Shown here one piece after another: positions 1-64,000 of a stretch of DNA of 64,000 bases. The DNA lies in assembly GCA_964586515.1 (NCBI GenBank), contig CAZPGJ010000001.1:394560-458559 (forward strand), read 5' to 3'. How positions within the stretch are numbered: the first letter of the stretch is position 1; each line of letters begins with the position of its first letter. The notes beneath the pieces were generated by a model that made no database searches, was not told the origin of the DNA, and worked only from the letters and a program-made list of their open reading frames with translations. Origin of the DNA: an uncultured Dehalococcoidales bacterium. Lineage in GTDB: Bacteria; Chloroflexota; Dehalococcoidia; GIF9; AB-539-J10. A program made the translations under genes and the position numbers.

Positions 1-95
1 TTTATGTTATGCAAAATCTCCCGCCCTTCCACCTCTACGGTTAGCTGTTCAATGCTTAAAGCCACATCCCTCATGTTGTACTCTCTTATTTTCAC

Positions 96-626
96 TCAAA
101 TCCCATCCAGTGACCAATGTTCTCTTTCGGTAAACCACCCCGCAGGGTTGCTGAGATACTCGAGGGAATCGGTAAGGGCGAGATGGTGCCCCCGTTCCTC
201 ACCCGCCAGGCTCTCGTAGAACCGCTTTTCCAGAGGGAGAGTGCTTTCTTCGCTTCGAGAGTGATACAAATTATAAGACTTTATCTCCATATCTATAGCT
301 ATATTGATAGCTTCGAGTTCAGACTCGGCCACTTTAACCTTGCTACCCAGCGTTTTAGTGGCTTCGGAGAATAGAGACTTGAGTTTTTTCCCTTTCTCGG
401 ATGGTGGTGCTACATCAGGCCAATTCTGCCCTCTCTTGAGGACTTCATGTATTTCTTCAAACTTCTTACGGTGAACGTCTTCTTCATTAGCCAGCTGCTG
501 AAATAGGTCCTTAGCTAGCTTGTTGCTGCTTTTCTGGCTTGCCTTCTGGTAGAACTCCTTACCCTCTACCTCCATCCGAACAGCGAGCCGAAGCACTTCT
601 ATCGCCCTGGCCTGTTCATTTTTCAT
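96..626 (-). CDS. rubrerythrin-family ferritin-like diiron protein (no rubredoxin domain)
   Basis: 176 aa; two four-helix halves each with E...ExxH-type metal ligand pairs (EVEGKEFYQKA/EEDVHRKKFEE and DMEIKSYNLYH/EERGHHLAL); sits in a redox operon with trxB. Confidence 0.65.
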   Translation of the reverse strand: MKNEQARAIEVLRLAVRMEVEGKEFYQKASQKSSNKLAKDLFQQLANEEDVHRKKFEEIHEVLKRGQNWPDVAPPSEKGKKLKSLFSEATKTLGSKVKVAESELEAINIAIDMEIKSYNLYHSRSEESTLPLEKRFYESLAGEERGHHLALTDSLEYLSNPAGWFTEREHWSLDGI

Positions 627-647
627 CTGCTCACTCCTCTTGAGACC

Positions 648-773
648 TTATGAGCTAATTAATTCCATGTTCTGACCACAACAGACTAGAGTGCCGCCGC
701 CAGCCTTAGTCACCGTCACCTCATTGCCACAGATATTGCAGCGATATTTTTCGCCAACCTTTTTAACAGCCAT
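648..773 (-). CDS. desulforedoxin-like small rubredoxin-type protein (41 aa)
   Basis: Not in ORF track (<60 aa). Translation [41 protein letters not shown] has the CxxC...CC signature of desulforedoxin (N-domain of desulfoferrodoxin); located exactly in the gap between two rubrerythrin-like genes. Confidence 0.55.
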
Positions 774-815
774 TTTCACCTCCTTAATTTTTTATAGCCA
801 GCAGAAAGCCAGAAT

Positions 816-1301
816 TCACGTTCTTTGTAATTTTCTCTTGAGTTCCGAAAGCTGGCGCAGGTGTTTTTTTTCTTCATCTGATATGTTGAGGACTACTTTA
901 CGGTCCCGCTCCCTCACCAAGCTCTGCAATTCTGTGTAAAAGAGGATGGAATCTTTCTCAGCCTGGATTCCAATGTTAATGGCTTCAATTTCATTGAATA
1001 CCTTACCAGCCTTTTGTTGGGCCTCGGTAACATTGGAAAATACTGCGTTGTCAACTAATGATTTGAGGTAAAGCATATATTCTTCAGTGTAGGTTTCCGA
1101 GGGCTTAGCCTGGCCTAGGGAATCCGATATGCTTTGAAAGGTATCCAGATGTTTCTTTTCTTCTCCGGCGAGATAATTATAGATGTCTTTGACATCCCTA
1201 TTTCCGGTCTTATCAGCCAAGGCTTGATAGAATGCCATACCGTTCCTTTCTATACCTATAGCTATTTCTAAGAGTTCGCTTCCTGAGAAAAAAACAGCCA
1301 T
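816..1301 (-). CDS. rubrerythrin-family ferritin-like protein
   Basis: 161 aa; ferritin-like E/H ligand pattern (GEEKKHLDTF, EKDSILFYTELQ, DEEKKHLRQL); paralogous in architecture to 96..626. Confidence 0.65.
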   Translation of the reverse strand: MAVFFSGSELLEIAIGIERNGMAFYQALADKTGNRDVKDIYNYLAGEEKKHLDTFQSISDSLGQAKPSETYTEEYMLYLKSLVDNAVFSNVTEAQQKAGKVFNEIEAINIGIQAEKDSILFYTELQSLVRERDRKVVLNISDEEKKHLRQLSELKRKLQRT

Positions 1302-1324
1302 TTCAATCCTCCTTTTTAATATAT

Positions 1325-2245
1325 TTATTCGCGGAGCCTCTGGAGATAGCGGTGAGCTTGAAGCGCAGCTTTGGCTCCTTCCCCAGCAGCTACCACTATT
1401 TGCTTGTCAGGGACGCTGGTAATGTCTCCAGCGGCGAAAAGCCCGAGTAAGCTAGTTTCATTGGCACAATTTACTTCGATTTCTCCAAGGCGATTTAGAT
1501 GGACCATTCCTTTGAATGGCTCCGAGTTAGGGATAAGTCCGATCTCGATAAAGATGCCACCAACATCCAATTCCTTTTCCTGTTTACTTTTCAAGTCCCT
1601 TATTTTTATCCCCTCAACTTGGCTCTCTCCCTTTATCTCCAGGACTTCGTGCTCCAGGAAAATTGTCAGATTGCCAGCACTTCTCACTCTATCAATTAGT
1701 ATCTGGTCGCCGGTGAGAGGAGTCAGTGATACTAAATAAACATAGTTGGCTATTTTGACCATGTCGTCAACAGCTTCCAATGCCGAGTTGCCACCACCAA
1801 TGACAGCCACCTTAACATCAGCGAAGACGGGACCATCACAGATAGCGCAGTAGGTAACCCCTCTTCCAAGCAACTCCTTCTCTCCAGGAACATTTAGCTG
1901 GCGAGGACTTTTGCCTGTGGCCAATATGACCGCCTTGGCCTGGTAAGTCTCACCTCTATCTGTCCTGACCTCGAAGCCTCCATCCACTCTTGATAGCCTT
2001 TTAGCTCTCTTGCCAACTTCGACTTTTATACTTGTGGGGAACTGCTTGACCTGCTCCTCAAATTTCTGCATCAAATCGTGGCCTTCGATGAATTGATAAC
2101 CCATATAGTTTTCTATAAGCCAAGTGGTGAGGCCCTGTCCTCCTATGTCGTAGCTAACAAGCAATGTATTCAGCTTTTTTCTCGCTGCATACACTGCGGC
2201 CGTCATACCGGCCGGGCCGCCACCAATAATAATCAGTTCATACAT
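1325..2245 (-). CDS. trxB: thioredoxin-disulfide reductase
   Basis: 306 aa; FAD motif IIGGGPAGMTAA, redox-active CAICDG, NADPH motif VIGGGNSALE, C-terminal AAGD. Confidence 0.9.
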   Translation of the reverse strand: MYELIIIGGGPAGMTAAVYAARKKLNTLLVSYDIGGQGLTTWLIENYMGYQFIEGHDLMQKFEEQVKQFPTSIKVEVGKRAKRLSRVDGGFEVRTDRGETYQAKAVILATGKSPRQLNVPGEKELLGRGVTYCAICDGPVFADVKVAVIGGGNSALEAVDDMVKIANYVYLVSLTPLTGDQILIDRVRSAGNLTIFLEHEVLEIKGESQVEGIKIRDLKSKQEKELDVGGIFIEIGLIPNSEPFKGMVHLNRLGEIEVNCANETSLLGLFAAGDITSVPDKQIVVAAGEGAKAALQAHRYLQRLRE

Positions 2246-2261
2246 GATTTCCTTTAATTAA

Positions 2262-2498
2262 CTAAAGACCTAATTTCTCCCTGAGCTGCCCCTCATTGAA
2301 TCCGACCAGCACTTCGCCATCCAAGCAAATTGTGGGGACTGCTAGCGAACCACACTTATTCTTCATTTCCTCCCGAGCCGCTTTATCCTCAACTATATTA
2401 AATTCTTGATACTTGATGCCGTTATCATCCAGAAACTTCTTGGCCATCTTGCAATAAGGGCAGGTAGGGGTGGTGTAGAGTTTAACCTCGCGTGCCAT
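2262..2498 (-). CDS. glutaredoxin-like protein (NrdH/Grx fold, CPYC)
   Basis: 78 aa; LYTTPTCPYCKMAKKFL active-site motif, thioredoxin fold length. Confidence 0.75.
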   Translation of the reverse strand: MAREVKLYTTPTCPYCKMAKKFLDDNGIKYQEFNIVEDKAAREEMKNKCGSLAVPTICLDGEVLVGFNEGQLREKLGL

Positions 2499-2733
2499 TT
2501 TACCTCCTCGGTTTTTATTTTAAGCAGTGTGCCTGCTCTCTCCTATAATTAATATAAAAAGCTGCCAAAGCAATACTTAGCAGCCATATTAAACGCCTAC
2601 CTCAGGACTAGCTTTGCTTGTATCTTGTATACCATCGGCCCCACCCGCATAACTTTCCGCTATAAGGCGAGGTAAATAGCGTGGTAAATTTACTTAATGA
2701 TACAGGAGAGGCCAATTATTCGTCAAGCACGGG

Positions 2734-2826
2734 TGTCATCGCAATCACTTGAAAGTTGTATGGCCATCCTATGCCCGCCACGAGGTTGCTTCGGCTGACT
2801 TCGTCAGCCTCGCAATTATGCAGAGG
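2734..2826 (+). repeat. degenerate copy of TGTCATTGCGAG-type MITE
   Basis: gtgtcatcgcaatcac...gattgcttcggctgacttcgtcagcctcgcaattatg matches the ends and central GATTGCTTCGGC..GTCAGCCTCGCAA segment of the 10415/13546/15842 copies. Confidence 0.35.
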
Positions 2827-2944
2827 AGTATTCTTCACAATTGTGTAGGCGCTGGCATTAATTGTCAATTAACTCGGGCATAGTCAGGCTCGACTGTGCC
2901 TTCCCACACCCCTTTTACATTAGTAAACTGGTAACGCACCTCAT

Positions 2945-3238
2945 TTATAATATACTGCTCTGCCCACAGCTCTGATGGTCAGAGAACTGAACAGAAACGG
3001 TATAGCCCCCGATAAGAAAAGCGACAAAGACCCTCCAGTGAATTAAATCGATTGTGTTGAGCTGATAGTCGGCGTAGAAGGCAGTAAACAGAGATACTGC
3101 TGCCAGGACTGCCGAAGCAATAGCAATGCACTTGGTTAAGGACTTGGTAGTGTTGCCCACCGCATCCAGGTCATTCAAAGTCTGGCGAGTCCCGGGTTCG
3201 AGTTTTGCCATTTTCCCCGATGACATTGGCATTATCAA
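2945..3238 (-). pseudogene. hppA: fragment of membrane H+/Na+-translocating pyrophosphatase
   Basis: 97-aa ORF contains LDAVGNTTKSLTKCIAIASAVLAAVSLFTAF, matching the conserved GNTTAA..KG.AIGSAALTA..LF region of HppA, but only ~1/7 of the protein length. Confidence 0.45.
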
Positions 3239-3399
3239 CTACATGAGAGAGCTAAGAAGCTAGGATATTTGTACCGGTAGTGTTGAAGCAAAACTGGAAA
3301 GATGGCCAGGACTTTACCCAAGCCACTACAGAGCCCAAATAGGGAGATTCCGAGCCTCTGCGGAGTATAGTCATCCTTTCAGCGAGTCGCAGAGGATTT

Positions 3400-4770
3400 T
3401 TACAAGCCCCCTAGGTATCTTATCATTAGCATCAGGTGACAGATGGCGAGCACTATCAATGTTGCGGGGACGGAGTAATTCAGAAACTTCTTCCAGGTAA
3501 TCCGGTAGCCGGTCTTCTCAGCCATGGCTATACCGACAATATTAGCCTCGGCACCAATGGGCGTAGCATTACCTCCAATGCAGGCACCCAGTGCTAAGGA
3601 CCAGGCAAAAGTTGACAGCGTTCCGCCGGTCGTCCGGGAAAGATAAACAATCACCGGTAACATGATGGTAACAAACGGTATGTTATCTACTACTGACGAG
3701 ATAAGAGCGGAAACCCAGAGTATAAGTAACGTAGCCGTTACCGGACTGTTTCCGGATATTCTGCCGATATAGTTGGCGAGCACCTGAAGGAGTCCGGTCT
3801 CTTCCAGCCCGGACGCCGCTACAAAAAGCCCAAGGATGAAAAGAAGGGTCTTCCAGTCTACTCCCTTAATAATGTTAGATGCTCTTTTCCCTGATACGGC
3901 CAGTATGGCTCCGGCCCCGATGAAGCTAACCGTGACTACGGAGAGCCTGGCTTGCTCGTACATGGCAAGCAAGACCACGGTTAGCACCAGGATGGCGAAC
4001 TCAATCCAGAACAGATTTCGGTTGGTAATAGCTTCTCCCGGCTTGGGGTACTGCGCGGTGGAGATGCCCACCTCAATACCTGCCCCGAGTTTTTCTTTTC
4101 GGAAACGGAGATAGAAATAAACCATGGCCGCCGCCATACCAATCCAGACAATGGGACCAAGATTTACCAGGAACTTATTGAAGGTATAACCCAGGCTGGT
4201 GCCGATGATGATGTTAGGTGGATCCCCAATCAGGGTAGCCGTACCCCCAGCATTGGTAGCGACAATCTCGGCGATAATGAGCGGTATGGGGTTAATTTTG
4301 AGAAGTCGCGCCAGTTCAATGGTCACCGCACCCATAAATAATATTACGGTGACGTTGTTCAGGAACATTGACAATACCCCGGATAGAACTATAAAAAGGA
4401 GTGCGCTAGGGATAACGCGGTAATTGACCATCCGGGCGGTGTTCAGGCAGATCCAGCGGAAAAAACCTACTGCAGTTAGCCCCTCCACGATGACCATCAT
4501 CCCACCGGTAAACAGAATGGCTTGCCAGTCGACGCCGTAGGGCATGGCAGGCTGGTAGCTTCCTATCCAGAAGCTGGCCCGGCCAAGCTCGGCGAGGTTG
4601 AGGACCCCAATAGCGGTCTGCGGACTTCTCTCAATGCCCAGAAAAACGACTAACAGGGTTAGGGCGGCTCCGACGAGCGCCGGTACATATCGGCCTGCCT
4701 TGCCGGTTATGAGGGAGATAAATACCCCAACGAAGATGGCAAGAGCAGCAATCTGGCTCAGGGTAGGCAT
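3400..4770 (-). CDS. ArsB/NhaD-superfamily ion transporter (polytopic membrane permease)
   Basis: 456 aa, ~12 hydrophobic helices, GIERSPQTAIG / GGTATLIGDPPNIIIG duplicated-half motifs typical of ArsB/NhaD/CitMHS permeases. Confidence 0.5.
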   Translation of the reverse strand: MPTLSQIAALAIFVGVFISLITGKAGRYVPALVGAALTLLVVFLGIERSPQTAIGVLNLAELGRASFWIGSYQPAMPYGVDWQAILFTGGMMVIVEGLTAVGFFRWICLNTARMVNYRVIPSALLFIVLSGVLSMFLNNVTVILFMGAVTIELARLLKINPIPLIIAEIVATNAGGTATLIGDPPNIIIGTSLGYTFNKFLVNLGPIVWIGMAAAMVYFYLRFRKEKLGAGIEVGISTAQYPKPGEAITNRNLFWIEFAILVLTVVLLAMYEQARLSVVTVSFIGAGAILAVSGKRASNIIKGVDWKTLLFILGLFVAASGLEETGLLQVLANYIGRISGNSPVTATLLILWVSALISSVVDNIPFVTIMLPVIVYLSRTTGGTLSTFAWSLALGACIGGNATPIGAEANIVGIAMAEKTGYRITWKKFLNYSVPATLIVLAICHLMLMIRYLGGL

Positions 4771-4829
4771 TATTTTAAGTAGCTTTCTTCTTCCCTTTGG
4801 TTGGAACTAGGCACACGGCCAATCATATC

Positions 4830-5051
4830 TTACAACTGGGCCACTCCATGATGGCGTGAGCGACCAGGACAGCAGCTTTTGGCATGCTTAAGGTAGGTAC
4901 GATACAGGTGGTCTATATACAGGATGGCAGATTCGGATACGGTAACCGGGGTGACTGCGGAGGCAAACTTGGAGGCCAGGTCCGCGCAGTAGGGAAATAC
5001 TATCTCGGCATTTTCCGAGCCATCAAGTGGAACCAATATCCTCTCAAACAT
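4830..5051 (-). pseudogene. truncated universal stress protein (UspA-like) fragment
   Basis: From internal Met: MFERILVPLDGSENAEIVFPYCADLASKFASAVT matches Usp N-terminus; ORF ends after ~73 aa, about half Usp length. Confidence 0.3.
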
Positions 5052-5310
5052 CCGATCATGCCTCCGGAGGCGTTTACTTCCATTTGCGCAAGGCCCATTT
5101 TTTGTTTCGCTAATTATAATTGCCCATATATTAATCGTCAATTAAGGTTTTTGCTGCCGATACCGTTGAGAGGCATGTAAAATCGGCAACCCAAGAAGGA
5201 AAATCTAGCACGGTTCTCAAATATGACAAAAGCCCCCTTTTTTGTTTCCTAGCGAAATTGCTTTGTCGAGCTCTTTCATTGAGGCTCGGGACCAGCCTAA
5301 AGGAGATGTG

Positions 5311-6969
5311 TTACATCTTTTCCGGGGCGGCCATGCCCATGATGTGGAGGACTTTAGCCAGGGCAATCTGAGTTGCCTGGACCAGCTTGAGGCGGGCCTT
5401 GGTTAGCGCTTCATCCTTAGAGACAACCCGGCATTGCTTATAGAAGCTGTGAAACACGGTGGCTAAATCCTGGGCATAGTAAGGCAGGTGGTGAGGCCCC
5501 AGAGTAACTGCCACCCGTTCTACTATTTCGGGGAGGAGTATCAAGCGGCGAATTAAGGTTAGCTCCGGCTCAGTGGTAAGCAGAGAAACATCGCCTTGGC
5601 TGTAGTCTATCTCCCGCTGTTTCGCTAAGCGAAGGATGCTGGCGATCCGAGCGTGAGCATATTGAACATAATACACAGGATTATCCGCTGATTGCTTCTT
5701 AGCCAGTTCCAGGTCGAAATCCATCTGGCTATCGGCAGAGCGAGAGAGGAAGAAGAAGCGGCAAGCATCTGGGCCTACCTCTTCTATCACCTCCTGTAAA
5801 GTAATAATATCGCCACTGCGCTTGGATACTTTAACTATTTCCTCTCCCCGCCGCAGGGTGACTAGCTGGCAGATTATCACCTTGAGCTGCTCAGGGTCAC
5901 AATTCAAGGCCTTGAGCACCGCCTTCATGCGAGGGACATGTCCCTGATGGTCAGCCCCCCAGATATCAATCACTCGGTCGAATTTCCGCTCCAGAAACTT
6001 GTTGTAATGATAGGCAACATCAGAGGCAAAATAGGTTGGAGAGCCATCGCTGCGCACCAGGACATTGTCCTTGTCTTCGCCTAGGGAGCTTGATTCAAAC
6101 CAGGTGGCGTTTTCCTTTTTAGCAATATAGGCTCCACTTTGGAGCAGTTCCATAGCCCTGTTATATTGCCCGCCTGGATAAAGGCTTCTCTCTGAGAACC
6201 AGGAGTCAAAAACGACGTTTAGCAGCTCGAGGTCCTGTTTAATTCCCTGTAGCATCTTGGCAACCCCAACCTCTGCCAGTTGTGAAGCTGCCTCGCTCTC
6301 GGGCAACAATGAAAATTTATCACCCTGCTCCTGAGCTATTTCTTTGGCCAGGTCAATCATGTAATTGCCGTAGTAGCCATCCGGGGGCATGGCCGCTTCC
6401 TTGCCCAGGCATTGCTGGTAACGAGCATAGAGGGAACGGCCGAAGTTAGCTATCTGGTTGCCCATATCATTTATGTAATATTCTTTTTCTACAGCGTAGC
6501 CCGAGGTAGTAAGAATATTAGCTAAAGTACTGCCTAAAACAGCACCACGGCCATGACCTACGTGAAGAGGTCCGGTGGGGTTGACACTAACGAATTCCAG
6601 CTGGACCCGCTTACCTTTGCCTAGCTCAATGTCGCCATACGATTCGCCGGCAGCCAGGATTGATTCCACCTCCGTACTCAGCCAGTCCTCCCGCAAGGTG
6701 AAGTTGATGAAGCCTGGCGAAGCAATCAAAATCTTGTCAATTTGGGGCGGCGGTAATATGTGCTCAGAGATTTTTTCGGCTATAGCCATGGGGGACATCC
6801 TCATAGCCCGAGCCAGCCTCAAAGGGAGGCCTGAAGCAAAATCTCCGTGTTCGGGATTTTGAGGATGTTCTATAAGCACTTCGGGCAGGGCGGCTGAGGC
6901 CAGGGCACCTTCTTGCTGTGCCTTCAATACAGCTTGCTGCAAACATCTGGCTAGTTCTTGCTTGACCAT
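5311..6969 (-). CDS. argS: arginine--tRNA ligase
   Basis: Class I aaRS HVGH motif ([14 protein letters not shown]), KMSKS-like VSKRSG, anticodon-binding C-terminus; start set at [10 protein letters not shown] (track ORF extends to a TTG at 7029). Confidence 0.9.
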
Positions 6970-7046
6970 GATTGAATTAACCCCAACAAATTTGATTCTA
7001 AATTTAGCGGGTTCCCACGAAAATCGCAAGATTCACGTGGGTGGAT

Positions 7047-9500
7047 CTAGCTCCATTCAGCGCCTTTGGACCATGCTCGGCTCAATTGTTGGCGTAAAGG
7101 TTGATGTTCAGCTTTCTTTAAATTGGGGTCGCTTTGGAAAAGAGTCATTGCCTCCTGACGAGCTAACTCCAGACTGCGTAAATCGGTTAGCTTGGCAAGT
7201 TTGAGGTCGGGCAAGCCGCTCTGTTGGGTGCCGAAAAATTCCCCGGGCCCCCGCAGCTCCAGGTCTTTCTCAGCCAGGGCGAAGCCATTATGGACCCGCT
7301 CCATCAGCCGGAGGCGCTCCCTGGCTTCCGGTGAAAGCTTTTCCGGTATAAGCAGGCAGTAGCCCTGTTCTTTATCTCGCCCCACACGTCCCCGGAATTG
7401 GTGGAGCTGAGATAAGCCAAAGCGTTCGGCACCCTCGACCATCATGACCGAAGCCCTGGGTACGTCAATGCCCACCTCCACTACCGAGGTTGATACCAGA
7501 ATATCCAGCTCCCCGCTTCGAAAATGGCGCATTACCTCCTCTTTCTCAGGACCGGGCATTTGACCGTGGAGTAGTCCTAATTTTAAATCCGGGAAAACCT
7601 CTCGCGATAGCCGCTCATATTCCGTTGTGGCGGCTTTCGCCTCCAGTATTTCGGACTCTTCGATTAAGGGGCAGATGATGAAAGCTTGCCGGCCATTGCT
7701 GACCTGGCGATGAAGGAAGGTATAAGCTTTTTCCCTATCCTGTGGTTCCAGGCATTTTGTTTTCACTACCTGCCGTCCCGGCGGCAACTCATCAATAGCC
7801 GAAAGGTCCAGGTCTCCATAGAGCGTCAGCGCCATGGTCCGGGGAATAGGTGTGGCTGTCATGACCAGGACATGAGGGTTAAACCCCTTCTGCCTCAGGG
7901 CGGAGCGCTGTAACACGCCAAAGCGGTGTTGCTCGTCTATCACCGCCAGCCCTAATTTCTTAAATTCTACCTCTTTTTGAATAAGGGCATGGGTGCCGAT
8001 AATGATGTCCACCTCACCCTGCTTAATTTTACCGTGCAGGCTTTCTTTCTCGCTGTTGCTGAGGCTCCCGATGAGCAGAGCGATGGTCAGCGGCCTCGGA
8101 ACAAATCCCGTGTAGCATCTGATAGTCCCTTCGCCCGGCTCGGAACAAGGTCCCTGGCTGCTGGCCTGGGACAGATAGTTACAGATATTGGTGAAATGTT
8201 GCTCAGCTAAGACCTCGGTGGGCGCCATTAATGCCCCCTGGTAACTGTTGGCAGCCGCTATCAAGAGGGCCAGGGTCGCGATTACGGTTTTGCCGCTGCC
8301 GACCTCTCCTTGCAGAAGACGCGACATGGCTTTGGCTTGTTTCAGGTCGGTTAAAATTTCCTGCAGCACTCGCTCCTGTGCCTGGGTCAGAGTGAAAGGC
8401 AGGCAATGTAAAAACCTAGCGATAACTTCCTGGTCTATATGAAAGGCATTGCCCGGTTGCCCTTCCTGCCAGTCTCGCTTTCTAGCCAGCACGCCTAATT
8501 GAAGAAGAAATAGCTCGTCGAAAGACAACCTCCCTCTTGCCCTTCCCGCCATTGTCAGGTCATCGGGATAGTGAATTTGAGCGATGGCGGTGGGGAGGTC
8601 TAATAACTGGCAGCGGGTCTTTATATCCGAGGGCAGGAAATCATCCAATTGCCCGGCATAGCCATCGACAGTCTCCTTGGTCCACTTCCTGACTTGCCGG
8701 GGATATAAGCCTTGAGTAAGGGGATAGACGGGGACCAGTCGCCCGGTGTGAATCAATTCTTTATTTTCCAGCAACTCCCATTCCGGGGACTCGAATACTT
8801 TTTGTCCTTTGAACAGGCTGACCGTGCCGCTGATTACTATTCTGGCATTGGTACGGAAGCTTCTTGCCAGGTAGGGTTGATTAAACCAGACCGCTCTCAC
8901 GTTTCCCGTCTCGTCGCCGACAATTGCCTCTGTGCCGCGCCGGTTACCCAAAGTAGCCACCCTGGCTTGCCAGATCGTGCCTATGATAGTTTGCTCCTCG
9001 CCCTCTATAAGTTCCGAGACGGGTTTCCTCCGGCTGTAATCGACATAGCGCCTGGGGAAGAAATAAAGCAAATCACGCACTGTCCGGACATTGAGCTTGG
9101 CAAACTTTTTATCTGCGCTGGTCGAGATGCCTCTGACAACAGTTATGGGCGAGTCCAGCCCTTCTCTTCGCTCCTGGCGGGGCCTAGCCGCTGCCGTTTG
9201 ACTACTGGCTACTGGCTTCTGACTACTGTTCGTTTTAGTCGCTTTTTCTAGCTTATCTAACCAGCTAAAGACATTTGCTATCCATCTCTTACGCTCATCC
9301 ACGCCATAAGAGCCATAATTGGACTTGGCTAAGTTAAGCTCGTCAAAGCTGCTTAAAAGCTGTGGGTTATTGATACTCTGCCTGATTTGTCCGGCCTGCT
9401 TGTGAAGATACTTATCCAGGCCGCCGATTACTGCCTTATCGGTGTAACCCTTCCGGCGCTCCAGCTCAAGAACATTTCGTAGCGAATCAATGCCTGTCAC
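7047..9500 (-). CDS. recG: ATP-dependent DNA helicase RecG
   Basis: 817 aa; wedge domain, Walker A GEVGSGKT, DEQHRFG, helicase motifs VI QLHQFRGRVGR. Confidence 0.9.
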   Translation of the reverse strand: MTGIDSLRNVLELERRKGYTDKAVIGGLDKYLHKQAGQIRQSINNPQLLSSFDELNLAKSNYGSYGVDERKRWIANVFSWLDKLEKATKTNSSQKPVASSQTAAARPRQERREGLDSPITVVRGISTSADKKFAKLNVRTVRDLLYFFPRRYVDYSRRKPVSELIEGEEQTIIGTIWQARVATLGNRRGTEAIVGDETGNVRAVWFNQPYLARSFRTNARIVISGTVSLFKGQKVFESPEWELLENKELIHTGRLVPVYPLTQGLYPRQVRKWTKETVDGYAGQLDDFLPSDIKTRCQLLDLPTAIAQIHYPDDLTMAGRARGRLSFDELFLLQLGVLARKRDWQEGQPGNAFHIDQEVIARFLHCLPFTLTQAQERVLQEILTDLKQAKAMSRLLQGEVGSGKTVIATLALLIAAANSYQGALMAPTEVLAEQHFTNICNYLSQASSQGPCSEPGEGTIRCYTGFVPRPLTIALLIGSLSNSEKESLHGKIKQGEVDIIIGTHALIQKEVEFKKLGLAVIDEQHRFGVLQRSALRQKGFNPHVLVMTATPIPRTMALTLYGDLDLSAIDELPPGRQVVKTKCLEPQDREKAYTFLHRQVSNGRQAFIICPLIEESEILEAKAATTEYERLSREVFPDLKLGLLHGQMPGPEKEEVMRHFRSGELDILVSTSVVEVGIDVPRASVMMVEGAERFGLSQLHQFRGRVGRDKEQGYCLLIPEKLSPEARERLRLMERVHNGFALAEKDLELRGPGEFFGTQQSGLPDLKLAKLTDLRSLELARQEAMTLFQSDPNLKKAEHQPLRQQLSRAWSKGAEWS

Positions 9501-9503
9501 TTT

Positions 9504-10340
9504 CTACTCTGCTTCAAGGACGGAAACAGCCAGGACATGAGGACCAACATGAGTGCCGACCACCGGGCTTACCTTGGAACGATAAATACGCTCCGGAGGG
9601 ACGACATCCTTAAGCCGCTCGGCTAATGTCTGTAAATCATCGGGGGTAGTAGCATCCTCGATAGCCGTGGCTTCTATCCGGCTAAAACCCTTGACAAAAT
9701 TTACCAGAAAATCCATGGCTTGAGCTCGGTTGCGGGAGCGAGCCATAGGAAAGGTTGCACCGTCTTTTATTCCCAGGACAGGATTTACTTTTAGCAGACC
9801 GCCTAAAAAGGCCTGCGCCTTACCAATGCGCCCGCCTCTTCTCAAGTATTCCAATGTATCGAAGCTCATACGAATATGCACTCTGGGAATTGCTCTCCTG
9901 ACCCAGTCAGTAATTTGCTCCAGATTAGCCCCTGCTTGAGCCATCTTGGCTGCTGAAATAACTAAGAGCATTTGTGGGCCTGCTGCCGTCTGAGAGTCGA
10001 TGACCTCGATGCGGCAATCTTTGCTAACCATAGCCTTACCTTGCAGCGCTGCCGTATAAGTGCCGCTGAACTTTTGCGAAAGAGTTATAGTCAGGATTTC
10101 CTTTGTTTCCTCCGCTAATTTAGTGAAAGCCTCGGCAAAATCAGCCGGGGTGGCGGTTGCGGTGGTGGGATGAATCTTACTTGTTTCCAACTTGTGGTAG
10201 AACTCCTCTGTACTCAGGTCGACATTGTCCCGGTAGGTCTCTTTGCCAAATTGGACGTACAACGGCACCACAGTGATCCCCAGCTCCTGGGCTAACTGTG
10301 GGGTAATGTCCGAGCAGCTATCGGTTACAACTTTAACCAT
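9504..10340 (-). CDS. DegV family fatty-acid-binding protein
   Basis: 278 aa; MVKVVTDSCSDITPQLAQELGITVVPLYVQFG typical DegV N-terminus. Confidence 0.85.
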   Translation of the reverse strand: MVKVVTDSCSDITPQLAQELGITVVPLYVQFGKETYRDNVDLSTEEFYHKLETSKIHPTTATATPADFAEAFTKLAEETKEILTITLSQKFSGTYTAALQGKAMVSKDCRIEVIDSQTAAGPQMLLVISAAKMAQAGANLEQITDWVRRAIPRVHIRMSFDTLEYLRRGGRIGKAQAFLGGLLKVNPVLGIKDGATFPMARSRNRAQAMDFLVNFVKGFSRIEATAIEDATTPDDLQTLAERLKDVVPPERIYRSKVSPVVGTHVGPHVLAVSVLEAE

Positions 10341-10414
10341 TTCTACTTCATAATTCTCCCTGTAATCCTTCCTCCAGGGAGGAAATCGCTTGATTCATCC
10401 CACTACAACGCATT

Positions 10415-10550
10415 TGTCATTGCGAGCGACCTGCCTGCCTGCTCGCCGTACGACTTCGGCAGGCGAGCCAAGGCTTGGCAGGCGGGAGCGTGGCAATCCC
10501 CTGTCCCCACCGAGATTGCTTCGGCGACTTCGCCAGCCTCGCAACGACAG
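10415..10550 (+). repeat. MITE-like structured repeat with TGTCATTGCGAG / CTCGCAA(C)GACAG terminal inverted repeats
   Basis: Full-length copy; internal nested palindromes (GCTCGCC..GGCGAGC, CCAAGGCTTGG); same element at 13546, 15842, partial at 12525. Confidence 0.7.
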
Positions 10551-10630
10551 AGGAAGGAGCCCGGTAAATTGGGCTACAGCCTCTATTTTTCAATTAAAAA
10601 TTCCTCTTACTTGCAGCTTTGCCGCAAACA

Positions 10631-12259
10631 TTATTCCAGGGAAATTATATAATCATAATGGGGCTGGCCACCATAAACTACCTCGACCTCGGTGGGGTAG
10701 CGGTCACGAATTTCCTGGGCTATCTCTTGAGCTTCAGCGCCCTCGATTTCAGCACCGTAATAAACGGTGACTATCTCAGCCTTTTCAGCCCCTGCTTTGC
10801 CTAAAGCTTCAAGGATAACATCACCTATTTTATCAGCCCTGGCTATCAAATCTTCATCGTTTAGAATGGCAATAAATTGCCCCTTTCTTATTTTCAGGCC
10901 TTTAAGACAGGTCTCACGCATTGCTCTGGTAACCTCTATCGCCCTTACCTTGTTTATTGCTTTCTCCATAGCCTGGACATTTTCCTCCAGGTTCATGTCA
11001 TAACCGAAAGCCAGAAATGCCGCTATGCCTTGAGGTATATTCTTGGTGGGAATTACCTTCACCTTTTTGGAAGTTAAGGACTGGACCTGGGAAGCGGCAG
11101 ACACGATGTTCTTGTTATTGGGCAGTAGAATAATGTTGTCCGAGGGGGCCGACTCCACAGCTTGCCAAAGTTCACGGACGCTGGGATTCATCGTTTGACC
11201 GCCGGGGACAATGATTATGTTACCTAAACTATTAAACAGCTCGAAAAAACCGTCTCCAGTGGCCACTGTTACCATAGCGATATCGGCTGAAGGCATTCTT
11301 TCCCTCTGCATCTTAATGAATTCGGCATATTGGTCATCCATGTTATTGATAGTTATCTCATGCAGTTTGCCCAGCTTTGTGGCATATTTCAGGATTTCAC
11401 CGGGCTCGAAGCTGTGGATATGGACTCTAACCAGAGTGTCGTCGCCGGTGACTATCAAAGATAGTCCCTTCTTCTTGAGGTCTTTCTCGATTTTGTCTAA
11501 ATTAAAATTCTGTCCCTCCAGGACGAAATTTGTGCAATACCCGTGAGGCGTTTCCAGCTGGGTTGGCCTCTGAGCTGCCCTGGGGACCAGTTCTGTCTCG
11601 GCAACCACCAGGCGGGGCTTCCGATATTGCATTTTCTGTGACTCTCCCTTGAGGAATCGCAGGGCGCCGTCCAGCAAAACGTACAAGCCTTGCCCACCAG
11701 CATCCACCACTCCGGCATCTCTCAATACTGGCAGTAAGCTGGGCGTCTGGGCCACTGAGTCCTCAGCCGATTTTACCGCGGCTTCCAATACCGAGACTAA
11801 AGCATCATCATTTTTTACTGCTTCTTGAGCCGCTTTAGATGCATCGTTAAGCACCGTCAGGATAGTGCCCTCGACAGGATTGACAATCCCTTTGTAAGCA
11901 GTCTGCGATGCTTTGGCCAGTGCTCTGGCAAAGTCCCCGCCGTCGAAATGGGTCTTGCCCTCCAGTTCTTTAGCTAGACCACGCCAGAATTGAGATAAGA
12001 TAACTCCGGAGTTGCCCCGCGCTCCCATTAAAGCGCCGTGAGCCAGCGATTTGGCTACCGAGGAGACCTGGTTATCCGAATTGGACTTTACCTCTTCCAG
12101 GGCAAACTTCATGGTGAGCACCATATTGGTCCCGGTATCACCATCGGGGACAGGGAAGACGTTTATAGCATTGATATCGGGGGCGCTTTTTTCCAGCCAG
12201 GCAGTTCCTGAAGCAAACATTTCCTTCAGGGTTTGACCATCGGCTAAATCACTTTTCAT
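10631..12259 (-). CDS. DAK2 domain fusion protein YloV
   Basis: 542 aa; N-terminal DhaL/DAK2-like domain plus C-terminal DegV-like domain. Confidence 0.8.
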   Translation of the reverse strand: MKSDLADGQTLKEMFASGTAWLEKSAPDINAINVFPVPDGDTGTNMVLTMKFALEEVKSNSDNQVSSVAKSLAHGALMGARGNSGVILSQFWRGLAKELEGKTHFDGGDFARALAKASQTAYKGIVNPVEGTILTVLNDASKAAQEAVKNDDALVSVLEAAVKSAEDSVAQTPSLLPVLRDAGVVDAGGQGLYVLLDGALRFLKGESQKMQYRKPRLVVAETELVPRAAQRPTQLETPHGYCTNFVLEGQNFNLDKIEKDLKKKGLSLIVTGDDTLVRVHIHSFEPGEILKYATKLGKLHEITINNMDDQYAEFIKMQRERMPSADIAMVTVATGDGFFELFNSLGNIIIVPGGQTMNPSVRELWQAVESAPSDNIILLPNNKNIVSAASQVQSLTSKKVKVIPTKNIPQGIAAFLAFGYDMNLEENVQAMEKAINKVRAIEVTRAMRETCLKGLKIRKGQFIAILNDEDLIARADKIGDVILEALGKAGAEKAEIVTVYYGAEIEGAEAQEIAQEIRDRYPTEVEVVYGGQPHYDYIISLE

Positions 12260-12326
12260 TCCACCCCTTCACCCGGGCTGATAATTGTGATATCATTACG
12301 CAAATTTAACAGACAGGAAAGTTTCT

Positions 12327-12509
12327 ATGAAGTGCGAAATTTGCGGTAAAGAAGCTCAATTCGGACATAATGTAAGCCACTCCAAACAACATACCCTCCG
12401 GCGCTGGCTGCCTAATATCCAGCGAGCTACGATTATGGTAGAGGGAAAGAAAAGAAAAGTCAACATCTGCACCAGATGCCTCCGCACCCAGTATAAAGTA
12501 GCCCGCTAG
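12327..12509 (+). CDS. rpmB: 50S ribosomal protein L28
   Basis: 60 aa MKCEICGKEAQFGHNVSHSKQHTLRRW...; classic L28. Confidence 0.85.
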   Translation: MKCEICGKEAQFGHNVSHSKQHTLRRWLPNIQRATIMVEGKKRKVNICTRCLRTQYKVAR

Positions 12510-12524
12510 CGTACTCACACCGTT

Positions 12525-12581
12525 TGTCATTGCGAGCGACCTGCCCGCCAAGGCTTGGCAGGCGGGGGCGTGGCAATCCCC
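12525..12581 (+). repeat. truncated MITE copy (left half only)
   Basis: tgtcattgcgagcgacctgcccgccaaggcttggcaggcgggggcgtggcaatcccc, missing the right arm. Confidence 0.6.
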
Positions 12582-12745
12582 TTGGCTAAATTCCAAACCC
12601 TGCAACAATGTCAAATGCCAAAGCTCAAATATCAAATCAAGCTCAAAACCCAAAGGATAAAACGGAGTGGTTTTGGCATTTAAGCATTTGGATTTCAATT
12701 GTCACTTGGGTTTTGACATTTGAGTCTTTTCAGTCTTTGCATCAA

Positions 12746-13204
12746 CTACAAATCCACTTCAAAAAGCATCCCTCTTTCCTCGAACCCGCACTTCTTGTAG
12801 AACTCTCTTGCTTTAACGTTTGTCTTCTCAGTGCTCACTTCAACTTCACAACATCCCAGTTGTTTACATTTCTCGATAGCAGCCAGCACCAGCTGCTTAC
12901 CAACGCTTTTGCCCTGATATTCTTTTGCTACAACAAGCTCATCAATTAATGCGGATGGACTTTGGTGCAGAATCGTCTGTCGAACCGTGAAGTGGATGAA
13001 TCCAACCGGACTCCCCTCCATTGCTGCCACCAGGAAATGTGAGCTAGCGTCGTTCAAGAGGTGTTCACAGGTCTTGAGGGCAATTCCAATGTCAATGCCT
13101 TCAGTATTATCCATAGCATTTATCAGGTCTGCCAGCAATTTTCCAATCGCCGGCAAATCCGATTCCCTGGCTTTTCTAATTAGAATATTGTTCATTGTTG
13201 TCAT
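12746..13204 (-). CDS. GNAT family N-acetyltransferase
   Basis: 152 aa; acetyl-CoA binding motif VAKEYQGKSVGKQLV. Confidence 0.75.
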   Translation of the reverse strand: MTTMNNILIRKARESDLPAIGKLLADLINAMDNTEGIDIGIALKTCEHLLNDASSHFLVAAMEGSPVGFIHFTVRQTILHQSPSALIDELVVAKEYQGKSVGKQLVLAAIEKCKQLGCCEVEVSTEKTNVKAREFYKKCGFEERGMLFEVDL

Positions 13205-13328
13205 TGGGATTTTGAGCTTCGTTTGTCATTTGGGCTTTGGCATTTGGCATTGAATCCCTCGAGGTGTGAAGAAATCCCTTCCTTCACGATTAATCCTCTC
13301 CCGTCAAGGGAGTGGCCTGTCTCTCAGT

Positions 13329-13468
13329 GTCCCCCCTTAAAATAAGGGGGATTAAAGGGGGTTATTTCCATGGGCATCATGTTGTGCTTGCCTGTTCAGT
13401 TCTGTAGTTGGATCGTTGTAAATGTATCTACTCATAACTCTCCTTCCCCCTCTTATCTTAAGAGGGGC
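13329..13468. repeat. GC-hairpin palindromic repeat (CCCCCTTAAAATAAGGGGG / CCCCTCTTATCTTAAGAGGGG)
   Basis: Two perfect stem-loops; homologous ~120-bp unit recurs at 40974..41090 and a solo hairpin at 44342..44370. Confidence 0.5.
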
Positions 13469-13545
13469 AGTCCGGTTGTTAGAATTTTTGGATTTTGATA
13501 TTGTTTAGGATTTAGTGCTTAGGATTTAGGATTTCATATCCGGAG

Positions 13546-13675
13546 TGTCATTGCGAGCGACCTGCTCGCCGTACGACTTCGGCAGGCGAGCCAGGGCTTG
13601 GCAGGCGGGAGCGTGGCAATCCCTTGCCCCACCACGAGATTGCTTCGGCTGATTAAAGTCAGCCGCGCAATGACA
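13546..13675 (+). repeat. MITE copy (TGTCATTGCGAG...CGCAATGACAG)
   Basis: Full copy flanked on both sides by GATTT/TTTGA-rich low-complexity tracts (13480-13540, 13690-13745). Confidence 0.7.
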
Positions 13676-13746
13676 GAAAGGGAGAGGCTAAGAATTTTGT
13701 ATTTTAATTTGTCATTTTGACTTTTGACCTTTTATTTTTGAAATTT

Positions 13747-14403
13747 CTATGCCGTTGCTTCCCTGAGCCTCTGTAGCGCCTGGCTTATCCCTTCCTCAGC
13801 CCTGAATACGCTGTTCCCCGCCACCAGGACATTGGCGCCAGCTTTAACTATGTCCGGGGCATTGTCCACAGTAATTCCCCCGTCAACCTCGAGCTCGGCA
13901 CCTAGTCCTCTATCATCGAGGACTTTGCGCATATTCGCTATCCTGGGCAGTGTTTCGGGAATAAAAGATTGCCCGCCGAAGCCCGGATTAACGCTCATAA
14001 TGAGGACCAAATCCACATGATGAAGAAATTCCTCTATTGCGCTGAGAGGAGTAGGCGGATTTAAAGATACTCCGGCCTTAGCCCCCAGTTCCTTTATTGC
14101 CTGAATCGTGCTATGGAGATGGGGAGAGGCTTCGACATGCACGGTAATAATATCGGCGCCGGCGTTAACGAAGTCGGAGATATACCGCTCCGGATGCTCT
14201 ATCATCAAGTGGACGTCCAGCGGCAGGCTCGTCACCTGGCGGATTGAAGCCACCACCGGGGCCCCGATGGTGATATTGGGCACGAAATGCCCGTCCATAA
14301 CATCTACGTGGATATAATCGGCCCCGGCCCTGGCGACCTCGTCAACCTGCTCGCCGAGGCGGGCAAAATCAGCAGACAGAATCGACGGCGCCAGCTTAAT
14401 CAT
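13747..14403 (-). CDS. rpe: ribulose-phosphate 3-epimerase
   Basis: 218 aa; [12 protein letters not shown] and DGGI motifs. Confidence 0.9.
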
Positions 14404-15746
14404 TTTTTGATCAGCCTCTTGGCTCTTCTCAGCGCCGTTCCCACCTGTCGGGGGGAGGTTCCGCCGGCCACATTTCGAGCGGCTACCGATGATTCCAAAG
14501 TTATATTATAGACATCGCCGCTGAAAAGCGGGGAGAACTTGCGGTATTCCTTCATGGCAAGTTCCCGGAAGTTTTTGCCCTTGCTCAGGGCGTATTCGCT
14601 GAGTTTCGCTACTACGCCGTGGGCTTCCCGAAACGGCAGGCCTTTCTTCACCAGATAATCGGCCAGGTCGGTGGCCAGGATATAGTCTGTTTTCATCGCC
14701 TGAGCAATACGCTCGCTGTTTACCTTAAGCGTTTTTACCATCCCGGCGAATACTTCCAGGCTGGCCTGCAGCGTGTCCACGGTGTCAAACAGCCCCTCCT
14801 TGTCCTCCTGCATATCCCGGTTATAGGCTAAAGGCAGAGACTTCATAGTGGTCAAGATGCCCATGAGGTGGCCGTATACCCGCCCGGTCTTTCCCCTCGC
14901 CAGCTCGGCCACATCGGGATTTTTCTTCTGAGGCATGATGCTGCTGCCCGTAGTAAAGGCTTCGCCAATCTCTATGAAGCCAAACTCGCTCGATGACCAC
15001 AGGATGAGCTCCTCAGCCAGCCGGGAAAGATGCATCATGGTGATGGCCGCTGCCGCTTCGTATTCTACGACGAAGTCCCTGTCGGAAACGGCATCCAGGC
15101 TGTTGGTGCTCACCTTGCTGAAGCCTAGCTCCCGGGCCACGAATTCCCGGTCTACGGGGTAAGGAACGCCGGCCAGGGCGCCGCTGCCCAGGGGCAGGAC
15201 GTCCGTGCGCCCCAGGCAGTCCTGAAATCTTTCCTTGTCCCGCTGGAACATCTCGAAATAAGCCAGCAGGTGGTGAGCCAGGAGGACCGGCTGGGCTTGC
15301 TGCAGGTGGGTATAGCCGGGCATGACGACGGCCTTGTTTGCCTCGGCCAGCTCCACCAGCGCAGCTTGCAGAGCTTTTATCTTATCGATGGTCTTCAAGA
15401 TTTCCTCCTTGACGAACAGGCGCAGGTCCAGGGCTATCTGGTCGTTCCTGGAGCGGGCGGTATGGAGCTTGCCTGCCACGTCGCCTATCTTTTCAAACAA
15501 CCCCGCTTCGATGTTCATGTGTATATCCTCGAGCTCGGTCTTGAATTTAAATTTTCCTCGTTCGATTTCCCTTCGAATAGAGTTGAGCCCTTTGGTTATC
15601 GTCTCCACCTCGCTCTCGGCTATTATCCCCTGCTTCGCCAGCATCTGGGCGTGAACAAGGCTGCCCTCGATGTCCTGGCGGTATAGCCGCCGGTCAAAGG
15701 GAATAGATGCCACATATTCTTGCGCCAGTTTATTGGTTCCTTTCAT
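14400..15746 (-). CDS. argH: argininosuccinate lyase
   Basis: 448 aa; fumarate-lyase signature [12 protein letters not shown]; N-terminus atypical (lacks WGGRF). Confidence 0.9.
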
Positions 15747-15806
15747 CTCTCCGGAAGTCCGGTTTCTATTCTGGCTTCGCCTCGCTTTCGGCTATTATAC
15801 CTTGTT

Positions 15807-16075
15807 TTGCCGGTATTTTTAACAGGAGCACTAACCTCCCGTGTCATTGCGAGCCCTTTTCTCTTGTCATTGCGAGCGACCTGCCCGCCTGCTCGCCGTA
15901 CGACTTCGGCAGGCGAGCCAAGGCTTGGCAGGCGGGAGCGTGGCAATCTCATTGCTTTCCTACCGAGATTGCTTCGGCTGACTAAAGTCAGCCTCGCAAA
16001 GACAGGGGGGAGGGATTGCGGAGCTTGTTCCGAAGCGTAAGCGAGGAATCTCGCTCCTCCCAGTGACAGAGGGAG
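15807..16075 (+). repeat. composite: TTTTTAACAGGAGCA element interrupted by a MITE copy (15842..16004, with duplicated 5' end)
   Basis: ggtatttttaacaggagca then gtcattgcgagccc..ttgtcattgcgagcgacc...cctcgcaaagacag then ggattgcggagcttgttccgaagcgtaagcgag, co-linear with the interrupted copy at 44118..44250. Confidence 0.6.
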
Positions 16076-16165
16076 ATAAGGAAAGGAAGGGTTAACTACC
16101 TTTGTGATATAATCGGAGCAAGGACAGACTAGGTAAACGTTGCCAGACTACCGCAGGTTATTGGC

Positions 16166-16698
16166 ATGGTCAATAAGAAATCACTTATCCCTGTCGATAG
16201 GATTGAAAAGGCAATCTTGTTAATCCGTGGGCAAAAAGTTATGCTCGATGCCGACCTGGCGGAGCTTTACGGTGTCGAGACGAGGGTTTTAATTCAAGCA
16301 GTCAAACGTAATCTGGAGCGGTTCCCTGAAGACTTTATGTTCCAGCTTAGCAAAGATGATGTTGATTTTCTAAGATCACAAATTGTGACCTTAAAGAAAG
16401 GACGCGGGCAACACAGCAAATATTTACCTTACGCTTTTCTTTTACTGAACAGGGCGTTGCCATGCTATCCAGTGTCTTGCGTAGCCGGCGTGCTATCCAG
16501 GTAAATATTGAGATAATGCGGGCTTTTATCCGCTTACGGCAGATGCTGGCAAGTCATGTCGAGCTTGCCCGTAAGCTAGATGCCCTTGAGAAGAAGTATG
16601 ATGCTCAATTTAAACAGGTGTTTGAAGCTATTCGTCGTCTTATGGCGCCACCGGAACCGAAACGGCGCCCCATAGGATTTCGAAAGGGGGACGAATGA
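16166..16698 (+). pseudogene. ORF6N-domain (phage anti-repressor-like) gene disrupted by a +5 frameshift
   Basis: Two track ORFs (16166..16504, 16462..16698) together give [18 protein letters not shown]...FPEDFMFQL...KYLPYAF|MLSSVLRS...VNIEIMRAF; tandem CTTTTCTTTT at 16434..16443 shifts the frame. Confidence 0.7.
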
Positions 16699-16717
16699 AA
16701 TCAGGTTTTGGTGAAGA

Positions 16718-16990
16718 TTGTTGAAATCGCAATCTGGGATGTCAAGGCTATATTTAGATATAGAAGTGCGTAAGCAATTGGGAATAGAGGAAGGTGACCT
16801 GGTAGAAATTGACGTTGAAGTCGAGAAAGCTGTGTTAATGCCCAAGAAACTGGTGGACAAGAGCCAGGCTTACTTCTGGACGAAGCGGTGGCAGGAGGGT
16901 GAGAGGGAGGCTGACGAAGACATTAAAGCCGGGCGGGTGAAGACCTTTAACTCGGTTGACGAGCTTATCAAAGACTTAGACAAGGAATAG
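16718..16990 (+). CDS. AbrB/SpoVT-family antitoxin-like protein (N-terminally diverged orphan)
   Basis: 90 aa; 80% identical over residues 17-90 to 45359..45646 ([15 protein letters not shown]...[14 protein letters not shown]); no toxin partner follows. Confidence 0.5.
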   Translation: MLKSQSGMSRLYLDIEVRKQLGIEEGDLVEIDVEVEKAVLMPKKLVDKSQAYFWTKRWQEGEREADEDIKAGRVKTFNSVDELIKDLDKE

Positions 16991-17002
16991 CAGTCTCTGT
17001 CT

Positions 17003-17075
17003 TGCCGGTATTTTTAACAGGAGCACCTGCTCGAAGCCTGAGGACATCGCGCCTGTCTGAACTTTCTGTCAAAAT
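17003..17075 (+). repeat. TTTTTAACAGGAGCA boundary element (family 2)
   Basis: ccggtatttttaacaggagcacctgctcgaagcctgaggacatcgcgcctgtctgaacttt; other copies 42232, 44118, 45203, 45694. Confidence 0.55.
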
Positions 17076-17170
17076 GTGTTCAAAACAGTTTTCTCCATCT
17101 CAGTCGTGTTTATTGACATTACGTTCCTTCTACCGCTACAATTACATCAAAAGCTAGAACATAGCGTAGT

Positions 17171-18514
17171 TTGCAGACGACGAGCTTGGAGAGCATAACC
17201 CGGACACAGCCTCCCAAAATCGAACTTGATGGGGGAGGCCTTAACGAGCGCCTCTGTATTGAGGACAAATATCACTCCGTGATGTCGGAAAACCACAAAC
17301 TGGCCCACCTTGTCTCATACGTCGGCAATAAATCCGTTCCAATTCTAAGGCTCTACCGTTTCAAGGAGGCATTCTCTCTTGGCCTGGTAAATTATTTCTT
17401 GGACGAATTCAAAGCTACGTCAGACGACCTCGTATTCGATCCTTTTGCGGGAATGGGCACCACACTGTTTGGGGCGATGCTACGAGGATTACCTTCTCTG
17501 GGCATCGATAAGTTACCTGTGGCAGCATTTGTCAGTAGGACGCTTCCGAAATTCCTGCTATTGGAGCCGGGCTCACTAGCTTCAACCTTCAGGCGGCTCG
17601 AGAACGTAGTGGACAAGTTGGAACCGGCGACTATTGCGGATGATGTTTCCATTATGAAAATCGCATTTGAGGAGCCGTACCTCACAAGGCTACTAAAATG
17701 GAAGGCCGCTATCGATAGCTTGCCAGCACCGCACAAAGAGCTCTTCACTCTGTTGCTCCTGTCCATATTGGAAAGTACAAGCTACGCGTCCAATGATGGT
17801 CAGTTTCTGAGGTTGAACCTCCACAAGAAGCTTATGGCTCCCGACGAAGCGTTACTTAGAAAGGTGTTACTGGCCGAAGCTGACTCAATTGCGATCCAGC
17901 ATATGTGGCTCGACAGAATCCGGTACACTGAGAATCTGCCAATTCTCTGCGAAGCTGACGCACGAGACTTGAGCAATGTGGAGTTCCCAAAGAAGCCTAC
18001 AATTATAATAACATCACCCCCTTACCCCAATAGATATGATTATTCCAGAAGTTACTGCCTGGAACTATGTTTCCGCTTCGTGAAAAGTTTTGAAGAGTTG
18101 AAGGCGGTGCGGTTTGGGATTCTGCGCTCGCATATCGAATCCAGGGCCGAAGAGGGTGATAAACCTTGCCACCCTGTAATAGCCGAAGTCATACAAAACC
18201 TGGAAGGGCGGAAACTCAACAATCCACGCATTCCCATCATGCTGACTGCCTATTTCGTCGATATGGAGAAGTGCATACATGAGTGGGGTCGGGTGCTGGC
18301 CTCCGGTGCAAGGGTTGCTATGGTGGTAGACAACGTACGTTTCGAAGGACAACTCGTACCCGTCGACCTCGTTCTCTCTGACATAGCTGAACGATACGGT
18401 TTTTGCGTCGACGGAATTGTTGTAGCGCGGTACAAGGGCAATAGTTCACAGCAAATGGGACGCTATGGTCGTATCCCTGTGCGAGAGAGTATTACATTGT
18501 GGAGGAAGCTGTGA
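17171..18514 (+). CDS. Type II DNA methyltransferase (N4-C/N6-A, alpha-class order)
   Basis: 447 aa; motif I DPFAGMGTT near residue 90 and motif IV TSPPY near residue 283 with a TRD-sized spacer. Confidence 0.75.
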   Translation: MQTTSLESITRTQPPKIELDGGGLNERLCIEDKYHSVMSENHKLAHLVSYVGNKSVPILRLYRFKEAFSLGLVNYFLDEFKATSDDLVFDPFAGMGTTLFGAMLRGLPSLGIDKLPVAAFVSRTLPKFLLLEPGSLASTFRRLENVVDKLEPATIADDVSIMKIAFEEPYLTRLLKWKAAIDSLPAPHKELFTLLLLSILESTSYASNDGQFLRLNLHKKLMAPDEALLRKVLLAEADSIAIQHMWLDRIRYTENLPILCEADARDLSNVEFPKKPTIIITSPPYPNRYDYSRSYCLELCFRFVKSFEELKAVRFGILRSHIESRAEEGDKPCHPVIAEVIQNLEGRKLNNPRIPIMLTAYFVDMEKCIHEWGRVLASGARVAMVVDNVRFEGQLVPVDLVLSDIAERYGFCVDGIVVARYKGNSSQQMGRYGRIPVRESITLWRKL

Positions 18515-19518
18515 GGCAGAGTGAGCTGCAACGTGAAGCAGAACAAGCCAGCTATGCGCTGCGCTCGTCATTCTTCTACAGGGTTCACTCTTTGTGGCCA
18601 AATCTCCTGCAGATGTTGTCGCTGGCGGGAGGTTTGAAGGTAAACTGGCGAGGCCGTAGAGGACTTGGTATTTCTGAGGCAGCATGGCAGCGTATCCAGA
18701 CCCAGGGTATTGATCCAGTCAATGTATTTTGCCATCCTGCAGTGATAAGAGCGACCCCTCCGCTGATTACCTACTATCGTTGTCTGGCGTTGCTTCCTCA
18801 AAAGGGCGCGCAGCGTCTAGCCTACACAACCAAACAGTTTGAGGATGGGAAGAAGACTAACTTAGTCGAGAAGCAAGCAACCAAGCTGGCACAGGTCTTT
18901 AATGGCCTTGTCAGCCTTCTCATTGAGTCCGACCCAAAGTGGTCATTGGAACAGAATCGTATTGCGGCTTTACTGAATCTGGGCACGCAGGTCAATGGCT
19001 CCTGGCGCAATGAGATAGGCGCTGAGGGAAGCCGCAGAGTAAAAGAGTTGCTGATTAGCCACTTTGTCCAGTCGGGGCTTGTAAGTGATGCTTCCAGAAC
19101 AAATGGATCAAAGATACAAATTGCGGAACTTGCTGGTGCACCTGAGGCTCCGCCAATCGAGGTAATCCGATCATTCAAAACGCCTGCTGGTTATATGTTT
19201 ACCTTTGCAAGCGAGCCCGATGTATCGATTCGTAGCGCTGACGGGGTCTTGGTGAGCACAATTGAGGTTAAATATGGGCTCGATCCAGCCGGGGCACTTG
19301 AGCGCTACGGGGCTGCCAAGAAATCTTTCGAGCAGGCGACAAGAGAGAATCGCCGAGTTCACAATATATACCTGGCCAGCTGCATTACCCCCGAGGTCCG
19401 AAACAGAATTAGCGAAGACAGGCTCGTCAACGAAGATTTCAATCTTACAGAAGTGCTTGGGGATGCTGAAAAGCGAACGCAGTTCCTTAGGCATATAGAG
19501 CACCTTATTAGCCTGTAA
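18499..19518 (+). CDS. cognate Type II restriction endonuclease (PD-ExK)
   Basis: 339 aa; start overlaps MTase stop; candidate catalytic motif EPD...(18)...IEVK; no other recognisable domain. Confidence 0.5.
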   Translation: MEEAVRQSELQREAEQASYALRSSFFYRVHSLWPNLLQMLSLAGGLKVNWRGRRGLGISEAAWQRIQTQGIDPVNVFCHPAVIRATPPLITYYRCLALLPQKGAQRLAYTTKQFEDGKKTNLVEKQATKLAQVFNGLVSLLIESDPKWSLEQNRIAALLNLGTQVNGSWRNEIGAEGSRRVKELLISHFVQSGLVSDASRTNGSKIQIAELAGAPEAPPIEVIRSFKTPAGYMFTFASEPDVSIRSADGVLVSTIEVKYGLDPAGALERYGAAKKSFEQATRENRRVHNIYLASCITPEVRNRISEDRLVNEDFNLTEVLGDAEKRTQFLRHIEHLISL

Positions 19519-19546
19519 AAAGGACGCTGAACTGGTAGCTGGAGGC

Positions 19547-19613
19547 GAATTCTAGGGACGCCATACCAGTCAGGCCTGCTACAAATCAGGTATTATGCCC
19601 CCAGAATATCCCC
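19547..19613 (+). repeat. cassette-boundary repeat, copy 1 (variant B, hairpin-less)
   Basis: gaattctagggacgccataccagtcaggcctgctacaaatcaggtattatgcccccagaata. Confidence 0.7.
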
Positions 19614-19749
19614 TCTGGGGTTAGGTTATTAAGCTGAAAAGAAGGAACTATGATTTCTTGTGGTCGCGTCGACCTCGGGCTATAATTCGGCAAATACTGA
19701 ATCCGAAGACACATCTTATCCTTAATCATTCCCTCAGGGGGAAATTTTC

Positions 19750-19947
19750 TTGGAGGTGGACATGCCACAGAAATATGAGTACAAGTTCGTAACTATTGGA
19801 CAAGGCAAGAAAGACAAGGACTACCACGACGTAATACGTGAAAACTCATTGGATGGGTGGCGCCTTGTCCAGGTATTCGCGCCGGGAGCCGGAGGCCTAT
19901 GGGCAAAAGCCAGTTTCTGCGAAGTAATATTCGAACGGCAAGTCTAA
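19750..19947 (+). CDS. DUF4177-like small protein
   Basis: 65 aa; YEYKFVTIG...GWRLVQV pattern of DUF4177. Confidence 0.45.
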   Translation: MEVDMPQKYEYKFVTIGQGKKDKDYHDVIRENSLDGWRLVQVFAPGAGGLWAKASFCEVIFERQV

Positions 19948-19955
19948 GGTTGGCT

Positions 19956-20020
19956 GAATTCCAGGGACACCATCCTTCACAAGGTGAAGGACAAATCAGG
20001 TATTATGCCCCCAGAATACC
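19956..20020 (+). repeat. cassette-boundary repeat, copy 2 (hairpin loop inverted: cacAAGGtg)
   Basis: gaattccagggacaccatccttcacaaggtgaaggacaaatcaggtattatgcccccagaatacc; begins 9 nt after stop of 19750..19947. Confidence 0.75.
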
Positions 20021-20163
20021 GGCCTATTGCCAAGGACTTAATATCCCATTACCACCGAATTGATAACAAGAGCCACCGATGATAATATGCCGTCATGGCC
20101 CTTAGAAAAGCAGGACTCTCGAGACTTGAGTTGCGCAGCTATTAACGTAAGGAAAGAATAGAA

Positions 20164-21285
20164 GTGATTCCGCTATTTGAACAGTACCCGCTATTGCGGG
20201 AGAAGCTTGCCTATGTACCGCTAGGCGAATTTCCTACCCCGGTGCAAAAGCTTGAACGATTAGGAGCTGAGTTGGGCGTCAGCCAGCTCTATATAAAACG
20301 CGATGACCTGAGTGGCAAAGTCTACGGTGGTAACAAGCCTCGAAAGTTAGAGTTCATTCTGGGCAACGCTCTGCGCTCCAAGGCGAAGGAGGTTATAACC
20401 TTTGGTGGTGCCGGGTCGAATCATGCCTTGGCCACTGCCATATATGCACGACAGGTCGGTCTGAAGAGCATCTCGATGTTAATGCCTCAGCCGAATGCCC
20501 AGTATGTTCGCCGCAATTTACTCATGAGCCACTACTGTGGTGCGGAACTACACTTGTGTGAGGCCGACTTGGAATCTGCAAGAAATATGCCGTTGGTTTA
20601 TGCGGCAACCACCTATCAGCTTTTGCGACACAAGCTGGAAAAAGGCCGCCTTCCCCACTTTATCTCTCCTGGCGGTTCTTCACCCCTCGGCGTTACTGGT
20701 TTTATTAATGCAGCTCTTGAATTAAGAAGACAAGTAACGAGTGGAGAAATGGCGGAGCCAGAGTATATTTACGTCGCTTGCGGTTCAATGGGCACAGCGG
20801 CCGGATTGACTCTTGGACTCAGGGTAGCGAAGCTCGGTGGCCGGGTAGTCTCGGTAGCCGTACACAGTGAAAGATTTACCAATACCAGAGCAATGATTAA
20901 ACTCATCAAAAAAACGAACTCTTTACTTTGTTCTCTGGACGCTGCTTTCCCCAGATTTGAGTTCTCTGAAACAGACGTTGATATTAGACACGATTATGTT
21001 GGCAAACGATACGCGCTCTTCACAGATGAGGGGATGGAGGCAGTATCCCTGATGAGAGAATGTGAAGAAATCAAGCTAGATGGCACCTATACAGGTAAGG
21101 CCTTAGCGGCGCTTAAACATGATGCAAAAAGCGGGAGCTTGCGAGGTAAAGCGGTCCTATTTTGGAACACTCTGAACTCAAGGGATTTCTCAAACGCTAT
21201 ATCTGACGTTGATTATCATGACCTACCTCGTTCGTTTCACCGTTATTTTGAGGAAGAAGCGCAGCCTCTTGACCATGACTACTGA
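20164..21285 (+). CDS. PLP-dependent ACC deaminase / D-cysteine desulfhydrase family enzyme
   Basis: 373 aa; PLP-lysine motif VYGGNKPRKLEF, FGGAGSNHALATA glycine loop. Confidence 0.75.
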   Translation: MIPLFEQYPLLREKLAYVPLGEFPTPVQKLERLGAELGVSQLYIKRDDLSGKVYGGNKPRKLEFILGNALRSKAKEVITFGGAGSNHALATAIYARQVGLKSISMLMPQPNAQYVRRNLLMSHYCGAELHLCEADLESARNMPLVYAATTYQLLRHKLEKGRLPHFISPGGSSPLGVTGFINAALELRRQVTSGEMAEPEYIYVACGSMGTAAGLTLGLRVAKLGGRVVSVAVHSERFTNTRAMIKLIKKTNSLLCSLDAAFPRFEFSETDVDIRHDYVGKRYALFTDEGMEAVSLMRECEEIKLDGTYTGKALAALKHDAKSGSLRGKAVLFWNTLNSRDFSNAISDVDYHDLPRSFHRYFEEEAQPLDHDY

Positions 21286-21300
21286 CCACATAATTCCGGG

Positions 21301-21365
21301 GACGCCATACCAATCAGGCCTGCTACAAATCAGGTCTTATGTCCCCACAATACAGGTAGGTATTT
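21301..21365 (+). repeat. cassette-boundary repeat, copy 3 (variant B)
   Basis: aattccggggacgccataccaatcaggcctgctacaaatcaggtcttatgtccccacaatac. Confidence 0.7.
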
Positions 21366-21437
21366 AAAACATCGAATGAAGCTACGTGTGCTTGAAGATT
21401 CGTTAATATAGGTGTACACTGAATAATCGAGTATAGA

Positions 21438-21908
21438 GTGGAGGTGGCTCTAATGAAGGCTTTAATAGTATATGACTCGGTTTATGGAAATACGGAGAAA
21501 ATCGCCAGGGCTATTGCTGAAGCTATTACCCCGTCCGGTGAAGTCAAGGTACTGCGGGCGGGCGAGGCGAATCCCTCGGAATTGGCATCTATTGACCTTC
21601 TCATTGTAGGTTCTCCGACCCATGGGGGCAGGCCGACGCCGGCGATTCAAGGCCTCCTCAACAAAGTCCCTGAGCGTTCTCTTCAAGGTATCAACGTAGC
21701 TGCGTTCGACACCAGAACCCCGACGAAACTCGTAGCGGTGTTTGGATATGCTGCTGGACGCCTCGCCCGCAATCTGAAAAGGAAAGGCGGTGCTCTCATA
21801 GCGTCCCCGGAAGGCTTCTTCGTTACAGGCACCAAAGGTCCGCTGAAAGAAGGAGAACTGGAGCGGGCTGCAGGTTGGGCTAAAGGAATTTTGGAGAGCA
21901 AGAAGTAA
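21438..21908 (+). CDS. flavodoxin-like fold protein (copy 1)
   Basis: MKALIVYDSVYGNTEKIA flavodoxin phosphate-binding loop; ~90% identical to 54900..55364 including ~80 nt upstream. Confidence 0.7.
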   Translation: MEVALMKALIVYDSVYGNTEKIARAIAEAITPSGEVKVLRAGEANPSELASIDLLIVGSPTHGGRPTPAIQGLLNKVPERSLQGINVAAFDTRTPTKLVAVFGYAAGRLARNLKRKGGALIASPEGFFVTGTKGPLKEGELERAAGWAKGILESKK

Positions 21909-21968
21909 ATTTGCAAGGCCCTTTCCCATTTCAACTACACGGTTATTCACTTTGGGACACGAGTAAGA

Positions 21969-22030
21969 ATTTCGAGGACAACATCCCAGTTAGACCTATT
22001 AAAAATCAGGCATTATGCCCCCAGAATACC
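21969..22030 (+). repeat. cassette-boundary repeat, copy 4 (degenerate)
   Basis: atttcgaggacaacatcccagttagacctattaaaaatcaggcattatgcccccagaatacc. Confidence 0.55.
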
Positions 22031-22206
22031 TAATACATTATTTAATGGCAAGGTCATCGGGGTGTGATGTATCCGGTAAATGTGATTGTCAAGACCAGTC
22101 TTGTCCTCGTAGCTTAGAAGCGATATAATCTGTCACACCAGCGATGAAAAACCACACTCCCTATTGCTACAGAACAGTGTGTTTCTATCATTGAGAGGAC
22201 GGACGA

Positions 22207-22671
22207 ATGCCGGATTTAAAGGCCGAATTCCTATGCACTGTAACTGCATATGTTGACTGGCGACAGGTCATAGATTTGGGAGTGACGCCGCATGGCATAC
22301 GGCAGATAGTATACATAAAAGGCGGCACATTCGAAGGCCCAAAAATCAAAGGAGTTGTCCTTCCTGGAGGAGGCGATTGGTTTGTTCGCCGGGCTGACCA
22401 GATGGTAGAACTGGATGTTCGCTGTGTCTTACGCACTGATGACAATCACCTGATATATTGCTGTCTCAGAGGTATTAACGAGATGACTGCTGAGGTTGCG
22501 ATCAAGGCAATCACCGGTCAATCTGTCGATTCATCGAAATACTACTTCCGGGTTACAACGGTGGTTGAAACCGGATCCAAGAAATATGCCTGGCTGAATC
22601 GTATTATTGCAATCGGAGTGGGGAACTTGATACCGGCGGGTGTCGAGTACAAGATCTACATGGTTCTGTAA
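22207..22671 (+). CDS. DUF3237-like beta-barrel protein
   Basis: 154 aa; GGTFEGPKIKGVVLPGGGDWFV motif reminiscent of DUF3237. Confidence 0.4.
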   Translation: MPDLKAEFLCTVTAYVDWRQVIDLGVTPHGIRQIVYIKGGTFEGPKIKGVVLPGGGDWFVRRADQMVELDVRCVLRTDDNHLIYCCLRGINEMTAEVAIKAITGQSVDSSKYYFRVTTVVETGSKKYAWLNRIIAIGVGNLIPAGVEYKIYMVL

Positions 22672-22768
22672 ATATGAGGCATGTATGTGCTGGGAGTTTT
22701 AACTGTCACGGTGTGTAGAGCTTTGCATTTGTCTGCCAAATTGTGATTACACTTTTTTGACTTTTAGA

Positions 22769-22832
22769 GAATTCCAGAGACGCCATCCTTCACCTTGTGA
22801 AGGACGAATCAGGTATTATGTTCCCAAACTTC
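22769..22832 (+). repeat. cassette-boundary repeat, copy 5 (variant A)
   Basis: gaattccagagacgccatccttcaccttgtgaaggacgaatcaggtattatgttcccaaacttc. Confidence 0.7.
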
Positions 22833-22857
22833 GCCACGACCGCCTGCTCTGTGAATC

Positions 22858-23103
22858 CTAGAGCTTTCCCAGGATTCTATGGTACTCATCCACACTGATG
22901 CCCATATCACGCAGTATCTTGCGTAGTAATGGGCGCACGATAACCTGCATACCGTGATCCGGGATAACGATTATCCGCCCTTCAGAGTTTTTGAAAGTAT
23001 TATGACTCCCATGGCGACGCTGCCACTCAAAACCAAGCTTTCCGCTACCTTTCTTAATTCTTTGTAAGTAGCCAGGCGGAGTTTGGTCAAGCCGATACCT
23101 CAA
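22858..23103 (-). CDS. hicA: HicA-family toxin (mRNA interferase), probable TTG start
   Basis: KKGSGKLGFEWQRRHGSHNTFKNSEGRIIVIPDHG...LLRKILRDMGIS matches HicA/YcfA; track ORF 5'-extended through hicB. Confidence 0.5.
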   Translation of the reverse strand: MRYRLDQTPPGYLQRIKKGSGKLGFEWQRRHGSHNTFKNSEGRIIVIPDHGMQVIVRPLLRKILRDMGISVDEYHRILGKL

Positions 23104-23320
23104 CGCGCCAGGTACCGACGAAATCGGGAAGTGGTTCTCCCGGCGAGGCCGTCTTGAGGTATACAGATATGGCTTCACGAACATTAGATTCGAGAGAGGG
23201 CAAATCTGGTGCCTGGGTATAGCAGCCCGGAAGCTCGACGACTTCGCCAACCAGCCATCTGCTTTCAGGGTCTCTTTCCACCACTACGGTATACGAACTT
23301 TTCATTTTAGCTTTGGCCAA
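23087..23320 (-). CDS. hicB: HicB-family antitoxin (UPF0150)
   Basis: 77 aa; YTVVVERDPESRWLVGEVVELPGCYTQAPDLPSLESNVREAISVYL. Confidence 0.65.
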   Translation of the reverse strand: MAKAKMKSSYTVVVERDPESRWLVGEVVELPGCYTQAPDLPSLESNVREAISVYLKTASPGEPLPDFVGTWRVEVSA

Positions 23321-23364
23321 GATTCTATTATTTTATTAAACGCAAGTTTAGTAAGTTTTCCCCT

Positions 23365-23396
23365 TATTAAACAAAATACCAGTTTTGTTTAATAAT
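23365..23396. promoter_or_regulatory. inverted-repeat operator candidate upstream of hicBA
   Basis: TTATTAAACAAAA-tacc-agTTTTGTTTAATAA perfect 13-bp arms, 45-75 nt upstream of hicB start. Confidence 0.4.
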
Positions 23397-23439
23397 ATCA
23401 CCGGCAGGGATAGTTAGCAAACCTTTATAGTTCCCCAGA

Positions 23440-23477
23440 GATTGCCACGCCCTGACAAGTCAGGGCTCGCAATGACA
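23440..23477 (-). repeat. mini-MITE (40-nt core, inverted orientation)
   Basis: reverse complement = tgtcattgcgagccctgacttgtcagggcgtggcaatc, same as 44152..44191. Confidence 0.55.
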
Positions 23478-23490
23478 CGCTAGTAGGGGC

Positions 23491-23557
23491 ACGAATCCCA
23501 GAGACACCATCCTTCACCTTGTGAAGGACAAATCAGGTATTATTTCCCTTGAATACC
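23491..23557 (+). repeat. cassette-boundary repeat, copy 6 (variant A)
   Basis: acgaatcccagagacaccatccttcaccttgtgaaggacaaatcaggtattatttcccttgaatacc. Confidence 0.7.
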
Positions 23558-23576
23558 ACCTCGGAGACTGCTTTCT

Positions 23577-24299
23577 TTACACACGCATTTCCCTGTTCTT
23601 TCTGCGAGATAAGATTGCATTATGCAATAGAAGTCCGGCGCATGCTGCCAGGACTGGAATAAAACCTAATAAGGCAATGAGCAGCGGTTGACCCTGACCA
23701 ACAACGCTGAAGAGCGTCAGCAGGGGAACTATAAGCCAGAAGAGAACGATACTCCATCTTGCTTCTTTGTTAACCCCGGCTTTGCTGAGCACATTCCTCA
23801 GTATTATGGAAACTGAGAAGAGGCTGACGAGGAATATCAGGAGTCCCAGAATGAAGGCAATCTCCTTGGTCATGACCCCGGCAGATATGAGGCTGGCAAT
23901 ATCGCCGAACGGCTTTATACCCCCGACAACAAGGTATCCAGCCGGGTTTATGAATGTCCAAAAAGCCAGCCAGAAAAGCGTAGATGAAGCCACCCAATTT
24001 GCCCTTTTCGAGAAGCTCAACAGCAAGATGAGCTGTAATATGAACGAGACTATCAAGCACATGAGTATGCCGCCCCCATCGACTAAGACCTCCTGCCAGG
24101 GCTGGAAACCAGGGGGCGGTGGGGCGAATCCAATGCCGGACAGCTTATAGGGCCAGAGTAAAGAGATGCTTACGCTTGTTATTCTGCCACCGAACGCCAG
24201 GACGAATAGACCATGACCCAAGACCTCGTGAACCATCTCGCCCAAAATCTTTGTTACGAAACCCAGGGAGAGAAAGACCATGAGGAACTTGAAAATCAT
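23577..24299 (-). CDS. polytopic membrane protein with HExxH (putative intramembrane metallopeptidase)
   Basis: 240 aa, ~7 TM; MVHEVLGHGLF zinc-binding-type motif in first TM. Confidence 0.35.
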   Translation of the reverse strand: MIFKFLMVFLSLGFVTKILGEMVHEVLGHGLFVLAFGGRITSVSISLLWPYKLSGIGFAPPPPGFQPWQEVLVDGGGILMCLIVSFILQLILLLSFSKRANWVASSTLFWLAFWTFINPAGYLVVGGIKPFGDIASLISAGVMTKEIAFILGLLIFLVSLFSVSIILRNVLSKAGVNKEARWSIVLFWLIVPLLTLFSVVGQGQPLLIALLGFIPVLAACAGLLLHNAILSRRKNREMRV

Positions 24300-24503
24300 C
24301 TATTTCCTCCTGCTTTTCTGAATGAAGATGCCGCAGGATGCAAGAATTGCGCTTATGATTGCGAGCGGAATAGTGTAAGCACGCAATGGATAGGTTATCA
24401 CCGGCAGAAGCCCGGTTGACCTCGATTCATAGAAATAACTGAACAGGGCAAGTGCTACGAATATGACGGAAAGAACGATGTAGACTACTGCGTTTCTTTT
24501 CAT
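24300..24503 (-). CDS. small two-TM membrane protein
   Basis: start at MKRNAVVYIVLSVIFVALALF; abuts preceding gene (stop/start adjacent). Confidence 0.35.
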   Translation of the reverse strand: MKRNAVVYIVLSVIFVALALFSYFYESRSTGLLPVITYPLRAYTIPLAIISAILASCGIFIQKSRRK

Positions 24504-24607
24504 CCTGGCGCTACCTCCATCTCCGGGAACCACAAGTCCATACCCGGAGTACCCGACTTAATTCGGTCTACCAAATACTATCATACCGATGGGGATGCTG
24601 TAACCCG

Positions 24608-24672
24608 TAATTCCAGGGACGCCATCCTTCACCTTGTGAAGGACAAATCAGGTATCATTTCCCAGAATACCC
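24608..24672 (+). repeat. cassette-boundary repeat, copy 7 (variant A)
   Basis: gtaattccagggacgccatccttcaccttgtgaaggacaaatcaggtatcatttcccagaatacc. Confidence 0.75.
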
Positions 24673-24734
24673 TATAGTACGAGGTACATTAAAGCACGCT
24701 TGAAGAAAGCTGGCAGTGTCTAATACTTGATTTT

Positions 24735-24774
24735 GTTACCCAATACGGGTAATATAGTACCCGAAATGGGTAAC
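24735..24774. promoter_or_regulatory. nested inverted repeats (operator candidate) upstream of MNT gene
   Basis: GTTACCCaatacGGGTAATatagTACCCgaaatGGGTAAC ends 5 nt before the start codon. Confidence 0.4.
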
Positions 24775-24778
24775 ATCT

Positions 24779-25378
24779 ATGAATGAAAATTTGTTATGCA
24801 GTGGTCTCTTCGGCAAAACACGGCAGGCGGTCCTTGCGCTCCTCTATGGGCGAGCGGATAGCTCTTTTTATACCAAACAAATACTGGACGCCGTGAAAAT
24901 CGGACGGGGAACGGTGCAGCGAGAGCTGAAAAACCTGACGGACACGGGCATCATCACCCGTGAAGTTCAAGGGAGACAGGTATATTATCGAGCCAATGCC
25001 CGTTGCCCTATCTTCGATGAGCTCAAAAGCATCGTGAGGAAAACCTTCGGCATGGCTGATGTCATCAGACAGTCTCTGGCGGCTAATGCAGATAAAATAC
25101 GGGTAGCTTTTATCTTCGGCTCAGTAGCCAAGAGCACGGATGACCGAAGAAGTGACATTGACCTGATGGTGGTGGGCAAAATCTCTTTTGGAGACGTGGT
25201 TTCGCTTCTCACCCCGGCAGAACAAAAACTAGGGCGCGAGGTTAATCCTGTTGTCTACCCGATTGCCGAATTCAAGAAGAAAGTGAAAGAGGACCATCAT
25301 TTCGTCAAGACAGTGCTTGAGGATGAGAAGATATTTGTGATAGGCGATGAAGATGAGCTTAGAAAACTGGCTGAATGA
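24779..25378 (+). CDS. wHTH + minimal nucleotidyltransferase (MNT) antitoxin-like protein
   Basis: 199 aa; N-terminal winged helix, NTase motif GSVAKSTDDRRSDIDLMVV. Confidence 0.7.
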   Translation: MNENLLCSGLFGKTRQAVLALLYGRADSSFYTKQILDAVKIGRGTVQRELKNLTDTGIITREVQGRQVYYRANARCPIFDELKSIVRKTFGMADVIRQSLAANADKIRVAFIFGSVAKSTDDRRSDIDLMVVGKISFGDVVSLLTPAEQKLGREVNPVVYPIAEFKKKVKEDHHFVKTVLEDEKIFVIGDEDELRKLAE

Positions 25379-25799
25379 TAAACTGATTGTGAAACACCGC
25401 CCATCGGCAGCTGAAATTGCCGAACTGTTGCATATCTGCGACCGTGACCTGGAAAAAGCACAGATAATCGAACTCGGTCCAGACTGGCGATTGAGTATTG
25501 CGCATAATGCGGCTGTCCAAACTGCTAAGGCGGCACTGGCAGCAGTTGGCTATCGCGCTCGGAAAGAGGGGCAGCATTATCTTGTTCTGCAATCATTGGC
25601 TTTCACCATTAAAGCAAACCCCGCTATAATTAAGCAATTGGACAAGTTCCGTGAAAAACGTAATATCAGCGATTATGAAAGAGCTGGACTGGTCACTGAA
25701 CAAGAAGCTGAAGAAATGATAGTACTGGCGAAACAACTCCGCGATGATGTTGAGCAATGGCTCCGTGCTCATTATCCTAGTCTTGCCAGAGAGATTTAG
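25347..25799 (+). CDS. HEPN domain protein (toxin-like partner of MNT)
   Basis: 150 aa; overlaps MNT 3' end; Rx4HxY-like region RNISDYERAG. Confidence 0.6.
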   Translation: MKMSLENWLNDKLIVKHRPSAAEIAELLHICDRDLEKAQIIELGPDWRLSIAHNAAVQTAKAALAAVGYRARKEGQHYLVLQSLAFTIKANPAIIKQLDKFREKRNISDYERAGLVTEQEAEEMIVLAKQLRDDVEQWLRAHYPSLAREI

Positions 25800-25811
25800 A
25801 TGCCGGTGCAT

Positions 25812-25876
25812 GAATTCCAGGGACAGCATCCTTCACCTTGTGAAGGACAAATCAGGTATCTTTTCCCAGAATACCT
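25812..25876 (+). repeat. cassette-boundary repeat, copy 8 (variant A)
   Basis: gaattccagggacagcatccttcaccttgtgaaggacaaatcaggtatcttttcccagaatacc. Confidence 0.75.
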
Positions 25877-25929
25877 CAGGCGCAATGCCATATTGGCACG
25901 GGAAAAGTGAGCCGGGCTTCGATTTCTCC

Positions 25930-26520
25930 TTACATATCTCCCTTTGACGAGACCTCATCCGGCTGGCGGCGTGGCTCTTTTACCAGGACCAGCACCAGGA
26001 TAAAGCCTACCGCCGCGATTATTGCGCCCACAAGGAATATTGTGCGGAAACCGATTAATTCCGAGAGGAAACCGCCGAAGGCCGGACCTATCATCCAGCC
26101 GAGGGCTATCGTCTGTTGATAGACACCCATAGCCCAGCCTCTCTTATCCTCAGTAATGATGTCGGCTATGTAGGCTGTGACCGAAGCACCGATGGCGACC
26201 CAGGCGGCGCCTTCGAGGACCTGTATGCCATAGACCACCATATAACCCTGGGCCCGGAAATAAAGGACAAAAATTGTCGCAAAGGCACCCATCGCGCCGA
26301 GGATGACCGGCTTCCTGCCGAAACGGTCTGATATCTTCCCCAGAAGCGGGCCGAATATCAGCCCGACAGCGGAGCCGACCATATATATCAAGCCGATCTG
26401 GGTCCTCGGTGCCCCCAGCACCTCGCCCATATAGAGCGAGAACATGGAATAGACCAGACCGGAGCAAATCATCAGGGGTAGTACACAAGCACAGAGAACA
26501 TATAGTTTTTTCCTTCCCAT
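25930..26520 (-). pseudogene. MFS transporter N-terminal half (6 TM) - truncated
   Basis: 196 aa; MFS motif A-like GPLLGKISDRFGRKPV; only half of a 12-TM MFS. Confidence 0.5.
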
Positions 26521-26682
26521 AAGTCACACTCCTTAAAGTATATTTTCGGCAAAGGCCGCCCGATGGAGATACTTCATGCACTCATAGTCTGCCATTCTAT
26601 CTGTGTTTTGGCATAATTTACAAGAGTGCCGTTTCCCGATAATTTTGTGGCAGTAATCAGGTAACAATCGGTGAATTCCAGG

Positions 26683-26732
26683 GATGCCATCCTTCACCTT
26701 GTGAAGGACAAATCAGGTATTATGTCCCCAGC
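26683..26732 (+). repeat. cassette-boundary repeat, copy 9 (3' arm decayed)
   Basis: gaattccagggatgccatccttcaccttgtgaaggacaaatcaggtattatgtccccagcc. Confidence 0.65.
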
Positions 26733-26838
26733 CTCTTGCAAATATTGTTAATTTGCAGTACAAATAATATTGATTTACATGAGCATGTAACAGCTGAACA
26801 AGTTATAGGCTAAAATATAAAAGGAGGTAACAATAACA

Positions 26839-27483
26839 ATGGCAACAAAAGCGTCGCCGACCCTGCCCGAGTATCCCGCCACCCTGGCAATCGACTACCC
26901 TGACAGAGCTCTTAATCGGTTAACCACGTTCTTCAGAATCTTCGTAGCAGTTCCAATCGTCATTATTCTGTTTCTGGTAGCTGGTGGGAATCTTAATTTA
27001 CATGGAATGAGTGCTTGGAATTGGCAATATGCTGCGGGAGGCATCTTGTTTCTAGCAACCTTATTCATGATTCTTTTCCGGCAAAAGTATCCCAGGTGGT
27101 GGTTTGATTGGAATGTAGCATTGATTAAGTTCAGCACGCGTGTCAGTACTTATCTTGGTCTGCTTACAGATGTATACCCGTCAACTGATGAAGAGCAGTC
27201 GGTCCACATCGAGATCCCATATCCAGACGTCCCCAAAGACCTCAACCGTTGGTTACCGCTGGTGAAGTGGTTTCTAGCTATCCCACACTACATCATCCTG
27301 TTCTTCCTGGGGATTGCAGCCTTCGTTTGCGTGGTGATAGCCTGGTTTGCCATCTTGTTTACCACTCGCTATCCCAGAGGTCTATTCGACTTCGTAGTTG
27401 GCGTATACCGATGGTCGCTGAGAGTAGCTGCATACGCTTTCTTGTTGACGACGGATCGGTATCCTCTCTTCAGTCTGGACTAG
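26839..27483 (+). CDS. DUF4389 membrane protein (tandem domains)
   Basis: 214 aa; DYPDRALNRLTTFFRIFVAVP and IAWFAILFTTRYPRGLFDFVVGVYRWSLRVAAYAFLLTTDRYP signatures. Confidence 0.6.
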   Translation: MATKASPTLPEYPATLAIDYPDRALNRLTTFFRIFVAVPIVIILFLVAGGNLNLHGMSAWNWQYAAGGILFLATLFMILFRQKYPRWWFDWNVALIKFSTRVSTYLGLLTDVYPSTDEEQSVHIEIPYPDVPKDLNRWLPLVKWFLAIPHYIILFFLGIAAFVCVVIAWFAILFTTRYPRGLFDFVVGVYRWSLRVAAYAFLLTTDRYPLFSLD

Positions 27484-27495
27484 ATTTACCTGGCG

Positions 27496-27563
27496 GCTTC
27501 CGGGGATAGCATCCTTCACAAGGTGAAGGACCAGGCCTGCTACAAATTCGGAGTATAATAGGT
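27496..27563 (+). repeat. cassette-boundary repeat, copy 10 (long form: inverted-loop hairpin + CAGGCCTGCTACAAAT)
   Basis: ggcttccggggatagcatccttcacaaggtgaaggaccaggcctgctacaaattcggagtataatagg. Confidence 0.65.
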
Positions 27564-27628
27564 TGAAAAACCGGAGCGCACCTACATATAATTTCGCAGC
27601 ATAATAATTAAACAGGAGGTATATAAGC

Positions 27629-28525
27629 ATGCCGGTTATCCGTACGCCAGATGAACGTTTTTCCAAATTGCCCGGTTTCCCTTTTGCCCCGCACTATATT
27701 GAGGTTAACGGACTGCGCATACATTATGTGGATGAAGGCAAAGGAGAGACCATACTCTGTTTGCATGGCGAGCCCTCATGGTCATTTCTATACCGCAAAA
27801 TGATTGCCGCTATGTCCAAGAAGCACCGTGTTATAGCTATGGACTTTATCGGCTTTGGCCGGTCTGATAAGTTCACCGAGCGGGAGGCATATACCGTTAA
27901 GATGCACCTGGACACGCTGATGGGTTTTATAAAGGCGATGGGTCTTAAGCAGATAACTGTCGTGGTGCAGGACTGGGGCGGGTTGATCGGTCTGGCTGCG
28001 GTCGCTCATATGCCGGAACGGTTTGCCCGGCTGGTTATCATGAATACCGGCTTGCCCACAGGTAAGGGAAAGCCCGGCGAAGCTTTCCTGGCCTGGCGTA
28101 GTTATGCTGAGACTCATCCCGATATGCAAATCGGGCAATCAATACTTGGCGGTATGGCCCATCCCGAAAAGATTACCAAGGAAATCGTCGCCGCTTATGA
28201 AGCGCCGTTTCCGGATGTCAGGTATAAAGCTGGGGCTGCCGTGTGGCCGTTACTCGTCCCCATCAGCCCTGAAGACCCCGCTTCCGCCGAAATGCGGCAT
28301 GCTCGGGAGGTCCTGTCAAAGTGGAACAAGCCGGCCCTGGTCTTGTTTTCAGATAAAGACCCTATTACAGGTGGCGGTGACAAATTCTTTCGCTCTCTTA
28401 TACCTACAGCCAAAGACCAGCCGGAGATTATAATCAAGGACGCCGGCCACTTTCTCCAGGAAGAGAAAGGCGAGGAAATAGCTCAGCATATACTGGACTT
28501 CATAAAAAGAACGCCTGCTGCCTAG
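27629..28525 (+). CDS. haloalkane dehalogenase (alpha/beta-hydrolase, DhlA-like HLD-I)
   Basis: 298 aa; [15 protein letters not shown], nucleophile context [11 protein letters not shown], acid FSDKDPIT, His in DAGHFLQEE; co-linear with Xanthobacter DhlA. Confidence 0.8.
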
Positions 28526-28552
28526 TATTTCAGCAGGTCTGGCCGGCTAAGC

Positions 28553-28613
28553 GAATTACGGGACGCCATCCTTCACCTTGTGAAGGACAAATCAGGTGTT
28601 GGGTCCCCAATAC
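28553..28613 (+). repeat. cassette-boundary repeat, copy 11 (variant A)
   Basis: gaattacgggacgccatccttcaccttgtgaaggacaaatcaggtgttgggtccccaatacc. Confidence 0.7.
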
Positions 28614-28741
28614 CACAAGAGGAAATGGTATTGACAAATGGTGTCATATATGATACCATAGTATCGCCCTGTGTGAAATAAGTTAGTAGCAGGGAGAAGA
28701 CCAAGAAAGGAGGCAGAGTATGTTGAGGAGGTTTATGTCCT

Positions 28742-28966
28742 ATGGCGCGTGGCAAAAAATCCCTGGAGGTAATTCGACGAAATCCTAGAAATGTGGCTTT
28801 GCGCGACTTTGAAGCACTAATAAAACGGTACGGATATATCGAGGAAGGCGCAAAGCATCCCAAGGCTATCATAGGAACGCACACGATGCCTTACAAAAGA
28901 GAAAGTCCAGTTAGATCCTGCTACGTAAAAGAGTTGTTAGAAATTATTGAAGAACAAGAGGCATAG
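28742..28966 (+). CDS. HicA-like toxin
   Basis: 74 aa; RNVALRDFEALIKRYGYIEEG..HPKAIIGTH pattern of YcfA/HicA fold; followed by HicB-like gene. Confidence 0.5.
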   Translation: MARGKKSLEVIRRNPRNVALRDFEALIKRYGYIEEGAKHPKAIIGTHTMPYKRESPVRSCYVKELLEIIEEQEA

Positions 28967-29001
28967 CTGGCTGGAGATTACGATTAAGATGGAGATTAAG
29001 G

Positions 29002-29433
29002 ATGGTAATTAAAGGTAATATAGAGAAAGAGCTAGAATACTATGCGAAGTTGCCTTATACCGTTATAGTTGAGCAATGGGATGACGGTGAAGGCCCTTAT
29101 TGGGTTGCCAGGATTGCAGAGCTCCCACATTGTCTAATACACGCAGATACACCTGAGGAAGTCGTGAAAGAGATTCAGGAAGTCAAAATGGATTGGATAA
29201 AGTCCAATCTGGAAAGAGGGCTGCGTATTCCTGAGCCGAGACTGCGCAAATATAGTGGTCAAATCAGACTCAGAATTTCGCCTTCACTTCATAGACTACT
29301 TGCCTATAGGGCTGAAACGGAAGGAATGAGCTTAAATCAATATATGGCTACGGCACTGGCAACGTCAGTTGGTATAACTAAAGAGCCCCCTCACTCGAGA
29401 AAGGCAAGAAAAAACACCCTGACAAAGGTGTAA
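29002..29433 (+). CDS. HicB-family antitoxin with C-terminal RHH-like DNA-binding tail
   Basis: 143 aa; YTVIVEQWDDGEGPYWVARIAELPHCLIHADTPEEVVKEIQE (RNase H-like HicB fold) + SLHRLLAYRAETEGMSLNQYMATALA. Confidence 0.6.
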   Translation: MVIKGNIEKELEYYAKLPYTVIVEQWDDGEGPYWVARIAELPHCLIHADTPEEVVKEIQEVKMDWIKSNLERGLRIPEPRLRKYSGQIRLRISPSLHRLLAYRAETEGMSLNQYMATALATSVGITKEPPHSRKARKNTLTKV

Positions 29434-29435
29434 CA

Positions 29436-29481
29436 AATTCCCGGGACACCATCCTTCACAAGGTGAAGGATCAGGCCTACC
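29436..29481 (+). repeat. cassette-boundary repeat, copy 12 (truncated long form)
   Basis: aaattcccgggacaccatccttcacaaggtgaaggatcaggcctac. Confidence 0.6.
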
Positions 29482-29483
29482 TG

Positions 29484-30986
29484 TCAGCTTTCCTTTGTCA
29501 GGCTGAGTCGTCTCCGGTCTATTTGGCCCGACCCCGTCCTGGGCAGGCTGTCAACAAACTTGATTTGTTTGGGCACTTTATAGTCGGATAAGCTCTGGCG
29601 GCAAAAATCGCGTATTTCGTCCACCGTAGCGCTTTGTCCTTCCTTAAGCACTATGAAAGCTGTGGGTATTTGCCCTTTGTAATCATCAAGGACACCGACA
29701 CAGGCTGTTTCGGCTACCGCAGGGTGCCTCAGGAGGACTTCTTCAACTGCCGCGGGCAGAATCTTAACTCCCCCCGAAGGCACTATGATAGATGATGTCT
29801 TTTCTATGAACTCCAGGTAGCCGTCCTCATCCAACTTGACCAGGTCGCCAGTATGAAACCAACCATCTTTGAGGACCTGGGCCGTGAGTTCAGGCGATTT
29901 GTAATATTCCTTCATCATCCAGGGGGCCCTGGCCACGGCTTCCCCTATGCTGCCCCGGGGTACTTCCTTGCCGTTTTTGTCCAGCACTCTGAGCTCAGCC
30001 AGGGGTTTCCCTGCCGTACCCAATTTGCGGTCACGAATAGCACCTATAGTGACGATTATCAACTCCGAGAGCCCATATATTTCGCACGCAGTTAAGCCAA
30101 ACTTTTTCTCGAGCATCTCCATGAAAAGGGCTGAGGACTTTGCCCCGGCACAAAGCACCCGACTTAAAGAACTAAGGTCATAGCCCTTAATCGTCTCTTC
30201 GTCTATCATAGCCAGACCATTAAAGCTGGCCGGGACGCCTATAAGCATGGTTGCTTTTTGCCGCTCTACGGTATCCAGGACACTCTTGGAGCTGAAATGA
30301 GGGAGAATTGCTATGGTGGCTCCCCTCTTAACGGGCATGAGAACAACCAACCCAAATCCCAGAAGGTAGTTGAAAGGGAGCAGACCCAAAACAACATCGT
30401 CTCTCTCCAGTTCGAATTTTTCCACCACTATGGGCAAAATTGACATGAACGAAGCGTGAGTATGCACTATGCCCTTGTTCTTCCCCAGCACACCCAGGGT
30501 GCAAAAAATGATGGCATCATCCTCGCCCTTTATATCGACAGACGGTGACGCAGGGGAACTGCCGGCCACCATCCTGTTGTAAGGGTCTGTACCAACTTCA
30601 AGGACGTGTTTCAGCAGGGGGATATTGGGCAAAATTGAAGACAGCATGGGAGAGAATCTTTGTTCGGTAATCAGGACTTTGGAATCGGTTTCACGGAGCA
30701 GAGGCTCAAGTTCGGGCGCCTTAGCTCCGGAATCGAGCAGCACGCCAACGGCTCCAGCTTTAAGCACTCCAAAACAATTGATGACCCATTCAGGGTTACG
30801 AGACATTAGAATGGCTACGTGGTCGCCCTTCTTTGTCCCCAGGCTGATAAGGGCATTGGCTATCTTGTTAGAGGTTTCATCCAATTCGCAATAGCTAACT
30901 CTGCGAGAGCCGAGCACGATGGCCGTTTGCTGTGGCACCTCGCTGGCGGTTCTTTCTAGCATCTGCTTGAGATTCACGAGATTCAT
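29484..30986 (-). CDS. AMP-dependent synthetase/ligase (acyl-CoA synthetase family)
   Basis: 500 aa; A-domain motifs TLGVLGKNKG (TSGTTG-like), YGLSE, GWFHTGD, PRTGSGQIDRR. Confidence 0.8.
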   Translation of the reverse strand: MNLVNLKQMLERTASEVPQQTAIVLGSRRVSYCELDETSNKIANALISLGTKKGDHVAILMSRNPEWVINCFGVLKAGAVGVLLDSGAKAPELEPLLRETDSKVLITEQRFSPMLSSILPNIPLLKHVLEVGTDPYNRMVAGSSPASPSVDIKGEDDAIIFCTLGVLGKNKGIVHTHASFMSILPIVVEKFELERDDVVLGLLPFNYLLGFGLVVLMPVKRGATIAILPHFSSKSVLDTVERQKATMLIGVPASFNGLAMIDEETIKGYDLSSLSRVLCAGAKSSALFMEMLEKKFGLTACEIYGLSELIIVTIGAIRDRKLGTAGKPLAELRVLDKNGKEVPRGSIGEAVARAPWMMKEYYKSPELTAQVLKDGWFHTGDLVKLDEDGYLEFIEKTSSIIVPSGGVKILPAAVEEVLLRHPAVAETACVGVLDDYKGQIPTAFIVLKEGQSATVDEIRDFCRQSLSDYKVPKQIKFVDSLPRTGSGQIDRRRLSLTKES

Positions 30987-31052
30987 TGTCTCCTCCAGGA
31001 CTCGACGAATTTAAAGTAGGATTATGGGCTACTTTCTTGTTTCCTGTCAACG

Positions 31053-31116
31053 GAATTCCGAGACACCATCCTTCACCTTGTGAAGGACAAATCAGGTATT
31101 ATGTCCCCAGAATACC
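31053..31116 (+). repeat. cassette-boundary repeat, copy 13 (variant A, near-consensus)
   Basis: ggaattccgagacaccatccttcaccttgtgaaggacaaatcaggtattatgtccccagaatacc. Confidence 0.75.
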
Positions 31117-31458
31117 CTACTTGAGTCCCAGGGCGTCTCGGAGGTTGCCTTCAATTCTTTTCATATCTGCCGGGGGCATTATTCCAAGCTTCTTGGCTAT
31201 CATGCCCTGCTTTATCGTTCTTACAATTCCTGTGGCAACGGAGGGGAAAAGCAGCCCAGCCTCCTGCCAATCGCTGATAAGGTGGTCGCCCACCAATATC
31301 CGGTCAGTCCTGCTGGTGATTGCCGCAATTATAGCTTCTTGACGGCTTTGATGGTAAGTGTCTGAGCTTACTATGACTGCCGGACGCCGCCTCTCTCCAG
31401 TTTCATCGGAGAAGATAAACCTGACAAGGACTACATCTCCACGTTTATACCTGGTCAT
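31117..31458 (-). CDS. MazF/PemK-family endoribonuclease toxin
   Basis: From MTRYKRGDVVLVRFIFSDETGERRRPAVIV...; PemK fold motifs. Confidence 0.7.
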   Translation of the reverse strand: MTRYKRGDVVLVRFIFSDETGERRRPAVIVSSDTYHQSRQEAIIAAITSRTDRILVGDHLISDWQEAGLLFPSVATGIVRTIKQGMIAKKLGIMPPADMKRIEGNLRDALGLK

Positions 31459-31732
31459 AAGCTGCGTCCTTTTCGTTATCCCAGGCTTCGGCAAGGACCG
31501 GGTCAGCTTTTGCAGACAACTTCAAAAGCGTCTCTACATTGGCAAACTCCTCTCCTGGACGGGGCACCTTATCTATGTCTTCTTTACGAAATCGGCGATG
31601 ACGTTCTTTACCAATCCGAAAAGCCGGCAACCTGCCTTCCTTGGTCAGTTTGTAGATAGTTCTTCTAGATACGCATAGGTATTCAGCAGCTTCTTCAACT
31701 GTAAACCATTCTTTAGTGATTACCATGAGCAT
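31445..31732 (-). CDS. HTH (excisionase/MerR-like) antitoxin partnered with MazF
   Basis: From MLMVITKEWFTVEEAAEYLCVSRRTIYKLTKEGRLPAFRIG; C-terminal ...AEAWDNEKDAAYD acidic tail; overlaps mazF start. Confidence 0.55.
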   Translation of the reverse strand: MLMVITKEWFTVEEAAEYLCVSRRTIYKLTKEGRLPAFRIGKERHRRFRKEDIDKVPRPGEEFANVETLLKLSAKADPVLAEAWDNEKDAAYDQV

Positions 31733-31967
31733 ACCTCCACAAGCTCGTGTTCGTGCCTGGCACCATTCTAGCACATACACGCAAATAAAAGCAATACTGT
31801 ACTTTCCTGACATTTGTCCTGATTACCTGGAACCTGCTCCAAAACGGCGTAAGTAATCTCGTCCGCCCCGGGCTGGAGAAGCCGATTTTTTGAAAACCGG
31901 GGTGATTGCTTTATACTATTCGGGATTGATACGGCGATGAGAGTATAGGCGACTCGAGAAGGTTACC

Positions 31968-34355
31968 TTGGGCGACAGGGATTTAGAACTGCTGGAATTT
32001 CATAAGATACGGGAGATACTGGCCGGCTTTACTTCATTTTCCGCCAGCCGAGAGCTGGCCCTCGACCTCACTCCCCTCTCGGATGAGGAAGAGGTCCGCC
32101 TGCGGCTCAGGCAGTCGGCTGAGGCGCGCCGTTGGCTGTCACTCAGTCCCGATACCCATATCGGCGAAGTTACCGATATCCGGGAAACGGTGAAGATGGC
32201 GGCACGCGGCAAGGTCCTGGCCCCTCAGTCGCTGCTGGAAATCCAGGGGACGCTGGACTCCGCCCACCGGCTGAAAAAGCACCTGATGAACCTGCCGGGC
32301 GAACTCCCGTTACTCGGCGGTCTGGCCCGGGACATTGTGGCACTGGACCAGCTTCAAAAGGATATTGGTGGCTGCTTGAGCCCGACCGGCGACCTGCTGG
32401 ACGCTGCCTCACCTAAACTGGCGTCGGTGAGACATAGAATGCGAGAGGTACGCCAGGAACTGCTCACTCACCTGCAAGCCATAATCACCTCACCCAGAGG
32501 ACGGAGAATAATCCAGGACCCCATTGTTACCGAGCGGGAAGGCCGGTATGTAATTCCCGTCAAGGTGGAATTTCGCCGGCAGATAAAGGGCATTATCCAC
32601 GACGTCTCCAATACCGAGGCCACGGTGTTTATCGAGCCATGGACAACTACGGACGTGCAAAATGAACTGCGCGAGCTGGCTGCGGAAGAGAAGGACGAAA
32701 CAGAAAGGATATTGAGAACGCTCAGTGCTGAAGTTGGGGCGTTCCAAAGAGAAATTTCCCGGAACATTGAGCTGATTGCCGAGATTGACTTGGCACTGGC
32801 TAAGGCTAGATATGCTAGGGAGGCCAGAGCCACCGAGCCCATTATCGTGGCCGCTGCTAGAAGCGCTGAGGCAGAGGGACATGAACCTGCCGGAGTGCTC
32901 AGGCTGGTCGAAGCTAGGCATCCGCTGCTGAAAAAGAAGGCAGTGCCGCTGTCGGTCGAGATTGGCCGGGACTTCTCCATTCTGGTTATTACCGGGCCCA
33001 ATACCGGTGGTAAGACGGTCGCCCTCAAAACGATAGGGCTTCTCAGTCTGATGGCGCAGGCCGGCCTGCCCATTCCAGCTCAGGCGGAAAGCCGCATCCC
33101 TATTTTTGACGGCGTATATGCCGACATCGGTGATGAGCAGAGCATCGAGCAGACCCTGTCTACATTCAGCTGGCACATAGGCAACATCGTGCACATCATC
33201 AATAACGCCACGGCACAGAGCCTGGTGCTGTTAGATGAACTGGGCACTAACACCGACCCGGGTGAAGGCTCGGCTCTCGGCCGCGCTATCCTGCTCCATT
33301 TCCTATCACAGGAAACGATGACCGTAGCCACCACTCACTACACCGAATTGAAGGCGCTGGCCCATGCTACCGACGGCATGGAAAATGCGGCTCTGGATGT
33401 GGACCCTGTTACCATGACGCCCACCTATCACCTGACGGTGGGTGTCCCGGGCGGCAGCAATGCTCTGGCTACAGCATCCCGCCTGGGACTGCCCGCGGAG
33501 ATCGTGACCCGCGCCCGGCATATGCTTTCCGAAGGCGCCCAGGAGATTGAGTCTTTGCTTACCCATCTGGTGACCGAGCAGAAGAATGTTGAGTCGCTTC
33601 GCCACAGCCTGGAGAAGGAGCTGAGTGAGGCAGAACAGAACGACGCAAACTTGAAAAACAGGCTCCGCCAGTTGGAGGAGGAGAGGCGGAGAATCATCAA
33701 GCAGACACGTGACCAGCTAGCCCGCGAGGCTACTGAGTTACAGGTGAAAATTCGTGAGGCGGCAGCGGAATTGCGCAAGGAAAAATCTAAGGAAAGAATC
33801 GAGCAGGCCAAAAAGGCACTGGCCGAAGCACAGGAGCAGTTGGATGCCGGAGTATGGCAGGCCAGACCGGCGGTTGGGATAGACGAAACAGAAGCCGAGG
33901 CAGGCTCAATCACTGCCGGTGATACCGTCTGGTTGAAAGAGGCTGGCGTGCCAGCAACGGTACTTTCGGTGTCCGAGGAACGCGGGCTCGTCGAGGTCCA
34001 GGCCAGGAAGGTGAAGATGACCCTCAGGCTGGACAGCGTGGAGAAGAGGATACCATCAGCTGGTGCGGTGAAGACAGGTGGCGCCCCGATAAGGAGGGAG
34101 GTGCGCAAGTCCAGGGTCTCTCTCGAGCTTGACCTGCGGGGAAAGAGGGCCGAGGAGGTTGAGCCGGTGCTGGAGGGCTATCTTAATGAAGCGTCTTTAT
34201 GCGGGTTGAGCCGAGTCCGCATCATTCACGGTATCGGCACGGGCACCGTGCGCCAGATTGTCAGGGAGATACTGGCCTCTCATCCGCTGGTCACGTCTTT
34301 CCAGCCCGGGGAACAGGGCGAGGGCGGCGACGGCGTTACCATAGTCAGCCTGTAG
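31968..34355 (+). CDS. mutS2: endonuclease MutS2 (ribosome-collision sensor/splitter RqcU-type)
   Basis: 795 aa; Walker A GPNTGGKTV, ABC-like ATPase, coiled-coil, C-terminal Smr domain LDLRGKRAEE...VRIIHGIGTGTVRQ. Confidence 0.9.
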   Translation: MGDRDLELLEFHKIREILAGFTSFSASRELALDLTPLSDEEEVRLRLRQSAEARRWLSLSPDTHIGEVTDIRETVKMAARGKVLAPQSLLEIQGTLDSAHRLKKHLMNLPGELPLLGGLARDIVALDQLQKDIGGCLSPTGDLLDAASPKLASVRHRMREVRQELLTHLQAIITSPRGRRIIQDPIVTEREGRYVIPVKVEFRRQIKGIIHDVSNTEATVFIEPWTTTDVQNELRELAAEEKDETERILRTLSAEVGAFQREISRNIELIAEIDLALAKARYAREARATEPIIVAAARSAEAEGHEPAGVLRLVEARHPLLKKKAVPLSVEIGRDFSILVITGPNTGGKTVALKTIGLLSLMAQAGLPIPAQAESRIPIFDGVYADIGDEQSIEQTLSTFSWHIGNIVHIINNATAQSLVLLDELGTNTDPGEGSALGRAILLHFLSQETMTVATTHYTELKALAHATDGMENAALDVDPVTMTPTYHLTVGVPGGSNALATASRLGLPAEIVTRARHMLSEGAQEIESLLTHLVTEQKNVESLRHSLEKELSEAEQNDANLKNRLRQLEEERRRIIKQTRDQLAREATELQVKIREAAAELRKEKSKERIEQAKKALAEAQEQLDAGVWQARPAVGIDETEAEAGSITAGDTVWLKEAGVPATVLSVSEERGLVEVQARKVKMTLRLDSVEKRIPSAGAVKTGGAPIRREVRKSRVSLELDLRGKRAEEVEPVLEGYLNEASLCGLSRVRIIHGIGTGTVRQIVREILASHPLVTSFQPGEQGEGGDGVTIVSL

Positions 34356-34377
34356 CCAGAGTGTTTCGCCCGACCCT

Positions 34378-35142
34378 GTGATTGATATTATGTTTATGTC
34401 AAGGAGATTTTGTCTGGGCAGGTCGAAGATGCTCGACTTTCTGGACGAGCTGGCTGTGACCGAAGGCCAAGCGATATCGGCGTATTTCCCACGGGGGACG
34501 CCTCAAGCCCGGGTTGAAAATCTGCTGGGGAAGGTGTTTACCGCAACTGCCATACCGCCAGGTGTGGCTGAGGTTACTGCCGGGTCGGAAATGGGAGCGG
34601 CGTTTTTCTGGAGCCCGCCGCAAATGTACCTGGTTCTGCCCACGTTCCCTATTGCCGAAGAATATGTCACCAGCGGCTACGATGTTGGGCCGTTGCGTTC
34701 CCTTCTCAGTCAGGACTTTCTTATCGCTCTGGTGCTGGTCCGCCTGGGGTCGTACAGCATTGGCGTCTGCCGGGGCACAGAGCTCATAGATAGCAAGACA
34801 GGGACAGGCCTGGTGCACGCCCGCCACAAAAAGGGCGGTTCCTCGCAGGCGCGGTTTGCCCGACACCGCGAAAAGCAGATAGAGCAGTTTCTGATCCGCG
34901 TCTGCGGTCATGTGCGGGAGCATATCGAGCCTCATGCCCGTTCACTCGACTATCTGGTCTATGGCGGAGCCAGAACCACCATACTCTTGTTGCGCAAACA
35001 GTGCCCGTTCCTGGGCCAATTTGAGGGCCGCATCTTGCGGATGCTGCTGGATATACCTGAGCCGCGCAAACCCGTACTGGAAAAAGCCATCGGCACCGTC
35101 TGGTCAACCGATGTTATCGAATGGCACGAGGATAACTCTTAA
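34378..35142 (+). CDS. eRF1/Pelota/Vms1-like (baeRF1-type) release-factor-domain protein with divergent GGQ loop
   Basis: 254 aa; residues 100-200 align to eRF1 central domain: ...LIDSKTGTGLVHARHKKGGSSQARFARHREKQIEQF vs eRF1 [26 protein letters not shown]; GGQ replaced by GGSSQ (nt 34834-34848); 23 nt after mutS2 stop, same strand. Confidence 0.55.
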   Translation: MIDIMFMSRRFCLGRSKMLDFLDELAVTEGQAISAYFPRGTPQARVENLLGKVFTATAIPPGVAEVTAGSEMGAAFFWSPPQMYLVLPTFPIAEEYVTSGYDVGPLRSLLSQDFLIALVLVRLGSYSIGVCRGTELIDSKTGTGLVHARHKKGGSSQARFARHREKQIEQFLIRVCGHVREHIEPHARSLDYLVYGGARTTILLLRKQCPFLGQFEGRILRMLLDIPEPRKPVLEKAIGTVWSTDVIEWHEDNS

Positions 35143-35146
35143 CAGG

Positions 35147-35209
35147 CATTCCAGGGCGCCGTACTAATTAAGCTTGCTGCGAATTAGGTATTATTTTCCC
35201 AGAGTACCA
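35147..35209 (+). repeat. cassette-boundary repeat, copy 14 (highly degenerate)
   Basis: cattccagggcgccgtactaattaagcttgctgcgaattaggtattattttcccagagtacc retains only the arms. Confidence 0.45.
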
Positions 35210-35256
35210 GAGGATATGTTAAGATGGGGTGATTTCAGTGACATCCTGCTCAAGGA

Positions 35257-35946
35257 GTGGTCATGTCTATAACAAGATTCATCAAGGACTTACTGAGGAG
35301 GCCTGAAGCAATCCCGACCCCTGGCGCCATAATCTACGGTGCAACCGTGACAAGAGTCCTGCGCAAGCCGGAAACAAAGATAGCTAATGACATAGTGGAA
35401 AAGGTGAAAGATGGGACTATTCTTGATTTAGGTTCGGGACCAGGCTTTTTGTCAACAGAGATTGCCAGGAAGTCACCGGGCCTACAGGTCTGCGGCATCG
35501 ATCTCAGCAGGCAAATGGTCAAGATTGCCGGGCGCCATGCCAGAGGCCTTGATAATGCTCGATTTGTGTTTGGCAATGCAGCCAGACTTCCTTTCCAGAA
35601 TAATTCAATAGACCTTGTGATTAGTACGGGCGCTTCGCACCACTGGAAGACACCGCGCCTGGTGTTTGATGAGTGCTATCGTGTTCTAAAAACCGGTGGG
35701 GAAGCCTGGATATACGATGGGTGTCCTGAGGTTTTCCACAACCCGGCTGGTAGAAGAAAATTGAACGAGGAATATGGGTTCTTGATTGGCCGGTTTGGAC
35801 GCAGAGTCTCTACACTGCATGGTTTCAGCAAGGAAGAATACGAGACCGTAATTAAGGGTGCGCTAGAGCAAACGGCATTCAAAGGCAACTACGAGATGGC
35901 GCTAACAGATATCTGGATGAAGATTACGCTCAAGAAGCGCCAGTGA
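35257..35946 (+). CDS. class I SAM-dependent methyltransferase (type 11)
   Basis: 229 aa; motif I ILDLGSGPGFL, post-I acidic CGIDLS, motif II FVFGNAARLPF. Confidence 0.8.
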   Translation: MVMSITRFIKDLLRRPEAIPTPGAIIYGATVTRVLRKPETKIANDIVEKVKDGTILDLGSGPGFLSTEIARKSPGLQVCGIDLSRQMVKIAGRHARGLDNARFVFGNAARLPFQNNSIDLVISTGASHHWKTPRLVFDECYRVLKTGGEAWIYDGCPEVFHNPAGRRKLNEEYGFLIGRFGRRVSTLHGFSKEEYETVIKGALEQTAFKGNYEMALTDIWMKITLKKRQ

Positions 35947-36327
35947 GCCCGTTTGCTGTTTCGCGATTTTAGTTACTCGTCACATTCAACTGACAACAAC
36001 ATGCCATAATGTGCAGTTAAGTAACAGAAGCCTGTATTATTACCTTTAACGTAACAATAGGAAAAACAACCAAAATGAGAAAATCAACCACGATTATACT
36101 TAACCAAGCTGCCTTTAATTTAAGAATGTAGCATTTTTCAAAGGAGGGTAATTTTCGAGGGTAGTGGCACGTAAATTAATCAAGGTTTACACTTGAGTTT
36201 CTGTGCAATGAGTAAACGATTTAGACACGAAGCTCATCCGTAATTCAACATTGCTGGCTTACGCATACATGACCCTTCACCAAGGACTATTGCTCAGCTG
36301 GGAACTGGCAAGTGTTCCGTGGCCGGT

Positions 36328-37236
36328 CTACTGGAGGCGGTTACCTGGCGAGATCTTAGGGATGGCCAATAGTTCATTCTTTCTGACCGAGGAAAGCAAC
36401 AGTCCGTGCAGCCATCGGTTACGGAGTTGGCTCTGGTAGGTGAAAATGGCTTCTTCTTTCTGTTTCTCAACGCCCTGAGTCAAGGTGAACTCCATCCACT
36501 GATTGCCGGGTCCGGTCAGGTTTTCCGGCGGTAACAGATAAAGGTTGGGAGCGAATTTCCGTGGTTGCGGCCAAATGAGCTTGTAATGCACCAGGTACTC
36601 ATAGGCCGTTACGTTGTACTGACCCGATTCCAAAATAGCAGTGACGGCCTTCCCAATAGCGGCATGGTCAGGGTTATAGTCCCGAGGATGCGGATAGATA
36701 ATTATATCGGGGTGGAACTGGTCAATTTGTACCCGCAGAGCTGCCTCAAGTATGGTCTGGTTTATTGTTCGTAGCGAGCCATCGGGGAAATTGAGAAAAA
36801 CAAGAGAGGTCTCCGGCACACCCAGTATACCAGTAGCCTTCTTGAACTCGGCATAACGAATGGCTTCTTGATGATGATAATTGCCGTTTGTCACCAGCAC
36901 TATCCTGACATCGGCCCCGTTTATTATCGATTGAGCAATATATCCACCGACTCCGATTGTTTCGTCATCTGGATGTGGAGAGAACACCAGAACTCTTTGC
37001 CCATTAGCTGGCGCTACCACGTCGACTAAGGAGCCGATTGCTGACTGCGCGAGGACCTCAGGAACTTCCGCATGATAGAAACACAAACCACCAGCCAGGG
37101 CAACAATTGCCACAATGGTAAACCAGCGGCGTCTTCTTCCATTGAGCTTCTCTTTTAGTAAATTAAACAAATTCTTTATCAAACCACTCACCGACACCAA
37201 CACTGTACTACATTTTAAGGTAGTTTCACACCTCAA
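36328..37236 (-). CDS. PIG-L/LmbE family N-acetylglucosaminyl deacetylase (membrane-anchored)
   Basis: 302 aa; N-terminal TM, VFSPHPDDETIGVGG and HHQE/HPDH zinc motifs. Confidence 0.7.
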   Translation of the reverse strand: MRCETTLKCSTVLVSVSGLIKNLFNLLKEKLNGRRRRWFTIVAIVALAGGLCFYHAEVPEVLAQSAIGSLVDVVAPANGQRVLVFSPHPDDETIGVGGYIAQSIINGADVRIVLVTNGNYHHQEAIRYAEFKKATGILGVPETSLVFLNFPDGSLRTINQTILEAALRVQIDQFHPDIIIYPHPRDYNPDHAAIGKAVTAILESGQYNVTAYEYLVHYKLIWPQPRKFAPNLYLLPPENLTGPGNQWMEFTLTQGVEKQKEEAIFTYQSQLRNRWLHGLLLSSVRKNELLAIPKISPGNRLQ

Positions 37237-37751
37237 AGGTTGCGTTTAGCACTTATTAATGACATTGTCAATATTAAATCAGAGTTGTGCCTGAGAATTG
37301 GTATAACGGCAGTCCAGTAACAATATCGTAGCGCAGGGCTGACCTTCTTGCTCAGCGGGGTATGTTATTCCATAGTCAGCTTGAGGCAATGGTAATCAGG
37401 CATATCACATCCTTTCTATCCCTTTTCTCCTGGCAGGGATATTATTTCCTCCTCGGATGCTATATAGGTCGCCTTTACGTGATCGGTACATCTCATCTCC
37501 TTTTTCAGTTAGTCATCATCAGTGCAAATCAAGTTTATCACAACAACATGAACTAGAGGTGAACGGCAGAAAAAGCATGCAAATGAGCCATTCGTCTCGA
37601 TCTCTTCGAATAATTAACAGAAGCCTGTATTGTTTACCCAACGTCTTTGACTTTGAGCAATCGGTGTACTGCCAACGGGTAATCTGGCACGGCGGAGAGG
37701 AATAACAGGGTACTCAGATGGAAACAACAAAAAACCCACTGCTGTGAATAA

Positions 37752-38666
37752 TCACTTTAAGAGGGCGCGGAAGTTCCTCGGCAGCAAGTCCAGGTATTCC
37801 AGCATATAGCAACGATTGAGTTTGTGAACCGTTTCAGGTGGGATGCGGTCAAGTGGTACTCTATTCAGGATTAACTCGGTCTCGGCTTCATTGAAATCTT
37901 CTCCATCTTCCACCCATTTAGTAAAACGCTTGTTTACCGGGCAGACGAGCTGGCACCTCATACAGCCGACAAGGCTATTGTGCCAGGCCGGGTCTATCCA
38001 TTCGGGAAACTCTTCGCTACCCTCATTAAAGAAGGTGATGCATCTCTCCGCATGAACCGAGAAGCGGTCCGCAGCAATCGCTCCGGTAGGACATTCATTA
38101 AGGCACGCCTTACACTTATCACATGCTTTCATTACCCGCGGTTCCGACCATTCGCTTCTGCCGGGCGGCATGTCTGAAAGAAAGGCTCTGAGTCGAGCAA
38201 AGCTCCCCAGACCTTCTACGTAAGCGATGTTGTTCTTTCCATACTTTGCCATTCCGCTGCATACTGCCAGTAATTTCAGCGGCAGCGCAGCCGGGTAAAG
38301 CTGGTAGTCGTTAAAAGTGAGAATGTTCTGCAGTATGCTCCTGATTTGCTTATCTGTGTCACCATAGTAAGTGGGAGGGACTATGACCGGATAGGTCTGC
38401 CCGTTGAAACGGAAGGTGACTCTGCGCTGAGGTTGTGGAGCTGCCGTCATTATGATTGAACGAGCCCTGGGAAACCTGGTGGCAACATCGAATTCAAATT
38501 CAGCCAGGTATCTGTCATACACCCCCGCGTCTATTTTCCCCTGGCTGAGGCCCTCTTCTATTTCAGATTTGAGTTGAGCGACATGCTCGATAGGCAGCAC
38601 TGCACCCCGATAGCCTTTTTCCTCCAGCCTGGAGCAGGTGAGTCCTGCTGTTTCATCGGGAGCCAT
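37752..38666 (-). CDS. QueG/RdhA-related 4Fe-4S protein (epoxyqueuosine-reductase-like C-terminal module)
   Basis: 304 aa; two ferredoxin motifs CDKCKACLNECPTGAI and CMRCQLVCPVNKRF with spacing (ERCITFFNE) like QueG; shorter than QueG (~370 aa). Confidence 0.5.
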   Translation of the reverse strand: MAPDETAGLTCSRLEEKGYRGAVLPIEHVAQLKSEIEEGLSQGKIDAGVYDRYLAEFEFDVATRFPRARSIIMTAAPQPQRRVTFRFNGQTYPVIVPPTYYGDTDKQIRSILQNILTFNDYQLYPAALPLKLLAVCSGMAKYGKNNIAYVEGLGSFARLRAFLSDMPPGRSEWSEPRVMKACDKCKACLNECPTGAIAADRFSVHAERCITFFNEGSEEFPEWIDPAWHNSLVGCMRCQLVCPVNKRFTKWVEDGEDFNEAETELILNRVPLDRIPPETVHKLNRCYMLEYLDLLPRNFRALLK

Positions 38667-38862
38667 CGGTTGTCCTTTTGTATTAAGCTATACCGGATTA
38701 TACCCGTTGGTGCTCAATATTTATAGTATCGCCGGCAAATGTGCTAGCGCCATGACGCAGGCAGTAACTCATCTCATAATTATCGCGCTAAACTTATCAA
38801 CTTGGTTCAACTAACATATATCAGCTATAATTAGGCTATCTCGGTAGAGGGAGAAAGTTGGC

Positions 38863-39756
38863 ATGACAAAAGTGGCACTGGTAAGCACCAAGGACCGAGG
38901 TAAAGGTGTCAGGCAAGCAATAGACCTCCTTGAGTTAAAATCCTTTCAGGGCCAAAGTGTGGTTCTGAAACCCAATTTCAACACGGCTGACCCGGCACCG
39001 GGTTCGACGCATAACGAAACACTGAGGTCTTTGATTCTGGCTCTTCAGCAGATGGGAGCAAAGCAGGTCACCCTGGCTGAGCGAAGCGGACCCGGAGATA
39101 GCACCCGGACGGTTATGGAGAAGAAAGGAATTTTTAAGCTAGCTCAAGAGCTGGGCTTCAGTATCCTCAATCTGGAAGAGTTAGGTTCCGAAGGCTGGAG
39201 CAAGATAGAGCCTAAAGACAGTCATTGGAGCCAGGGTTTTCATTTTCCCCGGATTTATCTCGAAGCGGAATCAATTGTCCAGACCTGCTGCCTTAAGACG
39301 CATGCTTACGGCGGCCATTTCACACTCTCTTTGAAGAACTCGGTAGGACTTGTCCCCTCGGCAGGCTATCCCTATATGGAGGAACTTCACTCATCACGGC
39401 ACCAGCGGCAAATGATTGCCGAGATTAATACCGCTTATTCACCCGACTTGGTGGTTCTGGACGGAGTGGAGGCTTTTATTGACGGTGGGCCCGACCGTGG
39501 CACCAAAGTGGAGGTCGGGGTGATGCTTGCCGGCACCGATCGAGTGGCCATCGACGCAGTGGGGGTAGCGATTCTCCGTCTGTTGGGGACAACGCCGGAG
39601 GTCAGCCGCGGGTCTATCTTTGAGCAAGAGCAGATTGCGCGGGCCGCTGAGCTGGGACTGGGCATATCCTCGGCCAAGCAGATTCAGCTTATCACCGGAG
39701 ATGCCAGGAGCGAGGCTTTCGCCGTGAGGACCAGGGATATCTTGGCTCATGACTAA
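38863..39756 (+). CDS. DUF362 domain protein
   Basis: 297 aa; VVLKPNFNTADPAPGSTHNETLRSLILAL... typical DUF362 N-terminus. Confidence 0.5.
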   Translation: MTKVALVSTKDRGKGVRQAIDLLELKSFQGQSVVLKPNFNTADPAPGSTHNETLRSLILALQQMGAKQVTLAERSGPGDSTRTVMEKKGIFKLAQELGFSILNLEELGSEGWSKIEPKDSHWSQGFHFPRIYLEAESIVQTCCLKTHAYGGHFTLSLKNSVGLVPSAGYPYMEELHSSRHQRQMIAEINTAYSPDLVVLDGVEAFIDGGPDRGTKVEVGVMLAGTDRVAIDAVGVAILRLLGTTPEVSRGSIFEQEQIARAAELGLGISSAKQIQLITGDARSEAFAVRTRDILAHD

Positions 39757-39852
39757 TCAGTCCCGTATTAACAGGTATTGCTGTCCTCAGTCGCGATTGG
39801 GCAGTTTGTGTCATCATGTTTGCCAAACTATATGGTATAATCAAGTTCAAAC

Positions 39853-40197
39853 TTGAAAAACACCGTGGACCTCAAGTCACTGATAGCATACTTTATAATT
39901 GGCGGCCTTATAGTCGCGGTTGTGACCTATTTTGGAAGTCGGGGGAGCAGTCTGCTGGCTGTTTTCATTGCTTTCTTCCCCAGTACCAGTCTGATAACCA
40001 TGGTCACCATATATCTTGCCGGCGGAACAGGGCCGACCGTTTCTTATGCTAAGAGCATGCTGATACTACTGCCTGCCTGGCTATTGTACGTCATTGGCAT
40101 CGTTTTTCTTCTGCCTCGTTTGGGACTGGTAGCGTCGATTCTGATAAGCATTGTAGCCTATGCGGCAGCAGCGTTTCTCACCATGAGATTAGCATAG
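39853..40197 (+). CDS. small 4-TM membrane protein (DUF3147-like)
   Basis: 114 aa, four hydrophobic helices. Confidence 0.35.
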   Translation: MKNTVDLKSLIAYFIIGGLIVAVVTYFGSRGSSLLAVFIAFFPSTSLITMVTIYLAGGTGPTVSYAKSMLILLPAWLLYVIGIVFLLPRLGLVASILISIVAYAAAAFLTMRLA

Positions 40198-40208
40198 TCA
40201 GCTGGTCG

Positions 40209-40607
40209 GTGGGTCAAATTCCCGGGACGCTGTGCCAATCGGGTATTATTTCCACGCGAATACCGCTTTCATGGGGGGTCTGTTCGATTTTGGTGTATGC
40301 CCGATTCCGTTCTTTTTGTTTGACGCCCGGTTTCCGCGGTGCTAAATTCCGCTCTGTGTCCAAAAGTTACGGCAGGGTTGGTATTGCAATAGGCTTTCTC
40401 CTTTTCTTCGCCGGCGCCCTGGATGCGCGGGACCATTACGGATTTTGGGCCACATTTTCGATTATGCTTGGCCTATTCTCTATTGTATTTGGCGCAAGCT
40501 TTGGTGTCGGTGACAAACGCCAAAAAGAAGTTGCACGCCGCGTGAGTCTTGGTTTCCTCGGAGCCGCTTTAGTTTTTCTGGCCATCGCATTAGCGACCCA
40601 ATCCTGA
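40209..40607 (+). CDS. small membrane protein (tandem paralogue 1; true start probably internal/non-ATG)
   Basis: C-terminal SLGFLGAALVFLAIALATQS paralogous to next gene; 5' end of track ORF overlaps a repeat copy. Confidence 0.3.
   Translation: MGQIPGTLCQSGIISTRIPLSWGVCSILVYARFRSFCLTPGFRGAKFRSVSKSYGRVGIAIGFLLFFAGALDARDHYGFWATFSIMLGLFSIVFGASFGVGDKRQKEVARRVSLGFLGAALVFLAIALATQS
40216..40264 (+). repeat. cassette-boundary repeat, copy 15 (degenerate)
   Basis: aaattcccgggacgctgtgccaatcgggtattatttccacgcgaatacc. Confidence 0.45.
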
Positions 40608-40610
40608 ATT

Positions 40611-40895
40611 TTGATACAAAAATATAAGAATGGCTTCAATTCTATGACTAAAATTGCCGACAAGGTTGCTATTGCAGCGGGTATTATCTTTTTCTTATCC
40701 GCGGCTGAAGAACTATGGCTACATTCGAGGATTCTGGCCACATCTGATATTCTACTTGGCATAGGCCTTATTCTAGGTGGCGTGAGCCTTAGTCGCAGCG
40801 GCGTACGTAAAAAAGTCACGCGCGGTTTGAGTTTTGGTTTCCTCGGAGCTGGCATAGTTTTTCTTGGCATCTGGTTAGCGGCAAATGTACCTTAA
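40611..40895 (+). CDS. small membrane protein (tandem paralogue 2)
   Basis: GLSFGFLGAGIVFLGIWLAANVP; intergenic tgatacaa...gcttcaatt motif repeated after both genes. Confidence 0.35.
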   Translation: MIQKYKNGFNSMTKIADKVAIAAGIIFFLSAAEELWLHSRILATSDILLGIGLILGGVSLSRSGVRKKVTRGLSFGFLGAGIVFLGIWLAANVP

Positions 40896-40973
40896 ACTTT
40901 GATACAAGAAACATAACAGTAGCTTCAATTTCCTTTCAACAGTAGTGGCGAAGCGTGGTAATCTCTGCTTAAG

Positions 40974-41090
40974 TCTCCCCCTTAAGATAAGGGGGAGAAA
41001 AGGGGGTTATAAATGCTGTATGGTAGGCGTCGTAACTCCCCTGAGCCCCTCTTATCCCTTCGGCAGGCTCTAAGAGGGGGAGAAAAGGGA
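40974..41090. repeat. GC-hairpin palindromic repeat unit (second copy)
   Basis: tcccccttaagataagggggagaaaagggggtta...cccctcttatccc...taagagggggag; ~85% identical at ends to 13329..13468. Confidence 0.5.
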
Positions 41091-41139
41091 AGAATTTGAC
41101 AGTGCCATGTAGGCCGTCTAAAGTGTAAGTCAGTGAGTT

Positions 41140-42183
41140 GTGCCGCGTTCACTCACGAGGCTCTTAACATCTATGGAAGCAGGATACGTTGCGCTATACC
41201 ACTCCGGCGAACTGGAGCGTCGTGCGCGGGCGCTTGAGGCCCGATTAGCCTCCTGCGACATCTGCCCCCGGGAGTGTAGAGTCAATAGATTACAAAACGA
41301 ACGCGGCTATTGCCATTCCGGGCGTCTCCCTATAGTCTCGGCGGTCTGCGCTCATCATGGCGAGGAGCCGGCTCTTTCCGGGGCCAGAGGGTCGGGGACG
41401 GTCTTCTTCGGCAACTGCAATATGAGATGCGTTTACTGCCAGAACTACCAGATAAGCCAGGACTGGAAAAAGCAAAAATCGAAGGAAATGGACTGCCACA
41501 CCCTGGCGGAAAGGATGCTCTACCTTCAGGATGGGTTGGGCTGCCACAATATCAACTTTGTTTCGCCGTCCCATTTTGTTCCCCAGCTCCTGCGGGCGGT
41601 CGTGGAAGCGGTGCCCATGGGGCTGCGGGTGCCTCTGGTCTACAACACCGGCGGCTATGATTCCGTCGCTTCTCTCGAAGAGCTGGACGGTGTCATAAGT
41701 ATCTACCTGCCCGATTTGAGATATGCCTCCGACAGGTGGGCCAGGAAATTCTCGCATGCCCCGCATTATGTAACGCGGGCCCGCCAGGCAATTAAGGAGA
41801 TGTATCGCCAGGTTGGAGACCTGGTGGTAGATGAGTCCGGCCTGGCACAAAAAGGACTGATAGTGCGGCATCTCATTCTGCCCAACGGTCTGGCCGGCAG
41901 CGAGGAATCGCTGGCCTGGCTTATCCGGGAGCTTTCTCCCGTGGTGACGGTCAGCATAATGTCTCAATACAAGCCGGTGCACCGGGCACCGCGAATACCG
42001 CTGCTTTCCCGGAAGATCACCGCTGATGAGCATGAAGCGGTCCTCCGGCTGCTAGCCGACCTGGGAATAGAGAACGGCTGGGTGCAGGAAATGGGGGCGG
42101 CGGAAGAGTATCTCCCTGATTTTGAACGAGAAGGCCACCCTTTCTCCCCGTCGAATTCCCGGGACACCATCCTTCACTTGTGA
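41140..42183 (+). CDS. radical SAM enzyme (PflX-like, COG1313-type)
   Basis: 347 aa; N-terminal CDICPRECRVNR..GYCHSG plus radical-SAM CNMRCVYCQN cluster. Confidence 0.65.
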   Translation: MPRSLTRLLTSMEAGYVALYHSGELERRARALEARLASCDICPRECRVNRLQNERGYCHSGRLPIVSAVCAHHGEEPALSGARGSGTVFFGNCNMRCVYCQNYQISQDWKKQKSKEMDCHTLAERMLYLQDGLGCHNINFVSPSHFVPQLLRAVVEAVPMGLRVPLVYNTGGYDSVASLEELDGVISIYLPDLRYASDRWARKFSHAPHYVTRARQAIKEMYRQVGDLVVDESGLAQKGLIVRHLILPNGLAGSEESLAWLIRELSPVVTVSIMSQYKPVHRAPRIPLLSRKITADEHEAVLRLLADLGIENGWVQEMGAAEEYLPDFEREGHPFSPSNSRDTILHL

Positions 42184-42228
42184 AGGGTCAGGCCTGCCAC
42201 AAATTAGGTATTATGTCTCCAGAATAAA
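42162..42228 (+). repeat. cassette-boundary repeat, copy 16 (long form, overlaps 3' end of radical SAM gene)
   Basis: gaattcccgggacaccatccttcacttgtgaagggtcaggcctgccacaaattaggtattatgtctccagaataaacc. Confidence 0.65.
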
Positions 42229-42231
42229 CCA

Positions 42232-42290
42232 TCCTGCTTGAAGCCTAGGCACACCGCGCCTGCTTAAACTTTTTGACGTAGTGCTTGGCC
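42232..42290 (+). repeat. TTTTTAACAGG-family element, 3' part only
   Basis: ccatcctgcttgaagcctaggcacaccgcgcctgcttaaactttttgacg. Confidence 0.45.
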
Positions 42291-42363
42291 GGAGCACAAC
42301 AATCAGAGTACTTCCGAGGTATTGACATATTGTGCTATAATACTTACATAGGAGGTAATTATT

Positions 42364-43185
42364 ATGGCACAAACTATAAGAACTCTGGGCGATAAGGGCA
42401 GCAACCTCCTGACCGGATTATCACGCCAGGGGAAGAGACTTTTTACTTTCATGGATGCCACAGAAGTCTACGGTAAAAGCGATGGTGGACTTCATAAGCT
42501 TTTGCATACGCTGGTCAAAAGGCGGTGGCTTCAGCGTGTGGAAAAAGGCAAATACCTGATTCTCCCCTTTGAAGCTGGCCGCGAGCGTGAATGGACTGAA
42601 CACGAGTTCATTATTGCTTCCTATCTGATTAACCCCTACTACATAGGATTTCGAAGTGCATTGAACTACTACGGTTACACAGAGCAGGTCAGCCGGGCTG
42701 TCTTTATAGCATCGACACACCGCAAGATGAAGACGGAACTTGATATCTCAGGGGTAACATATCGATTCGTCCATATGACAGAGAGGAAATTCTTTGGAGA
42801 AACTAAGGTGATCTTGGACGGGTATGGCATAAAAATATCGGAACGTGAGAAGACGATTGTTGATTGCCTTGATAGATTGGAATACTGCGGTGGTATATCA
42901 GAAGTAGCCAAAGCCCTTTCATATGGCCGTGATGAATTCGATTTGGTGAAAATGGTTCATTATGCCGTGAAAAGCGGAAATAAAGCTGTAATCAAACGCC
43001 TGGGTTACCTCTTAGAGCTTCTAAATTTCGAGGCCGGTAATGCCATCAACATACTGCGCGGCAACCTTAGCAGCGGTTATTCCCCATTAGATACTTTGGG
43101 ACACCGGGAAGGCCGCCATATCCAGCGCTGGCGATTGCTAGTAAATGTACCGCAGAATGAAATCTCCCAGTGGCAGGAGCTCTGA
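42364..43185 (+). CDS. AbiEi-family antitoxin (type IV TA / abortive infection)
   Basis: 273 aa; N-terminal wHTH, AbiEi C-domain. Confidence 0.65.
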   Translation: MAQTIRTLGDKGSNLLTGLSRQGKRLFTFMDATEVYGKSDGGLHKLLHTLVKRRWLQRVEKGKYLILPFEAGREREWTEHEFIIASYLINPYYIGFRSALNYYGYTEQVSRAVFIASTHRKMKTELDISGVTYRFVHMTERKFFGETKVILDGYGIKISEREKTIVDCLDRLEYCGGISEVAKALSYGRDEFDLVKMVHYAVKSGNKAVIKRLGYLLELLNFEAGNAINILRGNLSSGYSPLDTLGHREGRHIQRWRLLVNVPQNEISQWQEL

Positions 43186-44012
43186 TGTTATCCAGAGCCG
43201 AACTTCAGAGACTAGCCAATCGGGAGAAGGTAGCTCTGGGCGTATTAGAAAAGGACTACGTGCTTACAGAGGTGCTGAAGGCGTTATTCCAGCTACCGGC
43301 ATTGCGCGAAAGCTTCGTATTCAAAGGTGGCACTGCTCTGCGCAAGGTTTATTTTCCGCGCTGGCGTTATTCAGAAGACCTGGATTTCACCGTCAAATTC
43401 GATATTCCCAAAGAAGAACTTGGACAGAACCTCGATGGCTTGTATCATCAAGTAGAACAAGCCACTCAAATTCGGCTCACTACTAGAATGCTTCACAAGA
43501 CAAATGGCTACGCCCGTATCAGGACTCAATTCTTAGGACCTTTGGCTCATCCGGCTATGATCTACATGGATTTGAGTTTCGATGAACCGTTATGCCTCGA
43601 ACCTCAGTCCCGAAAGGTATTGACTGCACCCTTCCCTGATGAGGAACGAACAGTTCAAGTGTATCCCCTGGAGGAATTAATGGCCGAGAAGATGCGCAGT
43701 TTGGTAGAACGGGGTAAATCAAGGGACTACTACGATGTGTGGAGGCTTCTAAAAGAACAACGCTCCCAGATGAACTTAGAGCTACTGGGAATGGTACTTG
43801 GGAAGAAACTCAGGCATAAGGGACTGAGACTCGGGACTACAGCAGATTTTCTCCCTGAGAATCCAGCCGGAATCAAAAGGTATTGGGAGAAAGACCTTAG
43901 TCAGCAGGTTGCTGCGCTACTACCTCTTGAGAATGTACTTAACGAGCTAAAGCACATGCTTGATAGCTATGTAGCTCCACATTTGACCTTGCAGTCTGGT
44001 GAGCCTCGATAA
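43170..44012 (+). CDS. AbiEii/AbiGii nucleotidyltransferase toxin (DUF1814)
   Basis: 280 aa; FKGGTALRKVYFPRWRYSEDLDF motif; overlaps abiEi stop. Confidence 0.7.
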   Translation: MAGALMLSRAELQRLANREKVALGVLEKDYVLTEVLKALFQLPALRESFVFKGGTALRKVYFPRWRYSEDLDFTVKFDIPKEELGQNLDGLYHQVEQATQIRLTTRMLHKTNGYARIRTQFLGPLAHPAMIYMDLSFDEPLCLEPQSRKVLTAPFPDEERTVQVYPLEELMAEKMRSLVERGKSRDYYDVWRLLKEQRSQMNLELLGMVLGKKLRHKGLRLGTTADFLPENPAGIKRYWEKDLSQQVAALLPLENVLNELKHMLDSYVAPHLTLQSGEPR

Positions 44013-44117
44013 TGCCAGTGCGCAAAAATAAAAAGAGAGGCATTACCTCGGGACCAACCCCTTTGGATGGCCTCTCATCGTGATTATGCCACGAAGTTAA
44101 CATAAACTACATTTTTG

Positions 44118-44250
44118 GCCGGTATTTTTAACAGGAGCAGTAACCTCCCGCGTCATTGCGAGCCCCGACTTGTCGGGGCGTGGCAATCCCCAGGATTGCG
44201 GAGCTGTTTTTTGAAGCGTAAGCGAGCCCATCGCGCCTGCCTAAACCTTT
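44118..44250 (+). repeat. TTTTTAACAGG element interrupted by mini-MITE (44152..44191)
   Basis: ggtatttttaacaggagca|gtaacctcccgcgtcattgcgagccccgacttgtcggggcgtggcaatcccc|aggattgcggagctgttttttgaagcgtaagcgagcccatcgcgcctgcctaaacctttt. Confidence 0.55.
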
Positions 44251-44275
44251 TGCCGATTTGTGACTTCAGCGGGCT

Positions 44276-44336
44276 CAGGAACAAATTGTGCCCTTAAAGA
44301 AAGGACGCGGGCAACACAGCAAATACCCTCCATATG
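44276..44336 (+). pseudogene. remnant of a second ORF6N-domain gene (~20 codons)
   Basis: gtgcccttaaagaaaggacgcgggcaacacagcaaataccctccatatgctttcact = ...[17 protein letters not shown], near-identical to 16390..16440. Confidence 0.5.
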
Positions 44337-44595
44337 CTTTCACTTCTTCCCCCTCTTAAGATAAGAGGGGCTAGGCCTGCCCGCTTGCCTTCGCTGAAGC
44401 TTTTGCGCAAGCAGGCCGAACACCTGCCCGCCAGGGCTCGGCAGGCGGGAATTCTTTGGCAGGCGGGGGAGTTATGAAGGAAGCCCGGATGTATCGGGAC
44501 TCCTCAGAATGACATGACTAAACACTGTCGATGGGCTTGACAAATACCTGTCTATGGTGTATCTTCATTGTAGATACTATGAATGGAGGTTTGAT

Positions 44596-44838
44596 ATGAA
44601 GACGCGTGTTCAGAAATGGGGTAACAGTCTCGCTTTGCGCATTCCGAAATCCTTCGCTGATGAAGTGGGACTCCGGAAAGAGACATCCGTCGAAGTATCG
44701 CTGGCAGACGGGAAAATCGTTGTCACGCGGCTAACTAAGCCGGAGCTGACCCTCGAACAGCTCCTATCAAAGGTCACCAAAGATAACTTGCATCACGAGG
44801 TTGATACCGGCTCTGCCGTGGGGAACGAAACGTGGTAG
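44596..44838 (+). CDS. mazE: MazE/PemI-type antitoxin (SpoVT/AbrB fold)
   Basis: From MKTRVQKWGNSLALRIPKSFADEVGLRKETSVEV. Confidence 0.65.
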   Translation: MKTRVQKWGNSLALRIPKSFADEVGLRKETSVEVSLADGKIVVTRLTKPELTLEQLLSKVTKDNLHHEVDTGSAVGNETW

Positions 44839-45179
44839 GCCACCGCACTTTCGTGCCTCGTTGCGGAGATGTGGTGTGGATTAGCTTAAATCCGCAAGCA
44901 GGTCACGAACAAGCCGGACGCCGTCCGGCCGTGGTGCTGTCACCACAAAGCTATAACAGCAAGGTAGGACTGGCCATCCTTTGTCCAATAACCAGCCAGC
45001 CCAAAGGCTACCCTTTCGAGGTTCTTCTTCCCGCCGGGTTACCGGTGGCAGGAGCAATATTATCTGACCAGGTTAAGAGTCTGGATTGGCGCGCTCGACA
45101 TGCCGAATTGATATGCACTTTGCCAACCGAGACAATCTCGGAGGCGCTCCAGAAGCTGGCAACGTTGTTATCGGAGTAA
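44832..45179 (+). CDS. mazF: MazF/PemK-family toxin
   Basis: 115 aa; GDVVWISLNPQAGHEQAGRRPAVVLS; overlaps mazE stop. Confidence 0.7.
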   Translation: MVGHRTFVPRCGDVVWISLNPQAGHEQAGRRPAVVLSPQSYNSKVGLAILCPITSQPKGYPFEVLLPAGLPVAGAILSDQVKSLDWRARHAELICTLPTETISEALQKLATLLSE

Positions 45180-45202
45180 GAAAATGCATCGCCCACTGCT
45201 TT

Positions 45203-45275
45203 GCCAGTATTTTTAACAGGAGCATCTGCTCGAAGCCTGCGGACATCGTGCCCGTCTAAACCTTTTGACGACTTG
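45203..45275 (+). repeat. TTTTTAACAGGAGCA boundary element
   Basis: ccagtatttttaacaggagcatctgctcgaagcctgcggacatcgtgcccgtctaaaccttttgacg. Confidence 0.55.
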
Positions 45276-45355
45276 TGTAATGTTAAGCTGATCTTGACAT
45301 CTCCGTCGTATTGCGTAATATTGGACGTCATGATGAAACACTGGAGCGCCCGTAG

Positions 45356-45646
<291 letters not shown>

Positions 45647-45693
45647 TCTCTGTCTTGTAGCCTTCTTAGCCATCGTTTTGATTGCATCGTTTT

Positions 45694-45770
45694 CCCGGTA
45701 TTTTTAACAGGAGCATCTGCTTGAAGCCTGAGGACGTCGCACCTGTCTAAACTTTTTGGCGGAATGTGCA
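45694..45770 (+). repeat. TTTTTAACAGGAGCA boundary element
   Basis: cccggtatttttaacaggagcatctgcttgaagcctgaggacgtcgcacctgtctaaactttttggcg. Confidence 0.55.
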
Positions 45771-45976
45771 ACCCGAATGTAGGACCATGCAAAACTTTAT
45801 GTTAAGGAGAGAATAAATTAGGTGACTAACCCTTGATATATGTAAATACCTATTAAGTCGTATCTACAAAAAGTTTACCAGATTTAAACTTAGATTAAAA
45901 GATTCCACCAAAAGTACTTGACATTCTGTCTCGTTTAAGTATAATTTAAGTATCAATATATACTGGATTAAGACTT

Positions 45977-46231
45977 ATGAAAGAGCAGAATAAGGACAGA
46001 AAAAGACTAAAATTAGTCCCATTTGGGGATGCATATATACAAAGAAGTAGGCGTCTCGCTATCCCTGAGATCTTGTTGCAAAACGTTGAGTTGCGGGAGG
46101 GAGATGCAGTCAAGTTATTTCTTGATGTTGGGGATATTACTGGTGAGAAGGCGATTGTGGTAATGAAATCAAAAAATCCTGACAAAATTAAGGCCAAAGG
46201 CCGCAGGCAAAAAAGAGGAGAGACTACTTGA
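45977..46231 (+). CDS. AbrB/SpoVT-like small DNA-binding protein, possible controller of downstream R-M gene
   Basis: 84 aa; RRLAIPEILLQNVELREGDAVKLFLDVGDITGEKAIVV resembles AbrB-N swapped hairpin; stop overlaps TTG start of 46228 gene; AT-rich. Confidence 0.4.
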   Translation: MKEQNKDRKRLKLVPFGDAYIQRSRRLAIPEILLQNVELREGDAVKLFLDVGDITGEKAIVVMKSKNPDKIKAKGRRQKRGETT

Positions 46232-48924
46232 TTTATCCTTTGGGTCTTTATTCAGGTGACGCCAGCAATAAGTTTTGTTCTCTCAAGAATCTTCGCAACG
46301 AGAGTGATGTAGAGCAGTTCTTCACTATCCGCTTGCTCAATCATCTGGGATATACTGACGATTTCATTGAAACAAAAACCTCACTAAAAGGTGAACTGTT
46401 AGGAAAGGGTACTAGACGTAGGACATATGTTCCTGATTATGTTTGCTATAAAGATAGGCAACATAAGATTCCTCTTCTGGTTGTGGATGCAAAGAGCCCT
46501 CTTGAAAGTGCTGAGGCAGGCGCAAGTGATGCACAAGAATATGCTGCAGTTTTACACCGACGTCTAGATGACCCAAAACCAGAAATCTATTGCATAGGCA
46601 CAAATGGTACTCGCACTATCGTAAAGCACTATGATAGAGAAAAACCAGAGTTTGACCTTACTTTTGAAGAGTTTGTTGATGGGAATCCTAAGTTCGCTGA
46701 CTTTATTTCCGTGCTTTCGAGAGCATCACTATCGGAAGTTAGTTTCCCGGCAGGTGCAATATTTGAGTTCAGGAAACCGGGCCTTGGCGAAGTAAGAGGC
46801 ATCTTCCAAGCCTGCCACAATATTATATGGCGTAAGGAAAAAATGTCCCCCCAAGCCGCCTTCTATGAATTCTGCAAAATTATGTTTATTAAACTTCGAG
46901 AGGATAAGAAGCTAAGAGGAGACCCAGAACTAAGTCAGTTGATTCGTAACGGACGTCCATTGCCGACGGATAGAGTATTGTTTAACCTTCATATGATAGT
47001 ACAAAGTGAGGATGCAGACCCTAATCCGGTTAACTCTATGCTTTTTAAGCGTCTCAGGGAAGAATTAGAACATGAAATACGAATTGGACGTAAGAAGCGT
47101 ATTTTTGAGCCTGATGAAGAGATAAGACTGAAAGCTACTACAGTTAAAGAAGTCGTGAGGCACCTTGAACACCACGACCTTTATGGTATAGATGAAGATT
47201 TAAATGGTCGATTATTTGAAACTTTCTTAAGTTCCACCATGAGAGGGCCTGAACTAGGTCAATTTTTTACACCGCGTTCTGTAGTTGAATTTATGAGCGA
47301 CCTTGTTGATTTACAAGTGTCACTTCAATATGTCGATTCGGTAATTGACCTATGCTGTGGCACTGGAGGCTTCCTTATAGAGGCGATGGCAAAAATGGCA
47401 GAAAAGGTAAACAGACCCCCGCTGGCAACTGTGCTTGGAAGTGGTGAAAAGGAAAAGATACTACAAAAGATAAGAGATGAGCAGCTACTAGGAATAGATG
47501 CAGGAAAAGACCCCCCTATAGCTAGGATTGCTAGAATCAACATGTATTTACATGGGGATGGAGGTAGCCACATCTACTTTGCAGACGCTCTAGATAAGGC
47601 GACTGCAATAGAGGAAGGTGTGGAACCTGAATTAAGAACAGAACGAGAGGAACTTCGTCAAATTCTTGTTACTGGCGGACATAAGTTTGATGTCGCCCTA
47701 ACTAATCCTCCATTTGCTATGCGTTATAAACGTTCTGAGGCTGATGAACGAAGCATACTTGAACAATACAAACTAGGGGAATATATTGCTAAGAAGGGTT
47801 CTCGAAAACAAAGAGCTTCTTTAAAGTCAAATATTATGTTCTTGGAACGGTATTGTGACTTGTTAAAGCCTGGAGGCAGACTTTGTACTATAATTGATGA
47901 AAGTGTGCTAAATACGGATACAGATAAAGAAGCCAGATACTTTCTGCTGCATAACTTCCTAGTGAGAGCCGTGATTAGTTTGCCCCGATGGGCATTTTTT
48001 GAAGCAGGCTCAAATGTAAAGACCTCTATTCTATTCTTGACCAAAAAACATGAAACGTCTGAAGAGCAACCTCACACGTTCTATGCACGCTGTGAGAACA
48101 TAGGTTATGACTATCAGAAACCAGACCCTACAAAAAATGAACTACCTATGATTCTAACCGCATACAGAGCATATCAGAAAGACGGGAAAATACTTGAGAA
48201 GCAAAAAACTCATTGGAGCGACAAGACTCGGCTCTTCTCCACGAAGTTAACATCAGACATAAGACGAATCGACTTTGAATACCTTGACCCTCGGCATGAA
48301 GTAATGCTAGAGAAATTGCAGGAAATAGCCACCACCCGAAACTATGAGATAGCTAACCTTGATGATTTATGTGAGGTGTTCCGGGGTAAGACTGCAGAAC
48401 AATATGTTACTGATGGCATCCCTATAATTAAACTACGAAACGTAACGAACGAGGGTATAAATTGGGAAGATATAGATTTTGTGCTTAGAGACTTTTTTGA
48501 TGATAATCCTGATTGCCATCTAAAGCCTTTAGATATTTTGCTTACCTCTACAGGAGTGGGAACTATCGGTAGGGTCGATATGTTGGATAGGGACATACCC
48601 TGTATGACAGATGGGCATGTTACTGTGTTAAGGGTAAAGGAACAAACTAAGGTTCTGCCCCGATATATCCTTTATTACCTCCGGTCAACTTTAGGACAAA
48701 TGCAAATGGAGAAATATACTGTAGGCAGTACTGGCCAAACTGAGCTCAATAGAGATGATGTTAAGGCAATAAAGGTTGTTTATCCTGAGTCAGCCGATGA
48801 CCAATCAAAATTAGCTGATGCTGCACACAGTATAGAGGCTGTCGCAGTCAGAGCAAGAAATGAATATAGGAATAACTTAGCAATGGCTAGACTGAAATTT
48901 GCTGAATCGTTGGGTTTGTCATAA
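46228..48924 (+). CDS. single-chain Type IIG/IIL-like restriction-modification enzyme (nuclease + gamma-class N6-MTase + TRD)
   Basis: 898 aa; N-terminal PD-(D/E)xK (VPDYVCY...VVDAKS), MTase motif I LCCGTGGFL and motif IV LTNPPF, C-terminal HsdS-like TRD; AGAGGAG SD before TTG start. Confidence 0.65.
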   Translation: MIYPLGLYSGDASNKFCSLKNLRNESDVEQFFTIRLLNHLGYTDDFIETKTSLKGELLGKGTRRRTYVPDYVCYKDRQHKIPLLVVDAKSPLESAEAGASDAQEYAAVLHRRLDDPKPEIYCIGTNGTRTIVKHYDREKPEFDLTFEEFVDGNPKFADFISVLSRASLSEVSFPAGAIFEFRKPGLGEVRGIFQACHNIIWRKEKMSPQAAFYEFCKIMFIKLREDKKLRGDPELSQLIRNGRPLPTDRVLFNLHMIVQSEDADPNPVNSMLFKRLREELEHEIRIGRKKRIFEPDEEIRLKATTVKEVVRHLEHHDLYGIDEDLNGRLFETFLSSTMRGPELGQFFTPRSVVEFMSDLVDLQVSLQYVDSVIDLCCGTGGFLIEAMAKMAEKVNRPPLATVLGSGEKEKILQKIRDEQLLGIDAGKDPPIARIARINMYLHGDGGSHIYFADALDKATAIEEGVEPELRTEREELRQILVTGGHKFDVALTNPPFAMRYKRSEADERSILEQYKLGEYIAKKGSRKQRASLKSNIMFLERYCDLLKPGGRLCTIIDESVLNTDTDKEARYFLLHNFLVRAVISLPRWAFFEAGSNVKTSILFLTKKHETSEEQPHTFYARCENIGYDYQKPDPTKNELPMILTAYRAYQKDGKILEKQKTHWSDKTRLFSTKLTSDIRRIDFEYLDPRHEVMLEKLQEIATTRNYEIANLDDLCEVFRGKTAEQYVTDGIPIIKLRNVTNEGINWEDIDFVLRDFFDDNPDCHLKPLDILLTSTGVGTIGRVDMLDRDIPCMTDGHVTVLRVKEQTKVLPRYILYYLRSTLGQMQMEKYTVGSTGQTELNRDDVKAIKVVYPESADDQSKLADAAHSIEAVAVRARNEYRNNLAMARLKFAESLGLS

Positions 48925-48978
48925 TGTTGCTTAAGCAATTTTCCTAGCAAAAACCCTAACTTCCCCAAATTGCCCAAG

Positions 48979-49049
48979 AATTCCGGAATTCCAGGGGCAC
49001 CATACCAATCAGGCCTGCTACAAATCAGGTATTATGCCCCCAGAATACC
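48979..49049 (+). repeat. cassette-boundary repeat, copy 17 (variant B, duplicated GAATTCC 5' arm)
   Basis: gaattccggaattccaggggcaccataccaatcaggcctgctacaaatcaggtattatgcccccagaatacc. Confidence 0.7.
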
Positions 49050-49193
49050 ACGAACTCATCTTCGGTCGAGGGTGGTGATGGCACCCTTGACTTGACTTTG
49101 GTCTGAGCCTTTGATACCTTAGACTTTGTCATGGTTGCTAGGGGGTGCACTACTAGACTCACTTAAATCTCGTACATACCCTCAGGGCGAATC

Positions 49194-50015
49194 TTGCAAG
49201 TTCTGGGGGTGACGGAAGGAAATATGACTCGGCAATTGCATATCACCATCGAAGGAAGACTAGGCCAAATTCCCCTTAATACACTAGCGACTATGGCACG
49301 AAACTCCTGTGATATTTTGGAGGAGTTGGATAATGTGACCTCTGCGAAGCCCGGTGGGACTATGGAATGGTTTGTCTCGGGCATCTCCACTGAGGCAAGT
49401 TTGACGGTCACCATCGAAGCAAAGCCAAAACTAAAGGATGTAGATTATACAGGGAGGGTAGCAGAATTATTTGTTGATGGATTGGCGCATATTGAGAAGG
49501 AGCATACCACTCCGCCGTATTTTTCTGACTATGGTCTCCGTAAAACTCATAACATTGCCAAAACCCTTCGTAAGAATGGAGCAGAAGCTATCAGAGTGGA
49601 AGACATTGAACGCAAAGCCAGTGGCCTTATAAAGGCAGATGTGGCGGACCCTCTGAAAAAACTCATTAGTATTCGGTATCAAGAGATAGGTTCAGTAGAG
49701 GGTACACTTGAAATGATTTCTATTCACGGCTATCCACGTACAACTGTTTATCATTCTATTACACATCGGTCTGTTAGCTGCAAATTTGCCCCCAGATTGT
49801 TAGAGATAGTTAAAGAAGGGCTGGGAAATCGTGTGATTGTACACGGCATAGTTTATTTCAACTATGTGCATGAACCGATAAGAGTGGATGCCGAGAGGAT
49901 AGAAATAATGCCTCAAGAGGAGGAACTTCCTACGGCAAAAGACTTACGTGGTATGGTTCCTGATTTCACGGGGGATATGAAGACTGAAGACTATATTCGG
50001 AGTCTTCGTGAATGA
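49194..50015 (+). CDS. hypothetical protein (no recognisable domain), upstream partner of PIN gene
   Basis: 273 aa (probable start MTRQLHITIEG at 49224); stop overlaps start of PIN gene (ATGA). Confidence 0.45.
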   Translation: MQVLGVTEGNMTRQLHITIEGRLGQIPLNTLATMARNSCDILEELDNVTSAKPGGTMEWFVSGISTEASLTVTIEAKPKLKDVDYTGRVAELFVDGLAHIEKEHTTPPYFSDYGLRKTHNIAKTLRKNGAEAIRVEDIERKASGLIKADVADPLKKLISIRYQEIGSVEGTLEMISIHGYPRTTVYHSITHRSVSCKFAPRLLEIVKEGLGNRVIVHGIVYFNYVHEPIRVDAERIEIMPQEEELPTAKDLRGMVPDFTGDMKTEDYIRSLRE

Positions 50016-50494
50016 CTAACACTATTTATAAACAACCGTATTTGGAGAGTAGCGTTTTTATCGCCCTCATTAAAGGTGAGGTCATAGACGGGGTAGATAG
50101 AGCCGATATTGCTCAACACATTCTTGACGATGCTGCAAGAGGAAGGTGGCCTATTTTCACATCCACATTTACCTTTGCAGAAGTAATCAAAGATCGCAAA
50201 AGACCCTTGTTAACACTGGAGGAAGAAAGGAGAATTGGTGATTATTTCAAACATAAATACATTAAGCCAGTGCTATTAGATAGGGAAGTTGGAGAATCAG
50301 CGAGACGATTAGCTAGAATTTATACTCTACGCCCCGCTGATGCTGTTCACTTGGCAAGTGCTATCCAAGCAAAAGCAGATGAATTGTTGACTTGGGATAG
50401 TGGTAATTTCCCAATTGGTCAAACTATAGAGGGAGTCACAATTAAATTACCATATTGGTTTGGTCAAACTAGGATACCATTGCAACCAAGCTAA
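50012..50494 (+). CDS. PIN-domain nuclease
   Basis: 160 aa; acidic residues in PIN positions: YLESSVFIA, TSTFTFAEV, PADAVHLASA, LLTWDSG. Confidence 0.6.
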   Translation: MTNTIYKQPYLESSVFIALIKGEVIDGVDRADIAQHILDDAARGRWPIFTSTFTFAEVIKDRKRPLLTLEEERRIGDYFKHKYIKPVLLDREVGESARRLARIYTLRPADAVHLASAIQAKADELLTWDSGNFPIGQTIEGVTIKLPYWFGQTRIPLQPS

Positions 50495-50568
50495 TCAAAA
50501 GAACCCCCAATGATAGAATTAGGAAGAGAATAATGTCACTCGCCCTAGCTTCATGTATAGCCCTTTTG

Positions 50569-50632
50569 TAATTCCCGGGACACCATACCAATCAGGCCTA
50601 CTACAAATTAAGTATTATTTTCCCCAAAATAC
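50569..50632 (+). repeat. cassette-boundary repeat, copy 18 (variant B)
   Basis: aattcccgggacaccataccaatcaggcctactacaaattaagtattattttccccaaaatac. Confidence 0.65.
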
Positions 50633-50680
50633 ACGTGAATGACACGCCATTCGCTTTAGCATTAGGTTCAGCGGGTGAAT

Positions 50681-51355
50681 TTAAGCATTCAAGAGGCTAT
50701 TACCGGTGAGCAACAGCACAGCGTTGTCGATTAGCTTTGGTACGGTTGTATTCCAACCATCATCGAGGTATTTCTCCCACATATCTCCCGGACTTTCCAT
50801 CACTTCTAGGGCAAGATGCATAATTTCCATGTACTTTACGCCCGATTCTGCTTCGTACCCATAGAAATATTTGAGTGTATTCTTCGAGTCCATAGGAATA
50901 CACAATTTAGGAAACAAAAAGTGTAGTAGTTTGGAATTAGACACCAGTCTTCCGCCTGTCTTCATCACGTGTAGATTCTCGTAAACGTCGGCTATGCAAT
51001 CAAGTTTCTGTTCGATGCTCCCGTGTTGCCTTTCTACTGCTTCGAGGTTAGACAACTGCGATATACAGACGAAAATACTCTGTTTGAAATCATCGAAGTA
51101 CTTAAGTCTGGCTCCCCGGCTGTTCATGTCCCAGGCCACAAGAGTAGCGTAGACTATCTCCAAATTGTGGTCGTCAGAAATAAAAGATGTGACGGTCCCT
51201 GCGCCAAATCTCAGTACGAGTGTTCGCTTATAGAAGTAAAGGTCTGGGCCAAAACGGCCGTCACGTCCGATTCGGTATAGCCGATTTATATCAGATATTC
51301 TATTCTCTATCGTTGTCTTGATGTCATTCATCTTCTGAGTTCTGTTTTTTATCAT
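50681..51355 (-). CDS. hypothetical protein
   Basis: 224 aa; clean ORF bounded by two repeat copies; no motif recognised. Confidence 0.4.
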   Translation of the reverse strand: MIKNRTQKMNDIKTTIENRISDINRLYRIGRDGRFGPDLYFYKRTLVLRFGAGTVTSFISDDHNLEIVYATLVAWDMNSRGARLKYFDDFKQSIFVCISQLSNLEAVERQHGSIEQKLDCIADVYENLHVMKTGGRLVSNSKLLHFLFPKLCIPMDSKNTLKYFYGYEAESGVKYMEIMHLALEVMESPGDMWEKYLDDGWNTTVPKLIDNAVLLLTGNSLLNA

Positions 51356-51519
51356 ATATGTTTATCTCCTCCAATATGAGCTTTGGTTCAGTCTATGATA
51401 TTCATTACACCGGTCTACGCCAGCGCTCGCCACACGTCAGTCTTAGCAGTCTTTACTAAGTCCATTCGTAACCTGCTAGGTATTATAGCAAGGGATAGCT
51501 GTCTGGTTCATCCTCCACA

Positions 51520-51583
51520 CAATTCCAGGGACACCACCCCAGTCAGGCCTGCTACAAATCAGGTATTATTTCCCCAGAATACC
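51520..51583 (+). repeat. cassette-boundary repeat, copy 19 (variant B)
   Basis: aattccagggacaccaccccagtcaggcctgctacaaatcaggtattatttccccagaatacc. Confidence 0.7.
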
Positions 51584-51706
51584 ACGAAATCAAAGGCGCA
51601 GATGGTGAACTTTGGTTAAGAGTCGAACTCGAATAGGCCGATATCCACGCAGGCAGCAAGCGTATCCATTGGGTCATTTCAAACTGTGACGGGGATGCTT
51701 AGCCGG

Positions 51707-51857
51707 CAAAAAAAGATGCCCCGAGTAACCTCACTTCCTTCACCTGCATCGTCCGGCTCAGCCCTCAGCTTATCCTGTGCCGACCACCGCCAGCACCTTT
51801 CAGCCTCCGCCAAGCTCAACTCTTATGCCGGGTCCCTGCTCGGCTACTCGGGACAAC
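51707..51857 (-). ncRNA. candidate ~150-nt structured small RNA (copy A) with own promoter and U-tail
   Basis: Minus strand: TTGACA(51891-51886)-18-TAGTAT(51867-51862); transcript GUCCCGAGUAGCC...CAGGUGAAGGAAGUGAGGUUACUCGGGGCAUCUUUUUUU; 5' CCCGAGUAG pairs with 3' UUACUCGGG; ~80% identical to copy B with conserved ends and variable middle. Confidence 0.35.
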
Positions 51858-51938
51858 CTTAATACTAGCACATATATAGAACAGTTGTCAAGTCCGCATA
51901 TGTACCAGGACGTCAGTAATGTCATGTGTCGGCACAGG

Positions 51939-52388
51939 TCACTTCTGGGTGAACTCCGGATGGTTCCTTTTCAACCATTCCAGGACCGTAGTGCGAAGCT
52001 TCTTTGCCAGAGCAAGCATCTTCTCAACTTCTTGTTCAGAAACCATGCCCACTCTCTCATAATCAGCGATATTGCGTTTCCTGCGAAAGGTATTAAGCTG
52101 GTCAATGGTCCTGGCATCAAGCTGCATGGTGAAAGCTAGCGACTGGATAGTCCAGTAGTGGTGGCCTTCTTGTGCTGCCCTGTAGCCACTGGCAGCCAGC
52201 GCTACCGTCGCTGCCAGCAAGGCAGCACTGTAAGCGGTGGCGAATCGCCTGTCCGCGCTCAATTCATGTAACTGGGCATCCGCCAGGTCACGGTCAGCCG
52301 CCTTCAGTAGCTCGGCAATGTCGCTACTGCTTGTTTTATGGGCTCTTAACCGCCCGCTTTCCAACCAGCTTTGTAAGCTCGTATTCAT
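51939..52388 (-). CDS. HEPN domain protein (second MNT-HEPN pair)
   Basis: 149 aa; paralogue of 25347..25799 (NAAVQTAKAAL / SAALLAATVAL; RNISDYER / RNIADYER). Confidence 0.6.
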   Translation of the reverse strand: MNTSLQSWLESGRLRAHKTSSSDIAELLKAADRDLADAQLHELSADRRFATAYSAALLAATVALAASGYRAAQEGHHYWTIQSLAFTMQLDARTIDQLNTFRRKRNIADYERVGMVSEQEVEKMLALAKKLRTTVLEWLKRNHPEFTQK

Positions 52389-52953
52389 TGCCTATGAGAA
52401 AGATTTTGTCGCCCTCAAGCACTGTATTGAGGAAATGGTGAGCGTCCTTTATTTTCTGTTTGAATTCAGTGATAGGATATACTACCGGGTTGACTTCGCG
52501 CCCCAGTTTTTGTTCCGCCGGGTTGAGAAGCGAAACCACGTCTTCAAAGGAGATTCTCCCAACTATCATCACGTCAATATCGCTTGTTCTCCTTTCATCG
52601 CCGCTGACGATTGAGCCGAATATGAAAGCAACCTTTATCTGCCCGATACAAGGCGCCAGTGCTGAGCGCAGGACGTCTGCCACACCCACAGTTTTGACAA
52701 TTATTCCATGCAGCTCATTAAAAAGAGGGCTCTGCCGGTTTGCCTGATAATATTTCTGTTTTCCCTCCGTAGTCGAAACAAGAATACCGGTCTCCTCCAG
52801 ATGTGCCAGCTCACGGCTCACATTTGTAGAATCTTCCTCCACTAAGGCGGTAAGTTGGCGGACAAAATAGCGCTGATCTGGATGTGTGAATAACCATCCC
52901 AGCACCTTTGCCCTGAGCTTTGACCCTACAAGTGTTCCTAATATTCCGTTCAT
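52336..52953 (-). CDS. wHTH + minimal nucleotidyltransferase (second copy)
   Basis: 205 aa; GSIVSGDERRTSDIDVMIV; paralogue of 24779..25378. Confidence 0.7.
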   Translation of the reverse strand: MNGILGTLVGSKLRAKVLGWLFTHPDQRYFVRQLTALVEEDSTNVSRELAHLEETGILVSTTEGKQKYYQANRQSPLFNELHGIIVKTVGVADVLRSALAPCIGQIKVAFIFGSIVSGDERRTSDIDVMIVGRISFEDVVSLLNPAEQKLGREVNPVVYPITEFKQKIKDAHHFLNTVLEGDKIFLIGNEYELTKLVGKRAVKSP

Positions 52954-52965
52954 CCTATACGAAAT

Positions 52966-53023
52966 TGCAGTTTTATTTACTGCTATTGCAGTATTTTATA
53001 CTGCAAACCCTTCCGAAGTCAAT
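52966..53023. promoter_or_regulatory. promoter/operator of MNT-HEPN pair 2
   Basis: Minus strand TTGACT-17-ATAAAAT; palindrome TGCAGTATTTTATACTGCA (52988..53006) overlaps -10; second half-site TGCAGTTTTATTTACTGCTATTGCA. Confidence 0.4.
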
Positions 53024-53106
53024 AGTAGTTTCCAGATATTTGCTCCAAATATTGAGTATGTGCTCATTAGAATGAGCGATGACAAAGAAGCCAAGACTTG
53101 GTAGCT

Positions 53107-53152
53107 GGAATTCCGGGGATACCATCCTTCACAAGGTGAAGGATCAGGTCGG
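53107..53152 (+). repeat. cassette-boundary repeat, copy 20 (truncated after hairpin)
   Basis: ggaattccggggataccatccttcacaaggtgaaggatcaggtcgg. Confidence 0.6.
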
Positions 53153-53254
53153 TGAATTTTGGTTAAGAGTCGAACCTGAATAAGCCGATATCCACGCAGG
53201 TATTAGGCCTATTTATCGGGCATTTGAAACTGCGAGAAGGATGCTCAGCTGGCA

Positions 53255-53405
53255 AAAAATAAAACGCCCCGAGTAACCTCACTTCCTTCACCTGCCATCG
53301 TCGAGCCTCATCTTCAGCCTACCTTGCGGCGATTACCATCCCCGCCTTTCAGCTTCCACCAAGCCCGACTCTTATGCCGGGTCCCCGCTTGGCTACTCGG
53401 GACAT
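53255..53405 (-). ncRNA. candidate ~150-nt structured small RNA (copy B)
   Basis: Minus strand TTGACA(53440-53435)-18-TAACAT(53416-53411); same conserved 5' GUCCCGAGUAGCC and 3' CAGGUGAAGGAAGUGAGGUUACUCGGGGCGUUUUAUUUUUU as copy A. Confidence 0.35.
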
Positions 53406-53611
53406 CTTCTATGTTAGCACATCCATAAAACATCTGTCAAGTTTTGTGCGCGGGGGTCGGAGCAACCGGCTTATGGATAACGAGGCCGGCTTTCGTGCAA
53501 CCCCGCCATATTGAGCGATGAGTCCCTTTCATGACTTTTCCCTTGGCGCGATATACAATCTAACGAAGAATTCTTGTGCCAACCCGTTACTTGAGTACGT
53601 AGGAGATAGGA

Positions 53612-54619
53612 TTGCTCTCAGCCATACCTGTACTGTTTGGCTCGCTAATTTCAGTCTTTATTGCCTCGCTTCTTTTTGTTAATGCGCTCGAATGGTTGGG
53701 CAATAAGTTGAACCTGGGTAGCTCATTTGTTGGGGCTGTTTTATCACCAATATTTACCTCCCTGCCCGAGCTAATTGTCATTCTAATAGCTATCTTTTCC
53801 AATATCGGTGAGGCCGGGCAAGAGGTCGGAATAGGGACGATTTTCGGAGAGCCTTTTATGGCATCCAGTTTGTCTTATAGCCTGGTGGGGATTGCCGTTG
53901 TCGTTGGATACCTTGGGAAGAAAAGAACCAGCACTACGCTGGTTATCGATAAAACTCTCTCTATTCCTTATATCTTCGTAATAGTTCTGTTTCCGTTAGT
54001 CCTGATACCGGGGTTCGTACATATAATTTGGGTGAAGTACTTATTCGGTGCAGGGTTTCTGGCGATTTTCATCTTCTATATGCGGTTAATGTACCGGAGA
54101 AGAATGACCGAGGAAATCGGAGAGGTTGAAGATCTTACGTTTGCTAAATTGGCCCCCAAAACACGCTCGCACCCAATGATAGTGTTAGCATTTCAACTTT
54201 CTGTGTCGGTTGTACTACTGTATTTCGGTTCGCGATATCTGGTCTCTTCGGTGGTAGCGATTTCTCAGGGGATTAATGTCAGCCCTTTAGGTTTAGCGAT
54301 GATTATTATTCCGGCGGCAACGGCTATCCCTGAGACTATAACTGCGCTGATCTGGGGATACAGGGGAAAGGATACACTGAGCATTGCCTCTCTGGTTGGT
54401 GAAAAGACTTTATATTCTACTTTCTACCCTGCAATAGGGCTATTTCTTACTTCCTGGGCGCTGGATATTCATGCTATATTCAGCGTCATTGTCACCACCC
54501 TAATTTCATTGATTCTGCTTTGCTACGTCAGGAGGCAACGATTACCCTGGTACAGCCTATTCTTCGGCCTCGCCTTTTTTATAGGTTACGGCGTACTAAT
54601 ATTCCTGTTTAGAATCTAA
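53612..54619 (+). CDS. CaCA-family cation/Ca2+ antiporter (YrbG-like)
   Basis: 335 aa; two alpha-repeat signatures GAVLSPIFTSLPELIVIL and IPAATAIPETITALIWG. Confidence 0.7.
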   Translation: MLSAIPVLFGSLISVFIASLLFVNALEWLGNKLNLGSSFVGAVLSPIFTSLPELIVILIAIFSNIGEAGQEVGIGTIFGEPFMASSLSYSLVGIAVVVGYLGKKRTSTTLVIDKTLSIPYIFVIVLFPLVLIPGFVHIIWVKYLFGAGFLAIFIFYMRLMYRRRMTEEIGEVEDLTFAKLAPKTRSHPMIVLAFQLSVSVVLLYFGSRYLVSSVVAISQGINVSPLGLAMIIIPAATAIPETITALIWGYRGKDTLSIASLVGEKTLYSTFYPAIGLFLTSWALDIHAIFSVIVTTLISLILLCYVRRQRLPWYSLFFGLAFFIGYGVLIFLFRI

Positions 54620-54752
54620 TATGATTCTTAATAAGACATCTTTCCCCGTTGACCAGACTTGGTAATCCTGAAACACTCCGGCTCACGGCTTTACAAAATA
54701 GTGTATTGTGATCGCCAGCGAGTAGCGCACGGAATAGCGTTTGTGCAGCCTG

Positions 54753-54817
54753 GAATTCCAGGGACACCTCCTTCACCTTGTGAAGGACAAGTCAGGCATT
54801 ATGTCCTCAGAATACAG
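54753..54817 (+). repeat. cassette-boundary repeat, copy 21 (variant A)
   Basis: ggaattccagggacacctccttcaccttgtgaaggacaagtcaggcattatgtcctcagaatacagg. Confidence 0.7.
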
Positions 54818-54899
54818 GTGGGTATTTACAACATCGAATGAGGTTACGTGTGCTTGAAGATTCGTTAATACAGGCGTACACTGGATAATCGAGTATAGA

Positions 54900-55364
54900 G
54901 TGGAGGTGTCTCTAATGAAGGCTTTAATAGTATATGACTCAGTTTATGGAAATACGGAGAAAATCGCCAGGGCTATTGCTGAAGCTATTACCCCGTCCGG
55001 TGAGGTCAAGGTACTGCAGGCAGGCGAGGCGAATCCCTCGGAACTGGCATCCAATGACCTTCTCATTTTAGGTTCTCCGACCCATGGGGGCAGGCCGACG
55101 CCGGCGATTCAAGACCTCCTTACCAAAGTCCCCAAGCTTCAAGGTATCAACGTAGCTGCATTCGACACCAGAACCCAGACGAAACTCGTCGGGGTGTTTG
55201 GATATGCTGCTGGACGCATCGCCCGTAATCTGAAAGGAAAGGGCGGTACTCTCATAGCGTCTCCGGTGGGTTTCTTTGTTACAGGTAGCAAAGGTCCGCT
55301 GAAAGAAGGCGAACTAGAGCGGGCTGCAGGTTGGGCCAAGGGAATTTTAGAGAGCAAGAAGTAA
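54900..55364 (+). CDS. flavodoxin-like fold protein (copy 2)
   Basis: 154 aa, ~90% identical to 21438..21908; differs by 3-aa indel (ERS). Confidence 0.7.
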   Translation: MEVSLMKALIVYDSVYGNTEKIARAIAEAITPSGEVKVLQAGEANPSELASNDLLILGSPTHGGRPTPAIQDLLTKVPKLQGINVAAFDTRTQTKLVGVFGYAAGRIARNLKGKGGTLIASPVGFFVTGSKGPLKEGELERAAGWAKGILESKK

Positions 55365-55404
55365 TTTTGTAATGCCCTTCCTCATTTCAACTATACAATT
55401 ACTG

Positions 55405-55467
55405 AATTCCAGGAACACCGTCCTTCACAAGGTGAAGGACAAGTCAGGTATTATGTCCCCAGAATAC
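55405..55467 (+). repeat. cassette-boundary repeat, copy 22 (inverted-loop hairpin)
   Basis: gaattccaggaacaccgtccttcacaaggtgaaggacaagtcaggtattatgtccccagaatac. Confidence 0.7.
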
Positions 55468-55599
55468 TTATGTAGTGAGCCAGAACAAGGACTTGACGGA
55501 ATTGTGGCATATGTTATAATAATGGTGAAAATAGTGGGAAATGGTGCGAAATGGGTTCAACCCACATGACAATTGGATTAATGTGTAAGGGGAAATAAG

Positions 55600-55899
55600 A
55601 TGGCAACTATAATAAAAGATCAAAATCTAGTAAGAGTGGGCAAGCCCGTCACACCGGATTCCAGGAAGCGAGTGGTTTTGCCCAAAACAGTAGTGAAAGA
55701 AGGTATTACCTATTTTATATATCATAATAGCGTTGGGCAGATAGTACTAGATCCACAGGCAAGTATACCTGCTTCTGAGTTATGGGTATTTGAAAATAAA
55801 GACGTTTTAGCCTCGATTGATAAAGGCATACGTGAGTCACTAAATGGGAAAACAATAGACCGTGGCTCATTTGCAAAACACATAAATGACGCACCGTGA
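55600..55899 (+). CDS. antitoxin-like protein (AbrB/MazE-type fold?)
   Basis: 99 aa; LVRVGKPVTPDSRKRVVLPKTVVKEG; overlaps start of downstream RelE/ParE-like gene. Confidence 0.4.
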   Translation: MATIIKDQNLVRVGKPVTPDSRKRVVLPKTVVKEGITYFIYHNSVGQIVLDPQASIPASELWVFENKDVLASIDKGIRESLNGKTIDRGSFAKHINDAP

Positions 55900-56212
55900 G
55901 CTACGTTTTACGCTTGAAGCTGACAAGCAACTAACAATCATTGAGAATGACCCCTCCCTTAAGGATGTACAAAAACAAGTAAGGAAAACTCTAAGATATT
56001 TAGAAACAAATCTCCGCTCAAAATCCTTACAAACCCACGAGTATCAATCACTAACCAGGCGTTATGGCATTAAGGTTTTTGAGGCCTATGTTCAACAGAA
56101 TACGCCGGGGGCTTATAGAGTGTTTTGGCATTACGGGCCGGATGAAATAAGCAAAGACGGAAAGCGAATACCCATTATCACCATCATTGCTATAACGCCT
56201 CACCCCGATTGA
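55886..56212 (+). CDS. RelE/ParE-superfamily toxin
   Basis: 108 aa; ...AYRVFWHYGPDE...IPIITIIAITPH C-terminal pattern. Confidence 0.5.
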   Translation: MTHRELRFTLEADKQLTIIENDPSLKDVQKQVRKTLRYLETNLRSKSLQTHEYQSLTRRYGIKVFEAYVQQNTPGAYRVFWHYGPDEISKDGKRIPIITIIAITPHPD

Positions 56213-56456
56213 CTAATTCCCCACCCTGCCCCAGCAGCTTTCTTATCTATTTCACTCCGCTGCTTTGCCGTTGGCTTATTAGCCCTGGCCTTACTACCTT
56301 TCCGACCACTGCGGCCACTTGCCAAACCTTAATTGTTTTACTACCATATAATCAACAGCGCCAGGGTGAGCAGCCCTGGCCCGACAGTCTCTCTTGTGAA
56401 GGGAGGCTGTTTCTTTTTGAACTGATTCCGCCGCAATATTATGTCTCTTGACCACA

Positions 56457-56500
56457 TAATTCCGAGGACGCCATGCCGGTCAGGCTTACTGCGGATCACG
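56457..56500 (+). repeat. cassette-boundary repeat, copy 23 (truncated variant B) - last copy before argG
   Basis: cataattccgaggacgccatgccggtcaggcttactgcggatcacg; 5' flank cttgaccacataattcc shared with copy 3. Confidence 0.55.
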
Positions 56501-56581
56501 TGTTAAGCTCCTAGGAAATGACCGCAAGCAAATTCCCAGATTCTTCGGTCACTCCGCTCCCTCAGAATGACAAAGAGTGAA

Positions 56582-57790
56582 TTATCGTTTTTCGGGTGGT
56601 TCGGGCTGCACCCTGGCCTGGGTCCTCGCGGGTAAGCCCCAGATATGGATGAAGCCGGGGGAGGCACTCTGGTCGAAGGCATCGCCCTTATCGTAAGTAG
56701 CCAGGCTGTAGTCGTAAAGAGAGTAGGGCGACTTTCTACCCACTATCTGACAGTTACCTTTGAAGAGCTTTACCCTTATGGTGCCGGTGACGTACCTTTG
56801 TGTGCTTTTCACATAGGCGGCTAAGTCCCGGCGCATGCCTGTGAACCACAGCCCATTGTAGATGAGGTCGGCATACTCCGCGGCGACCCCGGCCTTGAAG
56901 CGGAGCTGCTCCTTGGTCAGCACCAGGCCTTCCAGGGCCTGATGGGCCTTCAGCAGGACCACGGCAGCCGGCGCCTCATAAATCTCCCTCGATTTTATGC
57001 CCACCAGCCTATTTTCCACGTGGTCAATCCGGCCTACGCCATGTTTCCCAGCCAGGCTATGGACCTTCTGGACAAGGGCAACAGGCCCTAGCTTTCGTCC
57101 ATCCAGGCTTACCGGTATCCCCTTCTCAAAGCCAATCTCCAGATAAGCAGGCCGGGCCGGTGTTTTTTCGGGCGACTTTGTCCACAGGAAGACATCCTCG
57201 GGTGGTTCGTTCCAGGTGTCTTCCAGCACGCCACATTCAATGCTCCGGCCCCACAGGTTCTCGTCAATGGAATAGGGGTTGGCTTTGGTGATGGGGACAG
57301 GAATCTTGTGGACCCGGGCATATTCAATCGTTTGCTCGCGGGTCATCTTCCATTCCCGGGCCGGGGCTATTACCTTTAGTTCGGGGGCGAGAGCGGCCAC
57401 GCTGACATCAATCCTGACCTGGTCATTGCCCTTGCCGGTGCAGCCGTGAGCGACCGCTTTCGCCCTTTCTTTCCTGGCTGCTTCCACCAGGAGTCGGGCG
57501 ATAAGAGGACGCCCCAGGGCTGTGGCTAAAGGATACTGCCCTTCATAAACGACATCGGCCTGGAGGGCGGGGAAAACATACGACTTAATAAAGGTCTCTT
57601 TGGCGTCGACTACCAGCGCTTTGACGGCTCCGACTTTGAGTGCTTTTTGTCTGATAGCCTCGAGGTCGGGGACGTTGCCTATATCCACGGTGAGGGTGAT
57701 GACCTTCGAGTTATATTTTTCCTCGAGCCATTTTATGGCCACGGATGTATCCAGGCCGCCGCTGTAGGCCAATACTACCTTTCCTGACAT
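56582..57790 (-). CDS. argG: argininosuccinate synthase
   Basis: PP-loop AYSGGLDTS; start set at MSGKVVLAYSGG. Confidence 0.9.
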   Translation of the reverse strand: MSGKVVLAYSGGLDTSVAIKWLEEKYNSKVITLTVDIGNVPDLEAIRQKALKVGAVKALVVDAKETFIKSYVFPALQADVVYEGQYPLATALGRPLIARLLVEAARKERAKAVAHGCTGKGNDQVRIDVSVAALAPELKVIAPAREWKMTREQTIEYARVHKIPVPITKANPYSIDENLWGRSIECGVLEDTWNEPPEDVFLWTKSPEKTPARPAYLEIGFEKGIPVSLDGRKLGPVALVQKVHSLAGKHGVGRIDHVENRLVGIKSREIYEAPAAVVLLKAHQALEGLVLTKEQLRFKAGVAAEYADLIYNGLWFTGMRRDLAAYVKSTQRYVTGTIRVKLFKGNCQIVGRKSPYSLYDYSLATYDKGDAFDQSASPGFIHIWGLPARTQARVQPEPPEKR

Positions 57791-57882
57791 TTCATAACCT
57801 CCTGCTTCATTAAATCCCAAATCATAATATCTAAATCCTAAACAAATTCAAATTTCAAATGTCCTAAATTCAAAACCTTCAA

Positions 57883-57916
57883 GATTGCTTCGTCGCTACG
57901 CTCCTTGCAATGACAG
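57883..57916 (+). repeat. solo right-end remnant of MITE
   Basis: gattgcttcgtcgctacgctccttgcaatgacag flanked by GATTT/TTTGA-rich tracts. Confidence 0.45.
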
Positions 57917-58007
57917 GAAGAGAGGGCTTCTAGCAAGGACATTGGTCCAAGTCTTTGTGTTTTGTTCATTGGGATTTTGGATTTTGGTATTGTTTAGCAT
58001 TTCGTAT

Positions 58008-59285
58008 TTAGTGCTTAGGATTTTGTATTTCTCCCAGCGCATCCTTCAAAATGACTACTGCCTTGTCCACCTCCTTTTCGGTGATGATAAGGGGCGGCAT
58101 AAAGCGCAGGGCATTCGGTTTCACTTTGTTGACCAGTAAGCCTCTATCAATACAAGCCAGTACCAACTTCTCGGCAATTTCCTGGTTAAATTCTAAAGCT
58201 ATGAGGAGTCCGCGCCCCCTCACCTCGGTGATAAAATCAAACTGCTGCCTGAGGCTTTCCAGCCTGGTCAGGAAATAATTTCCGACGCGTTTAACCTGTG
58301 CCGGTATGTTGTGGTCAATGATGTATTTCAAGGTGGCATGAGCGGCGGCACAGACCAGCGGGTTGCCACCAAAGGTAGAGCCGTGCTCGCCTGGAGAAAA
58401 AACGGAGACATTTTCTTTGGCTAAGAAAGCGCCGATGGGCACGCCGCTGCCCAGTCCCTTGGCCAGGGTCATTATGTCGGGCTCGACCCCATACTGTTCA
58501 TAGGCGAAGAGGGTTCCTGTCCGACCGATGCCCGTCTGGACTTCATCCAGAATAAAAAGGACTCCCTTTTCCCGGCACCAGCTTTGCACCTTCTTGAGAT
58601 AGTCATCGTCAGGTATGTTCACCCCGCCTTCTCCCTGGACTGGCTCCAGTATTACAGCACATGTTTGCTTAGTGGTTGCCCGCTTGACCGCCTCGACATT
58701 GTTATATTCAACATTGACAAAGCCGTCAGGCAGAGGAATGTAAGGCTCCTGAAACTTACTTTGTCCTGTGGCGGCAGTCATAGCCAGAGTCCGCCCATGA
58801 AAAGAACTATAGGTAGTAATGACCTCATAGGCGCCGTTAAGTCGAAGCTTTCCATATCTGCGAGCTAATTTCACTGCTCCTTCGTTAGCTTCAGCACCGC
58901 TGTTGCAGAAGAAGACTCTGTCCAGACAGCTATGCTCAATTAGAAGCTGTGCCAGCTCTATCTGCGGGATGGTATAAAACTGGTTGGATGCCTGGATCAG
59001 GGTTTTAGCTTGCTTTCCCAGAGCCTCGACTACCACTGGAGGACAATGCCCCAGGCTGTTTACTGCCCAGCCGCCGACAAAGTCAAGGTATTCTCGGCCC
59101 TGGTCATCCCAGGCCCAAGCCCCTTGACCGCGAACCAGAGTCACGGGGACCCTGGTGGTCGTTCTGAGAAATAACTTCTGTTCTAGCTCTGGCCAGTTAT
59201 TCTGAGACAATTGTTGTACCTCTTGATTTAGTTTGCCGAGCCTGTCCAGCGATGTCATGGAGTAAAGCATGGGGAATTTTACCAT
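58008..59285 (-). CDS. argD: acetylornithine aminotransferase
   Basis: 425 aa class III aminotransferase; PLP-lysine region DIMTLAKGLGSGVPIGA; true start may be MTSLD (59258). Confidence 0.85.
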   Translation of the reverse strand: MVKFPMLYSMTSLDRLGKLNQEVQQLSQNNWPELEQKLFLRTTTRVPVTLVRGQGAWAWDDQGREYLDFVGGWAVNSLGHCPPVVVEALGKQAKTLIQASNQFYTIPQIELAQLLIEHSCLDRVFFCNSGAEANEGAVKLARRYGKLRLNGAYEVITTYSSFHGRTLAMTAATGQSKFQEPYIPLPDGFVNVEYNNVEAVKRATTKQTCAVILEPVQGEGGVNIPDDDYLKKVQSWCREKGVLFILDEVQTGIGRTGTLFAYEQYGVEPDIMTLAKGLGSGVPIGAFLAKENVSVFSPGEHGSTFGGNPLVCAAAHATLKYIIDHNIPAQVKRVGNYFLTRLESLRQQFDFITEVRGRGLLIALEFNQEIAEKLVLACIDRGLLVNKVKPNALRFMPPLIITEKEVDKAVVILKDALGEIQNPKH

Positions 59286-59985
59286 CTATGATGCGCACGA
59301 CCTGCGCTGTAGTCAGAGCTCTGAGGCTGGCTTCTATTTTAGGAATCATGCCCCCTGAAGCTACTCCGGAGACGAGCATATCCCTGGCCTCAGCCAGGTT
59401 GAGTCTAGGGATTGCCTTCCCCGCCCCATCGTGAATACCGTCAACGTCGGTCAGGAATACGAGTTTTTCTGCAGCTAGTGCCGCGGCAATTTCCCCGGCC
59501 GCAGTATCCCCGTTAACGTTAAGCAGCATAACCTTGCCTTCAACGGAGCCGTAACTTACGGGCGCGACCACCGGCATATAGCCGGCATCCAGCAATAGTT
59601 TCAAGGGAGTGGTGTCAACGGCGACAATTTCGCCAACGTAGCCCAGCTCAGGGCTCTTGATACTCGCCCGGAGCAAGTTGCCGTCACAGCCACTTAAGCT
59701 GACCGCCTTTCCTCCCAGAGCCTGGATAGCCACTACCAATTCCTTATTGACCAGGCCACCCAACGCCGCAGCCACCACCTTCAAAGTTTCGGCATCGGTG
59801 ACCCTCAAGCCGTTTACAAAGCTGGTAGGAATGCCCAAACGGGCCAGCCACTCGGAGGTCACCTTGGCGCCGCCATGAACCACTACCAGGGACTTACCCT
59901 GTTTCTGAAGCTCGACCAGGTCTTCTAAGGTGGTATCGTGGTTGCCCAGGGTGCTGCCGCCAATCTTGATTACTATCGGTTTCAT
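59197..59985 (-). CDS. argB: acetylglutamate kinase
   Basis: 262 aa; VVKIGGS / VVHGGG amino-acid-kinase motifs. Confidence 0.9.
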   Translation of the reverse strand: MKPIVIKIGGSTLGNHDTTLEDLVELQKQGKSLVVVHGGAKVTSEWLARLGIPTSFVNGLRVTDAETLKVVAAALGGLVNKELVVAIQALGGKAVSLSGCDGNLLRASIKSPELGYVGEIVAVDTTPLKLLLDAGYMPVVAPVSYGSVEGKVMLLNVNGDTAAGEIAAALAAEKLVFLTDVDGIHDGAGKAIPRLNLAEARDMLVSGVASGGMIPKIEASLRALTTAQVVRIIDGKIPHALLHDIAGQARQTKSRGTTIVSE

Positions 59986-60055
59986 GCTTCTTCTGATCTT
60001 TTTTGTAGCTTCCTATCTAACGCCTACACTAAAGCAAGCCGTGTCTATCACCCCT

Positions 60056-62074
60056 CTACCTTCTGAACAGCCGAGTAAGCCATGAGCGCCGTTGTAGTGA
60101 CTGTCCTTCCAGCCATTCCTTGAATTCATTTGGGGTTTCAATGATCAAGGTATTGCCCCGTCGCTGGGATTTGACCGTTTGGGGAAGGTAAGCCTGATAT
60201 TCGCCAATTTCCCTAGGTTGCATATCCTTGGAGAATTCTATCAGCATGCGACCCTTTTCTGGAATGGTCTTTGCCTTTCCCCGGAGCTGATGCAAAATGT
60301 CGTACCAAGCGCGGCGGCCCGGGTCGTAGAGCCTCTCTATCGGTTCTTGGGGAAAGAATTCTGGCAAAGGGCGCTGTGCATGTTCATAAAGTTCCTTCAT
60401 GGCAACACGCGCCAACTGAAGCTCATCATCACTAACCAATTCAGAGTTCTTCAGGAGTTTCAAATAAAGATGGGAAAACCACCTGAAGATAAGGTTCTCT
60501 TCTGAGAAGAGTTTTGCTAGCTTCTGTTTACTGTGCTCATTTGGAGCAAATTGCACATCAAAATCTACGCGTTTCACCCGCGACTTAGCCCACTCTTGGA
60601 GCCGCGAACTGTTGGAAGTTATGATAATTTGAGGCGACACATAATCTTGTTTCCACCAAACTTCCCAGTAAGATTTAATTACGTTCTGAAAAATCACGCC
60701 CTGAGATACATCATCAAATACCAATGGAAATACAGTGCCAAGGTCAGTCGCCGCAAAGATCCGCTCCCTGATAAAATCCTTTCCAGAGAACGGTTGTATC
60801 ATGTGTCCTGTAAGAAGCTTGAGAGCAAAGCGTAAGAAGGTAGATTTACCGTTCTGGGAGGGGCCGTAAATATAAAGGAACCTTGGCCCTCGCTGGTCAA
60901 TTATACCGTATTTGGTTCTCTTGTTTTTCATGTATTCGTTCGCGAAGGGAGCAAAAAACATATATAGCAAGGCTTCAAACATGCTTGTCTTGGCAAACTT
61001 AGGGTCAGGTGATTGCCCGAAGTCTACTGTGTCCAGATAGTCCTCAATATGCTGGAGTCCTTGATCCACCAAAGCAGGCTCGGGCATGGCTTCACTAAGC
61101 GAGAGCACTGAGCCATTAATACCCAACCGTATCTCCTCCTGCTCTAAATCTACACGCATGAGTGGAAACCCATGATTCTCTTCTACGTAGCGGATAAAAA
61201 CGAAGTTATTCAAGCGCAGTTCATTGTGTGTCATCAAAGGTTGCAGTGGTTCCAGAAATTTGTCTATTTGTCTTTTAGCTGCTGGCGCTTTGGGCAATTG
61301 TACTGCAATGAGCGATTCCTCTCTCAGATTAGAGGATTGCAGTGCCTTTAGGGAAATTTCCTGGAGGGTCCTCTTTGCTTCCAGATTCTCTTCGTCGACA
61401 GAAGTTCCCTTAAGCCATGCCTCGATGACCTGTACTCTATCTAAATCTTTATGTTTGTCTAAGAGCTCTCTCAGATCGCCCATAAAAAGAAAACAGTCCT
61501 TGAGGTGTGATTGGTAATCCTGGCGCACTTTAAGAAGCAAAGGATCATCCACCGGGAGGTCTGCATACCAAGCGTAATTGATTTGGCGACTGGCTTGGCG
61601 TGCTGTCTCAGTGAAGTTGGCACTACTCACAATGACCCGATCAGAACTGTGCCCTTCCAAGATATATAATTTGGTGTGGATGATTCGTTCTTTAGGGATG
61701 AAGATACGTAGTATACCATCCTCCACCCTTTCCAACAGTCGTTCAGTAACTTCAATGCCCTTTCGTTCTAGATCCTGCTGGTATTGTTTAGAGAGATTTT
61801 CTCCCACAAGCACCTCAACTTCTGTATAGCCGCGCCTGTCGAAAAATTCCAGGAGCAGATCCGGGGAAACGACGTAAGAGATTGCCCAGAGCTTAGTGAA
61901 ACCTTCAAAAAGGTTCTCAAAGTTTTGCTTGCGGGAGATGACCACTGTGTGCAATGGAGGTATTGAATTGGAGGTAAAGAAGGGAATTTGTCTCATGTGC
62001 TGCTTAGAGTCTCCTCTAATGTCCGTCATCGCTACATTTCCCTTTGCGGCATTGCTGGTTTTTTTTCTTTCCAT
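60056..62074 (-). CDS. PLD-family nuclease domain fused to SF3/D5-like P-loop NTPase
   Basis: 672 aa; N-terminal HxK...SSAN motif (IIHTKLYILEG...VIVSSANFT); C-terminal Walker A YIYGPSQNGKSTFLRF and Walker B VFPLVFDDV resembling phage/plasmid primase-helicase C-domain. Confidence 0.5.
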   Translation of the reverse strand: MERKKTSNAAKGNVAMTDIRGDSKQHMRQIPFFTSNSIPPLHTVVISRKQNFENLFEGFTKLWAISYVVSPDLLLEFFDRRGYTEVEVLVGENLSKQYQQDLERKGIEVTERLLERVEDGILRIFIPKERIIHTKLYILEGHSSDRVIVSSANFTETARQASRQINYAWYADLPVDDPLLLKVRQDYQSHLKDCFLFMGDLRELLDKHKDLDRVQVIEAWLKGTSVDEENLEAKRTLQEISLKALQSSNLREESLIAVQLPKAPAAKRQIDKFLEPLQPLMTHNELRLNNFVFIRYVEENHGFPLMRVDLEQEEIRLGINGSVLSLSEAMPEPALVDQGLQHIEDYLDTVDFGQSPDPKFAKTSMFEALLYMFFAPFANEYMKNKRTKYGIIDQRGPRFLYIYGPSQNGKSTFLRFALKLLTGHMIQPFSGKDFIRERIFAATDLGTVFPLVFDDVSQGVIFQNVIKSYWEVWWKQDYVSPQIIITSNSSRLQEWAKSRVKRVDFDVQFAPNEHSKQKLAKLFSEENLIFRWFSHLYLKLLKNSELVSDDELQLARVAMKELYEHAQRPLPEFFPQEPIERLYDPGRRAWYDILHQLRGKAKTIPEKGRMLIEFSKDMQPREIGEYQAYLPQTVKSQRRGNTLIIETPNEFKEWLEGQSLQRRSWLTRLFRR

Positions 62075-62137
62075 AAACGTGGTGATGCAAAAAGTATATT
62101 AAAGAGGAACTTTGGCCTGCTCCATCTCTGCTCCTTC

Positions 62138-62365
62138 TTAAAGCAAGTTTAAGAACTGTTCAACAGTAAGCCCAGCATCCTCAAGTATGCCGTGGAGAGT
62201 CCCCTTTGGCAAATCCTTCGTGTGTAAAGGTACAACCACAAGATTGGGAACACCTTCTTTGTGCATAGAAACATGACTCCCCTTCTGACGATGAACCCTC
62301 CAGCCAGCCTTTTCCAAAGCTCTAATCACATCCCTTGGTGTAACGGCTGGCAATCGCTTACTCAT
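62138..62365 (-). CDS. hicA: HicA-family toxin
   Basis: 75 aa; PRDVIRALEKAGWRVHRQKGSHVSMHKEGVPNLVVVPLH. Confidence 0.7.
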   Translation of the reverse strand: MSKRLPAVTPRDVIRALEKAGWRVHRQKGSHVSMHKEGVPNLVVVPLHTKDLPKGTLHGILEDAGLTVEQFLNLL

Positions 62366-62589
62366 CCAACTTCCACGCTGATAACCTTTCTCTCTGGTAT
62401 CTTGATACCTAACTCTCTAGCACTCTCCAGCCAAAGCTCGATTGCCTCTTTGATTCTTTCCAGTGCTTCTTCCTTTGTAGCTCCATAGGAATGACAACCT
62501 TTCAAGAGAGGGCAGTAAACATGATACCCTCCCTCCTCTTCCAACTCTAAGATAACCTCAAAGTTTTGGACAATTCTTTTCTGCTTCAC
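62362..62589 (-). CDS. hicB: HicB-family antitoxin
   Basis: 75 aa; FEVILELEEEGGYHVYCPLLKGCHSYGATKEEALERIKEAIELWLE. Confidence 0.7.
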   Translation of the reverse strand: MKQKRIVQNFEVILELEEEGGYHVYCPLLKGCHSYGATKEEALERIKEAIELWLESARELGIKIPERKVISVEVG

Positions 62590-62611
62590 TTCTCACCTCC
62601 CAGAACTCAAA

Positions 62612-63811
62612 TCAGGTTGTATAGGTGCTGTTAATAGTAACATATTCTTCGGAGAGGTCACAGCCCCAGGCAGTGGCTTGGCCGTCTCCTAAATGCAGGC
62701 ATAGCCTTATGAGTACATTATCGCTGTTGCTCAAAGCCGATTTCATTTCCTCTCTGCTGAAGGAGGCGGGGCAGCCCTGCTTCATAACACAAACATCGTT
62801 CAAATAGACATCCAATCTGTCTTCTCTCACCCTGGCTCCGCTTCGCCCCAGGGCAGCAACGATGCGCCCCCAGTTAGGGTCGTTGCCATGGATGGCTGCT
62901 TTCACCAGCGGTGAACTAGCGATAGTTCGAGCCGCCTGGCGGGCCCCAGCCTGGTCTTCCGCCTCTTCTACTACAACTTCAATAAGTTTTGTGGCTCCCT
63001 CTCCATCCCGAGCCATGGACTTAGCCAGATGAGTGCAAACTGCATTTAAGGCTTCTTGAAAGGTGCCGCCATTATCAAAGTCAATAGGTTCGTTACCCAC
63101 TAAGCCATTGGCCAATAGAAATGCACAATCGTTGGGGCTGGTATCGCCATCAATACTTACCATGTTGAAAGAGCAGTCCACCGCCTTTTGTAATGCTACG
63201 CGCAGGAAATAAGCATTTACCACAGCATCGGTGGTGATAAAACAAAGCATCGTAGCCATGTTGGGATGAATCATACCTATCCCTTTAGCCACCCCACCAA
63301 TGGTGAACTTAGTTCCTTTTGAATCTACCTGGACGGCCATTTCCTTTGGTCTGATATCCGTGGTCATTATTGCCCGGCAAAAATCGTGACCACCTCCTCT
63401 GGTTGGCTTTATCTTAGGAATTCCAGCCCTGATTTTATCCATGGGCAAGGGCACGCCAATGATACCGGTACTGGCGACAAGGACTTCCTCAGGAGATATG
63501 TCTAGCTTGGCGGCTGTCAGGTTTGCCATTTCCAAGGCGTCTGCCAGTCCTTGCTCGCCTACGCAGGCATTGGCACAACCGGAATTTACCACTATAGCCT
63601 GCGCCCGTCCTTTTGCTATATGCTTCTGGGATAAAATAACTGGAGCGGATTTAATCTGGTTGGTAGTAAAAACGCCGGCAGCCGTGCAGGGCGCTTCGGA
63701 GCAAAGAATGGCTAAATCAGGCTCATCTTTACTCTTTATCCCAGCACACACCGCCCCAGCCAGGAATCCTGAAGCTGAGGTAACACTGCCCGAAGGAATT
63801 AAGTTAAACAT
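62612..63811 (-). CDS. argJ: glutamate N-acetyltransferase / amino-acid acetyltransferase (bifunctional ArgJ)
   Basis: GFLAGAVCAGIKS N-terminus, autoproteolytic ATML site (PNMATMLCFITTDA); start set at MFNLIP. Confidence 0.85.
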   Translation of the reverse strand: MFNLIPSGSVTSASGFLAGAVCAGIKSKDEPDLAILCSEAPCTAAGVFTTNQIKSAPVILSQKHIAKGRAQAIVVNSGCANACVGEQGLADALEMANLTAAKLDISPEEVLVASTGIIGVPLPMDKIRAGIPKIKPTRGGGHDFCRAIMTTDIRPKEMAVQVDSKGTKFTIGGVAKGIGMIHPNMATMLCFITTDAVVNAYFLRVALQKAVDCSFNMVSIDGDTSPNDCAFLLANGLVGNEPIDFDNGGTFQEALNAVCTHLAKSMARDGEGATKLIEVVVEEAEDQAGARQAARTIASSPLVKAAIHGNDPNWGRIVAALGRSGARVREDRLDVYLNDVCVMKQGCPASFSREEMKSALSNSDNVLIRLCLHLGDGQATAWGCDLSEEYVTINSTYTT

Positions 63812-64000
63812 AAGATTCAAATATAGCAGGAAATGGGGGCAACGTCTATTCCCAGCGACCTCGCAGCCCAGGCAACTCCTTTTCTGGATTGCTTCGTGGC
63901 TCAGGCTTGACCTACAGTTCAAGCCTGAAGTTGCTTTCGCCTACTATCCTGCTCAATTCTCCAGCTAATTCGGGGCAGTAATTTACTGTTATGTTGGGCA

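What the first reader, a model, noticed from the sequence alone, without database searches (positions are those of the whole stretch)
49194..50494. Operon of a 273-aa orphan protein translationally coupled to a PIN-domain nuclease
The hypothetical gene stops inside the PIN gene's start (ATGA overlap), and the pair is bounded by cassette repeats 17 and 18. Canonical VapB partners of PIN/VapC toxins are ~70-90 aa DNA-binding proteins. A 273-aa partner with no recognisable HTH/RHH/AbrB motif implies either an unusually large antitoxin or sensor, or a two-component defence module (sensor + PIN effector) of undescribed type. It sits in a defence-rich neighbourhood next to a Type IIG R-M enzyme.
Basis: inference. 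Interest (0 to 1): 0.55.

Follow-up and report, generated by a model that had tools for sequence, protein, structure and literature searches.

The report
VapC nuclease with large OB-fold partner
A PIN (VapC-type) RNA-cutting enzyme gene is always paired with, and probably held in check by, a 263-residue three-part protein from a large, unnamed family, and here the pair sits on a small mobile cassette; this looks like a new variant of a toxin-antitoxin module.

Summary
The two genes exist as described. The upstream gene most likely starts at ATG 49224, giving 263 aa rather than 273, and overlaps the PIN gene (50012-50494) by ATGA. The upstream protein is not an orphan. It has no Pfam, NCBIfam, PADLOC, PHROGs or PDB sequence match, but a profile finds about 3,900 protein clusters across many bacterial phyla, an archaeon and phages. 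In about 90% of assessable loci a PIN gene follows immediately, usually overlapping, and the neighbours are otherwise unrelated. The two proteins co-diverge (r=0.83). A confident AlphaFold model shows a new alpha/beta N-terminal region, a nucleic-acid-type OB fold, and a flexible C-terminal tail with a conserved LP..G..PDFTGD..EEYIRSIR motif. The PIN model resembles VapC toxins and keeps its acidic site (E12, E57, D110, D129). The 1.6-kb unit, together with its upstream 72-nt repeat, occurs at 95-96% identity in other genomic contexts, so it is a mobile cassette. Best reading: a VapBC-like toxin-antitoxin module with a new, large antitoxin/regulator whose tail plugs the PIN active site. A defence-sensor role is possible but untested. 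Toxicity, neutralisation and binding are all inferred.

The parts
48986..49058 (+). Upstream copy of the ~72-nt imperfect-palindrome repeat. It forms the left edge of the mobile unit.
   Evidence: Repeat families D1/D4. nhmmer hit at 48980-49053, E=2.9e-18. Homology to five other contigs starts exactly at 48986. It folds as a long imperfect hairpin, z=-2.1 on the + strand and -3.2 on the - strand.
49065..49091 (.). 10-bp inverted repeat GTCGAGGGTG-N7-CACCCTTGAC overlapping TTGACT-like hexamers. It could be an operator, promoter or terminator. Its function is not shown.
   Evidence: and the sequence. The promoter scan found no significant sigma-70 site upstream on the + strand. The repeat is not conserved in the 81%-identical loci L045/L046, whose homology starts at 49172.
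49214..49219 (+). Shine-Dalgarno-like GGAAGG, 4 nt before ATG 49224.
   Evidence: Read from the sequence.
49224..50015 (+). Gene for the 263-aa partner protein (proposed antitoxin/regulator). The coordinates include the stop codon.
   Evidence: The ORF appears. A 100%-identical 263-aa database protein, P0001, exists and homologues start at the same Met. The AlphaFold model has pLDDT 89.1 and pTM 0.79.
49224..49673 (+). N-terminal alpha/beta region (aa 1-150; order b-a-b-b-a, then the TPPYFSD loop, then a-b-b-a) with no match to a solved structure.
   Evidence: Secondary structure. Conserved W49 and P97-P98-Y99-S101. In the listed top 50 PDB Foldseek hits, the credible matches (~85-150 aligned columns) fit only the OB-fold part; the few long alignments have rmsd above 15 A. 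Three phage proteins match nearly the full length, E 6e-10 to 4e-8.
49677..49907 (+). OB-fold domain (aa 152-228; five strands with a helix between strands 3 and 4) of the nucleic-acid-binding type. It carries the family signature GSVEGxLExISIH.
   Evidence: Foldseek probability 1.0 to OBody/AspRS, the LysRS anticodon-binding domain, the RecG wedge, SSB, PriB and Stn1, with E about 1e-3. One family member gives a weak Pfam tRNA_anti-codon hit. Invariant G160, C186, G208, N213 and E217.
49908..50012 (+). Flexible C-terminal tail (aa 229-263), ELPTAKDLRGMVPDFTGDMKTEDYIRSLRE. It has near-invariant L235, P236, G243, P246, T249, G250, Y257, R259 and R262. This is the proposed PIN-binding and inhibiting segment.
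   Evidence: pLDDT of 61-77 here against about 90 elsewhere, with a terminal helix at 254-262. Conservation. The inhibitory role is an inference by analogy with VapB2 Arg66/Arg74 and Tyr76/Phe77 contacting the VapC2 acidic site (PMC3326315).
49999..50002 (+). GGAG ribosome-binding site for the PIN gene, inside the 3' end of the upstream gene and 9 nt before ATG 50012.
   Evidence: Read from the sequence. It fits translational coupling together with the ATGA overlap.
50012..50494 (+). Gene for the 160-aa PIN-domain (VapC-like) nuclease. Acidic residues are E12 (50045-50047), E57 (50180-50182), D110 (50339-50341) and D129 (50396-50398).
   Evidence: Pfam PIN, E=2.9e-10. Alignments. Model pLDDT 86.9. 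The best PDB fold matches are VapC toxins of VapBC complexes: 7by2, 5x3t, 4xgr, 5ecw, 3zvk and FitB 2bsq.
50566..50643 (+). Downstream repeat copy. It probably belongs to the next unit in the array.
   Evidence: In L055 and L056, homology to the window stops at 50568, just before this repeat. In L047 and L053 it runs through the repeat.

Best explanation
This is a mobile, VapBC-like type II toxin-antitoxin module with an unconventional first gene. The downstream gene encodes a VapC-type PIN endoribonuclease, the toxin/effector. The upstream gene encodes a 263-aa, three-part protein that travels with the PIN gene, is translated just before it (ATGA overlap), and most likely binds it. The protein's flexible, conserved C-terminal tail (LP...G..PDFTGD..Y.R..R) would lie in the acidic active-site groove of the PIN protein and block it, as VapB/FitA tails do. 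The folded N-terminal region and the nucleic-acid-type OB fold replace the usual small DNA-binding domain. They probably provide oligomerisation plus nucleic-acid binding, either for autoregulation or for sensing a trigger that releases the nuclease.

Shown: gene anatomy, family size, strict gene pairing, co-divergence, predicted folds, conserved PIN acidic residues, cassette mobility.

Inferred: physical interaction, inhibition by the tail, PIN toxicity, and what the OB fold binds.
For: Pairing. A PIN gene lies directly downstream on the same strand, usually with a 4-11 nt overlap. This holds in 7 of 7 metagenome loci, 34 of 37 species-representative genome loci (of the other four, two are contig ends, one has an IS inserted in the PIN gene and one has a truncated partner gene with no PIN), and 61 of 68 assessable metagenome loci. 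It also holds in 2 of 3 viral contigs and in a cultured Pseudomonas phage. The reverse test gave 3 of 3: PIN-seeded look-ups all have the 270-aa family member upstream. Neighbouring genes are otherwise unrelated.

Co-divergence. Pairwise distances of partner and PIN correlate at r=0.83, with 0 of 2000 Mantel permutations reaching that value.

PIN. The fold resembles VapC toxins. E57 and D110 are kept in 34 of 34, position 12 is D or E in 34 of 34, and D129 is kept in 30 of 34. NCBI names one relative a VapC family toxin.

Partner. The model is confident, with a low-confidence tail that is nonetheless among the most conserved segments and carries Tyr and two Arg. In VapBC2, C-terminal Arg66/Arg74 and aromatic residues of VapB2 block the VapC2 acidic site (PMC3326315).

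Selfish-element behaviour. The 1.58-1.65 kb unit occurs at 95-96% identity in other contexts, with homology ending at the repeats. An IS1595 transposase lies directly upstream in three unrelated loci. One copy sits in a prophage immunity region. Degenerate copies exist. The phyletic spread is patchy.
Against: No experiment or complex model supports binding, neutralisation or toxicity. The partner is well folded and conserved over its whole length, unlike typical labile antitoxins, which suggests a function beyond neutralisation. No conserved operator or promoter was found upstream. A subgroup lacks the terminal Y.R..R helix yet still pairs with PIN, so that helix cannot be the only contact. 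One locus pairs the protein with an AAA+ ATPase instead of PIN. In this copy and its close relatives the first catalytic acid is Glu rather than the usual Asp, and the effect on activity is unknown.
Confidence: 0.6

Rival explanations
1. The pair is an anti-phage abortive-infection/defence module. The large protein is a sensor: its OB fold and N-terminal region detect a phage nucleic acid or protein and release or activate the PIN nuclease. This overlaps the TA reading mechanistically and differs in biological role.
For: In the window the cassette lies among R-M, AbiE and MNT genes. Other copies lie beside a type I HsdR gene, beside HNH and Abi_alpha genes, or beside a phage integrase. One copy lies next to the cI-like repressor of a temperate Pseudomonas phage, a typical site for prophage defence genes. 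The partner has folded domains suited to sensing. A phage contig carries an OB+tail-only version that could act as an anti-defence decoy.
Against: There is no PADLOC match for either protein or for diverse relatives. Most other loci have ordinary metabolic neighbours. No phage data exist.
Confidence: 0.25
2. The pair is a non-toxic two-subunit RNase. The OB-fold protein is a substrate-recognition or adaptor subunit that guides the PIN nuclease to a specific RNA (for example a tRNA), with a housekeeping or regulatory role.
For: The OB fold resembles anticodon-binding and ssDNA/RNA-binding OB domains. Eukaryotic Rrp44/Dis3 combines a PIN domain with OB-type domains (general knowledge). The partner is conserved and fully folded.
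Against: The distribution is patchy, spanning many phyla plus phages. The cassette is mobile. Copies are associated with IS elements and pseudogenes exist. The PIN protein is closest in fold to TA toxins.
Confidence: 0.08
3. The polarity is reversed: the large protein is the toxic or effector component and the PIN protein is its regulator or immunity partner.
For: The large protein has highly conserved polar residues (S157, E159, E163, H168, H177, C186, N213, E217), which could form a binding or catalytic site. Toxin-first TA operons are known (general knowledge, e.g. higBA).
Against: No enzymatic fold was detected. The PIN catalytic residues are under conservation. PIN-disrupted copies retain an intact large gene, although the sampling was seeded on the large gene and is therefore biased.
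Confidence: 0.04

Closest known systems
VapBC / FitAB type II toxin-antitoxin systems (PIN toxin with a small DNA-binding antitoxin)
   Same: The gene order is regulator then PIN, with overlapping reading frames. The PIN fold and acidic site resemble VapC. The upstream protein ends in a flexible tail with conserved Arg and aromatic residues, as VapB2 and FitA tails do (PMC3326315). The module is mobile and patchily distributed.
   Different: The upstream protein is 263 aa rather than about 70-90 aa. It has no RHH, AbrB, Phd or HTH domain, which are the partner classes listed for PIN toxins in PMC5499597. Instead it has a novel alpha/beta region plus an OB fold. In this clade the first catalytic acid is Glu, not Asp.
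gp054/gp055 of Pseudomonas phage vB_PaeS_AV001 (PQ349086.1), both uncharacterised
   Same: gp054 (278 aa) aligns to the family profile over 249 columns (hhalign probability 99.1%, E 5e-19) and has the same tail, LPSLAEMKGSAPDATGDQSAEDYVRELRSG. gp055 overlaps it and is a PIN domain, Pfam E 2e-8.
   Different: Identity is only about 22-28%. The pair sits in a prophage immunity region next to an S24 repressor. gp055 is annotated as 'repressor protein', which the Pfam result contradicts.
Toxin-antitoxin cassettes in chromosomal integron arrays (for example the Vibrio superintegron)
   Same: A TA-like pair forms one unit in a long array of same-orientation repeats, and the unit recurs in other genomic contexts with homology ending at the repeats.
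   Different: The repeats lack the AAC...GTT attC core. No integrase was found among the window ORFs scanned. The array also holds housekeeping-type genes such as MutS2. The repeat stays attached to the 5' side of this unit.
Multidomain or 'hyperpromiscuous' antitoxins (PanA/DUF4065 and other NetFlax nodes; PMC10440598)
   Same: A larger, folded antitoxin-type protein paired with a standard toxin fold, found by conserved two-gene architecture.
   Different: There is no sequence or fold relation to Panacea. This partner is almost monogamous with PIN, with one AAA+ ATPase exception. OB fold is not mentioned in that paper.

Membership tests
VapBC type II toxin-antitoxin | The toxin is a PIN-domain protein with the four conserved acidic residues. 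| tested here: met
   Pfam PIN, E 2.9e-10. E12, E57, D110 and D129 are present. Across 34 partners, position 12 is D or E in all, E57 and D110 are invariant, and D129 is kept in 30 of 34. The model's best fold matches are VapC toxins. Caveat: Glu replaces the canonical first Asp.
VapBC type II toxin-antitoxin | The antitoxin is a small (~70-90 aa) protein with an N-terminal RHH, AbrB, Phd/YefM or HTH DNA-binding domain. | tested here: not met
   The protein is 263 aa. It has no Pfam or NCBIfam domain. The confident model shows an alpha/beta region plus an OB fold, and the listed top 50 PDB fold matches include no RHH, AbrB, Phd or HTH protein. Partner classes are taken from PMC5499597.
VapBC type II toxin-antitoxin | Bicistronic operon with the antitoxin gene first and the reading frames overlapping or abutting. 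| tested here: met
   ATGA overlap in the window. Overlaps of 4-11 nt in relatives.
VapBC type II toxin-antitoxin | The antitoxin C-terminus binds the toxin and occludes its active site. | not testable with these tools
Only indirect support exists: a conserved flexible tail with Y257, R259 and R262 and co-divergence at r=0.83.
VapBC type II toxin-antitoxin | The toxin inhibits growth, the cognate antitoxin neutralises it, and the antitoxin is labile. | not testable with these tools
   This requires expression experiments.
Integron gene cassette | The cassette ends in an attC site with R''/R' boxes (RYYYAAC ... GTTRRRY) that fold into a hairpin with extrahelical bases. | tested here: not met
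   Alignment of the 22 repeat copies shows no conserved AAC/GTT core. Some copies fold as imperfect hairpins, others do not; for example 50564-50645 has z=+0.3. No attC covariance model was available.
Integron gene cassette | An integron integrase (IntI) lies next to the array. | tested here: inconclusive
   None of the 32 window ORFs scanned with Pfam is a tyrosine recombinase, but not every ORF was scanned. The array is flanked by argH and argG inside the window. An integrase elsewhere in the genome cannot be excluded.
Known anti-phage defence systems (PADLOC-DB v2) | A significant match of a component to a defence-system model. | tested here: not met
   No hit at E<=1 for the window proteins. 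Only chance-level hits (E 0.0085 and 0.025) for diverse relatives.

The most novel reading that the evidence does not exclude
The 263-aa family is a new class of nucleic-acid-sensing regulator. Its OB fold and novel N-terminal region would detect a phage or stress-derived RNA or ssDNA (or a tRNA state) and, through its C-terminal tail, gate a VapC nuclease. That would make it a widespread, unannotated abortive-infection system (about 3,900 clusters, from Chloroflexota to Pseudomonas phages). Phages would counter it with OB+tail-only decoys such as the one in L051.
Probability: 0.2. Interest if true: 0.7.

Novelty: new variant of a known kind. Interest (0 to 1): 0.5.

Why it matters
PIN/VapC toxins are the largest toxin family in prokaryotes. 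Their catalogued partners are small RHH, AbrB, Phd or HTH proteins. This work defines a large partner family (thousands of clusters, many phyla, phages) that no domain database covers. It has a confident three-part architecture and near-obligate pairing with PIN. If the tail-plug model holds, the family adds a new antitoxin architecture and shows an OB fold taking the place of the DNA-binding domain. If the OB fold senses nucleic acid, it would be a new trigger mechanism for a TA/defence nuclease. A homologous pair in a cultured Pseudomonas aeruginosa phage gives a direct experimental handle. The cassette behaviour also documents gene-unit exchange at non-attC repeats in an uncultured lineage.

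Tried and rejected
1. Sequence annotation of the 263-aa protein found nothing significant. I searched Pfam (single protein and all 52 alignment members), NCBIfam, PADLOC, PHROGs, PDB sequences and the plasmid collection.

The tail-in-active-site model therefore stays an inference.

3. I considered modelling the N-terminal region alone for a fold search and dropped the idea. Foldseek aligns locally, and the full-length query already gave no credible PDB hit to that region (the long alignments had rmsd above 15 A).

4. DUF6575 lead. One phage structural match is named DUF6575, a domain seen in a defence system in PMC9519451. No family member matches that Pfam model, so I did not use it.

5. Integron reading of the repeats. 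There is no AAC/GTT core, no integrase in the window, no Rfam hit, and housekeeping genes sit in the array. I left this as 'cassette-like, mechanism unknown'.

6. The promoter/operator search upstream was not significant.

7. The argument that decayed copies lose PIN but keep the partner is rejected as evidence, because all those loci were found by searching for the partner.

8. The idea that E12 marks an inactive PIN is rejected. Glu at that position is the norm in this clade and recurs in other clades with the rest of the site intact.

Full report
OBSERVATION

The region contains two same-strand ORFs, 49194-50015 and 50012-50494. The sequence ...CGT GAA TGA / ATG ACT... shows the ATGA stop/start overlap, and a GGAG lies 9 nt before the second ATG. 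The second ORF is a PIN domain (Pfam PF01850, E 2.9e-10, 41 bits against a cutoff of 23.6).

The first ORF can be read as 273 aa from TTG 49194. However, the identical database protein is 263 aa, nearly all homologues start at the Met encoded by ATG 49224, and GGAAGG precedes that ATG by 4 nt. I therefore take 49224-50015 as the gene.

Copies of a ~72-nt repeat flank the pair at 48986-49058 and 50566-50643. The upstream neighbour (46228-48924, 898 aa) carries N6_Mtase, Eco57I and Methylase_S domains, as expected for a type IIG enzyme.

THE UPSTREAM PROTEIN IS NOT AN ORPHAN

It has no hit in Pfam, NCBIfam, PADLOC, PHROGs or PDB sequences, and none of 52 family members has a credible Pfam hit. 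Even so, a word-indexed search found 83 homologues of ~262 aa with no Pfam annotation; the few that carry a name are almost all called 'hypothetical protein'. A profile search of 1.84 billion representatives found 3,947 clusters at E<=1e-3, 2,653 at <=1e-10 and 600 at <=1e-30.

Species-representative genomes carrying it include Dehalococcoidia and other Chloroflexota, Acidobacteriota (Bryobacterales), Nitrospirota, Thermodesulfobacteriota, Actinomycetota, Spirochaetia, Bacillota, Alphaproteobacteria and a Bathyarchaeia archaeon.

THE PAIRING WITH PIN IS NEAR-OBLIGATE AND RECIPROCAL

- Gene calls around four divergent members (33-100% identity) show a PIN gene overlapping the 3' end in otherwise unrelated neighbourhoods.
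- With my own ORF caller and HMMs, 34 of 37 genome loci have a PIN ORF directly downstream. Of the four other loci, two are contig ends, one has an IS inserted in the PIN gene (L029), and one has a truncated partner gene (L030).
- In 80 metagenome loci, 61 of 68 assessable cases are paired. The remainder are degenerate copies (L071 has an internal stop and a lost PIN start), copies without PIN, or one case followed by an AAA+ ATPase (L104/L106).
- Three look-ups seeded on PIN homologues all found a 270-aa family member upstream, with HMM E values of 1e-67 to 1e-104.
- Pairwise distances of the two proteins across 34 pairs correlate at r=0.83, and 0 of 2000 Mantel permutations reach that value. 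The genes are therefore inherited and diverge as a unit.

ANATOMY OF THE PARTNER

AlphaFold2 with a 52-sequence alignment gave mean pLDDT 89.1 and pTM 0.79. The model has three parts.

- Residues 1-150 form an alpha/beta region (b-a-b-b-a, then a-b-b-a) containing the near-invariant TPPYFSD loop.
- Residues 152-228 form a five-stranded barrel with a helix between strands 3 and 4.
- Residues 229-263 have lower confidence (61-77) and end in a short helix.

Foldseek against the PDB gave credible matches only to the barrel. The targets were nucleic-acid-binding OB folds (AspRS-derived OBody, the LysRS anticodon-binding domain, the RecG wedge, SSB, PriB, Stn1), with probability 1.0 but E only about 1e-3. 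No credible hit covered the N-terminal region, and no RHH, AbrB, Phd or HTH protein appears among the top 50 hits listed. Against viral models, three uncharacterised phage proteins matched nearly the full length, E 6e-10 to 4e-8.

The tail is among the most conserved parts of the protein despite its flexibility. The motif (E/D)LP.....G is common to all members. Most also have PDFTGD.STEEYIRSIR, with Y257, R259 and R262 near-invariant. A distant subgroup lacks this terminal helix.

THE PIN PROTEIN

A 38-sequence alignment shows invariant E57, D110 and D129 and near-invariant E12. Across all 34 partners, position 12 is D or E, E57 and D110 are invariant, and D129 is replaced by N in three.

Glu instead of the canonical first Asp is therefore a clade feature, not a sign of decay. 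Its effect on activity is unknown.

The model (pLDDT 86.9) is closest to PcrIIC1 and then to a run of VapC toxins from solved VapBC/FitAB complexes. NCBI names one relative 'type II toxin-antitoxin system VapC family toxin'.

MOBILITY

The window holds 22 copies of the repeat, all on the + strand, between 19545 and 56526. This stretch lies between argH and argG and mixes housekeeping-type genes with R-M, AbiE and MNT genes.

A contig from another sample (L047) shares 95% identity with the window over exactly 48986-50635 and nothing beyond. Three further contigs share 96% from 48986 to 50568 or 50618. Short assemblies of the pair begin and end inside the repeat.

The unit 'repeat + two genes' is therefore a cassette that occupies different sites in related genomes. 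An 81%-identical copy in another organism has no repeats.

The repeats lack an attC AAC/GTT core, and no integrase was found among the ORFs I scanned. I call the unit cassette-like rather than an integron cassette.

Elsewhere the pair sits directly after an IS1595-family transposase in three unrelated loci. In the cultured temperate phage vB_PaeS_AV001 it sits next to the S24 cI-type repressor. There gp054 matches the family profile (hhalign 99.1%, E 5e-19), and gp055, annotated as a repressor, is in fact a PIN domain.

MECHANISM

The most economical reading is a VapBC-like toxin-antitoxin module. Several features match type II TA loci:
- regulator-first gene order;
- translational coupling;
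- a VapC-like nuclease with a conserved active site;
- selfish-element behaviour;
- decaying copies.

In solved VapBC2, the last 20 residues of VapB2 fill the groove that joins the VapC2 active sites. Arg66 and Arg74 contact the catalytic Glu43 and Asp99, and Tyr and Phe anchor the tail (PMC3326315). The tail here, which is flexible and conserved and carries Tyr and two Arg, is a plausible equivalent.

The rest of the partner differs. In place of a small DNA-binding domain there are 228 residues of well-folded, conserved protein, including an OB fold of the nucleic-acid-binding class. This argues for an added function. The candidates are autoregulation through nucleic-acid binding, sensing of a trigger, or guiding the nuclease to its RNA. 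I could not discriminate among these. No conserved operator was found.

COMPARISON WITH KNOWN SYSTEMS

The 2017 PIN superfamily survey lists RHH, AbrB, Phd/YefM, HTH and UPF0175 partners, plus some GNAT-PUA and HTH-DUF955 operons, and nothing like this protein. The NetFlax TA network paper does not mention an OB-fold partner. Full-text searches for PIN with OB-fold and antitoxin found no description.

The module meets the VapBC criteria for toxin type and operon layout. It fails the criterion of a small DNA-binding antitoxin. I therefore class it as a new variant of a known kind, not a plain member.

VERDICT

A defence role is possible (contexts) but not shown, and most other loci are not in defence islands. 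Interest is moderate. The family is large, unannotated and structurally distinct, and an experimental handle exists, but the class (a PIN toxin with a new partner) is familiar.

Noticed in passing
window 19545-56526: There are 22 copies of a ~72-nt imperfect-palindrome repeat, all on the + strand, between argH (14400-15746) and argG (56582-57820). The core comes in two variants: a TCCTTCAC-N4-GTGAAGGA hairpin and CCAATCAGGCCTGCTAC. The repeats have no attC AAC/GTT core and no Rfam match, and no integrase was found among the scanned ORFs. Units between the repeats are exchanged between related genomes. The recombination mechanism is unknown.
   Followed up: partly
window 42364-44012: An AbiEi antitoxin-like gene (273 aa) overlaps an AbiEii nucleotidyltransferase toxin gene (280 aa). 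This is a second TA/abortive-infection pair in the array.
   Followed up: partly
window 51939-52953 (- strand) and 24779-25799 (+ strand): Two nucleotidyltransferase (MNT/Polbeta) genes are each paired with an overlapping ~150-aa ORF. The 51939-52388 ORF has no Pfam hit and the 25347-25799 ORF was not scanned. These are possible MNT-HEPN-type TA pairs.
   Followed up: no
window 50681-51355 (- strand): The next unit of the array holds a 224-aa ORF with no Pfam match. It was not examined further.
   Followed up: no
window 21325-21952 and 54787-55408: A ~600-nt segment containing a flavodoxin gene is duplicated at 88-93% identity, 33 kb apart. Each copy adjoins repeat copies.
   Followed up: no
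window 10414-10498, 12547-12582, 13537-13621, 15864-15948, 44157-44192; also 16766-17078 vs 45198-45768: A second, unrelated family of GC-rich repeats (GTCATTGCGAGCGA...GCGTGGCAATC) is present, along with repeated ~240-300-nt segments, both outside and inside the array.
   Followed up: no
L051 4944-5848 (IMG/VR contig IMGVR_UViG_3300050821_002347): A viral contig encodes a 149-aa OB-fold+tail-only version of the partner. The next ORF begins with a PIN N-terminus (MTLYRRPYLESS) and then continues as an unrelated sequence that aligns to no other part of PIN. It is either a decayed copy or a phage-borne antitoxin-only decoy. L030 (Spirochaetia) has a similar truncation.
   Followed up: partly
L104 1612-3731 and L106 (same sequence): A full-length family member with an intact tail is followed, after a 270-nt gap, by a 341-aa AAA+ ATPase instead of a PIN gene. 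This may be a partner swap.
   Followed up: no
L029 4753-7520: An IS element with a 454-aa transposase is inserted in the PIN gene of a Dehalococcoidia copy. The partner gene is intact.
   Followed up: partly
L002/L003 4098-4877, L004/L005 3707-4720, L050 4068-4949: An IS1595-family (Zn-ribbon + DDE) transposase gene lies directly upstream of the pair in three unrelated loci. The pair may travel as IS cargo.
   Followed up: no
L052 3889-4422 (PQ349086.1, Pseudomonas phage vB_PaeS_AV001 gp055): This gene is annotated 'repressor protein' but is a PIN-domain protein (Pfam E 2e-8). It overlaps gp054, a homologue of the 263-aa family.
   Followed up: yes

Follow-up and report, generated by a model that had tools for sequence, protein, structure and literature searches.

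A candidate structured small-RNA gene on gene-less, antisense-oriented cassettes of Dehalococcoidia arrays

The window, which is the whole 64-kb stretch of Dehalococcoidia DNA that was analyzed, holds 22 boundary repeats of a cassette array, all on the plus strand. Two minus-strand regions within it, 51594–51900 (copy A) and 53150–53445 (copy B), share 82% mean column identity in a MAFFT alignment, in agreement with an earlier sequence-only reading that had described two ~300-bp regions as about 80% identical. The identical blocks between them are long, for example GCAGGTGAAGGAAGTGAGGTTACTCGGGGC (30 nt). Motif searches, nhmmer with --max and a covariance model find exactly two copies in the window, and the covariance-model scores are 170.6 bits for copy A and 182.4 bits for copy B. 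The ~300-bp region had been taken as one unit. It is indeed repeated, but it consists of two parts, a promoter/RNA core of ~185 bp and a separable 3′ module of ~115 bp. The features, by position in the window, are:

51520–51587, plus strand: attC-like boundary repeat, central variant 2, beyond copy A in the direction of the RNA
51594–51707, minus strand: 3′ module of copy A, with an 11-bp hairpin and a stretch complementary to RNA positions ~30–46 (nhmmer E 1.9e-36)
51708–51854, minus strand: predicted small RNA of copy A, ~147 nt; closing stem P1 pairs 51854–51842 with 51730–51718, internal helices P2–P5, U-run 51714–51708
51862–51891, minus strand: predicted promoter of copy A; −35 TTGACA 51891–51886, 18-nt spacer with TG extended −10, −10 TAGTAT 51867–51862
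51902–51920, no strand assigned: degenerate remnant of the family's upstream palindrome (GGTACTA-N6-TAGTACC), reading ATTACTGACGTCCTGGTAC on the minus strand
51939–52953, minus strand: MNT-HEPN-like gene pair, context only; MNT 52953–52336, HEPN-like 52388–51939
53107–53149, plus strand: truncated boundary repeat, central variant 1, with hairpin TCCTTCAC-AAG-GTGAAGGA; abuts copy B
53150–53253, minus strand: 3′ module of copy B, its end fused to the truncated boundary repeat (nhmmer E 4.3e-30)
53254–53403, minus strand: predicted small RNA of copy B, ~150 nt; P1 pairs 53403–53391 with 53278–53266, U-run region 53265–53254
53411–53440, minus strand: predicted promoter of copy B; −35 TTGACA 53440–53435, 18-nt spacer with TG, −10 TAACAT 53416–53411

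The palindrome remnant stands directly after the HEPN stop codon. The MNT-HEPN pair has a promoter-like site of its own (53022–52993), and its 205-aa protein matches Polbeta/NTP_transf_2 in Pfam; the 149-aa protein has no Pfam match. The two copies had been described as flanking this gene pair, which they do because the pair shares a cassette with copy A. The arrangement is incidental, since the unit is usually a cassette of its own with varied neighbors. MNT/HEPN-type neighbors lie near only 8–12 units.

The promoters proposed from the sequence, TTGACA-18-TAGTAT (51891–51862) and TTGACA-18-TAACAT (53440–53411), are present as claimed, and both carry a TG extended −10. Across the family, the −35 is TTGACA in 128 of 129 cases and the spacer is 17–18 nt in 128 of 129. 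The −10 is TAnnAT with a TG upstream, and its variation is confined to positions 3 and 4. The whole element, TTGACA-17/18-TGnTAnnAT, ends 7 nt ahead of the first P1 base, and would constitute a conserved, correctly placed σ70-type promoter of the kind expected of an sRNA gene.

The complementarity of the two transcript ends, with a U-run behind it, was also correctly noted: the first 13 nt pair with the last 13. In copy A, this closing stem joins GUCCCGAGUAGCC (51854–51842) to GGUUACUCGGGGC (51730–51718). After it come AUCUUUUUUU in copy A and GUUUUAUUUUUU in copy B, and the distance from the 3′ strand of P1 to the U-run is 4–6 nt. The U-run is kept where the downstream sequence is unrelated (loci L047, L048, L054, L059, L094, L114 and L119) and is likely the 3′ end of the RNA. 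From the sequence, we infer the 5′ and 3′ ends of a candidate ~145-nt transcript. A simple terminator scan leaves the U-run site uncalled, since the stem before it is the long-range P1, which encloses ~115 nt rather than a short loop.

Neither copy appears to encode a protein. The best open reading frame is 23 aa long and occurs in 37 of 61 sequences, with variable columns spread 8/9/8 over the three codon positions, and 16 of the 61 sequences have length changes that are not multiples of three. The earlier statement that there is no conserved ORF is therefore borne out by the missing codon periodicity and by the indels. Three small ORFs were considered, a 23-aa sense frame beginning VKEVRLLGAF, a 34-aa antisense frame and a plus-strand mini-ORF (MVNFG and stop). 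They were rejected because they show no periodicity, have frame-breaking indels and lose the start codon in several members.

Comparison with Rfam 15 by cmscan, which the sequence-only reading had proposed, found no match to any family, including 6S, Y RNA, SRP, tmRNA, riboswitches, ribozymes and HEARO/ωRNA, whether in the whole window at gathering score or in 51400–53600 at E ≤ 10; by this comparison, the candidate RNA family is previously undescribed. Plasmid and phage collections gave no blastn match, and a word scan of viral contigs returned zero. A tRNA- or tmRNA-like 3′ end was suspected from GGTTCGACTC...CACCA in the 3′ module, and ARAGORN finds none. Mimicry of the anti-Shine-Dalgarno sequence by AAGGAAGUGA was set aside on inspection, as a conserved A·C mismatch would sit in the middle of the pairing. 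Type I and type III toxin-antitoxin RNAs were likewise rejected, there being no conserved small ORF and no tandemly repeated RNA.

More than 140 related loci were retrieved by exact-word scans, all from Dehalococcoidia/Chloroflexota MAGs or sediment metagenomes (20 loci in 17 MAGs and at least 120 metagenome loci). The nhmmer search gave 169 matches, 149 of them full-length and 132 unique, and fold analysis was performed on 130 distinct RNA sequences. A covariance-model search of the retrieved loci added no more divergent members. Within the cassette, conservation is highest in the RNA core (88%), followed by the promoter (81%) and the upstream region (62%). The 3′ module is absent or replaced in half of the family and is separable from the core. 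In the 61 cassettes that have it, it is conserved to 86–87%, compared to 88% for the RNA, and carries its own compensated hairpin, so the transcript may be longer in these copies. A 16-bp complementarity between RNA positions ~30–46 and the module is 94% paired in these 61 sequences.

The core RNA has a minimum free energy (MFE) of −65.3 kcal/mol in copy A (z −5.68) and −66.8 kcal/mol in copy B (z −6.38), values that 0 of 200 shuffles matched, whereas the plus strand folds with z of only −1.0 and −2.6. For both window copies the MFE structure is the consensus fold, with an ensemble frequency of 21–24%. RNAalifold predicts a common rod-like fold of 38 pairs for the 130 sequences, in which 97.4% of the cells are paired, compared to 25–41% in controls with slid partners. 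Eleven pairs have changed on both sides, and the observed covariation score was reached by 0 of 500 shuffles. The fold is specific to one strand. On the sense strand 97.4% of cells pair, compared to 74.6% on the antisense strand; G-U makes up 24% of cells, and the covariance model scores the sense strand at 120–194 bits and the reverse strand at 13–18 bits. The rod begins with the closing stem P1 (13+2 bp), continues through P2–P5 and has purine-rich internal loops between the helices: AGGG/GAAGGAA, GAA/GAA around a palindromic AGCU helix, and GAAAG/AAGGUA. These loop sequences are conserved to the same degree as the helices.

The sequence-only reading had made its case depend on compensatory changes in the closing stem. 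The outcome favors the stem. Across the 130 sequences, 99.8% of P1 cells are paired; 9–10 of the 15 pairs vary on one side only with pairing kept, and one runs from GC through GU or AC to AU (L046:9804, L043:9332, L096:624). Both retrieval words lie in or beside P1, and the variation visible there is suppressed for that reason. Most changes are transitions among G-U, G-C and A-U, and the sequences are closely related (83% mean column identity). The covariation statistics (11 pairs, 34 cells) are modest because of this retrieval, the transitions and the close kinship. The alignment of homologues, asked for by the same reading, points to a conserved, strand-specific secondary structure with compensatory changes, backed by covariation as would be expected of an sRNA gene. 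Two alternative helices were rejected. An alternative P2 (CCUG/CAGG) clashes with the window copies, and the RNAalifold P2 suits the variation better. A local 5′ hairpin, GUCCC-N13-GGGAC, was considered as an anti-terminator and discarded because its GAGAC, GAAAC and AAGAAC variants are uncompensated.

The unit forms a gene-less cassette by itself at most loci, with an attC-like boundary repeat of 64–72 nt on either side. Its orientation is opposite to that of the repeats in 196 of 196 cases. Two or more copies occur in 24 loci, all in direct orientation, and the gene-less RNA unit is the most recurrent cassette of these arrays. The cassettes are otherwise diverse, mostly co-oriented and single-gene, as in integron-cassette arrays: 68% of adjacent genes point the same way as the repeats, and among the cargo are PIN, MNT/HEPN, flavodoxin, hydrolase and R-M genes. 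The 512 proteins neighboring the unit fall into 227 clusters, the largest of which (alpha/beta-hydrolase-like) lies beside 18 of 146 units. This clustering yielded no partner protein, and no recombinase, TnpB/IscB or IS110-type gene recurs beside the unit among the 512. The downstream gene is co-oriented with the RNA in 31% of units, compared to a background of 32%, and a boundary repeat always lies between. Recurrence in the arrays and unrelated neighbors together indicate a self-contained module that is mobile or duplicating.

The boundary repeats, imperfect palindromes in one orientation, have their best fold on the minus strand. They end in the boxes (G)AATTCC and AGAATACC, neither of which matches the attC R″/R′ consensus RYYYAAC/GTTRRRY. 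A regex for the tyrosine-recombinase signature found none among the ORFs of the window and of the related loci (~0.9 Mb), and phmmer with an IntI1 sequence as query gave no match at E ≤ 10. Judged on flanks of up to 10 kb at the related loci, the arrays may be CALIN-like, CALIN being clusters of attC sites that lack an integron integrase (Cury et al. 2016, PMC4889954). They resemble CALIN in having same-orientation imperfect-palindrome repeats just after ORFs, with no integrase found nearby, and in their diverse cargo, including toxin-antitoxin and restriction-modification genes. They differ from CALIN in the repeat ends, which depart from the attC-defining boxes.

These observations support the central claim of the sequence-only reading, that of a structured minus-strand small RNA with its own promoter, closing stem and U-run and no ORF. 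We propose, with a probability of roughly 60%, that each unit encodes a non-coding RNA of ~145 nt and rides on a small, mobile, gene-less cassette, and that this RNA acts in trans. A strong σ70-type promoter with an extended −10 would start transcription on the minus strand at the G of GUCCCG. The RNA would then fold into one long rod closed by P1 and end at the U-run. The RNA itself would be the selected product and act in trans, as suggested by loops conserved like helices, the lack of a constant neighbor and a downstream co-orientation at background. Its most likely mode of action would be to bind or sequester a protein, as suggested by four to five loop copies of N-UGAA(A/G)GG and the two-fold symmetric AGCU element. 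A trans-acting, protein-binding RNA is our best guess, and simple base-pairing to mRNA appears less likely.

Other explanations place the function in the act of transcription, in the boundary repeats or in a downstream gene. The unit could be an antisense promoter or insulator cassette, in which transcription itself silences or insulates a neighbor and the folded RNA with its U-run serves as a stable stop. It always faces against the repeats and against 68% of the array genes, it recurs every few cassettes, and a gene-less Vibrio cassette with an antisense promoter is known to silence the upstream cassette (PMC11014356). However, a stop signal could do without ~115 nt of internal structure with conserved helices and invariant purine loops, the RNA core is better conserved than the promoter, and termination at the U-run, if real, would precede the neighboring cassette; we consider this explanation unlikely. 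Base-pairing regulation of the boundary repeats, with the purine segment GGUGAAGGA pairing to the UCCUUCACC hairpin arm in cassette transcripts, is more doubtful still. The sequence-only reading had proposed that the RNA regulates, or derives from, the repeat family, and the GGUGAAGGA motif on which it drew is indeed common to both. A 10-nt identity (AGGTGAAGGA) links the RNA to one arm of the variant-1 repeat hairpin, significantly more hexamers are common to RNA and repeat (15) than expected (3.1 ± 2.2; 0 of 1000 shuffles reach 15), and a UUCACC-like box, read by eye, is present in all three kinds of downstream sequence. Neither regulation nor derivation is well supported, as the best RNA–repeat duplexes have z of only −0.2 to −1.2 and 33–113 of 300 shuffled repeats do as well. 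The hairpin is absent from variant 2, which accounts for about half of the repeats, and the motif is kept in units flanked by variant-2 repeats; the GGU of the motif is paired in P2, and the GGUAAACGAAGUAAGG subfamily shows no matching change in its repeats. It is very improbable that P1 and the U-run act as a conditional terminator in a cis-acting leader, where, after read-through, the 3′ module would pair with the 5′ segment instead and the downstream gene would be expressed. The 16-bp complementarity, the MFE structure of full-length copy A, which takes the long-range pairing, and the co-orientation that both downstream genes in the window happen to show would fit such a switch. But co-orientation across the family is at background with a repeat always intervening, and half of the family lacks the 3′ module or has another sequence in its place. 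The pairs of the long-range switch are conserved but energetically disfavored: relative to the core fold they lose a median 13.6 kcal/mol, in just 3 of 61 sequences are they the more stable choice, and RNAalifold retains the core fold on full-length sequences. Several members (GAGAC, GAAAC) carry uncompensated breaks in the anti-terminator candidate GUCCC..GGGAC, and no Rfam riboswitch matches.

The explanation we find least plausible is that the unit works as DNA and the RNA plays no part; the DNA could be a recombination site, a MITE-like foldback element or a platform for protein binding. Multiple mobile copies adjoining recombination-site-like repeats, and the inverted repeats within, are compatible with this. 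A G-U share of 24% of paired cells and a pairing of only 74.6% on the other strand would be unexpected for duplex DNA, a near-consensus promoter and a U-run are conserved and sit precisely where the fold begins and ends, and the unit ends lack terminal inverted repeats. There is also a slim chance that the RNA is a cofactor of the machinery that moves cassettes (a guide or decoy for an unlinked recombinase), or a 6S-like rod on cassettes that binds RNA polymerase. No integron integrase or canonical R-boxes were found for the arrays, the unit is their most recurrent cassette and has motifs in common with the repeat, and the rod shape, with its large internal loop at the center, bears a superficial likeness to 6S RNA. 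However, there is no co-variation between loop sequence and flanking repeat type, the neighbors include no recurring recombinase, TnpB/IscB or IS110-type gene, Rfam models, 6S among them, give no match even at a threshold of E ≤ 10, and multi-copy siting on cassettes is unexpected for 6S. A working part in this machinery, as guide, scaffold or decoy for a repeat-recognizing recombinase, is itself a long shot; it would explain why the unit is so recurrent, why its orientation beside the repeat is fixed and why motifs are shared with the repeat, and if true, the arrays would be an RNA-dependent cassette system that has no integrase.

The trans-acting RNA we favor has its closest parallel in sRNA-Xcc1 of Xanthomonas, an integron-cassette sRNA oriented against its array (Chen et al. 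2011, cited in bioRxiv 10.1101/2025.06.18.660453) and, as described in that preprint, located on the most widespread Xanthomonas cassette. Both RNAs lie in a cassette of a chromosomal array, have their own promoter (here predicted), face against the array and sit on its most widespread cassette. The two have no sequence or Rfam relationship, and, according to the same source, the Xcc1 cassette also holds a symE toxin gene, whereas the RNA described here is usually alone and has no conserved ORF. The hosts also differ, the arrays here being those of Dehalococcoidia with non-canonical repeats and no integrase found. Integron cassettes that lack genes but carry a promoter, on one strand or the other, are known (PMC11014356), and ORF-less promoter-active cassettes have been described in Vibrionaceae superintegrons (PMC11014356) and in the oral metagenome/Treponema (PMC6557892). 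Like our unit, these are short, repeat-bounded and promoter-bearing, and some are antisense. They were characterized as promoters, mostly sense, that drive neighbors, whereas our unit invariably has an antisense promoter, with a conserved, covarying 145-nt fold and a U-run behind it, so the product looks like a discrete RNA rather than read-through.

In shape, the predicted RNA resembles 6S and Y RNA, with a closing stem, internal loops and an apical variable hairpin. 6S RNA and bacterial Y RNA are protein-binding rods with paired ends, large conserved internal loops and an apical variable hairpin. The present RNA differs in matching no Rfam model at E ≤ 10, in being multi-copy on cassettes, in being shorter than most 6S RNAs and in having no rsr or other partner gene among its clustered neighbors. 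IS110 bridge RNA, TnpB/IscB ωRNA and retron msr-msd have a cognate enzyme adjacent, whereas clustering of the 512 neighbors gave no recurrent protein here. Riboswitches and attenuators are leaders of a co-oriented gene, unlike this unit with its background co-orientation and disfavored alternative pairing.

The promoter, fold and covariation together give good support to a structured RNA family that would be new for a poorly studied, mostly uncultured lineage, and that is abundant in sediment metagenomes. They suggest that a gene-less cassette can exist as the carrier of an RNA gene, beyond a promoter alone. The function of the RNA probably bears on the expression, stability or shuffling of Dehalococcoidia cassette arrays, which merit study themselves because they have no recognizable integron integrase and no canonical attC boxes. 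Some units abut unique sequence, and the idea that these mark the edge of an array was rejected, as the arrays continue on both sides. These units are fusions with an ORF of ~100 aa inside the cassette.

The two copies of the repeated unit, copy A (51594-51900) and copy B (53150-53445), both read on the minus strand, share 82% mean column identity when aligned over their full length, and the longest blocks without a mismatch reach 30 nt. Word searches allowing three mismatches at most, unfiltered nhmmer and a covariance model all found exactly two copies in the window. Both promoter-like sites lie where the sequence-only reading had placed them and additionally carry a TG extended −10, and its pairing of the RNA ends takes the form of a 13-bp closing stem in each copy, with a U-rich run beginning 4-6 nt further on.

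51891-51862, minus strand: promoter-like site of copy A, TTGACA-18-TAGTAT, TG extended −10
51854-51842 with 51730-51718, minus strand: closing stem of copy A, 13 bp
51594-51707, minus strand: 3′ module of copy A, after the U-run
53440-53411, minus strand: promoter-like site of copy B, TTGACA-18-TAACAT, TG extended −10
53403-53391 with 53278-53266, minus strand: closing stem of copy B, 13 bp
53150-53253, minus strand: 3′ module of copy B, after the U-run

The ~145-nt cores have folding energies of −65.3 and −66.8 kcal/mol (z = −5.7 and −6.4), and the minimum free energy structure holds 21-24% of the ensemble, whereas the plus strand reaches only z = −1.0 and −2.6. Identity, promoters, closing stem and strand-specific z-scores together indicate that the original observation is real and far beyond chance.

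A cmscan search against Rfam, proposed with that observation, matched no known family, either for the window at the gathering score or for the unit region at E <= 10, and ARAGORN found nothing. In the species-representative genomes scanned, a 20-mer matching the conserved purine segment retrieved 21 loci, 20 of them in 17 Dehalococcoidia/Chloroflexota MAGs and the remaining one a chance match, and a 24-mer from the RNA 5′ end retrieved at least 120 loci from JGI metagenomes. Across all retrieved loci, nhmmer gave 169 hits among the matches listed (149 full-length, 132 unique). Plasmid, phage and viral-contig collections contained no family members. The HEPN protein of the window matched only two short Logan contigs from a single study, which fits an uncultured source.

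RNAalifold on 130 distinct sequences returned a single unbranched rod of five helices: P1, the closing stem (13+2 bp), P2 (3 bp), P3 (10 bp), P4 (palindromic AGCU/AGCU) and P5 (6-7 bp with a 4-nt loop). Standard pairs occupy 97.4% of 4921 cells, compared to 25-41% in controls with the 3′ partners shifted by 1-3 columns. Within this sample of close relatives (83% mean column identity), 11 pairs show changes on both sides, and the observed covariation score was reached by 0 of 500 column shuffles. P1 is 99.8% paired, with 9 or 10 of its 15 pairs varying on one side only and still paired, although variation there is hidden by the two retrieval words, which overlap P1 or lie next to it. One P1 pair is GC in most sequences, GU in L046:9804, AC in L043:9332 and AU in L096:624 (locus:position). 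The homologues thus speak for the closing stem proposed from two copies. G-U pairs make up 24% of paired cells, and pairing on the opposite strand would drop to 74.6%. Covariance-model scores are 120-194 bits in the sense direction but do not exceed 18 bits in reverse, so the structure is that of the minus-strand RNA. The internal loops, rich in purines, are conserved to the same degree as the helices: AGGG opposite GAAGGAA, GAA opposite GAA on one side of the AGCU, and GAAAG opposite AAGGUA on the other. By reading the sequences, we found the motif N-UGAA(A/G)GG four to five times in the RNA.

The absence of a conserved ORF, also claimed initially, held. The most persistent frame, 23 sense codons running through the U-run, occurs in 37 of 61 full cassettes; its variable columns are spread 8/9/8 by codon position, lengths differ by non-multiples of three in 16 of the 61, and in the window copies the frame would be 14 and 42 codons long. 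A 34-codon frame on the antisense strand was rejected as coding, showing no periodicity.

Read in the RNA direction, a unit opens with a boundary repeat (the attC-like repeat that delimits cassettes) and a short spacer, either GCTAATTCCGAGAACC or CTGGCGAGAACC. A palindrome, the promoter and the RNA with its U-run come next, followed by a conserved stretch of ~50 nt, a distal part that varies and the next boundary repeat. The −35 is TTGACA and the spacer 17-18 nt, each in 128 of 129 sequences. The −10 is TAnnAT, varying only at positions 3 and 4 (TAATAT, TAGTAT, TAACAT, TAGCAT); TG precedes it by one base, and P1 begins 7 nt past it. This conservation pattern is, at the sequence level, that of a working sigma-70 promoter. 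The palindrome, GGTACTA-N6-TAGTACC, sits about 10 nt before the −35, for example at L019:6723-6783, and may serve as an operator bound by a dimeric regulator or form a hairpin. In some members the two halves vary together and stay symmetric, as in L032 and L045 with GTACTG...CAGTAC. A remnant persists at 51902-51920; copy B has no palindrome, and the unrelated sequence upstream of it is common to L005:5137.

The ~115-nt 3′ module of both window copies occurs in about half of family units and, where present, is conserved as strongly as the RNA. It contains an 11-bp hairpin with four compensated pairs, and a run of 16 nt in it complements RNA positions ~30-46, which form the 5′ strand of P3 (94% paired, 61 sequences). 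Full-length RNAalifold nevertheless retains the core fold, and forcing the long-range pairing costs a median of 13.6 kcal/mol, being favourable in 3 of 61 sequences, copy A included; a switch between module and RNA was therefore rejected. In other units the module is truncated by a fused right-hand repeat half, or a different, pyrimidine-rich module or unique sequence with a classical terminator takes its place; the usual module is dispensable in half of the family. The pyrimidine-rich module (CCTCCGCCTTCACTCCGC...CTTTCAATTCCACTATGGTG) is found in L033, L037:11792, L051 and L068, and upstream of L059, L063, L065 and L077; within it lies CCTTCAC, complementary to GTGAAGG in the RNA.

The window holds 22 boundary repeats, imperfect palindromes of 64-72 nt, mostly 3-100 nt past stop codons of plus-strand ORFs.

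19547-31117, 35147-35213, 42153-42228 and 48985-56523, plus strand: boundary repeats

Their centre is either a hairpin, TCCTTCAC-N3-GTGAAGGA, or CCATACCAATCAGGCCTGCTAC, and the cargo comprises PIN, MNT/HEPN, flavodoxin, Na/Ca exchanger, hydrolase and restriction-modification genes. The arrays look like integrase-free attC clusters (PMC4889954). The layout is alike, as is the strand-biased single-strand folding, which is best on the minus strand, but the repeat ends do not match RYYYAAC/GTTRRRY boxes and neither the window nor ~0.9 Mb of related loci yielded a tyrosine recombinase in searches that included a hand-typed IntI1 query; we therefore call the repeats attC-like only. The flavodoxin cassette occurs twice, in different arrays (21325-21952 and 54787-55408; ORFs of 156 and 154 aa, 88-93% identity).

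Across all loci, the RNA unit runs opposite to the boundary repeats in 196 of 196 cases, while 68% of adjacent genes are co-oriented with them. The 512 neighbouring proteins fall into 227 clusters, the largest adjoining 18 of 146 units, and 24 loci carry two or three units within 10 kb. Such units always share one orientation, with 0.2-8.6 kb of unrelated cassettes between them. These findings mark the unit as a gene-less, self-contained cassette. At some sites it is fused with a gene into one cassette, as copy A is with HEPN/MNT and copy B, behind a truncated boundary repeat, with the Na/Ca-exchanger gene. The flanking of the MNT-HEPN pair, pointed out at first, is accordingly incidental. A separate promoter-like site upstream of the MNT gene (TTGACT-18-TAAAAT, 52993-53022, minus strand) suggests that the pair has its own promoter, independent of copy B.

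The unit thus combines a promoter-driven, strand-specific conserved fold and a conserved U-run, as read from sequence, on a mobile or duplicating gene-less cassette. The RNA would be the product under selection and would act in trans, most likely by protein binding, because it has conserved purine loops, a repeated UGAARGG, a two-fold symmetric AGCU and no fixed neighbour. A leader or attenuator, serving the gene that follows, is less likely; that gene is co-oriented in 31% of cases, which is background. Gene-less cassettes with promoter activity are known, and some of them silence an adjacent cassette through an antisense promoter (PMC11014356). An antisense-promoter or insulator role would suit the orientation of the unit but is the less likely reading, as is a DNA-level element beside a structure that belongs to one strand.

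A role tied to the boundary repeats had also been suggested and holds up in part only. RNA and repeat do share 15 hexamers (3.1 ± 2.2 expected; 0 of 1000 shuffles), of which almost all come from CACAAGGTGAAGGA. Duplexes between RNA and repeat, however, are no more stable than those with shuffled repeats, and the hairpin with the common motif is absent from half of the repeats. The sharing may reflect common ancestry or a common binding protein; a recombination cofactor is less likely, and so is a 6S-like RNA. Trans action through a protein remains our preferred reading.

The closest precedents are these promoter-active cassettes and sRNA-Xcc1, an sRNA on the most widespread Xanthomonas cassette (Chen et al. 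2011, as cited in bioRxiv 10.1101/2025.06.18.660453), likewise cassette-borne and opposite to the array. The new RNA differs in usually being the sole element of its cassette, multi-copy and in non-canonical Dehalococcoidia arrays, and has no sequence or model relation to any described family among those in Rfam. By its sequence features it is a new cassette-borne structured sRNA. We consider the RNA family solid, and its abundance and fixed geometry in arrays call for explanation; protein binding is a candidate mechanism.

A second, unrelated intergenic repeat family (GTCATTGCGAGC...GGCAGGCGGGAGCGTGGCAATC, and TTGCCGGTATTTTTAACAGGAGCA...) is also present.

10413-10502, 12523-12582, 13537-13625, 15805-15952 and 44114-44192: second repeat family
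17000-17078, 45198-45277 and 45690-45768: further sites of this family

Its GTCATTGCGAGC/GGCAATC motif also adjoins the sRNA cassette in L018, L028, L044, L051 and L068. The array edges carry restriction-modification genes (17171-19518 and 46228-48924), one set being a DNA methylase with an XcyI-like endonuclease and the other a fused N6-methylase/specificity-domain protein of 898 aa.

Follow-up and report, generated by a model that had tools for sequence, protein, structure and literature searches.

Our analysis showed that the junction between argJ and argB in this stretch of DNA (64,000 nucleotides from an uncultured Dehalococcoidales bacterium, hereafter the window) is a variable hotspot, at which the gene for a 672-aa protein, a horizontally exchanged cassette, lies next to an unrelated HicBA toxin-antitoxin pair. 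The 672-aa protein is, by homology, a full-length relative of AgaP, the Argonaute-associated PLD nuclease of the haloarchaeal APAP defence (Cheng et al., mLife 2024, PMC11442185), and a member of the Pfam family Aq_aa27: BLASTP aligns its residues 50-668 with residues 24-710 of the Natrinema pellirubrum AgaP (E 2e-72, 28% identity), and the assignment to PF27394 (Aq_aa27) is precomputed for exactly this protein. We propose, with moderate confidence, that it is an Argonaute-less bacterial AgaP, that is, an autonomous, NTP-dependent PLD nuclease of the defence type, spread by recombination at the argJ/argB hotspot. Work on AgaP has so far dealt with it solely as a "PLD protein" accessory to haloarchaeal Argonautes. 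The family extends much further, and most of its bacterial members have neither an Argonaute nor another fixed partner beside them. In addition, the locus illustrates cleanly how a defence/TA "islet" turns over at a single junction within a housekeeping operon.

The segment between argJ and argB

The genes concerned lie on the minus strand in the order in which the first-pass annotation had placed them, and the motifs quoted there are all in position:

62612-63922, minus strand: argJ, the upstream flank of the insert (Pfam ArgJ, E 5e-151)
62362-62589, minus strand: hicB antitoxin gene, 75 aa (Pfam HicB_lk_antitox, E 4.4e-10, 40.2 bits against a cut-off of 27)
62138-62365, minus strand: hicA toxin gene, 75 aa (Pfam HicA_toxin, E 4.7e-21, 75.1 bits against a cut-off of 27)
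60056-62074, minus strand: 672-aa AgaP-like ORF (Pfam Aq_aa27, PF27394), a predicted PLD/HKD nuclease plus helicase-like P-loop NTPase
59197-59985, minus strand: argB, the downstream flank of the insert (Pfam AA_kinase, E 7e-46)
59986..62611, minus strand: inserted segment of 2,626 bp, from the argJ stop to the argB start, in the same direction as the operon

The hicB gene starts 22 bp past the argJ stop, hicA and hicB overlap by 4 nt, and argB, which starts 70 bp past the 672-aa gene, is followed on the minus strand by argD and then argG. The Pfam scores of ArgJ, AA_kinase, HicA_toxin and HicB_lk_antitox all exceed the curated cut-offs. The premise of the first-pass annotation that argJ and argB are normally contiguous was borne out when relatives were compared: in the 76 related Dehalococcoidia loci with both genes, the gap is at most 40 bp in 64 and less than 200 bp in 72, and the argJ-argB-argD-argG synteny is found in relatives. 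This adjacency includes the closest relatives (ArgJ 90-91% identical), which lack the 672-aa gene. Because argJ and argB lie so close together in nearly all of these loci, the 2,626-bp segment, with a GC content of 45.5% against 52.5% in the flanking arg genes, can be recognised as an insert; in blastn comparisons with insert-free relatives, homology stops at 62616 and restarts at 59976. The 2.6-kb segment is a horizontally acquired insert in the arg operon. It is probably co-transcribed with the operon, and a scan of the insert for promoters and terminators gave the same counts as shuffled controls.

Another locus, L033, carries the 672-aa gene at the same site. The two copies share 87% DNA identity, with a third-position identity at conserved residues of 79%, as against only 49-54% for the four flanking arg genes of the same two loci, which is evidence that the cassette moved between lineages far more recently than the flanks diverged. 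At the L033 junction, the 5' end of argB is present as an 87-nt pseudo-copy, and the junction looks like the product of recombination with host sequence rather than of transposition. When the window was scanned for flanking direct or inverted repeats, only short, chance-level matches were seen, and it contains no terminal repeats or target duplications; across the family, flanking DNA is conserved within sub-clades only.

The hicBA pair and the 672-aa gene had together been taken, on first inspection, for a small defence or addiction insert. The defence-type role has held up, given the AgaP homology and the genomic contexts described below, and the idea of a single unit has not. HicBA was rejected as a partner or antitoxin of the 672-aa gene, since in three loci (L033, L090 and L091) different genes precede it at this site, and in a fourth (L022) hicBA is followed by a different sequence; HicB-type neighbours, moreover, occur in only 1-2 of 70 groups of family members. 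HicBA is thus a module separate from the 672-aa gene. It resembles type II HicAB systems in having both Pfam domains above their cut-offs and small overlapping genes, and differs from them in that the antitoxin gene comes first and that HicB is short, with a HicB-like fold only and no DNA-binding extension.

Two-part architecture of the 672-aa protein

Judging by its conservation, the 672-aa ORF is a genuine gene: full-length homologues, of about 650 aa, number more than 320, and the ORF matches 492 clusters at 50% identity. The AF2 model of the protein has a pLDDT of 84. The family ranges over Dehalococcoidia, other Chloroflexota, Elusimicrobia, Chlamydiae and haloarchaea, with no relatives among IMG/VR and GenBank phages, and its plasmid matches are restricted to large haloarchaeal replicons. 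The name Aq_aa27 points to the Aquifex gene aq_aa27, which we take to be located on plasmid ece1; a literature search on this gene returned nothing relevant. Scans of the 672-aa protein against PADLOC, NCBIfam and PHROGs gave nothing significant, the sole match in PADLOC-DB v2 being to REase_II (BfiI-like) at chance level (E 0.009), and sequence and profile searches of PDB chains gave chance matches only. The following parts were recognised, from structure models and from conservation among 79 members:

61445..61951, minus strand: predicted PLD-fold nuclease domain, aa 42-210, with one HKD motif (Foldseek)
61610..61678, minus strand: HKD catalytic motif HTKLYILEGHSSDRVIVSSANFT, aa 133-155 (H133, K135, S151, N153), from conservation
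60095..61327, minus strand: predicted three-tier helicase-like module, aa 250-660 (AF2 and Foldseek)
60839..60865, minus strand: Walker A GPSQNGKST, aa 404-412 (G404, G409 and K410 invariant in 79/79)
60710..60730, minus strand: Walker B FPLVFDD, aa 449-455 (P450 in 79/79, D454 in 75/79, D455 in 76/79)
60578..60628, minus strand: motif C/sensor-1 IIITSN (N488) and candidate arginine finger R499 (both invariant in 79/79)

The model gives the N-terminus the fold of a PLD nuclease with a single HKD motif, most similar to SauUSI, NgoAVII-R and Nuc, in keeping with the PLD-type nuclease that the first-pass annotation had read from its motifs. The layout H133-x-K135 ... S150-S151-A-N153 is of the HxK(x)4D(x)6G(S/T)xN type of the PLD superfamily, and there is one such motif per chain; H133, K135 and N153 are invariant in all 79 members, which are 20-48% identical to the window protein, and S151 is kept in 76. 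The D position of the motif is variable in the family (E in 35/79), as it is in BfiI and Tdp1-type members. Foldseek matches of this domain range from E 1.5e-7 to 1e-3, with SauUSI at the top (7clg, 1.5e-7), then the NgoAVII R-protein (4rct, 2.9e-7) and Nuc (1byr, 2e-4), and with Tdp1 and PssA among the others; across the fold matches of the protein, TM-scores are low (0.2-0.43). At the level of profiles, Pfam PLDc_2 is sub-threshold for the 672-aa protein (18.8 bits against a cut-off of 27), which has weak sequence matches to BfiI and REase_II, and weak Pfam matches to Tyr-DNA_phospho, RE_NgoFVII and PLDc_2 occur across family members.

The C-terminal 420 residues model as a P-loop NTPase of the primase-helicase type, as the first-pass annotation had also proposed, and may belong either to SF3, as assigned there, or to an MCM-like (SF6) clade. 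In the AF2 model of aa 250-672 (pLDDT 87.4, pTM 0.84), the three tiers appear to be a small alpha/beta N-domain, a P-loop ATPase core with a helical lid and a C-terminal winged-helix-like domain. We infer from the motif pattern and the fold that N488 and R499 are placed after core strands as in AAA+/SF3 ATPases. Foldseek against the PDB finds Cch (5dgk, 1.5e-5 over 409 columns), and also large T antigen, PriRep1 and ASFV PrimPol, and a search of BFVD with the same residues gives 76 matches at E<=1e-3 to phage DUF927/VirE/D5/NrS-1 primase-helicases. No Pfam match to D5_N, Pox_D5 or DUF5906 is above threshold for this module; 16 of 30 members match DUF5906 weakly (best E 0.027), the window protein scoring 13.6 bits against a cut-off of 27.6. 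An intact and strongly conserved ATPase module is present in every family member examined, and both active sites, HKD and NTPase, are under selection; their strict conservation across phyla argues for a selected enzymatic function.

Several known systems share features of this architecture. SauUSI (type IV restriction) and MtsD of MANTIS/Gao_RL likewise have an N-terminal single-HKD nuclease that needs dimerisation, together with an NTP-driven motor, but their motor is an SF2 helicase-like dimer, whereas that of the 672-aa protein is predicted to be a ring-helicase-like (AAA+/SF3-type) P-loop module; we identified no modified-base target-recognition domain in the 672-aa protein, and the PADLOC models, Gao_RL included, do not match it. 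BfiI, the NgoAVII/CglI R-proteins and Nuc have the same HxK...SxN active-site half and fold, but carry a B3-like DNA-binding domain or none, and their ATPase, where one is needed, is a separate SF2 protein. The SCCmec Cch, SaPI Rep/PriRep and phage D5/VirE/DUF927 proteins show the same order of N-domain, ATPase and winged helix and the same motifs A, B and C with an Arg finger, but the window protein has neither a primase nor an origin-binding context, and has a PLD nuclease in place of the primase. A literature search for a PLD nuclease paired with an SF3 helicase found no paper. The first-pass annotation had called this pairing no textbook defence system; it is nevertheless already known as AgaP/Aq_aa27, with an experimentally studied haloarchaeal member.

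Relation to AgaP and genomic contexts

Experiments have shown AgaP to be a PLD nuclease whose toxicity requires its HxK/GSxN residues, the counterparts of the HKD residues of the window protein; pAgo keeps it in check, plasmid restriction depends on it, and it is toxic in Haloarcula when expressed without its Argonaute. The study discusses it purely as a PLD protein, with no word on the ATPase module (Cheng et al., 2024, PMC11442185). The order of parts is the same in AgaP as in the window protein: an N-terminal HKD nuclease, Walker A and B, the motif C Asn, the Arg finger and the C-terminal domain. The insertion of about 50 aa between HxK and GSxN, highlighted as a "unique catalytic motif" of the N. 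pellirubrum AgaP (PMC11442185), is lacking from the window protein, in which the two are spaced by 18 aa; since the pAgo-linked AgaPs of Natrinema zhouii, Salinigranum, Haloferax and Natrarchaeobaculum share the canonical spacing of the window protein, this insertion is a sub-clade trait rather than a family-defining one. The window protein further differs from AgaP in being bacterial, chromosomal, inside a biosynthetic operon and without an adjoining Argonaute. No Piwi/pAgo gene lies within the 64-kb window. Searches (tblastn, and hmmsearch of 742 ORFs) of the bacterial and metagenomic loci that surround 70 distinct family members, 1.8 Mb in all, found none either, nor is there one in eight Pfam-labelled bacterial contexts of the family. 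In haloarchaeal plasmid contexts, a Piwi gene is directly adjacent in five of eight, the other three having no adjacent pAgo. Because AgaP is toxic without its Argonaute, an orphan AgaP-like copy would need some other restraint.

Across the 70 distinct family contexts (groups at 95% identity), there is no conserved partner gene. Among the neighbours are type IIG and type III restriction-modification genes, GmrSD, ThsB-TIR, AbiE, HEPN-AbiU2 and DruA, and TA pairs of several families are frequent beside family members, many of which also lie amid housekeeping genes, outside defence islands. The contigs of two distant members (P0185 and P0133) are too short to inform on context. The commonest neighbour, a large Eco57I/MmeI/Type-ISP-like methyltransferase, is directly upstream in 5 of 58 groups. 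It was rejected as a partner and taken as an independent neighbour, because at least three of these methyltransferases are recognised by PADLOC models of complete type IIG enzymes (REase_MTase_IIG, best E 0). The window has a methyltransferase of its own, of 898 aa, at 46228-48924; it was discounted as a relative of the family-adjacent ones, with which it shares only a 155-aa motif region at 26% identity.

Proposed mechanism and alternative explanations

According to the mechanism that we propose, the NTPase module would assemble into an oligomer, probably ring-shaped as in its structural relatives, and load on DNA, with NTP hydrolysis powering or licensing translocation. A single HKD active site, built by a pair of PLD domains, would cleave phage DNA or extrachromosomal DNA. 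Through this pairing and these motor steps, the enzyme would be a stand-alone motor-nuclease of the restriction/defence type. In haloarchaea, the long-A Argonaute coupled to AgaP restrains and directs it (APAP), and the bacterial clade would act without a linked partner. The defence-type role is supported by the AgaP homology and the defence-island contexts; the oligomeric state, helicase activity, substrate and mechanism as a whole are predictions for the 672-aa protein.

One alternative is that the 672-aa protein is still an APAP component, restrained and targeted, as in haloarchaea, by a pAgo encoded elsewhere in the genome. The full-length homology to a nuclease that is toxic alone and neutralised by pAgo (PMC11442185) and the Piwi genes adjoining five of the eight haloarchaeal plasmid copies speak for it, and the pAgo search of the host genome spans 64 kb. 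We nonetheless consider it unlikely, given that functionally coupled defence genes are usually linked, that the window, the family loci and the labelled bacterial contexts are all free of pAgo, and that three haloarchaeal copies also do without an adjacent one. A role in DNA repair or end processing, in which a Tdp1-like phosphodiesterase with an ATPase removes adducts or processes ends as an accessory host repair function, would fit the Tyr-DNA_phospho matches in 11 of 30 members (best E 2.3e-6), the presence of Tdp1 among the fold matches, the PGAP label "tyrosyl-DNA phosphodiesterase" on some homologues, and the UvrD, PD-(D/E)XK nuclease and Mre11/Rad50/NurA/HerA-like genes adjoining haloarchaeal copies. 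It seems very unlikely in view of the patchy, horizontally transferred distribution of the gene and its absence from the closest relatives, the restriction nucleases that are its best fold matches, the defence genes that recur in its neighbourhoods, and the experimentally demonstrated toxicity and plasmid restriction of AgaP (PMC11442185).

The C-terminal module, including its winged-helix-like domain, matches self-loading helicases of SCCmec, SaPI and phages, and PLD enzymes work through a covalent His intermediate; the protein could thus be a replication or mobilisation initiator, in which a PLD nickase forming a covalent phosphohistidine replaces the HUH or primase domain ahead of an SF3-type helicase, the gene being an element remnant or self-spreading. 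The family name, with its presumably ece1-borne Aquifex gene, and the recurrence of the gene at one chromosomal junction in lineages that have diverged, with a synonymous divergence far below that of the flanks, are in line with such an origin. Yet it is not accompanied by integrase, partition or other element genes, the window has no terminal repeats or target duplications and the family no conserved flanking DNA, phage relatives are lacking in IMG/VR and GenBank, the only plasmid matches are on large haloarchaeal replicons, with an Argonaute gene next to the copy in five of the eight that were inspected, and the L033 junction resembles recombination with host sequence, all of which makes this reading highly improbable. 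The slimmest chance, in our estimation, is that of a purely selfish addiction cassette, in which the cost of losing HicBA and a toxic nuclease keeps both in place without any benefit to the host. An adjacent TA pair, the toxicity of unrestrained AgaP (PMC11442185), a position within an essential biosynthetic operon, which makes deletions hazardous, and the TA modules of several families among the neighbours are what one would expect of it, but HicB-type genes are rare beside the family, HicBA is missing from other loci that have the gene at this site, the strict conservation of both catalytic sites extends across phyla, and no cognate antitoxin for the nuclease was seen.

Beyond the Argonaute-less defence nuclease that we favour, a broader and more doubtful idea, which we offer tentatively, is that the AgaP family as a whole is a "nick/cut-and-unwind" enzyme built on a mobile-element helicase module, with PLD replacing HUH or primase; the bacterial orphans would be autonomous, Argonaute-independent immune enzymes that load themselves on extrachromosomal DNA, and the haloarchaeal Argonaute a later addition for targeting or containment. 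If this is true, the overlooked ATPase would be central to APAP immunity too. The locus thereby raises the questions of how a self-toxic nuclease is restrained, what the ATPase does in Argonaute immunity, and whether a mobile-element helicase has been turned into a defence motor.

With regard to gene starts, the first 36 residues of the 672-aa ORF have low model confidence and most homologues begin later, so that the true start may be an internal methionine (M16 or M27). For argJ, the ORF of which begins at 63922 as listed, homologues suggest a start near 63769.

An insert between argJ and argB

The ORF map of 54-64 kb, together with Pfam scans, bore out the gene order proposed in the first-pass annotation, with a hicB-hicA pair and a 672-aa ORF between argJ and argB:

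62612-63922, minus strand: argJ
62362-62589, minus strand: hicB, antitoxin gene
62138-62365, minus strand: hicA, overlapping hicB by 4 nt
60056-62074, minus strand: 672-aa ORF
59197-59985, minus strand: argB, followed by argD and argG

The genes from argJ to argB are all co-directional, with intergenic gaps of 22, 63 and 70 bp, and the 2,626 bp between the argJ stop and the argB start have a GC content of 45.5%, compared to 52.5% in the flanking arg genes. hicB lies upstream of hicA, and the 75-aa HicB is read as probably lacking a DNA-binding domain, because Pfam detected no domain in it besides the HicB-like fold.

The two arg genes are normally contiguous, as had been supposed. A scan with the window ArgJ, restricted to a single GTDB genome for each species, gave 80 loci, all from Dehalococcoidia/Chloroflexota MAGs, and so placed the organism in this group; tblastn with the window proteins found the order argJ-argB-argD-argG throughout. 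The argJ-argB gap is at most 40 bp in 64 of the 76 loci that hold both genes and below 200 bp in 72; the closest relatives (L007, L009, L038 and L042, ArgJ 90-91% identical) are among the short-gap loci. Since, in addition, blastn homology to insert-free relatives ends at 62616 and restarts at 59976, the segment is an insert.

The argJ|argB junction is a hotspot whose content varies from locus to locus. In locus L033 (ArgJ 77% identical), argJ and argB are separated by a 276-aa Mrr_N-domain gene and a homologue of the 672-aa protein (86% identical), in that order, while the 825-bp gap of L017 (1364-2189) holds a decayed remnant (138-aa ORF) of the Mrr_N-domain gene that is intact in L033, which shows turnover at one junction. 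L022 carries argJ-hicB-hicA (89-90% identical) and then unrelated sequence to the contig end; on the metagenome contig L090 an argJ fragment is accompanied by an HTH_17/PIN pair and a homologue of the 672-aa protein, and on L091 such a homologue accompanies an Mrr_N-type gene. Given these differing contents, hicBA can be separated from the 672-aa gene as a module of its own. The earlier idea of a small defence or addiction insert beside a toxin-antitoxin (TA) pair thus holds for the insert and fails for the two as a unit.

The cassette was exchanged between lineages long after these diverged, since third-position identity between the window and L033 is 78.9% at conserved residues of the 672-aa gene (87.1% DNA identity) versus 49-54% in argJ, argB, argD and argG (74-78% identical). 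The high-identity tract fades within the 5' part of argB, and directly upstream of the cassette in L033, between the Mrr_N and AgaP-like genes, an 87-nt pseudo-copy of the argB 5' end (6604-6690 / 9011-9097; 76% identical to the real one) marks a recombination junction of the cassette. The exchange therefore apparently occurred by recombination involving argB sequence and not by transposition; flanking repeats above chance were absent from the window.

A bacterial member of the AgaP family

The observation in the first-pass annotation and most of its interpretation stand, except that the nuclease-NTPase pairing is not a new one: the 672-aa gene belongs to the AgaP / Aq_aa27 family, as a bacterial representative without an Argonaute. 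Searches of PADLOC, NCBIfam, PHROGs and PDB sequences returned nothing, and local Pfam a sub-threshold PLDc_2 match. A large protein database contained more than 320 homologues, all of about 650 aa and assigned to PF27394 ('Aq_aa27'), a newer Pfam family; they derive from Dehalococcoidia and other Chloroflexota, and from Elusimicrobia and Chlamydiae. A filter-free search yielded 492 clusters at 50% identity; among the 150 listed, most are full-length (~650 aa) and the rest shorter fragments. Relatives were absent from IMG/VR and phage genomes.

Full-length homologues (27-29% identity by tblastn) occur on 21 haloarchaeal megaplasmids, directly adjoined by a Piwi-domain gene in five of the eight contexts inspected. 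This arrangement corresponds to that of the published APAP system, a pairing of long-A Argonautes with the PLD-family protein AgaP (Cheng et al., 2024, PMC11442185). In Natrinema pellirubrum, the published residues H105, K107 and G157-S158-x-N160 are present in a 717-aa ORF that lies downstream of the Argonaute, and aa 24-710 of this ORF align with aa 50-668 of the window protein (E 2e-72). That ORF, the AgaP studied experimentally, is continuous (NC_019963.1, 6032-8185); the gene table of this accession (PLSDB copy of RefSeq) has a 375-aa 'hypothetical protein' for the C-terminal half only, and small opposite-strand ORFs across the PLD part.

The AF2 model of the 672-aa protein (pLDDT 84) comprises:

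aa 42-210: PLD-fold domain, then a helical linker
aa 255-325: small alpha/beta domain, then long helices
aa 399-505: P-loop core with lid
aa 601-656: C-terminal winged-helix-like domain

The peptides quoted earlier lie at aa 133-155 (HTKLYILEGHSSDRVIVSSANFT), 404-412 (GPSQNGKST) and 449-455 (FPLVFDD). The PLDc_2 match is sub-threshold, but the PLD-type assignment of the N-terminus is upheld by Foldseek matches of the whole model to SauUSI (1.5e-7) and the NgoAVII R-protein (2.9e-7) and, further down, to Nuc, Tdp1 and PssA; between these two sets ranks the SCCmec Cch helicase (6e-6). The NTPase likewise resembles those of phage primase-helicases: modelled on its own, the segment aa 250-672 (pLDDT 87, pTM 0.84) best matches Cch (1.5e-5 over 409 columns), with AAA+ unfoldases, SV40/JCV large T antigen, PriRep1 and ASFV PrimPol coming next, and, among viral models, phage primase-helicases annotated DUF927, VirE, D5/COG3378 and NrS-1-like (76 matches at E<=1e-3). 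In these helicases, too, an N-domain, an ATPase and a winged helix follow one another as three tiers (PMC9371898). Across 79 members that are 20-48% identical to the window protein, H133, K135, N153, the Walker A residues G404, G409 and K410, N488 and R499 are invariant and Walker B D454/D455 are kept in 75-76, so that both catalytic centres are maintained by selection.

AgaP by itself is toxic, dependent on its HxK/GSxN residues, and Argonaute suppresses this toxicity; plasmid restriction requires the catalytic site of AgaP and not that of Argonaute (PMC11442185). The words 'ATPase', 'Walker' and 'P-loop' do not occur in that paper. Walker A is present in the haloarchaeal AgaPs, that of the experimental study among them, and most also fit the searched Walker B pattern. 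The same paper stresses a 50-aa HxK-to-GSxN spacing; the spacing is ~50 aa in its AgaP, whereas it is canonical in the window protein and four Argonaute-linked AgaPs, and the longer form is a sub-clade trait.

Neighbourhoods and possible modes of action

No Argonaute was found near the bacterial members, either by tblastn with five haloarchaeal pAgos (1.8 Mb), by HMM search of 742 surrounding ORFs or in the Pfam-labelled contexts, and clustering of the neighbours of 70 distinct (95% identity) members gave no family recurring in more than three groups; the bacterial gene has no linked partner. In 5 of 58 groups the gene is immediately preceded, on the same strand and at 18-134 bp, by that of a large Eco57I/MmeI/Type-ISP-like methyltransferase (950-1125 aa), and a ParE TA pair often comes before the latter. 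Such Eco57I/MmeI/Type-ISP_C enzymes are found in L087/L088 (6874-9972), L116, L166, L003/L004 (6442-9819), L096 (1-2844) and L099. We read them as probably just co-located systems, because complete type IIG enzyme models are matched by at least three. Among the other neighbours are type III restriction-modification genes, GmrSD, a DUF87 ATPase, ThsB-TIR, HEPN-AbiU2, DruA, AbiEi/AbiEii and DpdE-like proteins, and many TA components (ParE, PIN, HepT, HicB, PemK); many copies stand alone among housekeeping genes, as in the window.

By the same logic as SauUSI and MtsD, but using a ring-type motor akin to the helicases of mobile elements, the helicase-like module would oligomerise and load on DNA, NTP hydrolysis would drive or gate the enzyme, and paired PLD domains would cut foreign DNA. 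The PLD-dependent toxicity and plasmid restriction that others have shown are those of the homologue AgaP. A less likely alternative is that the 672-aa protein works with an Argonaute encoded in trans; the searches described here covered the surroundings of the gene. A Tdp1-like repair role and a Rep-like replication role are further alternatives of low probability; Tdp1 is among the fold matches, behind SauUSI, and PriRep1 among those of the C-terminal module. Pure addiction is another unlikely explanation of the insert, which includes hicBA here; in L033 the gene lies beside an Mrr_N-domain gene. Cleavage of foreign DNA is the reading we prefer. We consider the locus moderately interesting for its orphan status, its overlooked ATPase module and a tidy hotspot inside an arg operon.

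In one sub-clade (L132, L135, L144, L147), DNA segments of 28-36 nt located ~65-100 nt and ~1-28 nt upstream of the gene are 89-93% identical though the neighbours differ, and may be a promoter or 5'-UTR travelling with it. On haloarchaeal plasmids (L170-L172, L174, L175), a block made up of an AAA ATPase, a UvrD helicase, a large ATP-dependent helicase and a PD-(D/E)XK nuclease recurs beside AgaP, with or without Argonaute; elsewhere, what comes after AgaP is either a set of Mre11/Rad50/NurA/HerA-like genes or an RNase H-like gene between two DEAD helicase genes.

Other features of the window

At a distance of 7-18 kb from the insert, the window contains a stretch that resembles a defence island:

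42364-44012, plus strand: AbiEi/AbiEii pair
46228-48924, plus strand: 898-aa N6_Mtase/Eco57I/Methylase_S fusion, a type IIG-like restriction-modification enzyme
52336-52953, minus strand: Polbeta-type nucleotidyltransferase

Small unannotated ORF pairs are present at 44554-45179. Between a flavodoxin gene and argG, two overlapping small ORFs of 99 and 108 aa (55600-56212, plus strand), which have no Pfam or PHROG match, lie in a low-GC patch (39-42%) and look like a toxin-antitoxin pair in their layout.
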